Shown here one piece after another: positions 1-64,000 of a stretch of 64,000 nucleotides of DNA. The notes under the pieces were generated by a model. That model saw nothing but the letters and a program-made list of their open reading frames with translations, did not search any database and was not told the origin of the DNA. A program made the position numbers and the translations under genes. Numbering within the stretch: position 1 is the first letter of the stretch; each line of letters opens with the position of its first letter. Source of the DNA: Deltaproteobacteria bacterium (GTDB lineage: Bacteria > Desulfobacterota > Dissulfuribacteria > Dissulfuribacterales > QOAL01); assembly GCA_026986785.1 (NCBI GenBank), contig JALSNW010000043.1:9653-73652 (forward strand). Reading direction: 5' to 3'.

Positions 1-891
1 CCTGACCTTTGCCGTCGGCCCCAAGGGTATGTCGAGAAGCAGATGAGTAGAACCTGCCGCCAACTTCTTGGATAGTATGGAAGCAACCATCTGACCTGTG
101 GCATCTATACCCAAGGGCCTTTCAACTGTAATGAGTATATCATCCACAGGGGCAAGCCTAGATGTGCCACCCCATGCCAAGCATCCTCTAACCTTTCTCA
201 CAATCTCGTAGAGCCTCTCTGGCTCCAGATTGACTTCGGCCAAAACCTCCATGGTATCTGCTGTACCTGCTGGGGACGTAATAGCCCTGCTGGATGTCTT
301 GGGAATAAGCATCCCGTGTGCTGCCACTATGGGGACTACGAGCATGGAGGTCCTGTTTCCTGGGATGCCTCCTATACAGTGCTTATCTGCCACAATAGGT
401 TCATGCCAATCAAGCCTTTGGCCAGAGTCGGCCATAGCCCTCGTATAATAGAGGATCTCCTGCCTTTCGAGCCCAGTCTCTGCACATGCAACAAGAAAGG
501 CCGCCATTTCCATCTTGGAATAGCGATTTTCTATGATATCCCTTGTTATGGCCTTGAAATCCCTGTAGCCCAACCTGTCCCCGGAGATCTTCCTCCTCAC
601 GGCATCCATGGAGACAGGAGGCTCGGGATGATCTACAACTACTGCTGTACCTTCAGGCAGGCCGAGTTGGGTAAACGCCTGCTGAGACAACCCTAATTCT
701 CCTGGCGCCACGATGGAATCATCGTCGACTACGTTCAGTACGGCGAGGATCATATGATGATCTGCCGTGATCTTTATCTTGGAAAGGGCCTGAAAACCTG
801 CAGCACGATAAAACTTACACCTACTGTTCAAATAGGCGACATTCTCTTTGTATGTATCTATTGAAAGCCTTTTGAGCCTGAGCTTTTCCAT
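1..891 (-). CDS. Thymidine phosphorylase family protein (putative thymidine/AMP phosphorylase), partial; the C-terminus lies beyond the window edge
   Basis: Not in the ORF track because it runs off the window edge. My reverse-strand translation from the ATG (CAT at 889-891) reads [21 protein letters not shown]...[50 protein letters not shown]. This matches the glycosyltransferase family-3 pyrimidine-nucleoside/AMP phosphorylase pattern. Confidence 0.75.
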
Positions 892-1091
892 TCCAGAACC
901 AGACACCCCTACTTTTTTAAACGGCCATTAAACCTTAAAACCTCCATAGATTCCAGGTCTAAATATACATTCATGGCCTGGGGAGATAATTGCCTTGAAA
1001 CTTCATATCTGTTTTATTATCAACTGGTATCAAAGGACTCTGCAATTACAATACATAGACCCACTGCTCGACGAAACTGATAGGAGTAAAA

Positions 1092-4000
1092 ATGGCTCAT
1101 CGGATTGAAGTATGTTTGAAACCCCATTTAAAAGATGCCTTGGGACTCAAGACCGCAAAAAGGGCCAGGCAAAATCTAGGGTTAGAAATAAAGGACATCA
1201 GGACTGCAAAGGTATATCTCATAGATGTTAAACTCGATGCCGGTCAACTCGAAGAAGCTGCCACAGGGCCTTGTTCTGACCCGGTAATACAAATCTTTTC
1301 CATAGATAGGCCCATTGGAACGAAACTGGCTGCTGAAAACGGCCTGAATTGGGATTGGGCCATTGAAGTGGGCTTCAGACCCGGTGTCACAGACAATGAA
1401 GGGAAGACGGCCAAAGAGGCCTTGGAACTCCTTCTTGAACGCAGGCTTTCCCCTGAAGAAGGGGTTTACACTGCAACCGTCTACCTGGTGAAGGGCAATT
1501 TAGACAAACAGCAGGCAGAATCCCTCACAAACGATCTCCTTGCAAATGAACTCATCCAGAGGACCATCATCTGCCCTTTTGACCAGCTCGAGACAATGTT
1601 CTCAGCCCATGACAGCCCATTTTACGTCATACCGAGGGTTACTGGCGAATCCAAGATAGAGGTCCTGGAATTTGATCTTTCTCAAATGAGTGATCAAGAG
1701 CTCTTGGAGCTATCCAGGCAGAGGGTACTGGTACTGAACCTCAATGAGATGAAGTGTCTCCAGGCCCATTTGCAAAGGGAGGAGACCATAGAAGAAAGAA
1801 AAAAGGTTGGCCTTGGCAGATGCTATACGGATTGCGAACTGGAGGCCCTAGCCCAGACCTGGTCTGAACACTGCAAGCACAAGATATTCAATGCAAAGAT
1901 AACCTACGATACCCCTGACGGCAGAGAGGAGATAAACAGTCTCTTCGACACTTACATCAGAGGGGCGACAACCAGCATCAGAGACAGGCTGGGCAAGGAT
2001 GACTGGTGCCTTTCCGTATTCAAGGACAATGCTGGTGTTGTCAAATTCAATGAAGAACTCAATGTGGCCTTCAAGGTGGAGACCCATAATAGCCCCTCTG
2101 CCCTTGACCCCTATGGAGGTGCCCTCACCGGTATCGTAGGAGTCAACAGGGATCCATTTGGAACAGGCCTCGGTGCCAAGCTCGTTTTCAATACAGATGT
2201 CTTCTGCTTTGGCCCACCAGACTATGACAGGCCATTACCAAAGGGGCTGCTTCACCCCAGGAGGATCTTCGAAGGGGTACGCGAAGGAGTCGAGCATGGA
2301 GGAAACCAGAGCGGAATCCCCACTGTTAATGGCTGCATCCTCTTCGATGAACGCTACTTGGGAAAGCCCCTGGTCTTTTGTGGGACAGGCGGCATAATGC
2401 CAAAGGAAATAAATGGCAAGCAATCCTGGCAAAAAAAGGCCCAGCCTGGGGATGCCATTGTCATGTGTGGCGGCAGGATCGGCAAGGATGGCATCCATGG
2501 CGCCACATTCAGCTCAGAGGAACTGCATGAAGGCTCCCCTGCTACAGCAGTCCAAATAGGAGATCCCATAACCCAAAAGAAGATGACCGATTTTCTCCTT
2601 CGTGCCAGAGACATGGGGCTTTACAATTCCATAACCGACAACGGGGCTGGAGGCCTCTCTTCCTCTGTAGGTGAGATGGCCCAAGAGTGTGGTGGATTCG
2701 AGCTCCACTTGGACAGGGCCCCCCTGAAGTACCCTGGGCTACAGCCCTGGGAGATACTCGTCTCAGAGGCCCAGGAGAGAATGACCGTTGCCGTACCCCA
2801 GGACAAGCTCGCAAAATTCCTCGAGCTTTCCGCCAAGATGGCAGTGGAATCCACTGTGCTTGGAACATTCACTGACTCTGGCAAATATCATTGTCTCTAC
2901 CGTGGTAAGACAGTGGCCTATCTCGATATGGATTTTGTCCATGACGGGGTGCCCCAGCTGGAACTCCGTGCTGTTTGGGAGCCTCCTCGCCATGATGAAC
3001 CGGATTTCCCAGAACCAGAAGACCTGGGAAAAGAGCTCAAGGCCCTGCTGTCGAGCTTTGATATCTGCAGCAAGGAATACGTGGTACGGCAATACGACCA
3101 TGAAGTACAAGGAGGAAGTGTGATAAAACCCCTTACAGGGGCAATGAACGATGGACCAAGTGATGCAGCGGTCTTAAGACCAGATCTCAACAGGCTCGAG
3201 GGCCTTGTTGTCTCGAATGGTATTTGTCCCAGGTACAGTGACATCGATACATATTATATGGTGTGTGCCGCTGTGGATGAGGCAGTGAGAAATGCCATAA
3301 GCGTAGGCGCACCATTCTTTGGCATGTCTGGCCTCGACAACTTCTGCTGGTGTGATCCAGTCCAATCGGAAAAGACCCCAGACGGCCACTACAAGCTTGC
3401 CCAACTGGTGAGGGCCAACAAGGCACTCTATGAGATATGTACTGCATATCAAATACCATGCATTTCAGGCAAGGACAGCATGAAAAACGATGCCACCATT
3501 GGCCAGGTAAAGATATCCATACCACCTACCCTACTCTTTTCCCTAATAGTAAAGATCCAAGATGTGAGAAAGGCCCTGACCCTCGATGCCAAACAACCAG
3601 GGGACCTGATATTTCTTATTGGGACTACCTATCCAGAAATGGGGGCAAGTGAATACTTTCGAGCCAAGGGCTTCATTGGCAATCAAATACCAAAGGTCAG
3701 GATCCAGGAGGCAGTGGAGATACACAAAAGACTCAGCCTCGCCATATCCAAAGGCCTTGTTGCAAGCTGCCATGACTGCTCAGACGGGGGCCTTGGTGTA
3801 TGTCTGGCAGAAAAGGCATTTGCCGGGGATCTTGGCATGGCCATTGACCTATCCACAGTACCATCGAATGATATCAACAGGCTGGATTTTCTCCTCTTCA
3901 GTGAAAGTCAGAGCCGATTCGTAGTGACGGTTTCACCTGACAAAAGAAAGGATTTTGAGGCATGCCTGTCTGGGGTGGCATCTTCACTCATAGGCGAGGT

Positions 4001-4103
4001 GACTGACAACGACACATTAGAGATGAGCTTTGACGGCAGGGCTATCATCAGAGAGAAGATAGCAGATCTTAGAGAAGCATGGCAGCAACCCCTAAGGTGG
4101 TAA
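1092..4103 (+). CDS. purL: Phosphoribosylformylglycinamidine synthase PurL, fused to two N-terminal PurS-like repeats
   Basis: 1003 aa. PurL/AIR-synthase-type motifs are present: FKVETHNSPSALDPYGGALTG, DNGAGGLSSSVGEMA, ISGKDSMKND. The N-terminal ~170 aa holds two PurS-like segments (IEVCLKPHLKDALG..., IEVGFRPGVTDNEGKTAKEAL...). Confidence 0.9.
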   Translation: MAHRIEVCLKPHLKDALGLKTAKRARQNLGLEIKDIRTAKVYLIDVKLDAGQLEEAATGPCSDPVIQIFSIDRPIGTKLAAENGLNWDWAIEVGFRPGVTDNEGKTAKEALELLLERRLSPEEGVYTATVYLVKGNLDKQQAESLTNDLLANELIQRTIICPFDQLETMFSAHDSPFYVIPRVTGESKIEVLEFDLSQMSDQELLELSRQRVLVLNLNEMKCLQAHLQREETIEERKKVGLGRCYTDCELEALAQTWSEHCKHKIFNAKITYDTPDGREEINSLFDTYIRGATTSIRDRLGKDDWCLSVFKDNAGVVKFNEELNVAFKVETHNSPSALDPYGGALTGIVGVNRDPFGTGLGAKLVFNTDVFCFGPPDYDRPLPKGLLHPRRIFEGVREGVEHGGNQSGIPTVNGCILFDERYLGKPLVFCGTGGIMPKEINGKQSWQKKAQPGDAIVMCGGRIGKDGIHGATFSSEELHEGSPATAVQIGDPITQKKMTDFLLRARDMGLYNSITDNGAGGLSSSVGEMAQECGGFELHLDRAPLKYPGLQPWEILVSEAQERMTVAVPQDKLAKFLELSAKMAVESTVLGTFTDSGKYHCLYRGKTVAYLDMDFVHDGVPQLELRAVWEPPRHDEPDFPEPEDLGKELKALLSSFDICSKEYVVRQYDHEVQGGSVIKPLTGAMNDGPSDAAVLRPDLNRLEGLVVSNGICPRYSDIDTYYMVCAAVDEAVRNAISVGAPFFGMSGLDNFCWCDPVQSEKTPDGHYKLAQLVRANKALYEICTAYQIPCISGKDSMKNDATIGQVKISIPPTLLFSLIVKIQDVRKALTLDAKQPGDLIFLIGTTYPEMGASEYFRAKGFIGNQIPKVRIQEAVEIHKRLSLAISKGLVASCHDCSDGGLGVCLAEKAFAGDLGMAIDLSTVPSNDINRLDFLLFSESQSRFVVTVSPDKRKDFEACLSGVASSLIGEVTDNDTLEMSFDGRAIIREKIADLREAWQQPLRW

Positions 4104-4603
4104 TGGAAGAGATACACCAAATCCTGGATGAAGAGGCATTCATGATACTTCATTCAGGGGAGACACCAGAGATCGCCTATCATGGCAGTCTCTATTATCT
4201 GTTTGAGGACAACGACGGCCCACAGCTAGCCCCGGATAGTGTCGACCTCACTCCCCTCGTAATGGCGGTATTTCAGAGATATAGAAAGATACTTCTCAGG
4301 GACATGAACCCGGAATTCAGAGACAAGACAATCTATAGAGGCCTTGCCAGGAGTATAGCCAACTGGCACAGACTAAAAAACTTCTGTGAGAAAGAAGGCC
4401 TCGATATTAAAGAGGCTAGAAAAGAGGCCAGGCAGCAGCTCGTGGCATTTCTGGACAACGAGATGGAGGAGATCCGCTCGGGCAAAAGGACATCTTCTGC
4501 CATCAACTGCACCTGGAAAGAGTTGGAGAGATTCGCCCAAGAACTGGGCATTGACTGCGAGGACCTGCCCGAAGGCCTGGAGTACCTGTGCGACAGGCAA
4601 TAG
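4103..4603 (+). CDS. Hypothetical protein (acidic, helical)
   Basis: The track ORF is 4079-4603. The internal ATG at 4103 shares a TAATG overlap with the purL stop (4101-4103), which suggests translational coupling. I recognise no family. Confidence 0.5.
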   Translation: MEEIHQILDEEAFMILHSGETPEIAYHGSLYYLFEDNDGPQLAPDSVDLTPLVMAVFQRYRKILLRDMNPEFRDKTIYRGLARSIANWHRLKNFCEKEGLDIKEARKEARQQLVAFLDNEMEEIRSGKRTSSAINCTWKELERFAQELGIDCEDLPEGLEYLCDRQ

Positions 4604-5700
4604 GAGAATATCACAATCCTAGTCCTGACAACGACTGTGGAAAGGGCAAGATAGCCACTGTAGTCGCCCTTTCCTTGGCCCTGTTGATCCTTCTTGGCGG
4701 GCTGAGGATACTCCTGCCCTTCTTCGAACCAATCTGTTGGGCCATTATCCTGGCATTGTTTTTTCATCCTGTATACAAACACCTGCTCTCCATCCTCAGG
4801 GGCTCTTCTGCCATGGCTGCCTTCATAATGTGTGTCCTTATCATCACATTTATCGTCATCCCCGTGTTCATACTGATAACCAGCCTTACATCAGAGGTCC
4901 TAAGGGTATATACAACCAGCATCTCCCACATCCAAAGAGGTGAATTTTCACTCGTGCCAGATGCTGCCACGTATCCAATGATGCACAAGATAGGGGTACA
5001 GGTACTCAAGGCCTTCAAGCTCTATGGTGCTGATCTAAAGACCACCCTAATGGATCTTGCCAGGAACATGGGGGAATATTTTCTAAGACAGGGTTCGGTA
5101 GTATTCAAAAACCTTGCAGCAATAATCTTCAAGGCAGCCCTAATGGTGGTCATCCTTTTTTACCTCTTTACAGATGGAGAAAGTATGCTCATGTCCTTCA
5201 AGAAATTGTTACCCTTGAGGAAGACCACTGTTGAAAATTTCATGAAGCTCGCCTCAGACGTCCTTTCTGCAACACTTTATGGGAATATGTTGACAGGGGC
5301 CATACAGGCTGGACTTGGCATATTTATCTTCTGGTTTCTCGATTTCTCAGCCCCTCTACTGTGGGGCATCATACTCGGCCTTGGGACCTTCATCCCCATG
5401 ATCGGTACTGCTATGGTATGGGCTCCAGCCAGTCTATACCTATTTTTCGTGGGTGAATATCTCAAGGGTGCCATTCTGCTGGCGTTCAGCCTCTTGGTGA
5501 TCAGCCAGATAGACTATTTTCTCCGCCCTTATCTCATAAGTGACAAGACCGAGCTTCACAACCTCTTCCTCTTCCTCGGAATCCTCGGTGGGATAAATGT
5601 CTTTGGCCTCTTGGGCCTTATACTGGGCCCAATGATAATAGCACTTTGTGTCTCAATCCTCGAACTCTACAGACTAAACCTTATAGATAGAGAGATATAA
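4588..5700 (+). CDS. AI-2E family transporter (PerM/UPF0118-like permease)
   Basis: 370 aa and multi-TM, with a family-typical C-terminal region (FIPMIGTAMVWAPASLYLF). The start is uncertain because it overlaps the upstream ORF by 16 nt. Confidence 0.8.
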   Translation: MRQAIGEYHNPSPDNDCGKGKIATVVALSLALLILLGGLRILLPFFEPICWAIILALFFHPVYKHLLSILRGSSAMAAFIMCVLIITFIVIPVFILITSLTSEVLRVYTTSISHIQRGEFSLVPDAATYPMMHKIGVQVLKAFKLYGADLKTTLMDLARNMGEYFLRQGSVVFKNLAAIIFKAALMVVILFYLFTDGESMLMSFKKLLPLRKTTVENFMKLASDVLSATLYGNMLTGAIQAGLGIFIFWFLDFSAPLLWGIILGLGTFIPMIGTAMVWAPASLYLFFVGEYLKGAILLAFSLLVISQIDYFLRPYLISDKTELHNLFLFLGILGGINVFGLLGLILGPMIIALCVSILELYRLNLIDREI

Positions 5701-6627
5701 ATGGCTGATAAAAGTACATACTTGGCCCTACTTGAATCAGGGGAACTTAAGAAAAGGGTTGATTTGGCCATGAAAGGCCTAAGGAAATGCAGGTTATGCC
5801 CTCACAAGTGCAAGGTAGACCGAACAGGAGGAGAAAAAGGCTTCTGCAAGATCGGCCAAAGGGCAAAGGTGGCAAGCTATGGTGCCCATTTTGGAGAGGA
5901 ACCTGTGATCTCGGGCACCAGGGGCTCTGGTACGATCTTCTTTTCTGGCTGCAATATGAGATGCCTTTATTGTCAAAATTTCGAGGTCAGCAGGGCCATT
6001 GAAGGTTATGAGGTAACTGGACAGATCCTGGCATTCTTTTTTCTTTCCTTGCAAGAACAGGGTTGCCACAATATCAATCTCGTAACCCCATCTCATGTGG
6101 TTCCCCAGATCCTCGAAGGGCTATTGTTGGCAGCAAAAGAAGGCCTGAGCATCCCTATAGTGTACAATACCAGTGGTTACGACAGGGTATCCACCTTGAA
6201 ACTCCTTGATGGGATAGTCGATATCTATATGCCCGATATAAAATATTCTGATAGTCGTATAGGCCTCGACTTGTCGAAAATAAAGGATTACTGGCCCATT
6301 GCCAAGACGGCTGTGAAAGAGATGTTCAGACAAGTGGGCAACCTTGAGACCGATAAAGAGAATGTGGCCCAACGAGGCCTCTTGATCAGACATCTTGTGC
6401 TTCCAGGGGATCTTAGCGGGACCAAAAAGGTGTGCGAATTCATAGCCAAAGAGCTCTCTCCAGACACATTTGTGAACATCATGGATCAATACCATCCCTG
6501 CGGCCATGCCTTTGAACATCCACCCCTCGACAGGCCTATCCATCCTGAAGAGTTTGAGCAGGCCTTGAAATGGGCCAAAGAGGCTGGCTTGAAACGGGTG
6601 ATGCAATTTTCTGACAGGAGATTATAG
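5701..6627 (+). CDS. Radical SAM protein, PflX-like (homolog of pyruvate formate-lyase activating enzyme)
   Basis: CX3CX2C cluster motif GCNMRCLYCQN. There is also an N-terminal Cys-rich segment, CRLCPHKCKVDR. The start codon directly abuts the upstream stop codon. Confidence 0.85.
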   Translation: MADKSTYLALLESGELKKRVDLAMKGLRKCRLCPHKCKVDRTGGEKGFCKIGQRAKVASYGAHFGEEPVISGTRGSGTIFFSGCNMRCLYCQNFEVSRAIEGYEVTGQILAFFFLSLQEQGCHNINLVTPSHVVPQILEGLLLAAKEGLSIPIVYNTSGYDRVSTLKLLDGIVDIYMPDIKYSDSRIGLDLSKIKDYWPIAKTAVKEMFRQVGNLETDKENVAQRGLLIRHLVLPGDLSGTKKVCEFIAKELSPDTFVNIMDQYHPCGHAFEHPPLDRPIHPEEFEQALKWAKEAGLKRVMQFSDRRL

Positions 6628-6632
6628 TTCCG

Positions 6633-7265
6633 ATGAACAGGATCTTTGCCATTGGAGACATACATGGCTGTTTAGACAAGATCCATGCTCTTCTTGCCAG
6701 GCTCCCAGCAGACCATACAAGGGACAAGATAGTATTTTTGGGTGACTATGTTGACAGGGGTCCTGATAGCAAAAAGGTATTGGATCTCGTCATAGGCCTC
6801 CACAAAGAGTATCCATCTTCATTCGTATTTCTAAAGGGGAATCATGAGGCCATGTTCTTGGACTATCTGGAAAATGGGCCTTTGAAACAAAGCTTCCTGG
6901 AATTCGGCGGCACAAAGACCCTTGAAAGCTATGGTGGCAACGACTTTGACGCCAACATCCCCAAGGATCACCTGGAATTCCTAAAAGGCCTTGAAACCAT
7001 CTATGTTACAGAAAGATTCTGTTTTGTTCACGCAGGCCTGCGGCCAGGCATACCCATAGAGGAACAGAGAGAGGACGATCTACTCTGGATAAGGTTCAAG
7101 TTCATAAAATCCAATTACGACTGGGGCAAGAGGGTCATATTTGGTCACACACCCTTTGACACACCTCTAATAGAGGCCAATAAGATAGGCATTGATACAG
7201 GAGCAGTCTATGGTGGGAGGCTCACCTGCCTGGTTTTGCCAGAGATCGAATTCATATTTGAATAA
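6633..7265 (+). CDS. Metallophosphoesterase (PPP-family Ser/Thr phosphatase, ApaH-like)
   Basis: Signature motifs GDIHG, GDYVDRG, GNHE and a downstream GH. Confidence 0.85.
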   Translation: MNRIFAIGDIHGCLDKIHALLARLPADHTRDKIVFLGDYVDRGPDSKKVLDLVIGLHKEYPSSFVFLKGNHEAMFLDYLENGPLKQSFLEFGGTKTLESYGGNDFDANIPKDHLEFLKGLETIYVTERFCFVHAGLRPGIPIEEQREDDLLWIRFKFIKSNYDWGKRVIFGHTPFDTPLIEANKIGIDTGAVYGGRLTCLVLPEIEFIFE

Positions 7266-7289
7266 AAAACAACCTCAAGGATACTGTCG

Positions 7290-7721
7290 TTGGGAGATAT
7301 GGCTAAAAAAAAGAAAGAATTGAAAACCAGCATTGAGCGGGCACTACAAAACCCAAGGATCAAGAACCAATACATGAAGGAAATGGAGAGGGTATTTCTC
7401 GGGCCAAAGGCAAGCCCTGAGCACGAAAGAGATCTACAAAAACTCCATGATTCCTATGGCTCGACCCGATTTGAGAAACAGGCTGCCAAATACATAAAAA
7501 AATATGGTCTGCCAGATGACTGGGGGGCCCTGCTTCTCCTATTGGATCTCAAGAAGGCCAACGATATCATAATTGAAGTAATGGAAAGGCTTGTAGAGAT
7601 CTCAAAGGACAGAAGTGCCCTGGAGAAAAAGGGGCTGAAAAGTAAGCTCAGGACCTTGGTCCTGACCTCTAAGGATCCTGCCATTGCCGATGCTGCAGAG
7701 GCAATGATTGAAGAGATATAG
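7290..7721 (+). CDS. Hypothetical protein (Lys-rich, helical)
   Basis: 143-aa ORF that fits tightly between its neighbours. It may start at TTG 7290 or ATG 7299. I recognise no family. Confidence 0.5.
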   Translation: MGDMAKKKKELKTSIERALQNPRIKNQYMKEMERVFLGPKASPEHERDLQKLHDSYGSTRFEKQAAKYIKKYGLPDDWGALLLLLDLKKANDIIIEVMERLVEISKDRSALEKKGLKSKLRTLVLTSKDPAIADAAEAMIEEI

Positions 7722-7727
7722 GGCAAG

Positions 7728-8627
7728 ATGCAGTCTCCATGGGAATCTTCCATAGATGACTATCTCGCCTTTATCTCAGTGGAAAAGGGGCTGGCCTCCA
7801 AGACACTTGAGGCCTACAGTGGCGATCTTTTGGAATTCATGGACTATGCCTTGGGCAAGGGCATAGCATCACCTAATGGGGTCAACACGGCTCATATAAT
7901 CAAGTGGCTGAAAAAACTGAAAAAAAATAATATTTCTCCCACAAGCGCCACAAGAAAGTTATCCTCCCTGAGGGGGTTTTTCAGGTACCTGGTCCTTGAG
8001 GGGCTTATTCCTGTATCACCAACATCTGTGATAAACAATCCCAGGACAGGCCAGAGCCTCCCAACTGTCCTCAGTGTCCAGGAGGTGGACAGGCTGCTGA
8101 GCCAGGCCCAAGGCACATCTCCCATAAGCACAAGAGACAGGGCAATGCTGGAATGTCTCTATTCCTGCGGCCTGAGGGCCAGTGAAGCCGTAAACCTCCT
8201 CATGGATCAGATAGACCTGAATGAAAGATTTCTGAGGATCAGGGGAAAGGGGCAAAAAGAAAGGATGGTGCCCCTTGGGACTGATGCCGCCCTATGGCTT
8301 GAAAAGTACATAAAACACGAAAGGATGAAGCTGCTCAAAAAACGCAAAAGTTATTATTGCTTCCTGGGCAGAGGGGGGAAACCCATCTCCAGACAGAGGC
8401 TCTGGCAGATCATAAAGGGATATGCCCAAAAGGCCGGCATAAAACAGGCCGTCTATCCTCATGTCCTACGCCACTCTTTTGCCACCCACCTGTTGGAGGG
8501 AGGGGCAGACCTGAGGGCTGTTCAAATGCTTTTAGGCCACAGTGACATAAGTACTACCCAAATATACACCCACCTCGACATCGGCCACCTACGGCAGGTA
8601 TACAAAAGATTTCACCCAAGGCCTTGA
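7728..8627 (+). CDS. xerD: Tyrosine site-specific recombinase, XerC/XerD family (XerD-type)
   Basis: Catalytic-region motifs CGLRASEA, HVLRHSFATHLL and LGHSDISTTQIYTHL (R-H-R-Y signature). The N-terminal SAM-like domain reads IDDYLAFISVEKGLASKTLEAY. Confidence 0.85.
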   Translation: MQSPWESSIDDYLAFISVEKGLASKTLEAYSGDLLEFMDYALGKGIASPNGVNTAHIIKWLKKLKKNNISPTSATRKLSSLRGFFRYLVLEGLIPVSPTSVINNPRTGQSLPTVLSVQEVDRLLSQAQGTSPISTRDRAMLECLYSCGLRASEAVNLLMDQIDLNERFLRIRGKGQKERMVPLGTDAALWLEKYIKHERMKLLKKRKSYYCFLGRGGKPISRQRLWQIIKGYAQKAGIKQAVYPHVLRHSFATHLLEGGADLRAVQMLLGHSDISTTQIYTHLDIGHLRQVYKRFHPRP

Positions 8628-8757
8628 AAAAGATATCTGGACAAGTACTGAAAAAACTTTTCTCAACGGATCAATTAAATTAAAATTGTCTGTCTGCGCG
8701 TCGGCTTGGCTGAATATAATAACTCGGACAAATAGCTAATCATGCCTGTACAAAAAA

Positions 8758-11700
8758 GTGGCTGAAAGAGCCTTTGTGCCAATGAAACGAACAAAGCAAA
8801 AAGACACAACAATGTCTCCAAGACTCAAGGAAGAGCTTAAGCACTTGTTTCTGCCCATAATCAGGCATAGAGGAAACAAATATGCCAAAAGCGGCAGGGT
8901 CCAGATAAACGAATTCAAATCAGATGTTATTAGGTCTACGGTCAGGGGAACAATAAACTACAGCGTATCGGTCATCTTTGATAGAGACGATAGTGGCAGA
9001 GTCAGGATTGGATGTACATGTCCATTCTTTCGCCAAGGAATACCTTGCAAGCATATCTGGGCAACTATCTGCATAGCCGATCAGTTGATGAAGAAGCTGC
9101 CTGAAAAGGGTAAGGAGCCCAAAGACTCCTTCCGAGATATTGATTTGATATTCAATGAAGACCTCTGGGAAACTGGCTCCCAAACCCTGCCATGGAAGCC
9201 TGTACAAGACTTTGTAATCAGATACAGGCTGGCAGTGGATGGGCAATCCATGTCCATAAGCATATTCGAGCAATATGTGAAAAAAGATGGAAAGCCTGGC
9301 AGGACAAGGCGGATAAGCTCAAAGATCCTCGAACACCCCCATCTGCCCAGGCAGGATAAGCTACTTTTGCCATATTTCACTGATCTTGCAGAAAAATCGG
9401 CATTCTATTCCGGCTTCGGGCTATATGGCAATCACATGGACTTTGATACCATCCCCATAAATCCATCGCAAGCAGGGGTTGTTCTACCATTACTGGCAGA
9501 AACAGGCAGATGCCTGGTCTTCTTTGAGCATGGGGAGGAATTGATCGATCCCCTGCAGATGGCCACAACGCCAAAGGCCAAGCTGGAAATTAACGCATCA
9601 TCAGACGGTGGGAGCAAGGTGATCCTTAGGCCCCAGGTAATCCTTACCTATAGAAAAAAACTGGAAAGGGTCGACCTTGGCCAAATGCATTTCCTGAATG
9701 CCGATCCCGTCTTTCTCATCTACAATGGCCTCCTCTACGAACTCGATGGCCCTAACTATTCATGGATCAGACAGGTTCGGGCATATGGCCTGCCACAGAT
9801 AGAAAAAAAGGCACTGCCAAGATTGGTAAAAAAGGCATCTTCCATCTCAAAACCCCAGGTATTAAAACTCCATGAGGAGCTTGCACCCGAAAGGATAACC
9901 GGCATAGATCCGGTTCTCCATCTCACCCTTGACATTGGTATCGAAAACATAATGGCCAAGGTCCACGTGGAATACAGGCCCCATATCATAGATCCCCGTT
10001 CAAAAGAGCCTTTTATATTCGACTACCAGGAATGGAAAACCATAGAGAGAGACAAGGAAAAGGAGGAAAGACTGTTGAATCTCCTGGAACAGGAAGGCTT
10101 TCGATATGATGAAAGGCTTGACCTCTATGAAATCCATATGGATAAGGCCTCAGAGGCCCTGGTCTCCTTGGAGAAAAAGGGGGCTGTGCTAAAGGCCTTG
10201 GATAAAAAACGTGTCAGGGCGGGTACAATAAGGACGGTCAGCATAACCTCTGGTATAGATTGGTTCGACATGGATGCCGAGATCTCCTTTGGTGAAGAAT
10301 CTGTACCTCTGCCCAAAGTCGTGCAGGCCTATCTTCGCGGTGAAAAAACCATCACCCTCAGCTCAGGAGAGCAAGGCATTCTCCCTGCCAAGTGGCTTGA
10401 GCGACATGGTCATGCACTGGAATTTGCCCACGTTCGGGCTGGCAAAGACAAGAAGAAGCGCTTACGATTTTCTCTCTCCCATGCACTACTCTTGGACCAA
10501 ATGCTCCAAGATGCCCCTGAGGTAAAGATCGACCAGAAATTTGCCCAAAAGCGGGAAAAGATACGTTCATTTAGCGGCATCGAGGCCAGACAGCCACCCA
10601 AGGGCTTTAGGGGTAGACTTCGAAGTTACCAAAGGGAGGCCCTTGGTTGGTTTCAATTTCTCGAGGAGTTAGGGCTTGGAGGCATATTGGCTGACGACAT
10701 GGGCCTTGGCAAGACAGTCCAAGTACTAGCCTGGCTTCTGGAAAAATCACAACAGGAAGGGGGAATCCCCAATCTGGTAGTTGCGCCAACCTCCCTCGTC
10801 TTCAACTGGCTGGCAGAGGCTGAAAAATTTACTCCTCAGCTCGAGATATCACCCTATGTTGGCCCCAAAAGACACGAGGCATTGAAAGAATGCCTGAAGG
10901 CCAACATAGTCCTGACCACCTATGGTATCTTGAGACGAGACATCGATAAACTAATAAAGATCAAGTTCAATTATGCTGTCTTGGATGAAAGCCAATGCAT
11001 CAAAAACCCTGGCTCTGTAATCGCCAAGGCCGTAAGGCTCATAGATGCCAAAAACAGGCTCTGCCTCACAGGCACTCCTCTTGAAAATCATATTGGCGAG
11101 CTCTGGTCCCAGATGGAATTTCTAAATCCTGGCATGTTGGGAAGCAGGGAAAGATTCATGAAACGCTTTGCCAAACCACTTGCAGACGGTGACCAGGAAG
11201 TTGCCACGACCCTCAGGCAACTTGTAAGACCCTTTATCCTCAGACGCACCAAGGAAGAAGTGGCCAAGGAACTACCAGAAAAACAGGAATCCATAATACG
11301 CTGCACCATGACAGAGAAGCAGCGGGAACTCTATCTCCAGTTACGAGATCATTACCGCGCTACCATCCTCAAAAGTGTGGCGGACAAGGGCATCAAGAGA
11401 TCCAAGATGAAGGTCCTGGAAGGACTTCTCAGATTGAGACAGGCAGCCAGTCATCCTGCCCTCATAGGTGCAGAAAATGTGGACTCGGGCAAGTTTCTTC
11501 AACTCATGAACCTCTTGGAAGAGGTTATAGAAAGCGGGCACAAGGTCCTTGTCTTTTCCCAGTTCACCAAGATGCTTGGCATTATAAAGCAGGCACTATC
11601 CCAAAAAGGCATAAGCTTTGAGTACCTGGATGGGAGAACTCCCCAGACCAGAAGAGAGAGAAAGGTGGTCAACTTCCAGGAAAATGATCACATAAGGCTC

Positions 11701-11997
11701 TTTCTCATTAGCCTCAGGGCAGGTGGTATAGGGCTCAACCTGACTGCTGCCGACTATGTCTTCATCGTGGATCCCTGGTGGAATCCAGCTGTCGAACTCC
11801 AGGCCATAGATAGGACCCATAGGATAGGACAGACTAGAAAGGTTGTCACATATAGGCTTATATCCAGGGATACAGTAGAAGAAAAGGTGCTAAGGCTCCA
11901 GAAAAAGAAACAAGAGATTGTAGGCTCCATCCTCAGCGGCAGCAAGAACATGCTCTCCAATCTCACTGCCGAGGACCTGGAAATCCTATTCTCATAG
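8758..11997 (+). CDS. SWIM zinc-finger / SNF2-family helicase
   Basis: SWIM motif CTCPFFRQGIPCKHIWA near the N-terminus. Helicase motifs LADDMGLGKT (I), VLDESQCIKN (II), LTGTPLEN, and the C-terminal SLRAGGIGLNLTAADYVFIVDPWWNPAVELQAIDRTHRIGQ. The start is uncertain (GTG 8758, ATG 8782 or ATG 8812). Confidence 0.85.
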   Translation: MAERAFVPMKRTKQKDTTMSPRLKEELKHLFLPIIRHRGNKYAKSGRVQINEFKSDVIRSTVRGTINYSVSVIFDRDDSGRVRIGCTCPFFRQGIPCKHIWATICIADQLMKKLPEKGKEPKDSFRDIDLIFNEDLWETGSQTLPWKPVQDFVIRYRLAVDGQSMSISIFEQYVKKDGKPGRTRRISSKILEHPHLPRQDKLLLPYFTDLAEKSAFYSGFGLYGNHMDFDTIPINPSQAGVVLPLLAETGRCLVFFEHGEELIDPLQMATTPKAKLEINASSDGGSKVILRPQVILTYRKKLERVDLGQMHFLNADPVFLIYNGLLYELDGPNYSWIRQVRAYGLPQIEKKALPRLVKKASSISKPQVLKLHEELAPERITGIDPVLHLTLDIGIENIMAKVHVEYRPHIIDPRSKEPFIFDYQEWKTIERDKEKEERLLNLLEQEGFRYDERLDLYEIHMDKASEALVSLEKKGAVLKALDKKRVRAGTIRTVSITSGIDWFDMDAEISFGEESVPLPKVVQAYLRGEKTITLSSGEQGILPAKWLERHGHALEFAHVRAGKDKKKRLRFSLSHALLLDQMLQDAPEVKIDQKFAQKREKIRSFSGIEARQPPKGFRGRLRSYQREALGWFQFLEELGLGGILADDMGLGKTVQVLAWLLEKSQQEGGIPNLVVAPTSLVFNWLAEAEKFTPQLEISPYVGPKRHEALKECLKANIVLTTYGILRRDIDKLIKIKFNYAVLDESQCIKNPGSVIAKAVRLIDAKNRLCLTGTPLENHIGELWSQMEFLNPGMLGSRERFMKRFAKPLADGDQEVATTLRQLVRPFILRRTKEEVAKELPEKQESIIRCTMTEKQRELYLQLRDHYRATILKSVADKGIKRSKMKVLEGLLRLRQAASHPALIGAENVDSGKFLQLMNLLEEVIESGHKVLVFSQFTKMLGIIKQALSQKGISFEYLDGRTPQTRRERKVVNFQENDHIRLFLISLRAGGIGLNLTAADYVFIVDPWWNPAVELQAIDRTHRIGQTRKVVTYRLISRDTVEEKVLRLQKKKQEIVGSILSGSKNMLSNLTAEDLEILFS

Positions 11998-12067
11998 GTC
12001 GAGACCAGCCCTTATTTATCCGCATGGCATTGGCTGGAATAAAGTTTTTAGAATAGGTCGATCAACG

Positions 12068-13036
12068 ATGTCAGGACCCGTAGCAGAAGTGGAAAAGATA
12101 CCGATATATATTGCCAAGGGATTAAGGCATCCCCAGAAGCCCCCAAGAGAACATACCCAGGATATATTGAGGAGCACAATATCAGAGATAATGAATACTT
12201 TTCTGCCTGATAACCTCCTTGGCACCAATATCCTTGTCAAGCCAAATCTTCTAAAGGCAGGAGATCCTCTTTGTGTCACCCCTCCAGAAACAATCCTGGC
12301 AACTGCAACAATCTTGAAAGATATGGGGGCCAAGGTAATGGTGGCAGATTCACCTGCCTTTGGTACAGCCAAAAAGGTGCTCAAGTCCCTGGGTATCATA
12401 AACGAGTTGCAAAGAAGGGGCATAGAGGTCTCTTCACTCAAAGATCCTGTTCGAAAAAGACTTCCATGCGGTATAAGGATTGGGATATCGAGAACGGCCC
12501 TGGAAGCAGGGCTCATAGTAAATATCCCGAGACTCAAGGCACACTGCCAAATGGGTGTAACTGCTGCTGTAAAAAACACATTTGGAACCGTAGTAGGTTT
12601 CAGAAAGGCCATGGCCCATACTCTCTATGGAGGCGACAGGGCCCTCTTCTCTGCCATGATCCTGGAGATCTCCCAACTCCTGCCACCTGGACTCAATATG
12701 GTAGACGCCACGACAATCATGCATGTAACAGGCCCATCAGGAGGCAACCCCCTATCCTTGGGCCTAATATTAGCAAGCCCTTCTGCCGTTGCCGTGGATA
12801 CCAGCGCCTATCACATCCTGGGCCTTGCACCAGGACAGGTCCCCCTCTGGCACACAGCCCTGGAACGCAATCTATATGGTTCCAGGTTGGAGGATCTACG
12901 ATTCATAAAAGAAGACCTAAGAGCCATACAGTTACCCACCAGGGTCTCCATGCCCAAAGACCTTCAACCTCTTACCTTCAATCCCATGAGACTCCTAAGA
13001 GGACGCATCAAATCCCTCTTGAAAAAGCTATTCTGA
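12068..13036 (+). CDS. DUF362 domain-containing protein
   Basis: 322 aa. It contains the DUF362-like ILVKPNLL...GD core and the PRLKAH segment. The assignment is from memory of the family pattern. Confidence 0.6.
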   Translation: MSGPVAEVEKIPIYIAKGLRHPQKPPREHTQDILRSTISEIMNTFLPDNLLGTNILVKPNLLKAGDPLCVTPPETILATATILKDMGAKVMVADSPAFGTAKKVLKSLGIINELQRRGIEVSSLKDPVRKRLPCGIRIGISRTALEAGLIVNIPRLKAHCQMGVTAAVKNTFGTVVGFRKAMAHTLYGGDRALFSAMILEISQLLPPGLNMVDATTIMHVTGPSGGNPLSLGLILASPSAVAVDTSAYHILGLAPGQVPLWHTALERNLYGSRLEDLRFIKEDLRAIQLPTRVSMPKDLQPLTFNPMRLLRGRIKSLLKKLF

Positions 13037-13165
13037 TATCCCATCCTTTTGATGATTCAAAATCATCGAAAAAGAATTTGTCAAAGGATCATTTTATCCT
13101 TGTTTATGAGGGCATGAGGTAATATTTTGCCATTGTTGAAAAGATCGGATTGATAGGGGAAAGAC

Positions 13166-14083
13166 ATGTCTGTGGTCTTGTTAGGTTATCATAATATGGG
13201 ATGCAGGGCACTGAAGGTCTTGAGAGAATTGGCTATCCCAGTACCTGCTGTCTTCACACACCGTGACAGTCACAAAGAAAATGTCTGGTTCGATTCTTTG
13301 GCCAGTCTTGCCAAGAATTATGAAATCCCTTGTTATTTCCCCGATGACATAAACCAGAAAGAGTGGGTGGATCTAATAAGATCCATGAAGCCTGATATTA
13401 TCCTTTCGTGTTATTTCAGGCAGATGATAAAACAGGACATATTAGATATCCCAAGGTGTGCAGCCGTCAATCTCCATGGCTCCCTTCTTCCAAGATACCG
13501 AGGAAGGTGCCCTGTAAACTGGCAGCTTGTCTTTGGAGAAGTGAAAAGTGGAGTAACCCTCCACCACATGGTCTTGAAGGCGGATGCCGGTGACATAGTC
13601 GGGCAGATGGAAGTGGATGTGGGACCCAGGGACACTGCCTTGACCCTTTTTAAAAAATTGGAGGAGGCTGCCGAACAGGTTCTAAGACAATACATTCCCA
13701 TGCTACTCGATGGTACAGCCCCCAGGATAGAGCAGGACCATTCAAGGGCAACCTACTTCGGAGGTAGGAAACCAGAAGATGGCAAGATAGACTGGAGCTG
13801 GAGTGCAGAACGTATCTACAACCTTATCAGGGCTGTGACATGGCCCTATCCAGGTGCATTTGCCTTTATGGAAGGCCAAAAGGTATATATCTGGGATGCC
13901 GAGCCCCTGGAGGATCGAGATCTGTCTTTGCCTGTTGGCACGGCAAGACAGATAGAAGGGGATACAGTCGTACAGACAGGCAGGGGATGTCTGAAAGTTA
14001 ATTCTGCCTCTATAGAACCTCGCCCAAACCCTGAAATACCCATCCCATCCATATTACGACGTAATGATATACATTTTGAATAA
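13166..14083 (+). CDS. Formyltransferase, ArnA N-terminal-domain type (UDP-4-amino-4-deoxy-L-arabinose formyltransferase-like)
   Basis: Collinear with the E. coli ArnA N-domain as I recall it: YHNMGCRAL, FTHRD, NLHGSLLPRYRGRCPVNWQLV.GE..SGVTLHHMV..ADAGDIV, AVTWPYPGAF. Confidence 0.85.
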   Translation: MSVVLLGYHNMGCRALKVLRELAIPVPAVFTHRDSHKENVWFDSLASLAKNYEIPCYFPDDINQKEWVDLIRSMKPDIILSCYFRQMIKQDILDIPRCAAVNLHGSLLPRYRGRCPVNWQLVFGEVKSGVTLHHMVLKADAGDIVGQMEVDVGPRDTALTLFKKLEEAAEQVLRQYIPMLLDGTAPRIEQDHSRATYFGGRKPEDGKIDWSWSAERIYNLIRAVTWPYPGAFAFMEGQKVYIWDAEPLEDRDLSLPVGTARQIEGDTVVQTGRGCLKVNSASIEPRPNPEIPIPSILRRNDIHFE

Positions 14084-14179
14084 ATTACCAGAGAAAAGGG
14101 GGTTATCAACTCTACTCACAGTAATTTTCTCTGGACAATAATCCTGCTAATAACATTAGCCCCATAGAGGAATGGATAG

Positions 14180-15235
14180 ATGAAGATATTAGTGCTTGGC
14201 GTGAATGGTTTCATTGGTAGTCATCTGGTTAGACGAGCAATCGAGGAAACAGATTGGGAAATCTTCGGTATGGATCTGTCTTCGGACAGGCTGGGAGATA
14301 GGATAAAACATCCAAATGTCCACTTCCTGGAAGGAGACATCTCCATCAACAAGGAATGGATTGAATACCATGTTAAGAAATGTGATGTTTGCCTCCCTCT
14401 TGTGGCAATAGCCACACCTGCCACCTATGTAAAGGATCCACTGGCGGTGTTCGAACTGGATTTTGAGCAGAATCTCAGGATAGTCCGCCAATGTGCAGAA
14501 TACGGTACCCGGGTCATCTTTCCCTCGACAAGCGAGGTCTATGGCATGTGCCAGGACAAAAAATTCAATGAAGATACGAGCAACCTGGTCTATGGCCCAA
14601 TAAATAAACAGCGTTGGATCTATGCATGTGCCAAGCAGATGATGGACAGGGTCATCTGGGCCATGGGCCGACACAAGGGCCTACAATTTACCCTTATAAG
14701 GCCTTTCAACTGGATCGGCTCTGGCCTGGACAGCCTTTCTGCCCCAAAGGAAGGCAGTTCTCGGGTGGTGACCCAATTTCTTGGACATATCTTGAGGGGA
14801 GAACCCATCACTTTGGTAGACGGAGGGGCACAGAGACGCTGTTTCACCTATGTGGATGATGGCCTTGACTGTCTATTTTCCATTATCGAGAACACACAAA
14901 ACAAATGTGACGGGCGCATATTCAACATTGGTAACCCTTACAACGATTACTCAATAAAAGACCTGGCAGATATGATGATCGAGGTGGTAAAGGAATTCCC
15001 CCAACTGGCAAAGCTGGCAGAACGGGTTGAATTCAGACATATACCGGCCAGTGAATACTATGGCCCTGATTATCAGGACGTGGGTTACAGGGTCCCAGAC
15101 ATATCCAATGCAATGAAGATCCTTGGATGGAAACCAAAGGTTGGGCTCAAGGATGCCTTGAGAAAGACGATCTCTTTCTATGTGGAATCAGGTGACATCG
15201 CCATCAGGGAACTTGGTACCCCAGAAAACATATAA
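14180..15235 (+). CDS. NAD-dependent UDP-glucuronate decarboxylase, ArnA C-terminal-domain type
   Basis: Very close to the ArnA C-domain as I recall it: ILGVNGFIGSHL, GDISINKEWIEYHVKKCDVCLPLVAIATP, IFPSTSEVYGMC, RWIYACAKQMMDRVIWA, LQFTLIRPFNW, CDGRIFNIGNP. Confidence 0.85.
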   Translation: MKILVLGVNGFIGSHLVRRAIEETDWEIFGMDLSSDRLGDRIKHPNVHFLEGDISINKEWIEYHVKKCDVCLPLVAIATPATYVKDPLAVFELDFEQNLRIVRQCAEYGTRVIFPSTSEVYGMCQDKKFNEDTSNLVYGPINKQRWIYACAKQMMDRVIWAMGRHKGLQFTLIRPFNWIGSGLDSLSAPKEGSSRVVTQFLGHILRGEPITLVDGGAQRRCFTYVDDGLDCLFSIIENTQNKCDGRIFNIGNPYNDYSIKDLADMMIEVVKEFPQLAKLAERVEFRHIPASEYYGPDYQDVGYRVPDISNAMKILGWKPKVGLKDALRKTISFYVESGDIAIRELGTPENI

Positions 15236-15279
15236 CAACAGCACATACCATGTCCCTTTTTGAAATCAGGTGAAGCCGT

Positions 15280-16923
15280 ATGGCTCAGGACAGCTTGGGC
15301 AAACAGTTGGCTCTCATCCTGTTCACAGCCTTCTTTCTTTTTTCTATCGTAGTGGTCTTGTGGCACCGGGAGATATATGGCCTTGAAACCAGATCCGCCC
15401 TTTTTGTCCGTGATATGCTGGCAGGAGGAAGCCTCATGGTCCCCCATCTCTATGGCCGGCCATATACTGACTACCCTTGCCTTTTTTTCATTTTCCAGTA
15501 TGTCTTCAGCCTGCCTTCAGGCCATGTGACAGCCCTTTCGATCTCACTACCAAGTGCCCTATCGGCCTCTGGCTTGATACTGCTCACATGGTGGTTCACC
15601 AAGGATCACCTCCGAGAAAAAGTAGCATTCATTGCCACCATATGCCTGGCTGCACTGCCGGAATTCTGGCTCAAGGCCCAAAAGGCCACTATCGACATGC
15701 TACTGGCCCTTGAATGTAGTATTGCAATAGTCTGTCTTTTTCAGGCTGAAAAGGCAGGCAGGAAGCAGGTCTCCCGTGCATTCAACCTTTTCGCCTATCT
15801 GTCCATTCTTGCTGGTGTATTGACCAAGGGCCTCGTGGGGCTTTTACCGCTGTTTTGCTGGTTTTTATACCTTGCTCTACAGAAAAGATTCATGGATATA
15901 TTGATAGCAATCCCAAAATGGATCCTGATATCGGTTGCCGCCATATGTCTCGAGGCCATGTTATTTTTCAAGACAGGTGGTATACAATTGGTGGAACAGG
16001 CTATTTCATCCCAATTTCTCTCCAGGATCGGAGGCCAGCCCAATAAGCCTTTTTACTACTATTTCATCTATCTCGCCCTGTCCTTCCTCCCTTGGATTCT
16101 TTGGATTCTTGCCCAGTTGTCTCTTATGAAAAGATCTTCTTATACCCGGACTGAATCCCAAAAGGTGGAAGGTCTCGATGACAACCGCCTTCTACCCCTT
16201 CTCGTCGCATGGTCGTCGGGAATACTTATCCCCTATCTCCTGTCTGCATCGAGGCATGGACGATACATACTTCCAGCATTCATGCCCCTTGCCATAGCTA
16301 TGGCCTTACCCATCTCCAGACTGACAGACATGTTAGACGAAGAAGATGTCCATCGGCTTTTAAGGGGAGTCTTCATACTGAGTATAACAGTTGGAATCAT
16401 TCTCCTTGTTTTGTTTGTCTGGAACCCATTTGGTTCGAAAAGGGCCTTTGGTGCCCTTGTCCTCTTGAGTACGATGGCTTTTTTCTGTGCCTGGATAGTA
16501 TGGCGATTAGAGATAGATATCAGGCCGTTTTTTCTGTTCGCCATCCTTATGACATACTCGACTTCTGCTGCCTGTCTCACAATAGAGCCTGGCATCTCCC
16601 AAAAAGAATCTGCCCAAAAATTTGCAATGTGTACAGAGAAGTCCCTCTCTCCTGGGGAAAAGGTAATCCTTGTAGGGTTGAAACCAGACAAGAACGGGAT
16701 CAAATACGCCCTGTTCAGTATGGCCTATCCCAAAACGCTCCTATTCATCCAAGGCCCAGAGGGTCTCAAGAATCTTTCTTTACCATTCGTACTCGTAATA
16801 CCCGAAAAGAATCTCGAAATCATTGCCCCCTTTCTTTCAAGACATGTCACCAGAATCCTTTGCCAGGGCAGCATCCACAACAGAAAGGTATTATCCCTGA
16901 AGATAATATCGTCAAAAAAATGA
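15280..16923 (+). CDS. ArnT/PMT-like membrane glycosyltransferase (GT39/GT83-type)
   Basis: 547 aa and polytopic, with more than 10 hydrophobic segments. It lies directly downstream of the two ArnA-domain genes. The family call rests on topology and context. Confidence 0.65.
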   Translation: MAQDSLGKQLALILFTAFFLFSIVVVLWHREIYGLETRSALFVRDMLAGGSLMVPHLYGRPYTDYPCLFFIFQYVFSLPSGHVTALSISLPSALSASGLILLTWWFTKDHLREKVAFIATICLAALPEFWLKAQKATIDMLLALECSIAIVCLFQAEKAGRKQVSRAFNLFAYLSILAGVLTKGLVGLLPLFCWFLYLALQKRFMDILIAIPKWILISVAAICLEAMLFFKTGGIQLVEQAISSQFLSRIGGQPNKPFYYYFIYLALSFLPWILWILAQLSLMKRSSYTRTESQKVEGLDDNRLLPLLVAWSSGILIPYLLSASRHGRYILPAFMPLAIAMALPISRLTDMLDEEDVHRLLRGVFILSITVGIILLVLFVWNPFGSKRAFGALVLLSTMAFFCAWIVWRLEIDIRPFFLFAILMTYSTSAACLTIEPGISQKESAQKFAMCTEKSLSPGEKVILVGLKPDKNGIKYALFSMAYPKTLLFIQGPEGLKNLSLPFVLVIPEKNLEIIAPFLSRHVTRILCQGSIHNRKVLSLKIISSKK

Positions 16924-17019
16924 CTCTTTCATTCCCTGCCAATTCTCCATCCTGTTGAAGACCTACTTTCAAGAGCTTTTTCCTTTGTTATTTCAGTAAG
17001 TTCTATTGAAACCCCATAT

Positions 17020-17035
17020 TGGCACATGTGTTGCT
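17020..17035 (+). promoter_or_regulatory. Sigma-54 (RpoN) promoter, -24/-12 elements
   Basis: The sequence TGGCACatgtgTTGCT matches the consensus TGGCAC-N5-TTGCW exactly. It sits 48 nt upstream of the fliL ATG. Confidence 0.7.
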
Positions 17036-17082
17036 CAAAAGGAGTATCGACAGATTGATGACTAAAGAACCTGGAGCAGCAA

Positions 17083-17601
17083 ATGGCCAAAAAAGAAAAA
17101 ACAGAAGACAAGGCCCAAGAAAAGGGTAAAAAGGGTGGATCAAAACTCCTTCTCATCATCATCATTCTCCTTGTACTCATAATAGCTGGTGGGGCTGCGG
17201 GATTCTTTCTTCTCTATTCGGCACCCAGTGACGAGGAGGTGGCCAAGGAGATCCAGAAGGATGAGGCCCCAGTTGTTGCCACCAATAGTGAACCTCAAAT
17301 CGGCGTCACCGTAGAGCTTAAACCATTCATAGTTAATCTCGCAGATCCAAAGGCGAGCCACTTTCTCAAGGCCACCATCACCCTTGAAGTAAAGGATGAC
17401 AAGGCCAAGGACCTGACTGACAAGATGCTTCCCAAGATCCGAAATGACATCCTTTTATTGCTCAGCAGTCAGACCCTGGAAGACGTCATATCTATTGAGG
17501 GAAAGGTGAGACTCAGGGATGAAATAATGGCACGGGTGAGCAGGATTATAGGGCAGGGACGGCTACTGAACGTATACTTCAGCCAGTTCGTTGTCCAGTA
17601 A
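17083..17601 (+). CDS. fliL: Flagellar basal-body-associated protein FliL
   Basis: Lys-rich N-terminus, one TM segment, and a FliL core (VELKPFIVNLADPKASHFLKATITLEV...LPKIRNDILLLLSS...VYFSQFVVQ). Confidence 0.85.
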   Translation: MAKKEKTEDKAQEKGKKGGSKLLLIIIILLVLIIAGGAAGFFLLYSAPSDEEVAKEIQKDEAPVVATNSEPQIGVTVELKPFIVNLADPKASHFLKATITLEVKDDKAKDLTDKMLPKIRNDILLLLSSQTLEDVISIEGKVRLRDEIMARVSRIIGQGRLLNVYFSQFVVQ

Positions 17602-17613
17602 AGGGGAAGGGTT

Positions 17614-18600
17614 ATGTCCCAGGTACTAAGCCAGGATGAAATCGATGCCCTCTTGGGAGGACTCGATGATGTGGCAGAGGCTGAAACAGAAGACCAAACG
17701 ACACCTGATGTCAGGGATCAGGATGTCATACCCTATGATTTTGCCAATGCCGCAGCCATGTCCAGGGTCAAATTTCCTGGTTTTGCCGTCATCAACGACC
17801 ATTTCAACAGGGGGCTTAGAAGTACTCTGTCTACTATGCTCAGGGTCATGGTGGATAGCACAGTAGTACCCATAGAGATCATACCATTCAAAGAATTCTT
17901 GAAGAGGGTACCTGTACCAAGCAGCCTCCATATATTGAAGATGGAGCCACTCCGGGGCCATGCCATGATGGTCGTTGACTCTCAACTCGTGTTCTGCATC
18001 GTGGAGATATTTCTCGGCTCCACTTCCATAGGCACCAGCAGGGTGGAGGGACGTGAATTCACATCCATAGAGCAGCGGCTGATAAAACGTATCGTAGGTT
18101 CTCTCCTGAAAGACTGGTCCAGGGCCTGGGCTGCCATATACCCTGTCGACATCCAATATGTGAGAAGCGAAATAAACCCTCAGTTTGCCAAGATAATCCC
18201 TGATGAAGATGCAGTGATTGTATGCAAGTTTCAGCTCGACATAGAGGAGATGAGCGGGGTCATATATCTCTGTCTGCCTGTAAGTGTCATACAACCCATC
18301 AAGAAAAAACTCCAGACCTCCTTTCAGGGCGAAGAATCTGAAGATCCCACATGGAGAGAGGCATTACTTAGGAACTTAAGAGATATCCCTATAGAGATGG
18401 AAGTACCCCTTGGCACTGCAGAACTGACAGGCAGGGAAGTCTTGGGCCTTGAGACAGGAGACATAATCCAACTCGATACCAGATTCGATGACATGCTCTA
18501 TGCACTCATCAAAAACCAGCCCAAGTTCAAGGGCTATCCTGGCATCTACAAGGGCCAAAAGGCCTTCAAGATAGAAGAGATTCTTATGAACGACGATTAA
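17614..18600 (+). CDS. fliM: Flagellar motor switch protein FliM
   Basis: N-terminal CheY-P-binding motif LSQDEIDALL, followed by the FliM middle and C-terminal SpoA-like regions. Confidence 0.9.
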   Translation: MSQVLSQDEIDALLGGLDDVAEAETEDQTTPDVRDQDVIPYDFANAAAMSRVKFPGFAVINDHFNRGLRSTLSTMLRVMVDSTVVPIEIIPFKEFLKRVPVPSSLHILKMEPLRGHAMMVVDSQLVFCIVEIFLGSTSIGTSRVEGREFTSIEQRLIKRIVGSLLKDWSRAWAAIYPVDIQYVRSEINPQFAKIIPDEDAVIVCKFQLDIEEMSGVIYLCLPVSVIQPIKKKLQTSFQGEESEDPTWREALLRNLRDIPIEMEVPLGTAELTGREVLGLETGDIIQLDTRFDDMLYALIKNQPKFKGYPGIYKGQKAFKIEEILMNDD

Positions 18601-18619
18601 AATTGTTCAGGGGAAAGAT

Positions 18620-19270
18620 ATGCTTACACAGGAAGAATTAGACAAGCTGTTGAATGAGGAAGGCGGAGATGACTCTGGTTCAAAGGGGACAGAGCCTAAG
18701 CAGCAAGCAACCGCCAGCGAAGAAGCGGGAGATGCCAATACTCTGAGCCAGGAGGATCTGGACGAATTGATGGATGGTGGGGATTCCCAGCCTGGATCAG
18801 AACAATCTGCTGAAGGGCAAAAAGAAGACCAGGATATCGACTGGTCTGACGCCTTCAAGGAGGCTGCCGAGGGAGGCGATTCTGCTGCTGCAAAGGCAGT
18901 CCAAGAAGGTGCGGTCTCTGAGACAGAGGCAGCACCTGAACCTCAGGCCACTGTAAACCAGCCAGAATTTGGAGAACTCAAGCAAGAGCACCAGGACCCA
19001 GACAGTGTCAGGCCCGAGCTTGACTTCCTACTGGAGATTCCGCTGGACATCTCTGTAGAGCTTGGTCGAAGATCACTAAAGATAAAGGAACTGCTCCAGC
19101 TCAGCCAGGGCTCTGTAGTAGAGCTGAATAAAATGGCAGGTGAACCAGCGGATATCTACGTAAACAAAAAACTTATGGCCAAGGGTGAGGTGGTTGTAGT
19201 CAACGAAAAATTCGGCATCAAACTCACGGAGATCATAAGTCCTGCCGAAAGGGTCAAATCACTGGGGTAG
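18620..19270 (+). CDS. fliN: Flagellar motor switch protein FliN with an extended acidic N-terminus
   Basis: C-terminal SpoA domain: LLEIPLDISVELGRRSLKIKELLQLSQGSVVELNKMAGEPADIYVNKKLMAKGEVVVVNEKFGIKLTEI. The N-terminal ~130 aa are low-complexity and rich in D, E, S and Q. Confidence 0.85.
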   Translation: MLTQEELDKLLNEEGGDDSGSKGTEPKQQATASEEAGDANTLSQEDLDELMDGGDSQPGSEQSAEGQKEDQDIDWSDAFKEAAEGGDSAAAKAVQEGAVSETEAAPEPQATVNQPEFGELKQEHQDPDSVRPELDFLLEIPLDISVELGRRSLKIKELLQLSQGSVVELNKMAGEPADIYVNKKLMAKGEVVVVNEKFGIKLTEIISPAERVKSLG

Positions 19271-19272
19271 GC

Positions 19273-19590
19273 ATGGATACCGCATCCCTCATCATAAGGA
19301 TGATCAGCGCCCTGGCAATTATCCTGGGACTCATGGCAGCAATCGTCTTCCTCCTGAAAAAATGGGGTGGTGTAGGTACCAGGACCAATAAAGGATATAT
19401 ACAGGTGGTGGAGAACAGGCTGATACTGCCAAAACGGCACATATCCCTGATAAAGGTAGCTGGCACATACTTTCTGATAGGCTCCACGGAGCACGGCATG
19501 AACCTAATCGGTACCATGGATAGAGAAGAGATGGAATCCTTCCATAACATGATGGAGAAAAGTGGCAAAGAGGAGCTCAAAATACAGTGA
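19273..19590 (+). CDS. fliO: Flagellar biosynthesis protein FliO
   Basis: 105 aa with a single N-terminal TM. It sits between fliN and fliP and contains the FliO-like stretch IQVVENRLILPKRHISLIKVAGTYFLIGSTEHGMNLI. Confidence 0.65.
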   Translation: MDTASLIIRMISALAIILGLMAAIVFLLKKWGGVGTRTNKGYIQVVENRLILPKRHISLIKVAGTYFLIGSTEHGMNLIGTMDREEMESFHNMMEKSGKEELKIQ

Positions 19591-20363
19591 ACACTACAAG
19601 GGTAATAAGACGTACATCTTTGTTCTGCCTGCTGGTCCTCAGCATGTTTTTTGCCATAAAGGCAAACGCCCTTGCAGTCCAGGTGCCTTCCATAAACTTG
19701 AGCCTACAGAATACGGATGATCCCCAGAAAGTTGCCACTGCCGTGGAGATCATACTTCTTCTCACTGTCCTTTCTCTCGCCCCATCCATCCTTCTGATGA
19801 TGACGTGCTTCACGAGGCTGATAGTTGTCTTCGGCTTTTTGAGACAGGCAATAGGCACACAACAGATGCCTCCAAACCAGGTGATCATTGCCCTATCTCT
19901 ATTTCTAACCTTTTTCATAATGCAACCGGTATGGAGCCAGGCAAACAAGATGGGCATTCAACCCTATCTGAACGAAGAGATCAATTTCAATCAGGCGTGG
20001 AAGAATATCCAGGCTCCCTTAAGGGATTTCATGTTCAAGAACACCAGGGAAGACGACCTGGCCCTCTTTGCTGATTTCGCCCATATCAAGGACCCAAGAA
20101 ATGAAGACGATATCCCCACAAATGTACTCATCCCATCATTCATGATCAGTGAACTAAAGACAGCCTTTGAAATAGGCTTTGTCCTCTATATACCATTTCT
20201 CATCATAGATATGGTGGTCTCGAGTGTACTGTTATCCATGGGTATGATGATGCTCCCACCTGTGCTGATTTCCTTACCATTCAAGCTTCTGCTCTTCGTA
20301 CTGGTAGACGGGTGGCATCTTCTGACAGGTTCCCTGGTCCAGAGCTTTATTACAGGAGGTTGA
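19587..20363 (+). CDS. fliP: Flagellar type III export apparatus protein FliP
   Basis: Signal-like N-terminus and conserved FliP TM blocks (LTVLSLAPSILLMMTCFTRLIVVFGFLRQAIGTQQMPPNQV...). It overlaps fliO by 4 nt. Confidence 0.9.
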   Translation: MNTTRVIRRTSLFCLLVLSMFFAIKANALAVQVPSINLSLQNTDDPQKVATAVEIILLLTVLSLAPSILLMMTCFTRLIVVFGFLRQAIGTQQMPPNQVIIALSLFLTFFIMQPVWSQANKMGIQPYLNEEINFNQAWKNIQAPLRDFMFKNTREDDLALFADFAHIKDPRNEDDIPTNVLIPSFMISELKTAFEIGFVLYIPFLIIDMVVSSVLLSMGMMMLPPVLISLPFKLLLFVLVDGWHLLTGSLVQSFITGG

Positions 20364-20364
20364 T

Positions 20365-20634
20365 ATGACCCAGGACATGGTTGTTGGACTGGCAAGAGAC
20401 GCGGTGGAACTGACCCTGATGATCAGCCTGCCCATGCTGGGCTTAGGCCTCATCGTAGGCCTGGTGGTGAGTATCTTCCAGGCTGTCACCCAGATCCAGG
20501 AGATGACCCTGACCTTTGTACCCAAGATAATTGCCGTTCTCATAGGGCTACTCCTTGCCTTTCCGTGGATGATGAACAAGATGGTGGACTACACCAGGGA
20601 TATCATAGTCAACATCCCTCTTTTCATTCGCTGA
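20365..20634 (+). CDS. fliQ: Flagellar export apparatus protein FliQ
   Basis: 89 aa with two TM segments. The FliQ pattern is present (LPMLGLGLIVGLVVSIFQAVTQIQEMTLTFVPKI). Confidence 0.9.
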   Translation: MTQDMVVGLARDAVELTLMISLPMLGLGLIVGLVVSIFQAVTQIQEMTLTFVPKIIAVLIGLLLAFPWMMNKMVDYTRDIIVNIPLFIR

Positions 20635-20647
20635 GGAGCAAAGGGCT

Positions 20648-21439
20648 GTGGACGCACAATTTATCAATTGGATACTGATCAATTACAAGGTCTTCTTACT
20701 GGTGCTCCTACGGGTATCCACACTGTTATTTTTCATGCCCATATTCAGTTCCAGGACCATCCCTATGCCACTGAAGGCCGCGATGTCCATGGTGATCTCC
20801 ATAGTGCTTACGCCAGTGGTACCCGTCTCGCCGGATCTTTTCCCCAAAACTGTTCCAGGCATGGTCCTTTTGGCAGCAAGTGAGATATTTATTGCCATGA
20901 CCCTATCCCTTTGTCTGAGGCTGGTATTTGCCGGACTACAGATAGCCGGACAGATGGTTGGAATCCAGATGGGCCTCAGTGTGGCCAATGTCATGGATCC
21001 CCAGAGTGGAATCCAATCGGTGATCGTATCACAGTTTGCATATATGATCGCACTTTTGCTCTTTCTGGCTGCAGGAGGCCATCATGCATTGCTCAGGGTG
21101 CTGTTTGAGAGCTTTGAAATCCTTCCCCCAGGCCAATTGGTACTGTCAAAATCGCTATACATGATCATAATGGCCATGGGACATGAGATGTTCATCCTCT
21201 CTATAAAACTCATGGCACCTGTCATGGGGATACTCCTCCTATCCCAGGTGGCCCTTGGAATTTTGGCAAAGCTCGTCCCCCAGATAAACATGCTCATCGT
21301 GAGTTTCAATCTGAACGTGGCCCTTGGACTGTTCTTTTTCGGGCTAACTCTCCAGTTCTTTTGGCCAGTACTCGGCCGTTCCCTGGACAAGGCTGTCAAG
21401 CTCATGCCTATGGCCCTCAGGGCAATGGGTAGCGGATAG
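20648..21439 (+). CDS. fliR: Flagellar export apparatus protein FliR
   Basis: 263 aa, polytopic, GTG start. It holds the canonical position between fliQ and flhB. Confidence 0.85.
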   Translation: MDAQFINWILINYKVFLLVLLRVSTLLFFMPIFSSRTIPMPLKAAMSMVISIVLTPVVPVSPDLFPKTVPGMVLLAASEIFIAMTLSLCLRLVFAGLQIAGQMVGIQMGLSVANVMDPQSGIQSVIVSQFAYMIALLLFLAAGGHHALLRVLFESFEILPPGQLVLSKSLYMIIMAMGHEMFILSIKLMAPVMGILLLSQVALGILAKLVPQINMLIVSFNLNVALGLFFFGLTLQFFWPVLGRSLDKAVKLMPMALRAMGSG

Positions 21440-21450
21440 AGGATATCCCC

Positions 21451-22536
21451 ATGGCCCAGGAATCCTTTCAGGAAAAGACAGAACAGGCAACCCCTAAACG
21501 GCGTGAAGAGGCCAGGAAAAAGGGACAGGTAGCCAAGAGCAGGGAATTGGCCTCGGTTGCGGTTCTTCTGTCGAGCCTATTTACCCTCTACTGGGGAAGC
21601 AGCTTCTTCATGACCAACCTGTGCAAGACCTTGAGCTATTACCTCAACCACCTCAGTACTCTGAACATAGATGTAAACAGCCTCCAATCCGTAGGACTGC
21701 TTGGGATGAAACAATTCTTCATACTCCTTGGGCCACTTTTCTTCGTCATCACATTTGTTGCCTTTCTCTCCAATTATCTCCAGATAGGCACGCTTTTCAC
21801 CTGGGAACCCATAGTCCCCAAGCTATCCAAGATCAACCCCATAGAGGGATTCAAGAGGCTTTTCTCCCTTCAAAGTATGATGGAATTCTTGAAGTCTCTC
21901 TTCAAACTCATCGTTGTCACATGGATTGCATGGTCATCGGTGCAAGAACACGTCGATCTCCTCCCCCCACTGCTGGACGAGACGCCTTATCAAATAACCT
22001 ACTATATCGGTATGGTCAGCTTCAAGATCTTCTGGAAGGCCTGTATGGCCATGATCCTGCTATCGGTCATGGACTATCTGTACCAGCGCTGGGAATTTGA
22101 GAAGAATCTCAGGATGACCAAGCAGGAGATCAAAGAAGAGTTCAAGCAGACAGAAGGAGATCCCCAGGTGAAATCCAGGATCCGAAGCATCCAGAGAGAA
22201 CTCGCCAGAAAGAGGATGATGCAGGAGGTCCCAGAAGCAGACGTGGTCATCACAAACCCAACACACCTGGCCATTGCCCTAAGGTATGAGGCAGGCAAGA
22301 TGGAGGCACCCTATGTAGTTGCGAAAGGGGCTGGTGTGATAGCGGAGAAGATACGCCAGATCGCCAGGGAAAATTCTATTCCTGTCATTGAAAACAGGCC
22401 TGTAGCCCAGAGCCTATACAAACTTGTAGATATAGGGCAGACCATACCTGAAACCCTGTTTCAGGCAGTGGCCGAGATCTTCGCCTATGTATACCGCCTC
22501 AAAGGCAGAACTGACACAAACAAGGCAAGAGGTTAA
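21451..22536 (+). CDS. flhB: Flagellar export switch protein FlhB
   Basis: N-terminal sequence EKTEQATPKRREEARKKGQVAKSREL, four TM segments, and the autocleavage motif NPTH (VVITNPTHLAIALRY). Confidence 0.9.
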   Translation: MAQESFQEKTEQATPKRREEARKKGQVAKSRELASVAVLLSSLFTLYWGSSFFMTNLCKTLSYYLNHLSTLNIDVNSLQSVGLLGMKQFFILLGPLFFVITFVAFLSNYLQIGTLFTWEPIVPKLSKINPIEGFKRLFSLQSMMEFLKSLFKLIVVTWIAWSSVQEHVDLLPPLLDETPYQITYYIGMVSFKIFWKACMAMILLSVMDYLYQRWEFEKNLRMTKQEIKEEFKQTEGDPQVKSRIRSIQRELARKRMMQEVPEADVVITNPTHLAIALRYEAGKMEAPYVVAKGAGVIAEKIRQIARENSIPVIENRPVAQSLYKLVDIGQTIPETLFQAVAEIFAYVYRLKGRTDTNKARG

Positions 22537-22551
22537 AGGAGCAGCAGAGTC

Positions 22552-24654
22552 ATGACAGCGATTGATGCGGTAAGATCGGTTTGGACAGGTATCCAGATAG
22601 ACAGGAACAACCTCGTAGCAGCGGCTGGGGTCGTAGGGATCCTCCTGATAATGATCTTGCCCCTCCCTGCCCCTGCCCTGGATCTGTTTCTGGCCCTGAA
22701 TATCACCATATCCCTCCTGGTCTTTCTATTGGCCATCTACGTGATAAAACCTCTGGATTTCCCCATTTTCCCTTCCCTGCTCCTTCTGACCACATTGTTC
22801 AGGCTGTCCCTGAATATTGCCTCCACAAGGCTGATACTCCTCCACGGCCATGAGGGTGTAGATGCTGCTGGTAAGATAATTATGGGCTTTGGCCACTTTG
22901 TCGTTGGTGGCAACTTCGTGGTTGGAGGGATAGTCTTTGCCATATTGGTAATCATCAATTTTGTCGTCATCACCAAGGGATCAGGCAGGATTGCAGAGGT
23001 TGCAGCAAGATTTACCTTGGATGCCATGCCAGGAAAACAGATGGCCATTGACGCAGACCTGAACGCTGGTCTCATAGATGAAAACGAGGCCAGGAGGAGG
23101 CGGGAGGAAATAGCCAGGGAATCGGAATTCTACGGGGCCATGGACGGTGCCAGCAAGTTTGTCAGGGGCGAGGCCATAGCAGGCCTTGTAATCATGGCCA
23201 TCAATGTGATTGGAGGATTCATAATAGGTGTACTGCAACAGGACATGCCTGTGGCCAGTGCAGCCCAAAGCTATACGCTTCTAACCATAGGAGATGGCCT
23301 GGTCTCCCAGATCCCTGCACTTATCATATCCACGGCCGCTGGTATTCTGGTAAGCCGTGCGGCATCGAGTGCCAGCATGGGAACAGAATTCATCAAACAG
23401 TTCGCCCTTCACCCACAGGCCCTGGCAGTCACGACCTGTATCGTCTTTCTCTTTGGAATGATCCCTGGCCTTCCAACCATTCCGTTCACTGTCTTGGCAA
23501 TGGGGATAGGCTCCTTGGCCTATGTGGCATTCAGGGAAGAACAAAAGCTGCGAAAAGCCGCGGAAACAGAAGAGGCCCCTGGGGAAGAGGTGGAACAGCC
23601 AGAACCTGGCACACCAGAAGATGTAGAGAAGCTCCTCCAGCTCGACATATTGGAACTCGAGGTTGGTTATGCCCTTATTCCCTTGGTGGATGAGGAACAG
23701 GGAGGGGACCTTCTGGAACGTATAAAGTCCATCAGGAGACAATTTGCCCAGGAAATGGGCATCATCGTCCCCCCACTTCATGTTCGAGATAACCTTCAAC
23801 TCCAACCTGGGCAGTACAGGCTCTTGATAAAGGGGATCGATGTGGCCAAGGGCAACCTGATGACAGGCCATCTCCTGGCCATGAATCCAGGAGATGCGAA
23901 AAAGGAAATCGAGGGCATACCAACCACAGAACCAGCCTTTGGCCTGCCAGCAGTCTGGATAAGAGAAGACCAGAAGGAAGAGGCCCAGCTCGCTGGCTAT
24001 ACTGTCGTAGACCTTTCGACTGTAATAGCCACCCATATTGCAGAAGTAATAAAGAAGAATGCTGCAGATCTCCTTGGCAGACAAGAGGTTCAGCGGCTTC
24101 TCGATGCCCTTGCAAGGACCAGCCCAAAGGCCGTGGAAGAGGTGACCAATGCCCTACCCCTTGGGATAATCCAAAAGGTCCTACAAAATCTTGTCAGAGA
24201 AAATGTATCCATCCGGGATCTCCTCACCATATCAGAGGCATTGGCGGATTATGCAGAGATGACCAAAGACCCGGAGATCCTCACCGAGTATGTGAGACAA
24301 AAGATGGGCAGGGCCATCGTAAAGCCCTATCTGGATGAAGAAGACACCCTTCATGTGATCACCCTCAGCAGTGATATAGAAGATCAAATAAGAAACAGCC
24401 TACAACAAACAGAACACGGGGTCTTTCTCAGCTTAGATCCGGCAGCGGCACAACAGATAATAAATGCTATCAAAAAAGGTGTGGAAGAGGCTGTATCGCA
24501 TGGCTATCAACCAGTCTTGCTCACAAATCCCGTGATAAGACGTCATGTCAGACGGCTCATAGAAAGGTTTATCTCAGAGGCAACAGTACTGTCCCATTCG
24601 GAAATCCCAGGCAATGTCCGCCTCGAATCCATAACTGTCATAACCTTGAGATAA
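22552..24654 (+). CDS. flhA: Flagellar export gate protein FlhA
   Basis: 700 aa. It contains the conserved FlhA block RFTLDAMPGKQMAIDADLNAGLIDE plus a C-terminal cytoplasmic domain. Confidence 0.95.
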   Translation: MTAIDAVRSVWTGIQIDRNNLVAAAGVVGILLIMILPLPAPALDLFLALNITISLLVFLLAIYVIKPLDFPIFPSLLLLTTLFRLSLNIASTRLILLHGHEGVDAAGKIIMGFGHFVVGGNFVVGGIVFAILVIINFVVITKGSGRIAEVAARFTLDAMPGKQMAIDADLNAGLIDENEARRRREEIARESEFYGAMDGASKFVRGEAIAGLVIMAINVIGGFIIGVLQQDMPVASAAQSYTLLTIGDGLVSQIPALIISTAAGILVSRAASSASMGTEFIKQFALHPQALAVTTCIVFLFGMIPGLPTIPFTVLAMGIGSLAYVAFREEQKLRKAAETEEAPGEEVEQPEPGTPEDVEKLLQLDILELEVGYALIPLVDEEQGGDLLERIKSIRRQFAQEMGIIVPPLHVRDNLQLQPGQYRLLIKGIDVAKGNLMTGHLLAMNPGDAKKEIEGIPTTEPAFGLPAVWIREDQKEEAQLAGYTVVDLSTVIATHIAEVIKKNAADLLGRQEVQRLLDALARTSPKAVEEVTNALPLGIIQKVLQNLVRENVSIRDLLTISEALADYAEMTKDPEILTEYVRQKMGRAIVKPYLDEEDTLHVITLSSDIEDQIRNSLQQTEHGVFLSLDPAAAQQIINAIKKGVEEAVSHGYQPVLLTNPVIRRHVRRLIERFISEATVLSHSEIPGNVRLESITVITLR

Positions 24655-24670
24655 AGAATGGAGAAACCGG

Positions 24671-25888
24671 ATGCAGCTTAAAAGATTTACAGCAGAGAAC
24701 ATCTCCAAGGCACTGGAGATGGTAAAGGCAGAACTTGGAAGCAATGCCATCATCCTGAGTACGGAAAAAAAGAGGAAGAAGGATCCAGACTCCAATAGCT
24801 TTGTGAGCTACACCGAAGTAGTTGCTGCAGTGGACAGAAACGAGGGCCTTGGACAGAACAAGGGCAGAGGGCCACTGACCGTTATCTCCCCAAAAGACAC
24901 CAACTCGCACGATGACACTGCCACTCGACTAAAAGACCTGGCCGAGGAAGTCCAGGACATGAAAAAGGCCCTGGCCAGGATATCTGGTCTCTTGGAACGG
25001 GCACTGCTGCAAGAGGAGGACAAGACTCAAGGCTCGCATCCCGAAGGAGATATCAGTAGACACACAGAGATCGACATGGCCCTGTCAACCCTAAAACTCG
25101 ATCCCGAGACCTATAGGATCGTCTCATCTGGCATCCTTTCCTCCTTAGGGCACAGAGATATAACCTACAGCCAGGTGATATCCTGGCTCAAGACCTATAT
25201 AGCCGAACACTTGCATCCTGGGCCAGTGGCAGAGGATTCCCCAGGACCTGTTTGGTGGGCCTTCATCGGTCCTACTGGTGTCGGAAAAACGACAACGCTC
25301 GCCAAAATTGCGGCACGTTTGAAATTCCTGAAAAAACGCAATGGGCTACTCGTAAGCGTTGACTCCTACAGGCTTGGTGCCATAGACCAGTTGAGAAAAT
25401 ATGCTGAGCTCATGGAACTGCCCCTGGAGATTGCCAAAACCAACAAGGATCTTTTGAGAATCTTCAGCATGCACAGGGATAAAGATTTCGTTCTTCTCGA
25501 CACAACAGGTCGAAATCCTTTCACTTCTGCCCACAAGATAGAACTCGAGCGCATATTTGATGCCGTACCGGGACTTATGGCACAGGTCATGCTTTGTTCA
25601 ACATACAAGAGAGAGGACCTTATGGAATCTATCAACTTTTACAGGGGGTTTCCCATAGCAGGCTGGACACTGACCAAGACGGATGAGACGCGGTCTCTTG
25701 CAGCCTCTCTGTTCCCTGTGATCCAGGCTGACCTCCCCCTCTCCTATTTGACCAATGGTCAACGCGTCCCGGAAGATATCGAGATTCCTGAGGGCCGCAA
25801 GCTTTGTGACGAACTGCTCATCTCGTCTTCGGTCGACATAAAAACGAGTTCCCTTGGCATAAGCCATTTGAATGCAACTGTTTGTTGA
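24671..25888 (+). CDS. flhF: Flagellar SRP-like GTPase FlhF
   Basis: G-domain motifs GPTGVGKTTTLAKIA, DSYRLGAIDQL, DTTGRN and LTKTDET. Confidence 0.85.
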   Translation: MQLKRFTAENISKALEMVKAELGSNAIILSTEKKRKKDPDSNSFVSYTEVVAAVDRNEGLGQNKGRGPLTVISPKDTNSHDDTATRLKDLAEEVQDMKKALARISGLLERALLQEEDKTQGSHPEGDISRHTEIDMALSTLKLDPETYRIVSSGILSSLGHRDITYSQVISWLKTYIAEHLHPGPVAEDSPGPVWWAFIGPTGVGKTTTLAKIAARLKFLKKRNGLLVSVDSYRLGAIDQLRKYAELMELPLEIAKTNKDLLRIFSMHRDKDFVLLDTTGRNPFTSAHKIELERIFDAVPGLMAQVMLCSTYKREDLMESINFYRGFPIAGWTLTKTDETRSLAASLFPVIQADLPLSYLTNGQRVPEDIEIPEGRKLCDELLISSSVDIKTSSLGISHLNATVC

Positions 25889-25894
25889 TGTGAA

Positions 25895-26797
25895 ATGACC
25901 ATGAATCAGGCGGCTACATTGAAAGAGTGGAAGAACTACTGCGAAACAGAAAAAGGCGTTACAGCCGAGGACAGGACAGGCCATCTCCCCACACCCGGCA
26001 TCCCGAAGGTGCTCTGCTTCAGTAGTGGCAAGGGTGGAGTAGGCAAAACCAGCATTGTAACCAACCTCGCCATGGCAGTATCGAAAAAGGGGAAAAATGT
26101 CCTTATCCTGGATGCAGACTTAGGGCTGGCAAACGTAGATGTGATGCTGGGCATAACACCAAAGTATTCCATTCAACACGTGTTTTCCGGAGAGAAGACC
26201 CTTTCCGAGATTATAGTAGATGGCCCAGGGGGCATAAAGCTACTACCTGCAAGCTCTGGCATTCAAGAACTATGTCATCTTGACGACAGCGAAAAACTAT
26301 TTTTGCTGAACGAATTTGACACCCTGACACACCCCATAGACATCATGTTCATAGACAATGCTGCTGGAATTTCTGACAGTGTCATGTATTTCAACATGGC
26401 ATCTGAAGAAAGAGTCGTAATTTTGACACCAGAGCCCACCTCCATCACAGATGCCTATGCCTTGATCAAGGTACTTTCCCAGCAATACAGGGTAAGCGAA
26501 TTTTCTATTATCGTAAACTGGAGCAACAGCAAAAAAGAGGCCCAGAACGTCTTCAAGCAACTCACATCGGTTGCCGACCGGTTTCTCGGGTTTCTCTCCT
26601 TCAATTTTCTCGGCTACATCCCCAGGGATCTTTGTATCCCCAAATCAGTACGACAACAAAAGGCTGCCCTGGAATTATTTCCAGCATGTAGGGCCTGTCA
26701 GGAATTTGAAAAGATAGCTGAGACCGTTTTGAGCAATTTTGAGAAAAAGAACGATGGGAACATAAAATTTTTCTGGCAAAATCTGTTGAGGCTTTGA
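25895..26797 (+). CDS. flhG: MinD/ParA-family ATPase FlhG (FleN/YlxH)
   Basis: Deviant Walker A motif SGKGGVGKTS. It sits between flhF and fliA. Confidence 0.85.
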   Translation: MTMNQAATLKEWKNYCETEKGVTAEDRTGHLPTPGIPKVLCFSSGKGGVGKTSIVTNLAMAVSKKGKNVLILDADLGLANVDVMLGITPKYSIQHVFSGEKTLSEIIVDGPGGIKLLPASSGIQELCHLDDSEKLFLLNEFDTLTHPIDIMFIDNAAGISDSVMYFNMASEERVVILTPEPTSITDAYALIKVLSQQYRVSEFSIIVNWSNSKKEAQNVFKQLTSVADRFLGFLSFNFLGYIPRDLCIPKSVRQQKAALELFPACRACQEFEKIAETVLSNFEKKNDGNIKFFWQNLLRL

Positions 26798-27621
26798 AAA
26801 GGATGGCAAGGACAAGTGCAGCACCAAGACTAAAAGATTACACGGAAGAATTCTTTGGCCAAGGAACTACCCTCACCCCAGAGAAAAGGGAAGAACTTAT
26901 CATCAAGTATTCTCCTCTGGTCAACTATGTGGCAAGCAGACTGGCTGGTAGGCTCCCTCCCCATATACTGCCTGAAGACCTCATAGGGCCTGGTATCATC
27001 GGTCTTATAGATGCTATAGAGAAGTTTGATCCTACCAAAAAGATCAAATTCAAGACCTATGCAGAATTCAGGATAAGAGGTGCTATGCTTGACGAGCTTC
27101 GCCACCTCGACTGGGTGCCAAGGTCGGTCCGTAAAAAGGCCACGGAGCTCGAAAAGGTATGTGAAAGGCTGGAAAAAAAGCTTGAAAGGGTGCCAGAAGA
27201 TGAAGAGATAGCCCAGGAAATGGGGATAAGTCTACAACAATATTACAAGCTGCTTGACAAGACCAGAGGGGTAACATTCCTGGACATTGAGGCAATCAGG
27301 AGAAGAATGCCAGATGCCAATGATGAAGACCTTTTCGATCTGATTGCGGATGATGGCGAGAGTGATCCCTTTGAACAATTAAATCTCTCCCAGGTCAAGG
27401 AGATAATCGTGAAGGGCATAAAAACCCTACCTGAGAAGGAAAAGTTGGTGGTCTCTCTCTATTACTTTGAAGATCTTACCATGAAGGAGATCGGAGAAAT
27501 AATGGGTTACACAGAAAGTCGGATATCTCAGATGCATACAAAGGCCATTATAAGGATCAGGGCATATCTATCAGAGAGTTTTTCTAGAGAGGAACTCTCT
27601 GAATTTAAAGAACTTTTTTGA
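26794..27621 (+). CDS. fliA: Flagellar sigma factor FliA (sigma-28)
   Basis: Sigma-70-family regions 2 to 4, with the region 4.2 HTH LTMKEIGEIMGYTESRISQMHTKAI. It overlaps flhG by 4 nt. Confidence 0.85.
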   Translation: MKRMARTSAAPRLKDYTEEFFGQGTTLTPEKREELIIKYSPLVNYVASRLAGRLPPHILPEDLIGPGIIGLIDAIEKFDPTKKIKFKTYAEFRIRGAMLDELRHLDWVPRSVRKKATELEKVCERLEKKLERVPEDEEIAQEMGISLQQYYKLLDKTRGVTFLDIEAIRRRMPDANDEDLFDLIADDGESDPFEQLNLSQVKEIIVKGIKTLPEKEKLVVSLYYFEDLTMKEIGEIMGYTESRISQMHTKAIIRIRAYLSESFSREELSEFKELF

Positions 27622-27708
27622 TTTTATATTTTTCATGCCCGCTTCCCCTAATGAAAGAGTCCTGAAAGTACGATTAAGAGATTAACAACACTGACCAGGA
27701 GGAAATAA

Positions 27709-28089
27709 ATGGCCATCGATTATAATATGACCGTAATGATTGTAGATGACTTCGCTACCATGCGAAGAATTGTCAAAAATATCCTTACTCAACTTGGTTT
27801 CAAGAACTTCGTGGAGGCGGATGATGGATCAGTAGCATGGGAGATGCTCCAAAAACAGCCAGTGGATTTCATAGTTTCCGACTGGAATATGCCAAAGATG
27901 ACTGGTATAGAACTCCTCAAGAAGGTACGTGCCGATGAAAAGCTCAAGGACACCCCATTCCTTATGGTAACCGCTGAGGCCCAGAAGGAAAATATCATTG
28001 AGGCGGTCAAGGCCAGGGTAAGCAATTATATTGTCAAGCCCTTTACCCCAGAAACCCTGGGCGAAAAAATAGACAAGATCTTCAATTAA
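27709..28089 (+). CDS. cheY: Chemotaxis response regulator CheY
   Basis: 126-aa stand-alone receiver domain: MIVDDFATMRR, phospho-acceptor context SDWNMPKMTG, and YIVKPF. Confidence 0.85.
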   Translation: MAIDYNMTVMIVDDFATMRRIVKNILTQLGFKNFVEADDGSVAWEMLQKQPVDFIVSDWNMPKMTGIELLKKVRADEKLKDTPFLMVTAEAQKENIIEAVKARVSNYIVKPFTPETLGEKIDKIFN

Positions 28090-28100
28090 GATTGTGAAAA

Positions 28101-29255
28101 ATGGGTGAGCCGGCCGTTGACAAAAACACATCTGTCTCTGAAGCCCTGGAAGAAATAAATCAACAGATGGAAGATCTAAATACCAACTCAAAACAAGAAG
28201 AAAATCAGGCCAGCGAACCCTCCAGTGAATCTGACACCAATGAGCAGGAGCTGAATCTAAGCGCAGAGGAGCCGCCTGACTTTGAAGATATTGAAAAATT
28301 GATAGACTCAAAGGATGAAACCGATGGAGGAGACCAGAAAGAAGAGGTCTCTGAACCCGAGACTGTACCAAAGGACGAAGGCCAAGACGATACCCTCTCC
28401 AGCGATGACGAAGCACATATAGACATAACCGATGACGAACTGTGGGAAGACGACGATGTAGAAGAAATCCCCTTGTTCGAAGAAGAATTCCTGGAACAGG
28501 AACTCGAAGGCGACAACAAGAAAGAGGGCACTCCAGATGCCGATATATCTGAACCGAGTTCCCAACAAGAAGGTGGCGAGGATCCATCTGCCAGCACAGA
28601 TCCAGAGATAGAGAAATCTACAGGAAAAAAGCAGGCTACGACACAAGACGATATACAAGATGAAACAATAGCCCCCTCTGTAAAGACAGATCTGGAAGAA
28701 CAGGCTTCAAACGACCCAACGGGAAAAAGCATTGTATCTGAAAAGGTCCCTGGCAAGTTCATTGGTGTCTTGCCCTGGATAATATCAGCCGTCTCTGGCA
28801 TCCTTTGCGTATTGGCCATTGTCACGCTCTTGTTGATATCCTCAGGCCCTGCCGTACAAGGAGAGAATCCTGAAAGGCCTGTCACCAAACAAGCCATCAA
28901 GAAGGCCGTACAGAAAAACATTCCATCCCTGGCTCATGGACCAGTAAGGGGCACGGTCCAGGCAATCGACCTGGCCCCTTTTCTCATACCAGCTCAAAAT
29001 GCAGGTGAGCTCGTCTTCTTCAAGTTGAAAGTGGAGCTGATCGTACCCAATGCCACAACAAAGCAGGAACTTCTCAAGAGAGAGGCCTGGGTACGGGACA
29101 TAATCTATCAAGAACTCAAGGGGATAAATATATCAGGGGGCATAAGAGGAGATATACTCAACCATTATCGTCGCCCCATATTAAACCGACTAAACAAGGA
29201 GATGGCGCCATTACGAATAGAAGACGTGAGACTCATGGGCTTTCTTCTTCGATAA
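28101..29255 (+). CDS. FliL-domain membrane protein with a ~215-aa highly acidic cytoplasmic N-terminal tail
   Basis: By hand count, about 72 of the first ~219 residues are D or E. One TM follows (FIGVLPWIISAVSGILCVLAIVTLLLISS). The C-terminus follows the FliL pattern (DLAPFLIP...GELVFFKLKVELIV...REAWVRDIIYQEL...IEDVRLMGFLL). Confidence 0.6.
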   Translation: MGEPAVDKNTSVSEALEEINQQMEDLNTNSKQEENQASEPSSESDTNEQELNLSAEEPPDFEDIEKLIDSKDETDGGDQKEEVSEPETVPKDEGQDDTLSSDDEAHIDITDDELWEDDDVEEIPLFEEEFLEQELEGDNKKEGTPDADISEPSSQQEGGEDPSASTDPEIEKSTGKKQATTQDDIQDETIAPSVKTDLEEQASNDPTGKSIVSEKVPGKFIGVLPWIISAVSGILCVLAIVTLLLISSGPAVQGENPERPVTKQAIKKAVQKNIPSLAHGPVRGTVQAIDLAPFLIPAQNAGELVFFKLKVELIVPNATTKQELLKREAWVRDIIYQELKGINISGGIRGDILNHYRRPILNRLNKEMAPLRIEDVRLMGFLLR

Positions 29256-29276
29256 AAAGGAGCGATATAGACAGAC

Positions 29277-29537
29277 ATGCCTGGCGATTCTGTAAACGAG
29301 GTATATCCATTGAGCCAGCTCCGGCCCATCACCCCCCATCCATCTGATGTACGGCAAGAACGAAAAAGACAAAGGAAAAAAGACGGCAAAAAAGAAAAGC
29401 GGAAAAAAAATGCCCCCCACAAAGACCGGGTAAGCCTTGGAAAGGGCCACTCTGACAAACAAACCCTACCCAAGAAACCAGCCAAAGGGCCACCCAAGAA
29501 TGAAAAAAAGAAAAGGGGTATAGACATCAAGATCTAA
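29277..29537 (+). CDS. Small polybasic protein (hypothetical)
   Basis: 86 aa, of which 27 are K or R by hand count (RQERKRQRKKDGKKEKRKKN...). It is same-strand and 21 nt downstream of the FliL-like gene. Whether it is coding is uncertain, and its 3' end overlaps the convergent DUF72 gene by 11 nt. Confidence 0.4.
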   Translation: MPGDSVNEVYPLSQLRPITPHPSDVRQERKRQRKKDGKKEKRKKNAPHKDRVSLGKGHSDKQTLPKKPAKGPPKNEKKKRGIDIKI

Positions 29538-30297
29538 ACCCTGCTACCCCCTCCTCTTCAAGCATCTGTAAAAAAATCAAGGCATCCTTTGCCGCACTCC
29601 CGTCATCGGTATTATCAAAATATACAAAGGCCTCCCTTTCTGATGCCCTTACCAGATCCACCCATTTTTGAAGCCCTTGCCTGCCGTACAGGCCCCTGTA
29701 GAGCTGACTGTGTCCATGAAGCCTGATATAGGTAAAATCAGCAGTGAAGGTCTCAAGCATGGGATATCTACCTGCCAACTCGCTAATCGTCCAGGCAATG
29801 TTCCTATCCTTTAACCTTTCGAGCATCCTATCGGAAAACCATGAACTGTGCCTGGCCTCCAATGCGATCTTCACATGCCTGGGAAGTAGATCCAAAAATT
29901 TCAGAAAGACTTGCTCATTGTATTTCAGGCCAGGGGGGAGCTGAAAAAGTACAGCGCCGAGCTTTTCTCCAAGGAGACTCACCTTGTCAAAAAACATATC
30001 AATCGACGCCCTTTCCACATCCAACCGCCTGATATGGGTTATGAACCGCGAGGCCTTTACCGACCACAAAAAGTCCTCTGGTGTTCGGCTATACCAGCCC
30101 CTCCAGGTCTTTTCAGGAAAGCTCCTATAGAAAGATGCATTCAGTTCCACCGTATCAAAAAACTTGGCATAGGTCTCAAGATACCTGCGTTTTGGTGTAC
30201 CTGGTTCATAAATGGTACCGATGAAACTTTCATAGTTCCATCCACTTGTACCAACATGAACGGGATGAAAATTATTGACATGCTCTGTCTTTTCCAT
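29527..30297 (-). CDS. DUF72 (YecE-like) domain protein
   Basis: Family-typical N-terminus HVGTSGWNYESF...YLETYAKFFDTVELNASFYR...FLWSVKASRFITH. Confidence 0.85.
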   Translation of the reverse strand: MEKTEHVNNFHPVHVGTSGWNYESFIGTIYEPGTPKRRYLETYAKFFDTVELNASFYRSFPEKTWRGWYSRTPEDFLWSVKASRFITHIRRLDVERASIDMFFDKVSLLGEKLGAVLFQLPPGLKYNEQVFLKFLDLLPRHVKIALEARHSSWFSDRMLERLKDRNIAWTISELAGRYPMLETFTADFTYIRLHGHSQLYRGLYGRQGLQKWVDLVRASEREAFVYFDNTDDGSAAKDALIFLQMLEEEGVAGFRS

Positions 30298-30322
30298 GGG
30301 GCTTGGGCAATGCTGAAGAGCT

Positions 30323-33172
30323 CTATTCCAGGAATTCCTCTAAGACCAACTTGACCCTCTGATATTCTCGAACGATATCGGCAAACAATCCTTTGGCGCC
30401 ATTCATCCTACCGCTCCTGGCCATCTTTTCCATTTTGAGGCAAAGGCTACTCAGAGTCGTGGCACCCATGAAACCGCTACTACCCTTGAGAGAATGGGAG
30501 TTGAACCGCAACTTTTCAGGGTCTTCTTCAGATACTGCCTGTTCCATCCCATCTATATATTCCTGGCTGTTGTGCAAAAATTTGACAACCGACTTGGCAA
30601 AGAACTTTCTGCCCGAATGCCTTTCCAGCATCCTCAACTCCTCAATGACACTGAGATCTATCGGCCCCTTGGACTGCCCTTCTTTGCCTTCTGATTTCTC
30701 GCCCGAAGGCCCTTCAGAAACATCATCATTTCGACCCTGCTTGGAGGATTCGAAATAGTGCTGCCACTTCCTCAGCTTATCTGCCAGTTCCTCTATCTTG
30801 AAGGGCTTTGCAATATAGTCGTCCATGCCAGATGCAATACACTTCTTTCTGTCCCCCTCCATGGCATAGGCCGTAAGGGCTATCACTGGGATACGTCTAC
30901 CGTCTGCCCTTTCCTCCTCCATCTTTCTATATCTTCTCGTTGTCTCATAACCATCGAGGACAGGCATCTGGCAGTCCATGAGGATGATATCAAACTCCTT
31001 TTCTTTGAGGACATCCAAGGCCTCGCTGCCATTTTCGGCAAGTACGGCATCGCAGCCCAGGGTTGAAAGCACAGTCATACAAAGCTCCTGGTTAACAGGA
31101 TTGTCCTCTACAAGAAGTACCTTCATGCCTTTTAGTTGACCCCCGGCCTTGCTCCATCTCTTTCCTGCCTCAACTGGCCTCTTCTCATCCTTTCTCTTTT
31201 TATCATGCGAGGAAAGCGCCTTTATGAGGGATTCGTTCATGGAGGCCTTCTTCAAGATTACCACGCTGTCTCCAAAATCCCTGCGGGCAACATTCACATC
31301 CTTGACAAGGACCATTACTGAGACGTTTTCATGCCTTTCCAAAATATCCTGAAGTCCTATGACGTTCTCCCCCCTTTTCATCTCGGATCTGACGCAGTCT
31401 TCATCCAATATCAACCAGAGGCCTTTTGCCCTATGCATCTGTTCAGAAAGGATACTTTCTGCCTCTGAGAATGAATCTGTAAAAAAGTGTTCCCCTGGGC
31501 TACTGCCCAGGATGGCTGCAATTGCCTCTTTCAAAAAGGAATTGGCAGTGACTGTTATTACGGTTGGACATGGAGTTGTCTCTGTCTCCTTGACGATCTT
31601 ACTACCTGGTGCCTCCTCAAATTCCAATACATAGCTGAAACGGGACCCCTTGCCCGGTTGACTTTCGACCATGATTTCACCACCGAGCTTCTGGACCAGG
31701 CCCTTAACGATGGCCAAACCGAGCCCTGTACCATCGTAGGATTTCGATGCAGATTCATCACCTTGAGAAAAGGCATCAAAAATATTCTTGAGCCTCTCTT
31801 TTTCGATCCCTATTCCCTTGTCTTCGACCTCCAATAAGACCCTTATGCTCTGACCGTCTCTGGCGACCTTTTTCATCCTCAAGATCACATCGTTGCCATT
31901 CGAAAACTTGACAGCATTACCAATGAGATTGATAAGGATCTCCTTTATCTTGTCCTCATCTCCAACAATTGGCACTGGGATCGAATGATCATAACTGAAA
32001 TATATACAGATACCCTTTTTGTCTGCCTCCACAGAAAGTAACTGCACAACCTCAAGGCCTGCCTCTTTCAGGGAAAAATCCGTCTTCCTGACTGTAATCT
32101 TACCGGCCTCCAGGGTCGACAACTCAAGGATGTCATTGATGATGTTTAAGAGTATCTGGCCCGACTTCAATATCCCCTGGATGAATGGCAGCTGCTCTGG
32201 GCTGGGATTTGCCTGGAGCAGTAATTCCGCCATGCCAATCACGCCATTCATGGGGGTCCTGATTTCATGACTCATATTGGCCAAAAACTGGCTCTTGACC
32301 ATTGATGCCCTTTCTGCCTCTTCCTTTGCCTTCTTGTATTTAGCAACAAGGCGTTCAAGTTCGAGATTGGCCCGGGACAGCTCCTCCGTCCTTTCCTTCA
32401 CCCTTTTTTCGAGCTGTTCTCCGTGGGTCCTCAACAGATCGTCCCTACTCTGGATCTTTTCCAGCATCATATTGAAATGAGCCATGAGATCACCGAGTTC
32501 ATCATCGCTGGTCTTTTCCACCCTGAGGGAATAATCTTTTTCATCCGAGATCCTTTTCATGGAAGAAACCAATTGCTGTATGGGCTGGACCAATTTGGTG
32601 CTTACGTATTTCGATATGAACATGGACAAGCCCACGAGAAAAAGCCACATGAAAAAAGACATTATGACCGTGGATATAAATGCGTGGAAGAAACCAGAAA
32701 GATCCTGTCTCAGCCATATAAGACCTATCCTTTCTCCCCGAAAGATCACGGGCTCGAACGTATCCATGAACCGCTGAAAGTAAACCGCAATGCCCGTATC
32801 TTCAGGCAAGGAGTCATCTTTTGCGCCAATAAAGGCCTTGATGTGCTCTATTGATGGTGTGAGATCGGCAGAATAGGGCCTTAGACAGGCCAACACGTCA
32901 CCTTTTGAATTAAAGATACAGGCCTGAGCGATCTCTTCGACGGATCTCAGGGCCGAAAGGGAATCCTTGGCAGCCTCTTTATCGTCGAAAAATATTGCGG
33001 CCGCGCTATTCGAACCAACTGTCCTGGCCAGGACAGAGGCCTGAAGTCTCTGTTGGGCATGGCCAGAGACAAAAAGATATCCCAGGAAAAAAAAGGTTGC
33101 CCCTGCAAGGACCACAGAAGCGATCAGGGTCATATAGAGCATCAGCTTGAATCGGATAGAAAAGGGTTTCAT
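30323..33172 (-). CDS. Hybrid (unorthodox) sensor histidine kinase: TM, periplasmic CHASE8-like domain, TM, HAMP, HisKA, HATPase, pseudo-REC, REC, Hpt
   Basis: H-box [18 protein letters not shown] (His302), G-box [16 protein letters not shown] domain [12 protein letters not shown]...[14 protein letters not shown]...YIAKPF, and Hpt motif [15 protein letters not shown]. The N-terminal ~125-aa extracytoplasmic domain lies between two TM segments. Confidence 0.9.
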
Positions 33173-33768
33173 TTGATCACACGCTTTGCAAGCTTCAGCA
33201 GCCTGCTGCTGATCTTCAGCTTACTGCCCTTAATGTTTCGCAGGCTTATAGCAAATCTTATTTTGTCTTCTTCCTTATACAGGGCGATAATCACGCCTTT
33301 TTCCAGGGAATCCATGCCTTCCGCAACGGTTAGAACATCTTTTTTGGCCAATGCCCTCAGGGTCTTCTCATCAAAAGGTTGATCCCTTGAAATCACCAAG
33401 ACATTCACATTATCTATATCGCACCTACCTGAGATATGTTTAATTTCTATGAATCTATCCTGGCTCTTTCTCCCCTCCAACTTCTTGATGGCAGTCATCA
33501 TGGAGTCATCTCCCCAATAACCAATAACCAGTTTATCAGCTGGTCCTGAAGGATCCGGCCACTGCACGAACTTGGTAAAATTATAGATGAAGGCTGCCTT
33601 TACATCCTCTTCCAGGTGTATGGGCTTTTCTGCTGACACGGATTGGATTGTGACAAAAACAGGTAAAAGGGGAAATAACACTCCCCACAAAACGGCCTTA
33701 GGCCACCTAAAAAGCAGTAAGACCATTGAAATATGTATGGTTTGATCTTTTGTCTTCAAAATTTCCAA
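33169..33768 (-). CDS. YfiR-family (DUF4154) periplasmic protein
   Basis: Signal/TM segment followed by [16 protein letters not shown]...VLVISRD...[19 protein letters not shown]...[25 protein letters not shown]. This fits the DUF4154/YfiR pattern as I recall it. It has an ATGA overlap with the kinase gene. Confidence 0.7.
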
Positions 33769-35816
33769 GTCACCTTGCCATAAACTGAACGAGGAATCTC
33801 AGTGGAAATCAATTGGAGAAACCTGTCACGGAATTCCGGATGGTATGGGTCCAAAAGATCCTTCCCTACCACGGAAAACTCGAGGTTCTCAAGGGGACAC
33901 CAACCCAACCTCACGTCTAGGCCTGTATAGGCAGGTATGTCAAGCCGACCGAGACTCGATACGTATCTCAACCAGATATCCAGTTCCAATTCCCTGTTGA
34001 TATTCATGTTGGAGCGCACAGAAAACTGATGTTCCGGTGCCTCCATATCTTTGGCAACGACTCCAGTATAGGCCCTGCTCTTTGCATCCACCCAGTAATT
34101 GGTATTCAAATAAGAATAGGAGGCCTCTATACGCCACCAGTCCAAGGGCTTGAAGTTTCCTGTCATCTCCAGGCCGAAATTGTCTGCCTTGCCATGATTT
34201 CCAGGTACTATGGGCTTAATAGGGATATCATCCTGCTCAACAATCTCTTTAGATCTTGCAGAAAACAGGTCGTCATAGAAATATGCAAAGGCTGTTATAT
34301 CCAAAGACAGCTTCTTGCAGACACTCCACCTGTAACCCGTCTCTACAGCCCATAGCTCCTCGCTATTGAAATCTTCACTACCCGCAAACGCCAGAATAGC
34401 AGGCCTGGATCTCCCCTTCTCCCGTTTGGTCCCAAGGATCCATATGGCATCCCGGTTATAGCGACTCGGTATCCTGACAGCCCTCGACAGGGCAACCCAC
34501 AGATCTTGATGGGCTGTCAGGTTGTAAATCGCCCTTGCTGTTGGCTCCAACTCCATACCTGTATAGTTGTTGTGATCCAGCCGAATACCCAAGAGCAGGC
34601 GCAGCCTATTGTGAAAAAATCCTATTTCATCCTGGAGAAACAGGCTGAAAAGATCATCCTTCCTGGATCTTGGGATAAATGCCCCCACATGCCCTCCATG
34701 TGGTACTGGAATATCATCCCATGTATGCCTATAGGCCAGTCCCCAGAGCAAATCGTTGAACCCCAAGAGCTGGAAACGGTGCTGAAACTCGAAATCCAGG
34801 GTATCCCTGGACTCTGCACCCATCTCCGACAATTTTCTATCCGAATGATCGTAATAGAACTGGAAAGAAAATTCGGCCAGGCCATCCAAGGCATGGGCCC
34901 AGCGGGCCAGTATATTACCCCCTGATACAGGCAGATCTGTTTCCCAAGTCTGTCTATGAAGGAATGAATCGTCGTAACCAAGGACATGGCTCGTGCCTTC
35001 TCCACTAAAGATATCTCCCTGAACAGTAGCCGAATCCCTTGGGGAAAGATTCCAGTCAGAGTGGAAACCCGATCTGATCATGCGCCAGTCATCCCATGCA
35101 CTTACTCCCTTTTCTGTATCCTGAGGACCTCTTTCGAAGGCCTTGGCATAAAAACGAATCGCCCCTCTGTCTCCGATACCGAAACCGTACCTCACCGAAC
35201 CGAAACCCCTTTCCAGGCTACCCACGCCTCCGGCCACGAGACCTCCCTTGGTTGACCAGGCATCCTTTGTAATAATATTTATGACGCCATTTACAGCATT
35301 GGTCCCCCAACTACTCGCCCCCGGCCCCCTTATCACCTCTATCCTCTCTATATCCTCGAGCATAGTGTCCTGGGAATTCCAAAAAACACCTGAAAAAAGG
35401 GGATCGTACAGGGTTCTGCCATCCATGAGGACCAAGAGTTTGTCTGAAAATATGCCGTTAAACCCCCTGATCGAGACAGCCCAGTTGCCATTATCTATCT
35501 TGGCAACATTGACCCCTGGAACCATTCTGAGAAGCTCCGGGATCGACGTGGCCCCAGAACGCCTTATATCTTCTTGGGTTATGACAAAGACTGCTGCTGG
35601 CGTGTTCTTTATACTTTGGGGTTTCTTGAATGCAGAAGTGACCTCCAGATTCATCAATTCTTCAAGACTCATGGAAAACAGACCATCTTTTCCCTTTTCT
35701 GCTGCAAAAGCAGGCCATGGAGAAAAAAAGGGACCAAATCCAACCCATAGAAAAACCGCCAGGGTCAATACTACGACTGAGACCAGTGAATGGAATCCTT
35801 GATTTGTTTTACACAT
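33756..35816 (-). CDS. TonB-dependent outer-membrane receptor
   Basis: Signal peptide, plug domain (TPAAVFVITQEDIRRSGATSIPELLRMVPGVNV...IEVIRGPGASSWGTNAVNGVINIITK), a long beta-barrel region, and a terminal aromatic residue (VTWKF). Confidence 0.85.
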   Translation of the reverse strand: MCKTNQGFHSLVSVVVLTLAVFLWVGFGPFFSPWPAFAAEKGKDGLFSMSLEELMNLEVTSAFKKPQSIKNTPAAVFVITQEDIRRSGATSIPELLRMVPGVNVAKIDNGNWAVSIRGFNGIFSDKLLVLMDGRTLYDPLFSGVFWNSQDTMLEDIERIEVIRGPGASSWGTNAVNGVINIITKDAWSTKGGLVAGGVGSLERGFGSVRYGFGIGDRGAIRFYAKAFERGPQDTEKGVSAWDDWRMIRSGFHSDWNLSPRDSATVQGDIFSGEGTSHVLGYDDSFLHRQTWETDLPVSGGNILARWAHALDGLAEFSFQFYYDHSDRKLSEMGAESRDTLDFEFQHRFQLLGFNDLLWGLAYRHTWDDIPVPHGGHVGAFIPRSRKDDLFSLFLQDEIGFFHNRLRLLLGIRLDHNNYTGMELEPTARAIYNLTAHQDLWVALSRAVRIPSRYNRDAIWILGTKREKGRSRPAILAFAGSEDFNSEELWAVETGYRWSVCKKLSLDITAFAYFYDDLFSARSKEIVEQDDIPIKPIVPGNHGKADNFGLEMTGNFKPLDWWRIEASYSYLNTNYWVDAKSRAYTGVVAKDMEAPEHQFSVRSNMNINRELELDIWLRYVSSLGRLDIPAYTGLDVRLGWCPLENLEFSVVGKDLLDPYHPEFRDRFLQLISTEIPRSVYGKVTWKF

Positions 35817-36423
35817 ACAGGCCTCTTTCTCTTGGGGGAAAGTTTAAAAGACCAAGACACCTTGTCCTTTCTTAGGATCACAAAATATGTACCAACTGGC
35901 CATGCTAAAACGAGCCCAATATGACTTTCACGATCCGTCATCACCTGACACCAAGGACAAAGACTGTTTGCACCATGGTTTCAAAATGGAGAATTTCTTC
36001 ATATTGCACTGACCCACAGCCAACAAATGCGTATTGAACAGGCTCATCTATCCAAATTGGTTCCCCTCTGATCCAGAAAAGACAAGCTATGCTTCACGTC
36101 ATCAAAAAAGAATGGATGTCCTCCCTTTGATCCCAATTATGCACTTCAAGCACCTGGGAAGAGTAACTCCTCTAAATGATTGGAGGGTTAACATGAACTT
36201 GATCCCATTGCATCTTCATCCAAAGTGAAGTCCAATTCGTGATTAATCCTCAGGCATTCGAAGCCTCAAGGAGCTCACAAGTTTGCCGAATCTGATGTGT
36301 TGTCGGGCAGTTGAAATATCAAGATACGCCTGTGTACCATCCTCCATACATCTTCGCCAAGCTTGTGAGCTGCATGATCCAGGGTGATTGAAATGTGAAA
36401 AAACTCCCCCGATTGCTTTTTAT

Positions 36424-36451
36424 TTATCACAAGTTTTAGAAGATGTATAAT
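36424..36451 (+). promoter_or_regulatory. Candidate sigma-70 promoter for the nitroreductase operon
   Basis: TTATCA (-35, 4 of 6 matches), a 16-nt spacer, then TATAAT (-10, perfect). It lies ~75 nt upstream of the ATG at 36527. Confidence 0.35.
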
Positions 36452-36526
36452 ATAATGTAACAAAAAATAGACACTTTCGACAAACAAAAAAATCTCTTAT
36501 ATACCTATGGAGGGTCTTCTACTGCC

Positions 36527-37033
36527 ATGAATCCTGTACTCCAGGCCATTTACAATAGACGAAGTGTAAGACATTTCACCAAAGAAGCCTTAGAACCTGA
36601 GCTCATTGAAGAGGTGATAAAGGCAGGCAGTTGGGCGCCTTCAGGGCTCAATAACCAACCCTGGCGTTTTGCCGTGGTTACAGAGCACGAGCTCAAGGAT
36701 AGATTCATACCACTCACCAAGTATGGAAGGGTCATTGAGGCGGCTCCATGCCTTATTCCCGTCTTTATCGACAAGGCCGCCATGTACCATCCGGTAAAGG
36801 ATCATCAGGCCATGGGGGCCTGCATACAAAACATGCTGCTTGCTGCCCACAGTCTGGGCTTGGGCGCCGTGTGGCTTGGTGAGATATTGAAAAACGCCGA
36901 AAAGGTCAGACAGTTACTGGGGTTGCCTGAGACATTGGAGCTCATGGCAGTTGTGGCCATGGGGCATCCTGCCAGGACAGACCAAACTTCCCAGAGAAAA
37001 ACCATAGAAGAATTGATCGTATTTCAAAAATGA
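36527..37033 (+). CDS. Nitroreductase family protein
   Basis: N-terminal RRSVRHFT motif, then SWAPSGLNNQPWRF, with size and layout typical of FMN nitroreductases. Confidence 0.85.
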   Translation: MNPVLQAIYNRRSVRHFTKEALEPELIEEVIKAGSWAPSGLNNQPWRFAVVTEHELKDRFIPLTKYGRVIEAAPCLIPVFIDKAAMYHPVKDHQAMGACIQNMLLAAHSLGLGAVWLGEILKNAEKVRQLLGLPETLELMAVVAMGHPARTDQTSQRKTIEELIVFQK

Positions 37034-37512
37034 CAAATATCAACAAGGCATCCACATCCCTTCTGTCCATATCCTTCCACCTCTTGGTGGTCTTGTCGCT
37101 GGTCTCATGTGCTGGTAGCAACATAGGCTCCACCCAGAATCCAAAGATCGACAAGAAGGCCATCACCCTCATCTTCCCAGACCTCCCCATCCCCAATGAC
37201 CTTAAGATAGTAGAAGACGAATCGGTAATAATCTCTTCGCCAGGCTATCGAGGGGGACTCATAACCCTGAGGGGGAGGCTTTCTCCCATTGCCATACAAA
37301 ATTATTTCCTGGACGCACTGCCTCAAAAGGGCTGGCAGTTCATAAGCAGCCTCAATGCCCGAAAAGGCCTCATGGCGTTCAATAAACACGGAACCGGACA
37401 ATGCCTCATAACATATTTTAGGTCGGGTTTTGGCTATTCAAAGGTAGAGATCTGGATGGCAGAACCCATTCCAGGCACAGGAGGAGTGAATGGATCAGTT
37501 AACGAATTCTAA
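37030..37512 (+). CDS. Putative lipoprotein (hypothetical)
   Basis: Signal peptide with lipobox LVSC|AG. It has an ATGA overlap with the nitroreductase gene. Confidence 0.5.
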   Translation: MTNINKASTSLLSISFHLLVVLSLVSCAGSNIGSTQNPKIDKKAITLIFPDLPIPNDLKIVEDESVIISSPGYRGGLITLRGRLSPIAIQNYFLDALPQKGWQFISSLNARKGLMAFNKHGTGQCLITYFRSGFGYSKVEIWMAEPIPGTGGVNGSVNEF

Positions 37513-37531
37513 CGAAGGATATCATGTATTC

Positions 37532-38740
37532 ATGCCTCTTTCTGGCAAGAGAATCATACTTGGTGTAACAGGGGGCATAGCCTGTTTCAAGGCAGCTGAA
37601 TACGCAAGAAACCTCTCCAAAGAAGGGGCAAGCGTGCAACCGCTCCTTACAGAAAACGCATGCCGATTCGTAACTGAACACACCTTCTCTGCCCTCACTG
37701 GCCACAGAACCAGGACACAGGCCTTCGACCCATCGGCCACCCATGAGATCCCCCATATCAAACTGGCCCAAAAGGCCGATCTTTTGATGGTCCTTCCTGC
37801 CACAGCGGACATTATAGCAAAATTTGCCCATGGCATCGCTGACAACCTCCTTACAACCCTTTTCCTAAGCTTCAAAAGGCCGGTACTTATATTCCCATCC
37901 ATGAATCCAGACATGTACAATCACCCCGCTACCCAAACAAACCTGGAAATCTTGAAGGCAAGAGGAAATATCATAGTTGAGCCGGAATCAGGTACAGTAG
38001 TATGTGGCGCCAGGGGTAAAGGGAAACTGGCTGGGTGGGAAAAGGTCCTGTATCACGTGAAAAAGGCCCTCTGGCCAAAACCCTTGAAAGACAGAAAAAT
38101 CTTGATCACTGCAGGTCCAACCAGGGAGCCTCTGGACCCTGTGAGATTCATATCGAACAGGTCCTCTGGAAAGATGGGTTACAAACTTGCAGAAGCAGCC
38201 AGCCTGAGGGGTGCTGATGTCAATCTGGTGTCAGGCCCAGTAGCCTTAAAGGACCCTATGGGCACCAAGGTCAAAAGGGTTGAAACTGCAAAAGAGATGG
38301 CCCAGGCTGTCTTCTCATTGGCAGAGCAGATGGACATAGTCATTATGGCAGCCGCAGTGGCAGATTACAGCCCTGCCAGATTCTCCAGGCAAAAGATAAA
38401 AAAGTCCGATAAAGACATTGATATCGAACTGACCCGTACAACTGATATCCTAATGAAGCTTGGAGAGAAAAAGACAGATAGGGTGATCCTTGTGGGGTTT
38501 TGTGCAGAAAGCCAAGATCTTGTGCAAAATGCCTTTGCCAAGCTCAGAAAGAAGAATCTGGATCTGATAATTGCAAATGACATTACCCAACCCGGCGCAG
38601 GTTTTGATTCGGACACCAACCGGGTACTCCTGATAGATCAGGAAGAAAACGTGGAAGAACTTCCCCTCATGGACAAGGCAGAGGTAGCAGAGAGAATCCT
38701 CGACAAGATCCAGGAGATCATAGCCCTCAGGGAATATTGA
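37532..38740 (+). CDS. coaBC: Bifunctional phosphopantothenoylcysteine decarboxylase / phosphopantothenate-cysteine ligase CoaBC
   Basis: Flavoprotein N-domain KRIILGVTGGIACFKA and CoaB domain ITAGPTREPLDPVRFISNRSSGKMG. I prefer the internal ATG at 37532 (SD-like GAAGGA upstream) over the track start at 37490. Confidence 0.9.
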   Translation: MPLSGKRIILGVTGGIACFKAAEYARNLSKEGASVQPLLTENACRFVTEHTFSALTGHRTRTQAFDPSATHEIPHIKLAQKADLLMVLPATADIIAKFAHGIADNLLTTLFLSFKRPVLIFPSMNPDMYNHPATQTNLEILKARGNIIVEPESGTVVCGARGKGKLAGWEKVLYHVKKALWPKPLKDRKILITAGPTREPLDPVRFISNRSSGKMGYKLAEAASLRGADVNLVSGPVALKDPMGTKVKRVETAKEMAQAVFSLAEQMDIVIMAAAVADYSPARFSRQKIKKSDKDIDIELTRTTDILMKLGEKKTDRVILVGFCAESQDLVQNAFAKLRKKNLDLIIANDITQPGAGFDSDTNRVLLIDQEENVEELPLMDKAEVAERILDKIQEIIALREY

Positions 38741-38873
38741 GCCCGCATCCAGCCCTATACCTTGGCCTCTGTAGCATTAAATCGTCCGCCTGATCCCAAC
38801 AATTCCTATTTCTACATCTCACCTTCTCACTTCCTCATAAATAATCTGTTATTTCAGTTAGTTGTCCCCTTTT

Positions 38874-38901
38874 TAATGCTGTGTCAAACAGGTGCCGAAA
38901 T
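38874..38901 (+). promoter_or_regulatory. Sigma-28 (FliA)-type promoter upstream of flagellin
   Basis: TAAT-N16-GCCGAAAT compared with the consensus TAAA-N15-GCCGATAA. It lies ~150 nt upstream of the fliC ATG. Confidence 0.5.
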
Positions 38902-38999
38902 ATAGAACAAGCATCAAGGCTAATAAAGAGTCAGAAAGGGGGGAATAAAGACCGTCTCAAAGAAGACTCTCAGCCTAAACAAGACAACAAAAATCTAAG

Positions 39000-39017
39000 A
39001 CAGGCAGGAAGGCCTGT
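39000..39017 (+). promoter_or_regulatory. Leader hairpin presenting GGA in its loop (CsrA-type binding-site candidate)
   Basis: ACAGGC-AGGAAG-GCCTGT forms a perfect 6-bp stem with a 6-nt loop containing GGA. A second GGA lies in the SD sequence AAGGAGGA (39033-39040). Confidence 0.35.
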
Positions 39018-39047
39018 AAAAATCAATGATTCAAGGAGGAATCAATC

Positions 39048-40547
39048 ATGGCTATTGTTGTTAACACCAATATCGCTTCTATCAATGCCCAGAGAAATCT
39101 CGTAGGTACTGGTAAACTTCTCCAAAGGTCCCTTCAAAGACTTTCCTCAGGTCTCAGGATCAACAGCGCAAAAGACGACGCGGCAGGACTTGCCATTTCA
39201 GACCGGATGAATGCCCAGGTTCGTGGGCTCAACCAGGCTGTAAGAAATGCAAACGACGGCATCTCCCTGGCACAGACCGCTGAAGGGGCAATGCAGGAGA
39301 CAACCAACATCTTGCAGCGTATGAGGGAATTGGCAGTTCAGTCGGCCAATGATACCAACACCGCAACCGACAGATCCAACCTGCAGAAAGAGATAACCCA
39401 GCTCCAGGCAGAGATAGATAGGATTGCCACTACAACTGCATTTAATGGTAAGACCTTGCTTAATGGCACATTTACAGCAGCCAAATTCCACGTCGGTGCA
39501 AACGAAAATCAGTACATCTCCTTTTCCATCGGTAGCACGAAGGCCTCTGATATCGGCAACAATACCGTTGGCATAAATGGCACACTGAACCAAGCAACCG
39601 CCGCCGCGAATTCAGCTCCAGGAAACGGTGTGGCCGATGGTGAGGATCTGACCATCGTGGGCTCACTTGGCACTGCAACCTATGATGTATCAGCAGATGA
39701 AACGGCCAAATCAATTGCAGAAGGCATAAATGCCACCACAAAAGACAGTGGGGTCTCAGCTACAGCCATAACCAAGGCAAAACTCAGTTCTGTAAGTGCC
39801 AGCGGCCAAGTTAGCTTCAAACTCTATGGCAAGAACTCTACTGCGGCCACCATCTCGGTAAATGTTGCATCCACAAGTGATCTTTCCGGCCTAGCCGATG
39901 CCATCAACAAGGTTGCAAGCACAACCGGTATCTCGGCAGAGGCAAATGGTGGAGAATTGACCTTGGTGAGCTCGGAAGGATACGATATCAAGATCGAGGA
40001 CTGGGGTCAAGATTCTGGTGGAGATGACATCGATGTGAGTGTCCAGGGGCTCAAGGCTGATGGAAGCAATGCTGGTTCTGCAGTAACACTCACAGGTGCT
40101 GCTGCTGACGATACAGACAGCACAACCATTGGTGGAACCATTACATTCCAGTCTGCAGAAAGCTTTACAGTAACAGCTGGTGCCACCGGGGCCCTCTTCA
40201 CATCCACCAATGCCAATGCGAGCACTTTGAGTGCCGTTGGTTCCGTAGATATCGGGACACAGGAAGGTGCCAACAGTGCGATCTCGGTCATAGATGGTGC
40301 CCTTCAATTCATCGATAATACCAGGGCTGATCTCGGTGCCATCCAGAACCGCTTCGAATCCACCATTGCAAACCTGATGAATGTCTCCGAGAACATCTCT
40401 GCGGCCAAATCTCGAATACTCGATGCAGACTTTGCTGCCGAGACCGCAAACCTCACAAAGGCACAGATCCTGCAGCAGGCTGGTACAGCCATGCTTGCCC
40501 AGGCAAACACCGTGCCACAGGCAGCACTGACCCTGCTTCAGGGCTAA
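39048..40547 (+). CDS. fliC: Flagellin
   Basis: The N-terminus is MAIVVNTNIASINAQRNL...LSSGLRINSAKDDAAGLAISDRM. The conserved C-terminus is ...IQNRFESTIANL...AETANLTKAQILQQAGTAMLAQANTVPQAALTLLQG. Confidence 0.95.
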   Translation: MAIVVNTNIASINAQRNLVGTGKLLQRSLQRLSSGLRINSAKDDAAGLAISDRMNAQVRGLNQAVRNANDGISLAQTAEGAMQETTNILQRMRELAVQSANDTNTATDRSNLQKEITQLQAEIDRIATTTAFNGKTLLNGTFTAAKFHVGANENQYISFSIGSTKASDIGNNTVGINGTLNQATAAANSAPGNGVADGEDLTIVGSLGTATYDVSADETAKSIAEGINATTKDSGVSATAITKAKLSSVSASGQVSFKLYGKNSTAATISVNVASTSDLSGLADAINKVASTTGISAEANGGELTLVSSEGYDIKIEDWGQDSGGDDIDVSVQGLKADGSNAGSAVTLTGAAADDTDSTTIGGTITFQSAESFTVTAGATGALFTSTNANASTLSAVGSVDIGTQEGANSAISVIDGALQFIDNTRADLGAIQNRFESTIANLMNVSENISAAKSRILDADFAAETANLTKAQILQQAGTAMLAQANTVPQAALTLLQG

Positions 40548-40564
40548 TATCACGTGGTGACATA

Positions 40565-40593
40565 GAAACAAGGCAGCCAAGCTGCCTTGTTTC
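40565..40593 (+). terminator. Stem-loop after fliC (intrinsic terminator or attenuator)
   Basis: GAAACAAGGCAGC-caa-GCTGCCTTGTTTC forms a perfect 13-bp stem with a 3-nt loop, 18 nt after the fliC stop. The 3' flank is only weakly U-rich. Confidence 0.55.
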
Positions 40594-40625
40594 TCCAACA
40601 AATCTACGATAGAAGAGGATTCATC

Positions 40626-42044
40626 ATGGGCATAGGCGTATCTGGACTCATGTCGGGCCTCGACACCGATTCCATCATCTCGAAATTGATGGAGGTGGAA
40701 AAGCGCCCTATAGTGCAACTTCAGAACAAAGAGGCGGGCTACCAGGCAAAGATTACCGCACTTGGCATGGTAAAAAGTGCCATGTCTGACCTGAAGACCG
40801 CAGTCGATGCCCTCAAGTATTCGGATGATTTTTCTTCATACACTGCCTCGAGCAGCGATACCGATATACTCACGGTCTCTGCAGATGATGATATTCAACC
40901 TGGCGCCTATAATGTGGTTGTCAGCCAACTCGCCTCAGCCCAACAATTGAGAAGCTCTGCCTTTTCTGGCTCTGATACCTCTGTGGGCACAGGCACCCTC
41001 ACCATCCAGGTAGGGAGCAATGATGCTGTGGACATAGAAATCGACAGCTCTCACGATACCCTTGCTGGCATTGCCCGGGCGATAAATGAATCAGATGCAG
41101 ATGTCACAGCTGGCGTTATCAACGACGGTAATGGCAATTACTATCTAACCCTGCTCAGTCAAGATACCGGTGCGTCAAACACTATCAGTGTTACCATACA
41201 GGATGACGATGGGAACAATGACGATTCTTCTGGCCTCTCTGGGATCTATACAGACCCAACCGCCCATACCTTGACAGAGACAAGGCAGGCAGCAAATGCC
41301 CAGCTCTCTGTCAATGGTATATCAGTAGAACGCTCGAGCAATGAGATAGATGACCTCATCGAGGGCATGACCATAAATCTCAAAGCTGCAGACGACACAA
41401 AGACCATCACCGTTACCAGCTCGAAAAACTATAATGGGATTACGGACAAGCTCAATAAATTCATCAAGAACTATAATGCCCTCATAGATACACTAAAGGA
41501 ACAAACCGCTTACAATCCGGCAACCAAGCAGGGCGCTGTCCTCCTCGGTGATAGCACGGTCAGCCGAATAGGCCTTGGTCTTTCAAAAATGATCTATGAA
41601 ACAGTTGACGGGGTGGATTCTTCAGTCAACAGTCTCAGCAAGCTCGGTATCGAGGTCGACGACAGTGGACACCTCAGCCTTGACAACAATAAATTGAACG
41701 ATGCCATGGAGGCTCATCCAGACGATGTAGCCGAGTTTTTCACAGCAGATGATGCGGAAAACAAGGGGATAGCAGTCAGACTATATGACTTTTTGGATGG
41801 ATATCTAAAGAGTTCTACGGGTATCCTCACCGCAAAGACAGACGGGCTTCAGGACTCTATAGACGATATCGAGGACAGGATTGATCAGATGAATTTTCGC
41901 CTCTCAAAAAGGGAAGCGAACCTCAGACATCAATTCGAGACCCTTGAAACACTCATGCAACAGTTTCAACAGACCTCGGGGCAGCTTGACCAGCAATTGA
42001 GTTCACTGAGCAACCTGAATGCCTATATATCCAAGAAAAAATAG
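40626..42044 (+). CDS. fliD: Flagellar filament cap protein FliD
   Basis: The N-terminus is MGIGVSGLMSGLDTDSIISKLMEVEKRPI, followed by the FliD C-terminal region. The track start at 40587 lies inside the terminator hairpin, so I chose the ATG at 40626, which has GAAGAGGA upstream. Confidence 0.9.
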   Translation: MGIGVSGLMSGLDTDSIISKLMEVEKRPIVQLQNKEAGYQAKITALGMVKSAMSDLKTAVDALKYSDDFSSYTASSSDTDILTVSADDDIQPGAYNVVVSQLASAQQLRSSAFSGSDTSVGTGTLTIQVGSNDAVDIEIDSSHDTLAGIARAINESDADVTAGVINDGNGNYYLTLLSQDTGASNTISVTIQDDDGNNDDSSGLSGIYTDPTAHTLTETRQAANAQLSVNGISVERSSNEIDDLIEGMTINLKAADDTKTITVTSSKNYNGITDKLNKFIKNYNALIDTLKEQTAYNPATKQGAVLLGDSTVSRIGLGLSKMIYETVDGVDSSVNSLSKLGIEVDDSGHLSLDNNKLNDAMEAHPDDVAEFFTADDAENKGIAVRLYDFLDGYLKSSTGILTAKTDGLQDSIDDIEDRIDQMNFRLSKREANLRHQFETLETLMQQFQQTSGQLDQQLSSLSNLNAYISKKK

Positions 42045-42058
42045 GAGAACAACCGGCC

Positions 42059-42514
42059 ATGTATGCTAATGCCAAGGCAGGATATTTCAAATACCAAAAG
42101 AACGATTTCCTAAATCTGACACCGGCAGAGATAGTAGATAGGCTCTTCAAGGCCCTATATTCCTGCATAGATGATGCTGAAGACGCCATAAGAAGAAGAC
42201 TTATTGCAAAAAAAGGAGAAAAAATAAGCCGGGCTATTGCCATTGTCGGTGAGCTTCAGGCATCCCTTGACATGGAAAAGGGCGGAGAACTTTCTGAAAG
42301 TCTCTATCTGCTCTATGACTTCATGATCAGGGAACTCTTGATGGCCAATATGGAGAACAGTGTCGACAGACTGGAGACAGTCAAGACTACCATCAGGCCA
42401 ATAATGGAAGGATGGTCCAAGATATTGGAGGGAGCAGAGGAAAAATCTCCTACCGTAATCCCTGCCAGCCAGGGAGAACAGACAAGGCCTAGACCTCTTC
42501 AAGTAGCTGGCTGA
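42059..42514 (+). CDS. fliS: Flagellin export chaperone FliS
   Basis: The FliS four-helix pattern is present: TPAEIVDRLFKALYSCIDDA...ISRAIAIVGELQASLDMEKGGELSESLYLLYDFM. Confidence 0.85.
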   Translation: MYANAKAGYFKYQKNDFLNLTPAEIVDRLFKALYSCIDDAEDAIRRRLIAKKGEKISRAIAIVGELQASLDMEKGGELSESLYLLYDFMIRELLMANMENSVDRLETVKTTIRPIMEGWSKILEGAEEKSPTVIPASQGEQTRPRPLQVAG

Positions 42515-42518
42515 GGTC

Positions 42519-42875
42519 TTGAGACTTGAAACAATGGAGGCAAATACCATGATGCATGTATGTGAGACCCTGAAACAGGTCCTTACAAGGATCAGAGTCC
42601 TATTGGAGTCAGGGGAATATGAGAACCTTCCCGAGTACCTGTCCGAGAGGATGGTACTCATTGAAAGGCTTCATGAATGCAGGCCAGACAAGACCAAACT
42701 TGATGAAACCATAGAATTACTGAAATCCATAATCAGAGAAGAACGCTTTTTGATGAAGTTGGCAGAGGAGAAAAAGGACAATCTGCAAAAAGAGATGAAA
42801 ATATTTCAGACACGACGAGTGGCTGCTGCTAAATATCAAAATCAGAGCCACGGTCTTTTGGGAGTTCAGCCATGA
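42519..42875 (+). CDS. Hypothetical helical protein, possibly a FliT/FlgN-like flagellar chaperone
   Basis: 118 aa, all-helical in appearance (LESGEYENLPEYLSERMVLIERL...). It sits between fliS and flaG and overlaps flaG by 4 nt. The similarity is only at the level of a weak pattern. Confidence 0.4.
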   Translation: MRLETMEANTMMHVCETLKQVLTRIRVLLESGEYENLPEYLSERMVLIERLHECRPDKTKLDETIELLKSIIREERFLMKLAEEKKDNLQKEMKIFQTRRVAAAKYQNQSHGLLGVQP

Positions 42876-43273
42876 CAAGCGAAATAGCATACAACATATC
42901 AAATACCTCAGGCCTTGACCCTGGACGGTCCATCCTCACCCTCAACAACAATACGAGGGTAAACAACCGGGCAGGACAAGATCAAGCCGATAATATCTTA
43001 CAGTTAAACAGACAGGACTCTCCGGTTCAAAAAAATGAGACTAATGATACTGGCAAGAACGATTCTGTAATCAAGACCCTACAGGATGAATTCAACCTGA
43101 TCAACAATGTCGAACTTAAGTTCAACAAGGATCAGGAGACAGGACAATCTTATATAGAGATAGTGGACAAGGACTCTGGAGACGTCGTCAGAGAGATTCC
43201 CCCGGAGACCCTCAGAAAACTGGCAGAAAAAATGGATGAGATGTTGGGCATCCTTTTTGATAAAAAGGCATAA
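42872..43273 (+). CDS. flaG: FlaG family flagellar protein
   Basis: The C-terminal FlaG pattern is present: ELKFNKDQETGQSYIEIVDKDSGDVVREIPPE. Confidence 0.7.
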   Translation: MTSEIAYNISNTSGLDPGRSILTLNNNTRVNNRAGQDQADNILQLNRQDSPVQKNETNDTGKNDSVIKTLQDEFNLINNVELKFNKDQETGQSYIEIVDKDSGDVVREIPPETLRKLAEKMDEMLGILFDKKA

Positions 43274-43314
43274 AATACCCCCAATATGCTGTCCAGAAGC
43301 ATGTTTTTAAACAC

Positions 43315-44529
43315 TTACGTCCTGTAATCTGCATTGATATGCACATATTCATCTGTAAGATCACATGTAAGTACCTGGAAATCATGTGACCCAGCCCCAA
43401 GATCGACGACCACTGAAAACTCTTCTTCTTTCATTAGCCCTGCCGCCTCTGCCTCTGCCTCTGGCCCTACGGGCATACCTTTGTTGACTATCTGAACTGA
43501 ACCGATAGAGATATCCACCTCATCAGGATCAAATACAGCACCTGATCTACCCGCTGCAGCCAAGATCCTTCCCCAGTTTGGGTCCTGACCGAAAAAAGCG
43601 GTCTTCACCAGATTGGAATCTGCAATTGCCCTGGCTGCAAGCTCTGCATCGAGCACATCTTTTGCCCCCTTTACCTTGACGCTTACACACTTCGATGCCC
43701 CTTCGCCATCCTTGACTATCTGTCTGGCAAGATCCATCAATACGTCTGTCACGGCCTCACGAAGAATCGGTGCCAAGATACCAGTTCCATTCTCCAAAGG
43801 GTTCTTGGCAATCCCAGATGCCATTGCCACGACTGTATCATTGGTGCTCATATCACCATCTACGGTTATCCTGTTAAAGGAGGCATCCACCGCCTCATTG
43901 AGGACATCTTGCCAGAATCCATGCTCTACTACCGCATCACAGCAGACGAAGGAGAGCATTGTGGCATGGGGAGGCCCCATTGAAGGTGAAATCATGCCAG
44001 CCCCCTTGGCCATGGCAACGATGGTCATACGGTAGCTGTCCACAGAAATGGTCCTGTTGGCCATCTTGGGCCTGGTATCAGTAGTCAAAATAGCTTGAGC
44101 CACATCTGATAGGCCATTCTCAGAGAGCCTGGACACCGCTTTCTCTATACCTGCCACATATCGATCCATGGGCAAAAACGCCCCAATCACACCAGTGGAA
44201 CAGACCAAGACCTCGTCCTTAGCACAGCCAAGTAGGTGTGCAGTGTCTCGGCGTATTCTCCTACAGTCCTCAAGGCCTCTCATACCGGTACATGCATTGG
44301 CATTACCACTGTTGACTACTATTGCCCTGAACCTTTTTCCCCCTGAAAAGAGTTGGATAGCATCGAGTACAGGGGCTGCCTTCACGAGATTCCTCGTAAA
44401 GACTGCACTTGTGACAGCAGGCCTTTCACATACTATACAACCGAGATCCAATCTATCTTTGTATTTGATCCCTGCCTCTGCCGCTGCTGCCCTAAAACCT
44501 GGAACTATCACTACTTCCTCCCGCAACAT
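43315..44529 (-). CDS. argJ: Bifunctional glutamate N-acetyltransferase / amino-acid acetyltransferase ArgJ
   Basis: [16 protein letters not shown], and the autoprocessing site HATMLSF. I prefer Met10 of the track ORF as the start ([12 protein letters not shown]). Even so, the gene overlaps the secA 3' end by 19 nt. Confidence 0.9.
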
Positions 44530-47051
44530 TTCTTGTATTTCTTGCCACTTCCACATGGACAGGGGGCATTTCGGCCAATCTTTTTATTCTTTCTCTTGAT
44601 GGGCTTTGGTTTGGCATCCCCATCTCCCCCGTGACTCATCTGGAGCTGGCTCTCCTGCTTGCGTCTGCGCTTTTCCTCTAGTTCCTCCACCTCGGAAGGC
44701 CTCATGGGCCGAATCCTGAGCATGATACTCACGGTCTCTTCCCGAAACCTTTCGATCATGTTCAGGAACATGTCATATCCCTCTTTCTTGTATTCATTCA
44801 GTGGGTCTTTCTGGCCATAACCACGGAGCCCTATTCCCTCCCTGAGATGATCCATGCTCAAGAGATGGTCCTTCCACAGGTTGTCCAGGTTTTGCAGCAT
44901 GATGAAACGCTCTGCCATGACCATCTCTTCCGGGCCAAAACGCTCAACCTGTTTCTGGTAGGTCTCCTTCAGCTTTTCCTCTATGAGCTCTTTTAGTTCC
45001 TCTGGAGTAGATGGTAACTCCTCAAGGGCCTCATGGTCCCAATCGGTGGCAAATCTACCCCTAAGGAGTTCCCGAAGCTTTTCCCAATTCCACTCTTCAG
45101 GAAGGGCCTTTTCATCTGCATGGGTCTGGGATAGTCGCTCAGCTACTTCTTCTATATAGCCATATATCTCATCCCTGAGATTTTCACCTGCCATTATCTG
45201 TTTTCTGAGACTATAGACCACCTCTCTCTGCTTGTTCATTACATCGTCATACTCAAGCAGATGTTTCCTGATCTCAAAATTGTGGGCCTCTACCTTGCGC
45301 TGCGCATTTTCAATGGCCTTCGAGAGCATGGGATGCTCTATGGGCTCCCCTTCCTTCATCCCCATCTTGTCCATGAGCCCGGAGATCTTGTCCGAACCAA
45401 AGATCCTGAGGAGATCATCTTCAAGGGACAGATAGAACCTGGAAGAACCAGGATCGCCCTGACGACCGGAACGGCCTCTCAACTGGTTGTCGATACGCCT
45501 TGACTCATGCCTTTCCGTGCCGAGGATATGGAGACCACCAAGCTCTGCCACACCCTCTCCCAGTACGATATCCGTACCACGACCAGCCATGTTGGTCGCT
45601 ATGGTCACCCTACCCTTCTCTCCTGCATGGGCAACGATCTCTGCCTCCCGTTCATGATGTTTGGCATTGAGGACCTCGTGGGGTACACCCATCTTCTTCA
45701 ACAGACCCGAAAGCTTCTCTGAATTTTCCACACTCGTAGTACCAACCAGGACCGGTCTGCCCTGCCTGTGAAGTTCCTTTATCTCCCTGGCAGCAGCCCT
45801 GAATTTTTCTTCAACGGTTCGAAAGACCATATCGGGATAATCGGTCCTGATCATAGGCTTATGGGTTGGTATGACCACGACGTCCAGGTCATAGATCTTT
45901 TTAAACTCGGCGGCCTCGGTGTCGGCCGTACCTGTCATACCAGCCAGTTTTTCATACATACGGAAGAAATTCTGAAACGTTATGGAGGCGAGGGTCTGAT
46001 TCTCACTTTCTATCTTCACCCCCTCCTTCGCCTCAAGGGCCTGATGGAGACCGTCACTGTAACGCCTGCCTGGCATGATCCTGCCTGTGAACTCATCTAC
46101 AATGATCACCTGACCGTCTTTTACTATGTAATCCACATCCCTCTTAAATAGCACATGGGCCTTCAGGCCCTGCTGTACATGGTGCAAGAGCTCTGTGTTC
46201 GACGGATCGTAGAGATTCTCTATACCAAGGAGCTTTTCGCACTTGGCAACGCCCTCTTCGGTAAGCATCACTGTCTTTGCCTTTTCGTCGACTGTGTAGT
46301 GCTCTTCATTCTTCAGAAAGGGGATTATCTGATTTACCTTGTAATAGAGATCTGTGGACTCATCTGAAGGCCCCGAGATGATAAGAGGGGTCCTGGCCTC
46401 ATCGATGAGGATACTGTCCACTTCATCTACTATGGCATAGTGAAAATCCCTCTGGACCATATCCTCCAGGGCATATTTCATGTTGTCTCTGAGGAAATCG
46501 AATCCAAACTCGTTGTTGGTGCCATAGGTCACATCGGCATGATAAGCGGCCTTGCGCTCCTGTTCATTGAGACCATGTACAATGACGCCTACATCCAGTC
46601 CCAGAAACCTATATATCTTGCCCATCCATTCGGCATCCCTGGTAGCCAAATAATCATTTACCGTGACCACGTGCACGCCTCTTCCTGTGAGGGCATTGAG
46701 ATATACTGGCAGTGTAGCAACCAGTGTCTTACCTTCACCGGTCTTCATTTCGGCGATCTTACCCTGGTGAAGTACCACGCCACCTATAAGCTGCACGTCG
46801 AAATGGCGCATCCCAAGCACACGTCTAGAGGTCTCCCTGACAACAGCGAAGGCCTCTGGCAGGAGATCGTCCAAATTGCGACCGTTGTCCAATTGTTCTC
46901 TGAAATAGGGGGTTTTCGCCTTGAGCTCCTGGTCTGAAAGTCTTTCTATCTCTGGTTCCAGCCTGTTTATCTGATCGACAATGGGCTGGATCTTTTTTAT
47001 TTCTCTGTCGTGTTTGGTGCCAAACACCTTTGTAAGTATATTTCCAATCAT
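44511..47051 (-). CDS. secA: Preprotein translocase ATPase SecA
   Basis: [11 protein letters not shown] (Walker A), [21 protein letters not shown], and the C-terminal zinc motif [14 protein letters not shown]. Confidence 0.95.
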
Positions 47052-47126
47052 ATCCTAAAAAGACCTCGCTATCTGACTCATAGCCCGCCTGGAAAGGACC
47101 AGCAGGCCATCTTCAGAACAACACAT

Positions 47127-47585
47127 TTAATACATATCTATCAAAAGTGCAGTTTCATCACAGTTAGGGAATTTGGGGCAATGAACACAATCCGCCCAGA
47201 TCTTGTGGGGCAATACAGCCTTGTCCACCTCTCTAAACCCTAATTTCCTGAAAAAATCTGGCTGGTACGTAAGGGTGAACACCCGATAGATCCCAAGAGT
47301 GATAGCATCTGAGAGACAATATTCCACCAATCTTCTGCCTAACCCCTGGGACTGGTACTCCTCTATCACGGCTAGAGAGCGAATCTCAGCCAGGTCCTCC
47401 CAGGATACATTGAGGGCTACGGCTCCTATTATCCGTCCATCTTGATCCTCGAAGACATTGTAATCCCTCAAGTGATCATAAAGATCACTCAAAGAGCGCG
47501 GCAACAAGAGCCCTTTGTCGGCAAAATGCGAAAGGAGTTGGTGGATGGGCCTTACATCATTGATCTTTGCCTTACGTATTTTCAT
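47127..47585 (-). CDS. GNAT-family N-acetyltransferase (short N-acetylglutamate-synthase-like)
   Basis: Acetyl-CoA-binding motif QSQGLGRRLV, and a C-terminal Cys cluster IWADCVHCPKFPNCDE. It lies in an operon with argS and argJ. Confidence 0.7.
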   Translation of the reverse strand: MKIRKAKINDVRPIHQLLSHFADKGLLLPRSLSDLYDHLRDYNVFEDQDGRIIGAVALNVSWEDLAEIRSLAVIEEYQSQGLGRRLVEYCLSDAITLGIYRVFTLTYQPDFFRKLGFREVDKAVLPHKIWADCVHCPKFPNCDETALLIDMY

Positions 47586-47737
47586 CCTTTAATAGAACAA
47601 TCGTAACAAAGGACTGAATCCTTCAGTGGAGAGCCCTTTATTTTTCCATAATCTTGCATGTAAAGATAGGATTGAAGGGTATGAAAGTCAAAGGGGTAGA
47701 AAAAGGATAGCAGGGTAACAGATCTTCACAGGGAAAA

Positions 47738-48496
47738 TCATCTGTCTCCCTTTACGACGTATGATCTGATCCCTTCCTTTGATGCCAGCCTACTCGCTGC
47801 CTTCTTGGCCTCGCCAAGGTCTTTATATCTTCCAAGGAGCACCCTATACCATATCCCTCTTCTACCAAGGTCTGCCCTTTTCACCTGGACGTAATAACCT
47901 TTCTTTTCCCACCTGGCCCTTTCCTTCCTCGCCTTACTGCTATCTTTATAGGAGGCTATCTGCAGGGAGAAAAAATGCTTGAGCCCTTCCCTCTTCTGGC
48001 TGCTTATCTTCTCTACCTTGAGACCAGCCTTGGGCTTTTTCGAGATTTTCTCTCCCTTATTTTCCTTCTTAATGGTCTTCCCCTTCTTTTCCTCAAGGGC
48101 AGTGCCCCCCTTTTCTCTCTTGAGGGCCGTAGCTGGTTCAGTGATAGTCTCTGTAGGAATAGTCTGGGTATGTCCGGGAGATTCTTCCTGTTTTAACTTC
48201 TCCTTTATGTCCTGTATCGCCTCATTCTGTTCAAAAAGGCCCGTCTCGTTGCCATAAAGGAGATCTTCTGGTTTCTCGGCTTGCTGGACAACACTTTCCG
48301 TACCAGATGTTTTGGGACTAATCACCGTGGTCTTGACCTTGGATGTGCCATTTCCAGTAAATACCTTCTGTCCCATCCAAAAACCCAGGACAAAGGTCCA
48401 GAGAAGGACACATACGCTGGAAATTACTATGGCTATCAAGCCTGGCCAGCCGATCTGAAACTGGATAGGTTTTGGTTTACTCTTTTTGACTGCCAT
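47738..48496 (-). CDS. SPOR domain-containing membrane protein
   Basis: N-terminal TM segment, a low-complexity linker, and a C-terminal SPOR-like domain (FFSLQIASYKDSSKARKERARWEKKGYYVQV...WYRVLLGRYKDLGEAKKAASRL). Confidence 0.7.
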   Translation of the reverse strand: MAVKKSKPKPIQFQIGWPGLIAIVISSVCVLLWTFVLGFWMGQKVFTGNGTSKVKTTVISPKTSGTESVVQQAEKPEDLLYGNETGLFEQNEAIQDIKEKLKQEESPGHTQTIPTETITEPATALKREKGGTALEEKKGKTIKKENKGEKISKKPKAGLKVEKISSQKREGLKHFFSLQIASYKDSSKARKERARWEKKGYYVQVKRADLGRRGIWYRVLLGRYKDLGEAKKAASRLASKEGIRSYVVKGDR

Positions 48497-48536
48497 ATCT
48501 CATCCTTTTGTCGACTTTGTAAAACTAAAATACGGA

Positions 48537-50201
48537 CTACATCTTTTCAGGCGCGCTGACACCCAGAAGACCAAGACCATTTTTCAATACAGTCTTTATG
48601 ACATCAGCCAGGAGCAATCTTGCCTGTGTTACCTCAGGATCATCTCCAATGAATCTGTGCTTAGTATAATACTTATGCAACAGGCCTGCCAGTTCTGTCA
48701 GATAATAACTTATCCTATGGGGTTCAAGGGCCAGGGCACTCTGGGCCACCATATCTGGAAAGCCAGCCAGGAGCTTGAGAATCTTCATCTCCTCCGGGTC
48801 CTGCAACTTGGAAAGATCCACATCCTCTGCTGCCCTCAGCACTATCCCACTATCCTTTGCCATACGGAAGACGCTCGCCAGCCTGGCATGGGCATATTGA
48901 ACATAGTAGACCGGGTTTTCCTGACTCTGACTCCTGGCAAGATCCAGATCAAAATCAAGGTGACTGTCGCACCTGCGTGTGAGAAAGATGAATCTGGCTG
49001 CATCGGCGCCAACATCATCCATCACCTCTCTCAATGTCACAAACTCCCCTGCCCTGGTGGACATGGCCTTGACCTGTCCCTGCTCGATGAGATTCACCAA
49101 CTGGACCAAAAGCACGTCTAATGCATCAGGGTCGAAATCCATTGCCGCTATGGCAGCCTTGACCCTTGGAATGTATCCATGATGGTCTGCCCCCCAGATA
49201 TCCACAAGCTTCTGGAAGCCGCGCTCGAACTTGTTTCTATGATATGCGATGTCTGCTGCAAAATAGGTGAGTACGCCATTTGAGCGTCTGACCACCCTGT
49301 CCTTCTCATCTCCATAGTCCGAGGTCTTGAACCACAGGGCACCCTCTTTTTCATATATCTTCCCGGCCTTTTTCAGCTCATGTATAGTCTCTTCCACAAG
49401 AGACGATTCATGAAGAGAGCGCTCACTGAACCAGTTGTCGAACTTCACCCTGAAATCTTCCAGATCCTTCTTTATGCCACCGAATATCTCAGAAACTGCC
49501 TTGTTGATAAAAAACTCTGCATGCTTGGTGAACTCGTCATCGAGAAATCTATCCCCGTATTCTTGAGCAATCTTTCTGGCTATGTCTATTATATAGTCGC
49601 CTTGATAGCACTCAGGAGGAAAGTCCACATCCTTTCCGAAAAATTCCTGATACCTGAGAAATACCGAGCGTCCAAGGGTCTGCATCTGGTTCCCTACGTC
49701 ATTGATGTAGTATTCACTGGTGACATCGAAACCGGCCATTGCCAAAACCCTGCAGAGGGAATCTCCGACAGCAGCGCCTCGTCCATGTCCAACATGGAGA
49801 GGCCCGGTAGGATTGGCACTCACAAACTCCACCAACACCTTCTCGCCTTGGCCTACATCTGTTTTCCCATATTCCTGACCCATCTCTTTCATTGTCAAAA
49901 GATTCTTCTGCCAAAAGACAGGTGAAAGAAAAAAGTTCAAAAAACCAGGACCAGCCACTTCAACCCTTTCAAAAAGGGCCTCTTGTCCAAGTTGTGGCAG
50001 TAACTTCTCTGCAATCTTTCTTGGAGCGCTCTTCAATCTTGAAGCCATTACCATACAAAAATTACTGGCATAATCCCCGTGGTGTTCCTGCCTGGGGACC
50101 GATATGATATGATCGCTGGCCACCTCAGATTTGGGAAGGGCCCCACTATCTGCTATTTCCTTATATTTTTCTTCTACTATCTCTTTTATCCTATTGCGCA
50201 T
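48537..50201 (-). CDS. argS: Arginine--tRNA ligase
   Basis: HIGH-type motif HVGHGRG and KMSK-type motif MSTRAG. The start is set at the ATG at 50201 (MRNRIKEIVEE; the alternative is 50225). The 121-codon upstream extension in the track is hydrophobic junk and collides with the PilZ gene. Confidence 0.9.
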   Translation of the reverse strand: MRNRIKEIVEEKYKEIADSGALPKSEVASDHIISVPRQEHHGDYASNFCMVMASRLKSAPRKIAEKLLPQLGQEALFERVEVAGPGFLNFFLSPVFWQKNLLTMKEMGQEYGKTDVGQGEKVLVEFVSANPTGPLHVGHGRGAAVGDSLCRVLAMAGFDVTSEYYINDVGNQMQTLGRSVFLRYQEFFGKDVDFPPECYQGDYIIDIARKIAQEYGDRFLDDEFTKHAEFFINKAVSEIFGGIKKDLEDFRVKFDNWFSERSLHESSLVEETIHELKKAGKIYEKEGALWFKTSDYGDEKDRVVRRSNGVLTYFAADIAYHRNKFERGFQKLVDIWGADHHGYIPRVKAAIAAMDFDPDALDVLLVQLVNLIEQGQVKAMSTRAGEFVTLREVMDDVGADAARFIFLTRRCDSHLDFDLDLARSQSQENPVYYVQYAHARLASVFRMAKDSGIVLRAAEDVDLSKLQDPEEMKILKLLAGFPDMVAQSALALEPHRISYYLTELAGLLHKYYTKHRFIGDDPEVTQARLLLADVIKTVLKNGLGLLGVSAPEKM

Positions 50202-50378
50202 TTTCTCTATTCTTCCTTTTCTCATTAAAAAAGGGCTGCTTAAAGCCCTATCTAGTGTAGTTGCTCCCCAAAATATCCGAAGAAGATATAAGAGAAGTTT
50301 GTAAGAAATGAAATAAAATAAATGGGTGACAATTGCAACCCACGCATCTTTACCAAGATACAAGGCTGGTGATCCGTT

Positions 50379-50717
50379 TTGCCTGAAAACAACAGAGAAA
50401 AAAGGAAACTTCAGAGACTTCCCCTGAGTCTGGAGGCAATCTGTGAAGCAGATGGGGCGTTTTTCAAAGGTTACGTACAAGACATCAGTGCAGGAGGTCT
50501 GAAACTCGAGACCCAAAAAAGACTGGGACAAGGCGTGCACGTAATCATGAGCATCGATACACAAAAACCCTTGAAGCTTTCAGGTGTTGTCAGATGGAGG
50601 AGGCGGGAAAAACTACACTTTCTCTATGGCATACAATTTGAGCAACTATCTGAAGAAAAAGAGAGGCTCCTAAGGGAACTGGTCCAAAGCCTCTTCTGGA
50701 AAAGTTATGGTGGATAA
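50379..50717 (+). CDS. PilZ domain protein (c-di-GMP receptor candidate)
   Basis: Both halves of the c-di-GMP-binding signature are present: RKLQR (RxxxR) and DISAGG (D/NxSxxG). Confidence 0.75.
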   Translation: MPENNREKRKLQRLPLSLEAICEADGAFFKGYVQDISAGGLKLETQKRLGQGVHVIMSIDTQKPLKLSGVVRWRRREKLHFLYGIQFEQLSEEKERLLRELVQSLFWKSYGG

Positions 50718-50720
50718 ATA

Positions 50721-51194
50721 TTAGATCCTCAGACGCTGCCTGGTCCCGCGCCTACCAGACCTTATAAGAGGTAGGGCTATCGACAGATTGACTATACCGA
50801 TCCCGATCAGAAACAATACAGACCAGCTTATCCCTGGCTCGAGGAGACTTTTCTCTGGACTGTTCGGGTTGTAAAATACCGACACCTTCTTCCCCGATGG
50901 ATATTTCTCGAGCACTTTTTTGATATGGCCCTCAGAGGCAAAACAACGCCATCCACTATTTAGCCTGTGACCCTCCAGCACTTTATCTCCCACCATATAG
51001 AGATAGTCCATATCGAGACATAGCCTGGCTATCCTAATCTTACCAGGTGTGCGCCATTCCCTAACCCTTGAGATGATTATTCTTCCCTTGGTAACAGGCC
51101 ACTTTCGTGCCTGCCAGCCCTCTATTCCCATGGAAAACCCCACGAGCAAGGCCCACATTCCAAGGATCAGGAAGAGGAAGGCGAACAATCTCAT
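50721..51194 (-). CDS. Small two-TM membrane protein, DUF3592-like
   Basis: The layout is TM, a ~100-aa soluble beta-type region (WPVTKGRII...VSVFYNPNSPEKSLLEP), then TM. It has an ATGA overlap with the upstream Hsp70-like gene. Confidence 0.5.
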   Translation of the reverse strand: MRLFAFLFLILGMWALLVGFSMGIEGWQARKWPVTKGRIIISRVREWRTPGKIRIARLCLDMDYLYMVGDKVLEGHRLNSGWRCFASEGHIKKVLEKYPSGKKVSVFYNPNSPEKSLLEPGISWSVLFLIGIGIVNLSIALPLIRSGRRGTRQRLRI

Positions 51195-54010
51195 GAATCT
51201 CTTTTCTCCTTCTCGAGGACAAGGCCCTCTGGCAGGTTCTCTCCAAATGCTGCATCTTTTTCAGAGGAGTCAACCTCTTGAAATTCTACCACAGGCAAAA
51301 TCTTGCCAGGTTCTGCGCCAAGTAATTCCAACCATAGCCTGATATCCTCCCTGGCAGCAGCAGGGAGGTCTCTTGCCCGATCTCCACAGACCCTGGCCAT
51401 GGAGACTACAGCATTGATGACAGGCCTTCTGTCTGTGAAATCCACCTCCTTCAAGGCAGTGATCCAGCTCAGAACTTCTCGAGGTGGGACTACCTTGTTG
51501 GCAGGCCCATAAAGAGGAACCCGTGCCCCTATTCTCCCGAGTGCCCAGATGAGATCCTTTTGAAAACGGCCCCTTGACAAAATCTTCAATGCCTGCCTGC
51601 CAAGTACAACCTTCTTTTCCACATCTATTCTTTCCAGATTGGCTGCAAAAAGCCATAACTGCCTTGCTTCTTCCTGTGCCGGTTTGAACTGTTTCGTCTT
51701 CTGCCTCTTCCTCTTCGAGACCAGTTCCGGGGTCAGTACAGGGGCAATAGTTGAAAACAGCTGGGTCTGCTGGCCTGAACTTAGACCTGCAGCCACCCTG
51801 CGCCAGAATATCCACCACTGGAGCCTTGTCTCAAGCTTTTTGACCCAGGCCAGGCCTTGGAAGCTCAAGGGCCAAAGGGCCTTCAACCTCCAGGGATCAC
51901 TGGCCTCACCAATACCCGGCCTCATGACAAAACCAGTCAGGTTGAACCAGCGTGCCTCGTGCAAGAAGCCTTTCTTTCTTCCCTCTTTCAATTCTATCAA
52001 GATATCGGCAAGCCCCCTGAGGACAGGCAACCGCCAAAGCTCCTTCCCCATACCAAAGGCATTCACGAGCAAGGGCATGATATCCTTCGGTTCCACGGCC
52101 TGTCCTTTAAATGCCCTTGAAAAACATGCCTCGAGTATCTCCTTGGCCTGATCCAGCGCCCTCCTGTCATCCAGGGTGAGACCCTCTGACCGGCGGGCAT
52201 CTGGCAGGGAGGTCTTAACGCGGACCCCTTCCACCTGATACCCTGCCTTGTCAGCCTTCTTGGCATCTTCAGAACGGAGATCGAACTGGAGACGCCATCT
52301 GTGGGGGGTTGATACAGATCGACAATACAATTCCAGACTCCCTATGGCTGTGACCTGAGACCCCAGTCGTACAGGGATAGCCTTATGTTGTGCCTTCTTG
52401 CCATATTTCAGTACGGTTTGAAGAGAGGGAAGTCTTACAAAATCCTCTTGGTTCAACTCAACGAGATCACCCACATGATCTCCCTGTCTCACAGTAGAGC
52501 TGAAAAGGGTAAACTTCACAGGTCTATTGGTGAGTACCTTGAAATCCCGATCTATTTCCAGCTCTTGTCCCTCTTCTGTCCCACGTTCTATCAGGCATAC
52601 CGCCTTCTCGGTCTTCTTTTGGGCATTGCCCTCTCCAATGCCTATGAAATAGGAACGAGGAATACCTCCACCAATCCTGAGGCCAAGCCCTCTTCTTACC
52701 AGTCCGTAATAGACTGCCCCTATAGAGATAGCAAGGTCCAGGGAACGGCTCTCTATTGTAGAAACCTCTTTCCCACTCCAACTGGCGAGCACCCTCGAGA
52801 TCCTTTTTCTTATGGACAATGGCTTCAATGTCCCGCCATTGAAAAGGATCACCTCAGGTACCTTCCCCTGGCCCTGTCTGGATATAAACCTTGCCAGATG
52901 CCTTGTAACGGCAGGATCTGATTCATAGGGAAGGCCCATCTCCCTAAGGCCTGTCTCCTTTGGCGATTCCTGCCCGGCCTGGGCCATATCCATCTCAGGG
53001 AAAAAGCCCTCGAGGATCGTATCTTCCACTTCCTCCCTTTCAAGCTCAACGATCACAGTACCTCCCACCAAGGATCTACCGCTACCGGTCAGGCGTACAG
53101 ATGCCCGCCGTGGGCCATCTACGGCAAGAAGCCTTTCTTTTGCCTGCCTGCACTGATGAAAAAGCATCTGCCAGCGGGCAGCATCCAATTCCTGAGGGAT
53201 CTTTTTCTCTGCAATGGCAGCAATTGCCAGATCGATGTTGTCCCCCCCCAATAGGAGGTGATTCCCAACAGCAAGCCTGGCCAGTCTTGGCCCTCTTTCA
53301 CCTGATTCACACGATATCAAGGTAAAATCCGTCGTGCCGCCCCCTACGTCACAGACCAAAAGATGCTGACCCGGCCTTATGTAGGCATCCCAGGTCTCCT
53401 CGTGGTGGGAGAGCCATGCATAGAAGGATGCAAGGGGCTCCTCGAGGAGAACAACCTTTTCCAGCCCTGCCTCTCGTGCAGCCCTGAGAGTTAACTCACG
53501 TGCTACCTCGTCAAAGGATGCGGGCACGGTCAACACCACGTCTTGCTCTGCAAGAGGCACTTTCATGGTATGATCCCAGGCCTCCCGTATGTGCTGGAGA
53601 TACCTGGCAGAGGCTGTAATCGGTGAAACCTTTTCTACATCTTCTGCAGAGCCCCAGGGCAATATGGGAGCATCTCTGTCCACCCCACCATGGCATAGCC
53701 AGCTCTTTGCAGACGAGACCAGTCTGCCAGGCACCAGGGCCCCTTGGTCCCTGGCAAAGGCCCCCACTGCATACCCCCTTTTCTCATCCCAGGGCAGGGA
53801 TGTCATCCCCTTTTCAAATTCATATCTGCCTGGGAGGTAAAGAAAGGAAGGCAGGGTCTTGAGCCTTTCCAGCCTGCCCTTGCTGGCAAGTTGAAGGATC
53901 TCGAATGATTTTATTTCTATGGAACCAGGAGAGGCATCGTGTAGGTCGATATAGCCTACAGCCGAATTGGTAGTTCCAAGATCTATTCCAACAATAAATC
54001 GCTTTTGCAT
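51191..54010 (-). CDS. Large atypical Hsp70-family protein (actin-like ATPase domain plus a ~550-aa uncharacterised C-terminal region)
   Basis: Phosphate-1 motif GIDLGTTNSAV, phosphate-2 motif VCDVGGGTTDFTLI, and LLLGGDNIDLAIA. I recognise no canonical DnaK substrate-binding domain or EEVD tail. Confidence 0.8.
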   Translation of the reverse strand: MQKRFIVGIDLGTTNSAVGYIDLHDASPGSIEIKSFEILQLASKGRLERLKTLPSFLYLPGRYEFEKGMTSLPWDEKRGYAVGAFARDQGALVPGRLVSSAKSWLCHGGVDRDAPILPWGSAEDVEKVSPITASARYLQHIREAWDHTMKVPLAEQDVVLTVPASFDEVARELTLRAAREAGLEKVVLLEEPLASFYAWLSHHEETWDAYIRPGQHLLVCDVGGGTTDFTLISCESGERGPRLARLAVGNHLLLGGDNIDLAIAAIAEKKIPQELDAARWQMLFHQCRQAKERLLAVDGPRRASVRLTGSGRSLVGGTVIVELEREEVEDTILEGFFPEMDMAQAGQESPKETGLREMGLPYESDPAVTRHLARFISRQGQGKVPEVILFNGGTLKPLSIRKRISRVLASWSGKEVSTIESRSLDLAISIGAVYYGLVRRGLGLRIGGGIPRSYFIGIGEGNAQKKTEKAVCLIERGTEEGQELEIDRDFKVLTNRPVKFTLFSSTVRQGDHVGDLVELNQEDFVRLPSLQTVLKYGKKAQHKAIPVRLGSQVTAIGSLELYCRSVSTPHRWRLQFDLRSEDAKKADKAGYQVEGVRVKTSLPDARRSEGLTLDDRRALDQAKEILEACFSRAFKGQAVEPKDIMPLLVNAFGMGKELWRLPVLRGLADILIELKEGRKKGFLHEARWFNLTGFVMRPGIGEASDPWRLKALWPLSFQGLAWVKKLETRLQWWIFWRRVAAGLSSGQQTQLFSTIAPVLTPELVSKRKRQKTKQFKPAQEEARQLWLFAANLERIDVEKKVVLGRQALKILSRGRFQKDLIWALGRIGARVPLYGPANKVVPPREVLSWITALKEVDFTDRRPVINAVVSMARVCGDRARDLPAAAREDIRLWLELLGAEPGKILPVVEFQEVDSSEKDAAFGENLPEGLVLEKEKRDS

Positions 54011-54222
54011 AAGTGTTATATACCCTAATCACCTTTCTGAGAAAAGTTTTTCACCAGGCCTGGAACCAGACTATGTTGCCATAATCTACTCAATATGTAA
54101 AAGTGCCATAAAGGTATGGGCAAACAATTTTTCTGTACTGACTCACTATTTGGTCCCAAACTGACTCCCTAACCCCTTTGGGATGACAAGATTGGCCGTT
54201 TTAGAAATACTCGTCGGAGGAA

Positions 54223-55275
54223 TTGATGAATAAGATAGAACAGAAGGACAAAGAAAAGGCACTATCCATTGCCCTGTCCCAGATCCAGAAACAATTCGGC
54301 AAGGGCTCGGTAATGCGCCTCGGTGACAAGGGTGGTGTAGAGGACATAAAGGTGATCCCCACAGGTTCCATTGCTGTGGACGTTGCTACTGGTGTTGGTG
54401 GCATCCCCCGGGGCAGGGTCATTGAGATATTTGGCCCAGAATCATCTGGCAAGACGACCTTGGCCCTCCACATGATTGCAGAGGCCCAAAAACTTGGAGG
54501 AATTGCCGCATTCGTAGATGCCGAACATGCCATGGATCCCATCTATGCCAAAAAGCTCGGTGTGAATACGGATGACCTCCTTGTCTCACAGCCCGATTAT
54601 GGAGAACAGGCCCTCGAGATAGTAGATGCACTGGTCAGGAGCGGTGCGGTGGATCTGATAGTGGTGGATTCTGTTGCCGCACTGGTACCCAAGGCAGAAA
54701 TAGAAGGTGACATGGGAGACTCACACGTGGGCCTTCAGGCAAGGCTCATGTCCCAGGCCCTCAGGAAACTCACGGGGAACCTTAACAGAAGCAGCACAGC
54801 CCTGGTGTTTATAAATCAGATACGTATGAAGATCGGGGTCATGTACGGAAATCCTGAGACCACCACAGGGGGGAATGCCCTGAAGTTCTATGCGACCATG
54901 AGACTCGATATCCGAAAACTGACAGCCCTGAAAGAAGGTGCCGATGTAATTGGAAATCGAACCAGGGTCAAGGTGGTGAAAAACAAGATTGCCCCCCCAT
55001 TCAAACAGGCGGAATTCGATATATATTATGGGGAAGGGATATCCAGGGAGAGCTCTCTCATAGACCTGGCTGTTGCCGTAGACATAATCGACAAAAGTGG
55101 GGCATGGTACTCGTACAAGGATCAACGTCTGGGACAGGGCAGAGAAAATGTCAGGACATTTCTCAAGGAAAACCCTGAACTCACCTCTGAGATCGAAGAA
55201 CGGGTACGCCAGGCCTATGGCCTTTTGCCACAGCCTGTCAAGAAAAATGAAAACGAGGAGGAACAGGCGTCATGA
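54223..55275 (+). CDS. recA: Recombinase RecA
   Basis: [16 protein letters not shown] (Walker A), VVDSVAAL, and [28 protein letters not shown]. Confidence 0.95.
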
Positions 55276-57929
55276 AATTTCTCAAGGGTTCAGAGCTGAG
55301 ACAACTGTTTCTGGATTATTTCAGGGAAAAGGGCCACGAGATAGTACCAAGTTCCTCCCTTGTCCCAGCCGACGATCCCAGTCTTCTTTTCACAAATGCA
55401 GGGATGGTACAGTTCAAAAAGGTCTTCCTGGGTGAAGAGACCAGGCCCTATAAACGGGCTGCATCCTGCCAAAAATGTGTACGTGCTGGTGGAAAACACA
55501 ACGACCTCGAGAATGTTGGGTACACTGCCAGGCACCACACGTTTTTTGAGATGCTCGGGAATTTCTCCTTTGGCGACTACTTCAAGAAAGAGGCCATAGG
55601 TTTTGCCTGGGAGCTCCTGGTGGACAGGATCGGCCTGCCAGTGGACAAACTCTGGGTTACCGTATTCAGGGAAGACGACGAGGCTGCCAGGCTTTGGCCA
55701 GAATTGACTGGTATACCCGAATCCAGGGTAGTCCGCCTCGACGAGGCAGACAACTTCTGGGCAATGGGGGATACTGGGCCTTGTGGTCCATGCTCAGAAA
55801 TCCTCATAGACCAGGGAGAAGAAGTAGGTTGCAAGAGACCAGGGTGCAGAGTGGGCTGTGACTGTGACAGATTCCTGGAGATCTGGAATCTTGTCTTCAT
55901 GCAATTTTTCAGGGACCAGGATGGCACAATGACCCCATTGCCAGAACCATGCATTGATACAGGCATGGGCCTGGAGAGGATAGCCGCAGTCTGCCAAGGC
56001 AAGCTCAACAACTATGACACAGATCTTTTCGCAAACATCCTGGCAGTCCTGGAACAGTTGTCAGGGAAACAATATGGAACGGAAAATGTAACAGACGTAG
56101 CCATGAGGGTCATTGCAGACCATTCCAGGGCCAGTGCATTTTTGATAGCAGACGGTGTCATACCATCCAACGAGGGCCGGGGCTATGTACTTCGGCGCAT
56201 TATAAGACGTGCCGTAAGGTATGGACGGGTGCTCGGTCTCCAGGGATCCTTCATGAAAAAGACAGCATTCCAGGTCATTGAAGACATGGAGCAGACATAT
56301 AAAGAGCTGACACATGCAAAGACATTCATTGGTCAGGTACTCGATCAGGAGGAATCGAGATTTGCAGAAACCCTGGAGATGGGCCTTAGGATGCTGGAAG
56401 ACTATATCCTGGACATGAGAGAAAAGGGCTCTAATACCATAGAAGGGGAATTTGTATTCAAACTCTACGATACCTATGGCCTCCCTGTAGATGTAGTACG
56501 GGATGTATGCAGAGAAGAGGGACTCGAATATGACCATTCTGGTTATAATCGAATGCGCCAGGAACAGAAACGACGTTCCAGAGGGGCCCTGAAGGAAGAG
56601 GTTACAGAAAAACTGCCAGACATCTACAGGAAACTCCTGAAGGAAGGAAAGGCCACCAGATTCGTAGGCTATGAAGCCACGTTTGCCACATCAAAGGTCT
56701 TGGCCCTGGTCCAAAAAGGACACGAGTTTTCCAGGGTCTCGCAAGGGTGGTCAGGAGAATTGGTGGTTGAACAGACACCTTTCTATGGGGAATCAGGAGG
56801 GCAGACTGGGGACAAAGGGCTCGTCAAGGGGCCCAAAGGCATGGCCCAGGTGACTGATACAGTAAAAAGGGGCGATCTGATCATCCATATGATCGAGGTT
56901 GAAAATGGCGAGATAGGCCTTGACGACCAGGTAAGTCTCACGGTTTACGAAAGCAGACGTCTCGATACTGCCAGGAACCATACTGCCACCCATCTGCTCC
57001 ATGCAGCATTGAAAAAGGTCCTTGGCCCCCATGTCAACCAGGCCGGTTCCCTGGTGGAACCAGAAAGGCTCCGTTTCGATTTTACCCATCTTGCCAGTTG
57101 CTCGAGAGATGAATTGAAACGGATTGAGGCCATTGTGAACGAGAAGGTACGGGCAGACATACCTGTACAGACAGAGATCCTCTCCCAGGAGGAGGCCCTT
57201 GAAAAAGGCGCTGTGGCCCTTTTCGGAGAGAAATATGGACAAAAAGTCAGGGTCGTCAACATCCCTGGCTTCAGTATGGAACTATGCGGCGGCACCCATC
57301 TGAACCGCACAGGCCAGATAGGTCTTTTCAAGATCGTCTCGGAATCAGGTGTGGCCTCGGGTATCAGGAGGATAGAAGCGGTTACAGGCTCGTATGCAGT
57401 CGAGGCAGTCCAGGGCCTTGAAGATGAGATATTGACAATCGCCCAGGTCCTCAAATGCCCAGTAAATGCAGTACCCAAACGGGTTGAAGGCCTGAATGCC
57501 AGGGTGAAGGAACTCGAAAGAGAAATCAAAAGGGTCTTGTCCCAAGGGGCCCTGCCAGACATGGATCAGTTGTTGGAAAGGGCAGAGAGTAGAAATGGTG
57601 TAAAGGTGGTAACCGCGGCCATACCCGAGGTCGATGCCCCTACCCTTAGACAGATCGGTGACAAGATCAGAGACAGGCTTGGCTCAGGCGCTATAGTCCT
57701 TGGCTCATCCAAGGATGGAAAGGCCTTTGTGCTATGCATGACCACCAAGGACCTGACAGGAAGACTCCATGCCGGTGATATAGTCAAGGCCATAGCCAAA
57801 CACATAGGTGGAGGCGGAGGGGGACGTCCAGACATGGCCCAGGCAGGAGGTTCAAGGCCAGAAGGTGTTGCCAATGCCCTTGCCGCTGCCCAACAAGAGA
57901 TACTCGATCTCCTCGAAAAAGAAAGATAA
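55272..57929 (+). CDS. alaS: Alanine--tRNA ligase
   Basis: [19 protein letters not shown], the editing-domain motif HTATHLLH, and C-terminal [15 protein letters not shown]. It has an ATGA overlap with recA. Confidence 0.95.
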
Positions 57930-58003
57930 TCCAGGATCATGCACTCCAAGAAAAAGACAATTCCTCACAGCCTTGGATAACTTGGAAACTACATGATCCA
58001 GGA
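57930..58003. repeat. Imperfect inverted repeat directly after the alaS stop
   Basis: TCCAGGATCATG (57930-57941) pairs with CATGATCCAGGA (57992-58003). That gives 8 perfect bp, one mismatch, then 3 more bp, with a 50-nt spacer. The repeat ends 30 nt before the Crp/Fnr-family gene. Confidence 0.4.
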
Positions 58004-58032
58004 TGAGAACATGAATTTTTTATCGGTATAAC

Positions 58033-58761
58033 GTGGCCTTCATACCTGACCAAAACGAGATATTGAACATACTTCAACATTCTCCTGTCTTTAGAGGAAT
58101 AGAACCTGACAGGCTCAAAAAAAAATTTGCACCTGCCATGGAGACAATAACCCTTGGGAGGCCGTCGGGAGAAAGTAGTTTTCTCATAGACGACTATTTC
58201 TATATAGTCTTGAGGGGAATGGTTCACGGCTTTGTCTCAGACGAGTATGGGGAGAGAAGGGTCAGTATCTTTGTCCTCAAGGAAGGAGACGGGTTCGATG
58301 TCCTGTCCCTCTTGGGTGAAAGGGATAGAAAACTTGTGTATTCCTGTCTTGGCAGAAAGGCAATATGTCTTCAGGTGCCTCTGCCCACTATGAGAAAGTG
58401 GATCCGGGAAGAACCACAGATGTCAAAGGCCCTGCTTCTATACCTTGCACATCTACTCGCAGAGCTTGAAGAATTGGTTTTTGACCTTTCCTTGTATGAT
58501 ACCAGTACCAGGCTGGTAAAGCTGTTACTAAGACATGCAAAAACCAACATACATGGCAATCATGGCCCCAGTATCCTATACCATCTCACCCATGAAGAAC
58601 TCGCAAGCCTCATTGGCTCTGTCCGGGTAGTTGTGAGCAGACAGGTACAAAAACTAAAAAAGATGAGTCTCATAGAGGTAGAGAAAGGAAAAATCATCAT
58701 AAGGGATCTAAAGCTCTTGATGGATCTGATCGAGAAGAGAAAAAAGGAAATAAAAAAGTAA
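58033..58761 (+). CDS. Crp/Fnr-family transcriptional regulator
   Basis: The N-terminal region resembles a cNMP-binding beta-roll. The C-terminal HTH reads THEELASLIGSVRVVVSRQVQKLKK. The start codon is GTG. Confidence 0.8.
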   Translation: MAFIPDQNEILNILQHSPVFRGIEPDRLKKKFAPAMETITLGRPSGESSFLIDDYFYIVLRGMVHGFVSDEYGERRVSIFVLKEGDGFDVLSLLGERDRKLVYSCLGRKAICLQVPLPTMRKWIREEPQMSKALLLYLAHLLAELEELVFDLSLYDTSTRLVKLLLRHAKTNIHGNHGPSILYHLTHEELASLIGSVRVVVSRQVQKLKKMSLIEVEKGKIIIRDLKLLMDLIEKRKKEIKK

Positions 58762-58934
58762 TTCAGTACTTTCTATTCAAATTGTAACTATGGTCACTTG
58801 ACCTTTGCCCTTGGCTAATTAATTTTCATCTTAAGATCGAAGGCAAACACTGAATTCTCGTAACAATACAATCTGGGGGTTTCCTTTTGACAGGGATTTT
58901 TTGATCTTTCAATCGATTATCCTGTGGGGTCAAA

Positions 58935-60029
58935 TTGAATTTTAGAGCAGAGAGGGCTGATCCTAAGACCTACAACTTTCCAGCCGTAAAGGAATTACAA
59001 CTCAATGCCTTGGTCAGGAACATACCTGTGGTATTGTTCAGCCTCGACAAGGATCTCAAGCTGAAGTGGGCCAATCCAGCATTTCAAAATATCCTTGGAT
59101 ATCCTCCTGACGAGGTCGCATCCCTAAAAAATCAGCTCCTCAACATTGTCATACCCCAGGACAGATCAAAATGCCTCTCTTGGTTGAAGGGGATAACCAC
59201 TAGCACAGAACCACTCAACGAGAAGAGACGTTTCAGGATAATCAGCAAGGATGGCTCTATCTTATATTGTTCCTTCAAGCCTTATCTCATCTCCATACAA
59301 GATCAAGCGCCCTATAGAAAATTATTCCACTTCATGATCATTGACGAGACCGACAGGGTATTGTTGGAACGATGTGCCTTGAGAGACCAAAGGCTGAAAA
59401 ACCTAGGTGCCATAGCTGCAGAGGTGGCTCATGAGATCAAAAACACCATAATATCCATAGGTGGTTTTGCCAAAAGGCTAAGAAAGGCCATGCCATCCAG
59501 TACCGAGGTCAGGATCATAGAAGAGGAATCCGACAGGTTGGAAAGACTTGTTAAATCCATAAACACATACGTCCGCCCAGGCCAAACCATCAATAGGACA
59601 ATGCCTGTGGGAAGGATACTGAAACAGAGCCTGGAGCTCATGGCCCCAGAATTCAAGAGCCATGGCGTAAGGCTCAAGCTGATGTTGGATAGCATGGCAG
59701 ACGACTTTGTCTGTGATAGAGACGCTCTTTCAGAGGTATTTGTAAATCTCATAAAGAATGCCATAGAGGCCCTTGACCCAGGAGGCTGTTTGATGATCAG
59801 CTCCTTTTCGGAAAAGGGTCATTTGTACATCGACTTTGAAAACCAGATGAAAAAGAAATCCATCGTCGATCCCTCCAGGCTTTTTCGTTCGATAGAAGAA
59901 GGGGGGACGAGCATTGGCCTCCCCCTGTCTTTCAGGATCATGAAAAACCTTGGGGGGAATCTTTCTTTCACCCAAAGGGGCAACCATGCGGTATTCAGGG
60001 TGGAACTGCCTGCAATACAACCACAATGA
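58935..60029 (+). CDS. PAS-domain sensor histidine kinase (cytoplasmic, with no adjacent response regulator)
   Basis: PAS-like N-terminus (IPVVLFSLDKDLKLKWANPAFQNILGY), H-box VAHEIKNTII, N-box VNLIKNAIEAL, and G-box GTSIGLPLSF. The start codon is TTG. Confidence 0.8.
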   Translation: MNFRAERADPKTYNFPAVKELQLNALVRNIPVVLFSLDKDLKLKWANPAFQNILGYPPDEVASLKNQLLNIVIPQDRSKCLSWLKGITTSTEPLNEKRRFRIISKDGSILYCSFKPYLISIQDQAPYRKLFHFMIIDETDRVLLERCALRDQRLKNLGAIAAEVAHEIKNTIISIGGFAKRLRKAMPSSTEVRIIEEESDRLERLVKSINTYVRPGQTINRTMPVGRILKQSLELMAPEFKSHGVRLKLMLDSMADDFVCDRDALSEVFVNLIKNAIEALDPGGCLMISSFSEKGHLYIDFENQMKKKSIVDPSRLFRSIEEGGTSIGLPLSFRIMKNLGGNLSFTQRGNHAVFRVELPAIQPQ

Positions 60030-60367
60030 CATGCAAGAGCCGAGAGTTTTTACTTAATCTGGGTTCATACAGCCCAATGGCATCCATTCACTGGAGACAT
60101 CTGCCAAATCAATAGTATCCAGAAAAATACTCCTTGACATCATTTATAGGCTCCCCTGAACCACAGTCATGTCTTTCGTGCCATTAACTTGCCAACATGC
60201 TTGGTGATTCATAGATGGGTGCCTCTGCTGATCAAGAGATTTTTTCTACTTGGTGATCAAGGAATTTTCCGCTATTCTTTTATCAATCATAGCCTATTTT
60301 AAGGATGGGGCGCCAAGGGAAATCCGCGGTCAACAAAACAAACAATTCAAATGTAAGGAGCATGCCA

Positions 60368-61078
60368 ATGAAAAACAGTAAGCTTTCCCCCAAGGCCTTT
60401 ACTTTCTTCTTTTCCTTCACCTTCTTTCTCTTCTGCCTGTCATATGCTGGTATATGTGACGAACGTGAAGAGCTATATGGTAGCTTGAACAAGAGTCTGA
60501 CCATTGATTTTGACCAATCTTCTCAACTGCCAGAGGGATTCAAGGTGGAAACAACTGGTTTCACCAGACACAATGCCATCTGGAAGGTCATTAAAGATGA
60601 CCAGGCCCCGTCCAAACCAAATGTGCTGAAGATCACCGAGATTCCATCCCCTTCCAGTTCACAATTCAATATCTGCTGGAGCGACAAGATCAGGTTCAGA
60701 GACGGGACAATTGAAGTCAAGGTACGGGCTGATAGTGGACATATAGACCAAGGTGGAGGCCCCATGTGGAGAGTAAAAGATCGGATGAATTACTATGTTG
60801 CCCGCCTCAACCCCTTGGAGGACAATTTCAGGATCTATTACGTGAAGGAAGGACGTAGGGTCATGATTGGTACATCAACGTTCAAGGGCATAAAAAAAGG
60901 ACAATGGTTTACTATCAAGATAACAGTCAAAAACGACCTGATCACTGGCTGGGTCAATGGGAATAAACTGATAGAGGTAAGGGATTTGACCCTTGGAGAT
61001 GAAGGAGGAGTAGGGCTTTGGAGCAAGTCGGATGCAGCCTCATCCTTTGACGACCTGTCAGTACACATGAAGGAGTAG
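60368..61078 (+). CDS. Secreted protein with a concanavalin-A-like / DUF1080-like lectin fold (hypothetical)
   Basis: Signal peptide MKNSKLSPKAFTFFFSFTFFLFCLSYAG. The C-terminal region (FRDGTIEVKVRA...GGGPMWRVKD..NYYVARLNPLEDNFRIYYV...WFTIKITVKNDLITGWVNGNKLIEV) resembles the DUF1080/LamG pattern. I chose the start 7 nt after AAGGAG; the track start is 60305. Confidence 0.5.
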   Translation: MKNSKLSPKAFTFFFSFTFFLFCLSYAGICDEREELYGSLNKSLTIDFDQSSQLPEGFKVETTGFTRHNAIWKVIKDDQAPSKPNVLKITEIPSPSSSQFNICWSDKIRFRDGTIEVKVRADSGHIDQGGGPMWRVKDRMNYYVARLNPLEDNFRIYYVKEGRRVMIGTSTFKGIKKGQWFTIKITVKNDLITGWVNGNKLIEVRDLTLGDEGGVGLWSKSDAASSFDDLSVHMKE

Positions 61079-61084
61079 AAGATC

Positions 61085-62125
61085 TTGAAAAGGACGAGTC
61101 TTGAAAAGATCGCCACATGTCTCTGTCTCATATTGTCTATAATCTTTCTTGGAGGATGTGACAGGGGCGATAAAAAGACAGCGGTCATAGTATATACCTC
61201 CGTGGATGATATCTTTGCCCGGCCTGTAGCTGCACGATTTGAAAAACTTACGGGCATAGCAGTCAAATTGGTGACAGACACCGAAGAGACCAAGAGCACA
61301 GGCTTGATGAACAGGCTCATAGCAGAAAAGGACAGGCCTGTGGCTGATGTCTTCTGGAGTGGTGATCCTGTGAGGGCAGCCATCTTGAAGATAAAAGGTG
61401 TGTCGACTCCGTATAAATCCCCCAACGCCCAAGGTCTACCCATGAAGTTTTCTGATCCAGACGGCTATTGGACCAGTTTCTCAACCCGTGCCAGGATGAT
61501 CATATACAACCGGGCCAAGATCCCTGAAGGGGATAAACCCCTGTCTATATTCGACCTGAATGCCGAACGTTTCAGGGGTAGAGCCTGCATTGCAAATCCA
61601 CTTTTTGGCACAACATCGATGCATGCAGCAGCCCTGTTCCAGGTGCTGGGCCAAGAAAAGGCGAAAAAATTCTTTGAAGATTTCTCCAGAAACGGAGGCA
61701 AGATCCTCTCCTCCAATGGAGACGTCAAGAACAGCGTGGCCAGGGGTGATTGTCTCCTTGGCCTTACAGACTCGGACGACGTCAATGTGGCCGTATCAGA
61801 GGGTAAACCAGTAGGGTTTGTATTACCGGACCAAAGTGGGATGGGTACCTTGCTCATACCCAATTGTGCCGTACTCATCAAGGGTGCGCCTCATCCGGAC
61901 CAGGCAAGAAAGTTCATTGACTTTCTATTGAGTCCAGAAACAGAAAAAATGTTGGCAAAAAGCAAGGCTGCCCAGATCCCCTTGAGGCCCAAAATCAAGG
62001 GACCAGAGGTCTTTCCAGGAATAGAAGAGATAAAAACCATGGATGTAAACTATCAAAGCCTGGCCTCTACACTTGAAAATCTCATGAAGGGTTTCCTCAA
62101 AAAATGGACTGATGAAAATTCATGA
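61085..62125 (+). CDS. ABC transporter periplasmic substrate-binding lipoprotein (Fe(III)/FbpA-AfuA-like)
   Basis: Lipobox FLGGC|D and type-II SBP layout (VIVYTSVDDIFARPV..FEKLTGIAVKLV...VFWSGDP). The start codon is TTG, preceded by GAAGGAG. Confidence 0.75.
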   Translation: MKRTSLEKIATCLCLILSIIFLGGCDRGDKKTAVIVYTSVDDIFARPVAARFEKLTGIAVKLVTDTEETKSTGLMNRLIAEKDRPVADVFWSGDPVRAAILKIKGVSTPYKSPNAQGLPMKFSDPDGYWTSFSTRARMIIYNRAKIPEGDKPLSIFDLNAERFRGRACIANPLFGTTSMHAAALFQVLGQEKAKKFFEDFSRNGGKILSSNGDVKNSVARGDCLLGLTDSDDVNVAVSEGKPVGFVLPDQSGMGTLLIPNCAVLIKGAPHPDQARKFIDFLLSPETEKMLAKSKAAQIPLRPKIKGPEVFPGIEEIKTMDVNYQSLASTLENLMKGFLKKWTDENS

Positions 62126-63666
62126 CCCTGTCTGTCCTTGTCCTTGAAAGGCCTGGCAGATGGCGTCTGACAGGCCTTTCTATCATAATTGCCATATCTA
62201 TCCTTCCTGCCTTGCCTCTATTTTTTGCCCTGTTTGAAGGCAATCCATTGGAGTTGTCCTCTGGGCTCAAGGGTTTCCTCCCCCTTCTGTCAAAAAGTCT
62301 GACAATAAGCTTCTCAGGTGCAGGTATTGCCCTGATACTCGGACTCGTTCAGGGGGTCTTCTACTCCCTTTACCAGTACAAAGGCAGGAGGCTATTTCTA
62401 TTTCTTTCCCTTATTCCATTGATGGTCCCGTCCCTTCTGTGGGCCGTGAGCTATCACAACCTGGCCTCCATAAGCAGTCTTTTTCAATTGTCCAAGACAA
62501 CCTCCTATGTCTTCATCACGGCCATGGTGACTTTTCCCCTGGTTGTCGCCTCCACTGTGTCCGCCTGCTCAAGCCTCAACTCGAGCCAATGTGAAGCCAT
62601 AAGGCTTGGCTCTGGAGAAGGTAGGCTATTCTGGCTGACTATACGGTTCTCCTTCCCTTCGGCTTCCATTGCTGCTTGCCTTGGGGCCTTCATCATGCTA
62701 TCAAGCCCTGGCCCTGCCATGGGACTTGGTGTAAAAACTGCCATATCAGAGGTACTCATCAGTTTCTCAGCCCTATATGATCCCAGGCTTGCAGCACTCC
62801 AGTGCTTGATGCTCTCTTCTATCACCCTGGTTCTTGCCCTTTTACTCCTCTCGCTCTCTGGGAAAAGACCCATTGAGCTTTTGGCCAGCTCCTCAAAAGG
62901 TATTTTCCCGTACCACGACAGCCAGATGTCCAGACTCGCCTTCTCCTTCAGTCTTATTATCGCATTTTTCCTTGTCATATTACCCTGTGCAGGCCTGATC
63001 CAACCCGCCCTTGCCAGGCCAGATATGACTTCATTGGCCCAGACAATCGCCAGGACAATGCCCTACACAATCCTTTACTCCATGGGCTCAGCCATTGTGG
63101 CCTTGGTCATCGGGCTTCTTATGGCCTTTTTCATGGGAAGGTTTCACAAAACCAGGCTTGTTGGCATGAGTGCCATACTGGTAATATTCTCTCTACCTGC
63201 CTCTCTCACTGCCCTGGGGTTTGTCTATATGGCAGCCAACGCACCGGAATGGATGGATTTCATCCTTAGGAGCCCATTTGCCGTTTGTCTTTCCCAGGGT
63301 CTTCGCCTGTTCCCCGTCCCTACACTTCTGGCAGCCAGGTTCTTTGCATCCTTACCATCTTCATGGTCTTATGCAGCAGAACTCCAGGAGGTATCACTGT
63401 TGAAATTCTCTTCCAGGATACTATTGCCTTTGGCATCGAGCACCATTTTGACAAGTTTTCTATTGGTATCTCTTCTGTCAGTGGCTGACATAGCAACTGT
63501 GCTGCTCATTCATCCACCAGGGGGGCAGAATCTCCCTCTGGCAATATTCACTATCATGGCCAATGCTCCACAGAGCCAGGTTTCACAACTCTGCTCCATC
63601 TATCTATTGTCTGCTATAATCTTTCTCCTGGTCATATCAACTCTTTGGAAAAAACAGAGATCATGA
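62122..63666 (+). CDS. ABC transporter permease with duplicated transmembrane domain (FbpB-like)
   Basis: 514 aa and about 12 TM segments in two similar halves. It overlaps both the SBP gene and the ATPase gene by 4 nt. Confidence 0.8.
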
Positions 63667-64000
63667 GAATACAGACAGGCTTCGTAATAAGAAAGATTGC
63701 CAAAGGCTTTGGGCAAACAACTGTATTATCTGATATCTCTTGCCATATCTATCCAGGGACCAGATGGGGGATACTTGGCCCGTCAGGAAGCGGAAAATCC
63801 ACTCTCTTAAGGCTCATTGCCGGCCTTGAGCCGCCCGATACAGGCGAGATATACCTTGACGGACGCCTCCTATCCAGGGGAAGACATATAATGATACCAG
63901 CGAGACAAAGACGTATCTCCATGGTCTTTCAAGATCTGGCCCTATGGCCCAATCTCACAGCCCTTGAAAATATCAGCCTCGGCCTTAGAAATAAAAAAGA
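63663..64000 (+). CDS. ABC transporter ATP-binding protein, partial; the C-terminus lies beyond the window edge
   Basis: My translation from the ATG at 63663 reads [68 protein letters not shown]. The Walker A motif is GPSGSGKST. It is not in the ORF track because it runs off the window edge. Confidence 0.85.

Follow-up and report, generated by a model that had tools for sequence, protein, structure and literature searches.

What do a TonB-dependent receptor (TBDR), a YfiR-like protein and a hybrid sensor kinase, encoded one after another, do together? The original prediction, made from a 64,000-nucleotide stretch of a Deltaproteobacteria bacterium contig (hereafter the window), had placed three minus-strand genes at positions 30323-35816 and taken them for a YfiBNR-style envelope signalling module with different input and output parts, and all three open reading frames were found where it put them:

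33756-35816, minus strand: TBDR gene, 686 aa, with signal peptide, TonB box, plug and beta-barrel
33169-33726, minus strand: YfiR-like (DUF4154) gene, 185 aa from the ATG at 33726, periplasmic protein
30323-33172, minus strand: hybrid sensor histidine kinase gene, 949 aa

Of that interpretation, the conserved module with a YfiR-YfiN-like core stands, and the claim to novelty falls to Malone et al. 2012 and to existing NCBIfam models. Our main reading, to which we give a probability of roughly 0.45 for all its steps together, is that the three genes together form a single envelope-sensing input coupled to a phosphorelay, with the TBDR as a conduit.

The middle protein, in which a YfiR/DUF4154 pattern had been recognised, does match Pfam DUF4154 (E = 1.2e-34) and is predicted to adopt the YfiR fold: YfiR structures fill the first 15 places among the PDB matches of its AlphaFold2 model (pLDDT 88). 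Its one hydrophobic segment is N-terminal and fits a signal peptide ending at about SVSA/EKP. It is 27% identical to TOL_0243 and differs from the YfiR of YfiBNR in being only about 20% identical to it, in reaching only 30 bits on the true-YfiR model NF053586 (cut-off 85), and in having one cysteine where YfiR has two disulphide pairs, so the disulphide-dependent behaviour of YfiR does not transfer.

The kinase runs TM1, CHASE8, TM2, HAMP, HisKA, HATPase, degenerate REC, REC, Hpt:

32696-33058, minus strand: periplasmic CHASE8 domain (Pfam CHASE8), residues ~39-159
32987-33004, minus strand: sensor motif A57-A-A-I-F-F62, counterpart of the YfiN motif AAVVF
31157-31540, minus strand: degenerate first receiver (pseudo-REC), residues ~545-672
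30773-31120, minus strand: functional receiver domain, residues 685-800, phospho-acceptor D733 (Pfam Response_reg, E = 6.1e-27)
30353-30583, minus strand: Hpt domain, residues 864-940, H893 (Pfam Hpt, E = 2e-15; HSLKGSS at 893)

The proposed YfiN-like CHASE8-HAMP input is borne out by Pfam, which places CHASE8 at residues 44-154 (53.2 bits against a cut-off of 27) and recognises HAMP, HisKA, HATPase_c, one REC (685-800) and Hpt as well; the best general NCBIfam matches are TorS and BarA. Only two hydrophobic segments are present (~8-38 and ~160-188), and the roughly 120 aa between them are the CHASE8 region. The catalytic residues H302, D733 and H893 are all there. The pseudo-REC has no Pfam match even at E = 10, and the region aligns with the bona fide first REC of five relatives (L017, L066, L046, L073 and L068), from which it differs in a change of the acidic pair DD to TA and a 4-residue deletion.

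The receptor matches Pfam Plug PF07715 (E = 7.7e-24, 84.7 bits), its nearest solved relative is CirA (E = 1.6e-21), and its one hydrophobic segment is again N-terminal and fits a signal peptide. It has no N-terminal signalling (STN) domain, and its periplasmic part is a short N-terminal segment without any other periplasmic domain:

35628-35684, minus strand: TBDR residues 45-63 (GLFSMSLEELMNLEVTSAF), a family-conserved N-terminal segment followed by the TonB-box-like NLEVTSA, directly ahead of the plug
35283-35612, minus strand: TBDR plug domain (Pfam PF07715), residues 69-178

We take NLEVTSA to be the TonB box from its resemblance to DTLVVTA-type boxes. In an alignment of 67 TBDRs, 66 of which have a residue at the columns of this segment, L54 is present in 66/66, E52 in 59/66 and V59 in 58/66; the exemplar TOL_0244 has the same motif, variants of it occur in proximal and tandem TBDR paralogues, and the unrelated TBDR of one locus (L088) lacks it. 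Taken together, the hydrophobic segments of the three proteins fit a periplasmic sensor domain and the export of the TBDR and the YfiR-like protein.

That the YfiR-like protein binds the CHASE8 domain is a prediction well supported by conserved interface residues and by co-divergence. The window pair retains both faces of the hydrophobic contact that genetics mapped between YfiR and YfiN: the sensor has its version of AAVVF, the predicted YfiR-binding motif of YfiN (PMC3375315), with F62 invariant in 33/33 paired sensors and N55 and A49 at least 90% conserved, and F158 and the C-terminal LLKLA helix of the YfiR-like protein match F162 and VLKLA of YfiR. Within the YfiR-like family, conservation is highest in the N-terminal helix region and the C-terminal segment, which together form the conserved binding surface of YfiR (PMC4655355). 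Across 42 triads, in a correlative test with saturated sequences (about 65% mean distance), the YfiR-like protein co-diverged far more strongly with the N-terminal part of the sensor (r = 0.63, Spearman 0.53) than with that polypeptide's own kinase core (0.31, Spearman 0.11) or with the TBDR, for which the correlation was weak (r = 0.36, Spearman 0.20).

Co-conservation of the gene neighbourhood extends over many phyla. Of the related genome loci, 70 have enough flanking sequence on either side, and in 46-47 of these all three genes stand next to one another (47 on a first count, 46 on a second). The CHASE8 sensor directly follows the YfiR-like gene in 68/76 loci, and in 48-51 of 72 loci, from at least eight phyla, the YfiR-like gene is directly preceded by a TBDR gene in the same orientation. 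All three TBDRs chosen by TBDR similarity alone (3/3) have DUF4154 and a CHASE8 sensor downstream. The exceptions are varied: a non-TonB Phenol_MetA_deg barrel stands in place of the TBDR in 4 loci, with the YfiR-like/sensor pair kept; nine Marinobacter loci combine a YfiR-like gene with kinase and REC genes and have no gene for an outer-membrane partner; Geomonas and Nitrosomonas have TBDR and YfiR-like pairs without an adjacent sensor; and two Moraxellaceae loci (L016 and L042) have the order yfiR-like, kinase, TBDR, with the TBDR in the position that YfiB occupies in yfiR-yfiN-yfiB. The homology of the inner part of this conserved three-gene module to the YfiR-YfiN core is supported.

As a kind, the three-gene unit is not new, having been anticipated by Malone et al. 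2012 and by three dedicated NCBIfam models. Malone et al. described in silico a modular YfiR-YfiN[PAS] core, including YfiB-less modules with sensor kinase, hybrid kinase, Hpt, GGDEF-EAL or MCP outputs and conserved interface residues, and YfiB-less pairs in such distant phyla as those of Opitutus, Acidobacteria, Geobacter, Rhodothermus and Desulfobacterium (PMC3375315). The window's YfiR-like/sensor pair fits that description exactly; however, the window has a TBDR, and Malone et al. mention none as outer-membrane component ("TonB" occurs 0 times in their text; PMC3375315). The NCBIfam models cover the same three proteins in the same arrangement, and each is the specific best match of its window protein, yet every score falls just below its cut-off: 628.5 bits against 645 for the TBDR (NF053590, TOL_0244 family; residues 46-686 on model positions 2-604 of 604), 118.4 against 125 for the YfiR-like protein (NF053591, TOL_0243 family) and 127.6 against 194 for the kinase (NF053592, HK_near_YfiR_like, sensor histidine kinase, YfiR-like protein-associated; residues 5-241). 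One relative, L066, exceeds all three cut-offs. These are annotation models carrying no mechanism, and within the literature searched it holds that no TBDR/DUF4154/sensor triad has been characterised mechanistically.

How, then, might the unit work? To judge by homology, the YfiR-like protein would be exported to the periplasm, bind the CHASE8 domain through the hydrophobic contact known from YfiR and YfiN, and set the activity of the kinase. The TBDR may be a dedicated outer-membrane gate that brings a small molecule into the periplasm. There the molecule could be bound by the YfiR-like protein, which has the fold of one half of a periplasmic binding protein, and alter that protein's hold on CHASE8. 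As the kinase sequence shows, the signal would then pass through HAMP to HisKA/HATPase and from H302 to D733 to H893 of the Hpt domain, before reaching a response regulator whose gene lies elsewhere. We favour the TBDR as a conduit over the TBDR as a sequestering partner. The outer-membrane partner is replaceable or missing while the YfiR-like/sensor pair persists; a TonB-box-like segment and a plug are retained in the TBDR, which has no periplasmic domain; and TOL_0244 is up 7-fold on n-C28 alkane in Thalassolituus oleivorans. Against a pure conduit, the segment just N-terminal of the TonB box, with its L54, is left unaccounted for and could be where the YfiR-like protein docks, and the TBDR holds YfiB's gene position in the two Moraxellaceae loci.

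Those two points lead to the explanation first proposed for the locus, in which the YfiR-like protein represses the kinase and the ligand-bound TBDR captures it, de-repressing the kinase, much as YfiB does with YfiR; the TBDR's N-terminal segment (DLxxLSLEELM plus the TonB box) would be released into the periplasm and make the capture by strand addition. YfiB binds YfiR via an unwound N-terminal strand and inserts a Met in a hydrophobic pocket of YfiR, a precedent for the capture of a peptide by this conserved surface of YfiR (PMC4655355). The unusual conservation of the TBDR segment and its absence from an unrelated neighbouring TBDR also speak for such a capture, as do the Moraxellaceae order, which mirrors yfiR-yfiN-yfiB, and a synteny that is tight from both the YfiR-like and the TBDR sides. 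However, the TBDR is replaced by a non-TonB barrel or missing in some loci, its co-divergence with the YfiR-like protein is weak, its N-terminal motif recurs in tandem paralogues not adjoining a yfiR-like gene, and it lacks a periplasmic domain comparable to the OmpA-like domain of YfiB. We therefore hold sequestration to be unlikely; if true, it would amount to trans-envelope signalling without an STN domain, an anti-sigma factor or an ECF sigma.

Alternatively, one could picture the YfiR-like/CHASE8 pair sensing envelope or redox state by itself, as do the YfiNR systems of Salmonella and Dickeya, which lack YfiB, with the TBDR a co-expressed or regulated transporter without a signal role; many YfiNR pairs have no outer-membrane partner (PMC3375315), and the Marinobacter, Geomonas and Nitrosomonas arrangements agree with it, but a TBDR so often immediately upstream, and found from the TBDR side as well, is synteny hard to explain over such distances without a functional link, and because the window protein lacks the YfiR cysteine pairs disulphide redox sensing is unlikely here, so that we think this quite improbable.

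In the main reading, the final regulator would most likely be, to judge from relatives, a REC-GGDEF-EAL protein, and the final output would therefore be cyclic di-GMP turnover. Sensor output varies among relatives (kinase, hybrid kinase, GGDEF, GGDEF-EAL or MCP), other family sensors being fused directly to GGDEF, GGDEF-EAL or MCP domains, and a REC-GGDEF(-EAL) regulator is the next gene in 7/10 hybrid kinases with REC and Hpt. The phosphorelay had been set against the GGDEF output of YfiN; its domains are there, but those seven neighbours soften the contrast. The window contains no GGDEF or EAL, and the REC-GGDEF(-EAL) gene of relatives is missing from it. Domain searches and reading of translations likewise found no TonB, ExbB, ExbD, ECF sigma or anti-sigma there, in line with the prediction for TonB/ExbBD and anti-sigma; its statement that there is no response regulator or sigma factor is true for dedicated partners only, because two such genes lie nearby:

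27709-28089: single-domain CheY-like receiver, flagellar operon, 2-3 kb from the triad
26794-27621: sigma-28 FliA, flagellar operon, 2-3 kb from the triad

Among known systems, YfiBNR (TpbB/DgcN; Pseudomonas aeruginosa, E. coli) is alike in that a gene for a DUF4154/YfiR-fold protein adjoins one for a CHASE8-HAMP inner-membrane sensor, with conserved hydrophobic interface residues in both partners and an outer-membrane protein in the same operon. It differs in gene order, in its OmpA/Pal-like lipoprotein YfiB in place of a 686-aa TBDR, and in a GGDEF output in place of HisKA-HATPase-REC-Hpt. FecA/FecR/FecI likewise couples a TBDR genetically to trans-envelope signal transduction; unlike that classical type, as had been argued, the window has no STN domain, FecR-like anti-sigma factor or ECF sigma, and its TBDR is partnered by a YfiR-like protein in the periplasm and a CHASE8 kinase in the inner membrane. 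TorT/TorS and LuxP/LuxQ also pair a soluble protein of binding-protein-type fold with a hybrid kinase encoded beside it, on whose periplasmic domain it acts, but the YfiR fold is a single lobe rather than two, the sensor domain here is CHASE8 and the window adds a dedicated outer-membrane receptor, so the resemblance is one of logic, not family. Alcanivorax dieselolei OmpS (B5T_01485) is a TBDR reported to sense alkanes and to trigger chemotaxis genes, and a published comparison gives it 40.3% "similarity" to TOL_0244; as a TBDR with a reported signalling role it is a lead, not a match.

The ATGA overlap of the DUF4154 and kinase genes at 33169-33172 is real, and a 4-nt start/stop overlap is seen in 17/69 related loci. 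The 13-nt overlap claimed between the TBDR and DUF4154 genes (33756-33768) exists only with the alternative start TTG at 33768, which gives the longest open reading frame (33169-33768, 199 aa), and not with the ATG at 33726, the start of a public gene call (P0001) identical over 185 aa; from that ATG the two genes are 29 nt apart. The -13 junction is also seen in 9/55 relatives but is, on our reading of the junction, partly forced by a conserved Trp codon near the TBDR C-terminus, so that the start is either TTG 33768 or ATG 33726. Two features flank the triad:

35817-36526, no strand: intergenic region upstream of the TBDR gene, 710 bp, with a divergent nitroreductase gene on its other side
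29527-30297, minus strand: DUF72 gene (Pfam DUF72, E = 9.1e-64), 25 nt downstream of the kinase

The 710-bp region contains no Rfam family and no minus-strand sigma-70-like match, and the operon promoter was not found in it; a good Shine-Dalgarno sequence, AAGAGG, lies 6 nt ahead of the TBDR ATG at 35816. The DUF72 gene is probably co-transcribed with the kinase; it follows the kinase in L002, L003/L004 and L009 (two different genomic contexts) and not in other loci, and is a lineage-specific fourth gene, outside the module in general.

Open reading frames (ORFs) and domain matches bear out the original prediction of a three-gene feature on the minus strand, encoding a TonB-dependent receptor (TBDR), a YfiR-like (DUF4154) protein and a hybrid kinase, and its description was correct. 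We put the probability that these genes form one signalling unit, with the YfiR-like protein acting on the CHASE8 domain of the kinase, at about 0.75. The triad genes, taken from the ORF listing and translation, and the neighbours that bear on them are:

33756-35816, minus strand, TBDR gene, 686 aa
33169-33768 (as longest ORF), minus strand, DUF4154 gene
30323-33172, minus strand, hybrid kinase gene, 949 aa
29527-30297, minus strand, DUF72 (YecE-like) gene, 25 nt past the kinase
27709-28089, plus strand, CheY-like single receiver in the flagellar operon, the window's one receiver domain outside the triad
26794-27621, FliA in the flagellar operon, the sole sigma factor in the window

The ATGA overlap between the DUF4154 and kinase genes was confirmed at the junction. 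The 13-nt overlap claimed between the TBDR and DUF4154 genes holds if TTG 33768 is the start codon, but not with the public call, in which an identical 185-aa product (P0001) starts at ATG 33726 and leaves a 29-nt gap to the TBDR gene. The same -13 junction was seen in 9 of 55 relatives; because this geometry puts the start codon on a conserved Trp codon of the TBDR C-terminus, it may arise without being used.

The analogy with YfiBNR is sound for the YfiR-like/CHASE8 core and speculative for the TBDR. Shared with YfiBNR are a periplasmic protein of the DUF4154/YfiR fold, a CHASE8-HAMP partner and a hydrophobic interface. The middle protein matches Pfam "YfiR/HmsC-like" at E = 1.2e-34, as its assignment to DUF4154 required; its AlphaFold2 model (34-sequence alignment) has a pLDDT of 88, the top 15 PDB matches returned by Foldseek are all YfiR (TM ~0.7 and 20% identity to the crystal structures), and the family profile matches PDB YfiR at E = 4e-14. 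The kinase input, likened earlier to that of YfiN, is indeed CHASE8 (residues 44-154; 53.2 bits against a Pfam cut-off of 27) followed by HAMP (40 bits against 25), and the periplasmic domain of YfiN, formerly "PAS", has itself been reclassified as CHASE8 (PMC8085984). By hydropathy the kinase has two hydrophobic segments only, at ~8-38 and 160-188, bracketing ~120 residues of a periplasmic domain ~13 aa longer than the family norm, and the TBDR and YfiR-like protein have a single N-terminal segment each. Conservation in the YfiR-like family peaks in the N-terminal helix region and the C-terminal segment, the same regions that form the conserved surface of YfiR binding YfiB and, by prediction, YfiN too (PMC4655355). 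The YfiR-YfiN interface was defined by the "AAVVF" motif of YfiN and by F162 and the C-terminal helix of YfiR (PMC3375315); in the window protein F158 and LLKLA take the places of F162 and VLKLA in YfiR, and A57-AAIF-F62 of the sensor is the counterpart of "AAVVF", with F62 invariant in 33/33 paired YfiR-like/CHASE8 sequences. In a mirror-tree comparison of 42 triads, YfiR-like distances followed those of the sensor N-terminal region (r 0.63, Spearman 0.53) more closely than those of the TBDR (r 0.36, Spearman 0.20) or of the kinase core of the same polypeptide (r 0.31, Spearman 0.11). This evidence, correlative as it is, supports a specific, co-evolving contact predicted between the YfiR-like protein and the CHASE8 domain.

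There are also differences from YfiBNR. The YfiR-like protein scores 30 bits against a cut-off of 85 for the true-YfiR model (NF053586, sequest_YfiR) and so lacks equivalog identity with YfiR; it has one cysteine, in GRCDID, whereas YfiR has two conserved cysteine pairs involved in redox and stability control (PMC4655355). No GGDEF or EAL domain, and hence no diguanylate cyclase output, was found in the kinase, and the operon neighbours are a TBDR and a DUF72 protein rather than YfiB. The family to which the YfiR-like protein belongs, classical YfiR included, came to 30,557 clusters (50% identity) at E ≤ 0.001, 12,626 of them at E ≤ 1e-30, in a profile search over 1.84 billion representatives. 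Many of the best matches (public proteins P0235-P0242, P0245, P0246 and others) are tandem-duplicated, with two or three DUF4154 stretches in a length of 340-550 aa. A single-domain "substrate-binding protein" of Rhodothermus (PDB 5z6v, 8wgl) is a weaker fold match to the model; since the family profile does not detect it, it is not a member, although such genes are reported near MCP genes, which makes it an interesting analogue.

Synteny ties the three genes together. Lookups of YfiR-like homologues showed the same arrangement at 63%, 50%, 39% and 33% identity and amid unrelated flanks, a Thermoanaerobaculia contig among them. The 34-homologue alignment, run against species-representative genomes, gave 548 relatives, from which 79 loci in at least eight phyla were kept and their ORFs annotated by phmmer and jackhmmer with the window's domains as queries. 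In the 72 loci whose upstream sequence was long enough, phmmer placed a same-strand TBDR directly before the YfiR-like gene in 51 and jackhmmer in 48, and two more upstream ORFs missed by phmmer are TBDRs by Pfam. A CHASE8-type sensor directly follows the YfiR-like gene in 68 of 76, and all three genes stand side by side in 46-47 of 70, so that the proposed co-conservation is upheld. Approached from the other side, the TBDR gene is followed by DUF4154 and CHASE8 sensor genes at all three loci chosen by TBDR similarity alone (Zhongshania arctica, Methylobacillus sp. MM3 and a metagenomic contig). The TBDR-linked form is found in Desulfobacterota, Acidobacteriota, Verrucomicrobiota, Planctomycetota, Bacteroidota, Nitrospirota, Armatimonadota and Gammaproteobacteria. 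Variants occur: in nine Marinobacter loci the YfiR-like gene is accompanied by a kinase and a small REC protein but by no outer-membrane partner gene; in four loci (L014, L025, L035, L081) a 340-440-aa Phenol_MetA_deg outer-membrane barrel replaces the TBDR just upstream of the YfiR-like gene; and in two Moraxellaceae loci the TBDR comes last, after the YfiR-like gene and then the kinase. Geomonas (L007/L051, Geomonas limicola) and Nitrosomonas (L064, L077) have TBDR and YfiR-like pairs with no adjacent CHASE8 sensor, so the outer two components can travel without it. Some of these pairs occur twice in tandem.

This kind of triad is already on record. The window proteins specifically match all three models of an NCBIfam trio that shares the gene order and strand, and fall just under each cut-off: the TBDR reaches 628.5 bits against 645 for NF053590 (TOL_0244 family) in a full-length match (its residues 46-686 cover positions 2-604 of the 604 in the model), the YfiR-like protein 118.4 against 125 for NF053591 (TOL_0243 family), both near misses, and the kinase 127.6 against 194 for NF053592 (HK_near_YfiR_like, YfiR-like-associated sensor kinase) over residues 5-241. 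Among the related loci, that of a Methylococcaceae (L066) passes all three cut-offs and that of a Desulfobacteraceae (L017) two, NF053590 being passed by both. Comparative genomics by Malone et al. (2012, PMC3375315) had found that yfiR-yfiN pairs lacking YfiB are more frequent the further one moves from Pseudomonas, that their GGDEF output is often swapped for GGDEF-EAL, Hpt, a sensor kinase or an MCP and that their interface residues are conserved, and proposed an ancient modular "YfiR-YfiN[PAS] core"; a TonB-dependent receptor is never mentioned there. Literature on DUF4154 with TonB, on "YfiR-like" proteins and on CHASE8 yielded no study of the triad. Given the 2012 in-silico work and the NCBIfam trio, we conclude that the locus is a slightly divergent further representative of a very common class.

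Pfam gives the kinase CHASE8 (44-154), HAMP, HisKA, HATPase_c, one Response_reg (685-800) and Hpt (864-940). Its phosphorelay residues are all present (H302, D733, K789 and H893, with N, G1 and G2 boxes), as in BarA and TorS, but its scores lie below both equivalog cut-offs (435 bits against 890 and 432.9 against 676.5, respectively). Pfam, even when relaxed to E = 10, finds nothing in the segment at ~545-672 that had been labelled a pseudoREC; the label is nevertheless justified, because in an alignment of 11 related hybrid kinases the segment coincides with a genuine first receiver in five (L017, L066, L046, L073, L068), and in the window's lineage the acidic pair DD has become TA, with a small deletion. 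A homologue search with the sensor domain returned one protein. In an HMM-based census of output domains over the 79 loci, CHASE8-HAMP is joined to a plain kinase in 29, to kinase and REC in 20 and to kinase, REC and Hpt in 10, further outputs being HisKA_2, GGDEF or GGDEF-EAL. In Methylobacillus sp. MM3 (L089, 4516-15929), the gene after the TBDR and YfiR-like pair encodes a CHASE8-HAMP MCP and lies, together with three further MCP genes, within a cheW-cheR-cheW cluster; this is the same input module coupled to chemotaxis. A REC-(PAS)-GGDEF(-EAL) regulator directly follows 7 of the 10 REC and Hpt hybrid kinases (5 confirmed by Pfam), and by analogy with these the final output of the window's copy is likely cyclic di-GMP turnover, although in its own lineage DUF72 rather than a GGDEF regulator follows the kinase. 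As a general fourth gene of the module DUF72 was rejected, being next to the kinase only in the window's lineage (5 loci). There it keeps its position after the kinase despite differing flanks, flagellar in L002 and L009 and leucine-biosynthesis in L003 and L004; it was not seen beside other triads.

The claim that the window holds neither a cognate response regulator nor a sigma/anti-sigma pair stands in part: TonB, ExbB, ExbD, ECF sigma, anti-sigma, GGDEF and EAL genes were all not found in the 64 kb, but the CheY-like receiver and FliA lie 2-3 kb off. We found no evidence for this receiver as the Hpt target; its gene belongs to the flagellar operon on the opposite strand. The triad sits between flagellar blocks at 17083-29255 (fliL-fliM-fliN-fliPQR-flhBAF-flhG-fliA-cheY) and 39048-43273 (fliC-fliD-flaG), upstream and downstream respectively, a placement also seen in L002 and L009. 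Directly after the CheY-like gene, 28101-29255 (plus strand) encodes a very acidic 384-aa protein that matches nothing in Pfam and has a single hydrophobic segment; its position is conserved in L002.

What the TBDR contributes is less certain. Judged from its sequence, it has the general make-up of a TBDR, namely a conserved TonB-box-like segment (NLEVTSA), a plug (Pfam, E = 7.7e-24) and a predicted C-terminal barrel with an aromatic end (...VTWKF); its nearest solved relative is CirA (E = 1.6e-21). In contrast to FecA-FecR-FecI, it carries no STN domain (Pfam gives plug and barrel only, with ~30 residues from signal peptide to plug) and has no FecR-type anti-sigma or ECF sigma beside it, FliA being the window's one sigma factor. 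On the first of three readings that compete within the signalling-unit model, the TBDR would admit a ligand that the YfiR-like protein would report to the kinase. We favour this tentatively, at somewhat under even odds, because the outer-membrane partner is interchangeable or dispensable, lacks a periplasmic domain and co-diverges weakly with the YfiR-like protein. Alternatively, as originally proposed, the TBDR could capture the YfiR-like protein as YfiB does YfiR. Capture of a strand or peptide has a precedent in YfiB, the gene order in Moraxellaceae parallels yfiR-yfiN-yfiB, and such capture would give a role to a motif, DLxxLSLEELM, that is otherwise unexplained: it lies just before the TonB box, is strikingly conserved (L54 in 66/66) and is absent from an unrelated TBDR. 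As the same points that favour ligand admission weigh against capture, we consider it unlikely. The motif itself does not discriminate for association with YfiR, as tandem paralogues also carry it. Least probable is a TBDR that is co-expressed and has no signalling role, which is hard to square with synteny over at least eight phyla.

TOL_0244 has the same N-terminal motif as the window's TBDR, and TOL_0243 is 27% identical to the YfiR-like protein (both sequences from the supplement of the TOL_0244 proteomics paper). TOL_0244 was 7-fold higher on n-C28 alkane, and that paper compares it with the reported alkane-sensing TBDR OmpS of Alcanivorax, which we considered as a possible characterised member of the family. 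Alcanivorax proteins were not among the top TBDR matches, and the accessible texts and supplements on TOL_0244 and OmpS hold no information on OmpS neighbours.

The triad input is found joined to kinases, hybrid phosphorelays, GGDEF/EAL enzymes and chemoreceptors, which covers every main bacterial signalling output. One worked-out member would explain thousands of loci and would show a TBDR feeding signalling without FecA/FecR/FecI parts. One could envision a third general TonB-dependent trans-envelope route, free of STN domains, anti-sigma factors and ECF sigmas, in which ligand occupancy of the receptor would be reported by capture or release of a soluble periplasmic repressor through the conserved segment beside the TonB box, one input serving two-component, cyclic-di-GMP or chemotaxis outputs in different bacteria; we regard this as doubtful. 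The window's copy adds little, being somewhat divergent, with a decayed first receiver, its presumed cyclic-di-GMP regulator not nearby and its uncultured organism known as a metagenome-assembled genome only.

No regulatory RNA was found before the TBDR gene by Rfam, which gave no family in the whole window at gathering thresholds and chance-level matches only in the 710-bp leader; a consensus scan of this leader found no minus-strand promoter. Between the TBDR and divergent nitroreductase genes lies an inverted repeat (36266-36377; 25-nt arms, 84% complementary, 62-nt spacing) with no Rfam match. A block of ~45 nt at 36410-36455 is near-identical in the window, L002 and L009, while the proteins are only ~63% identical; it coincides with a plus-strand promoter-like site (TTATCA-16-TATAAT, 10/12 matches) that probably serves the nitroreductase gene and not the triad. 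Elsewhere in the window, 51191-54010 (minus strand) encodes an Hsp70-like protein of 939 aa whose C-terminal domain is DUF3731 ("DnaK-related"), the gene after it (50721-51194, minus strand) specifies a DUF3592 membrane protein, and 4079-4603 (plus strand) encodes a 174-aa protein of the recently defined DUF7826 repeat family (E = 3.4e-51), adjoining an AI-2E-type transporter-like gene.
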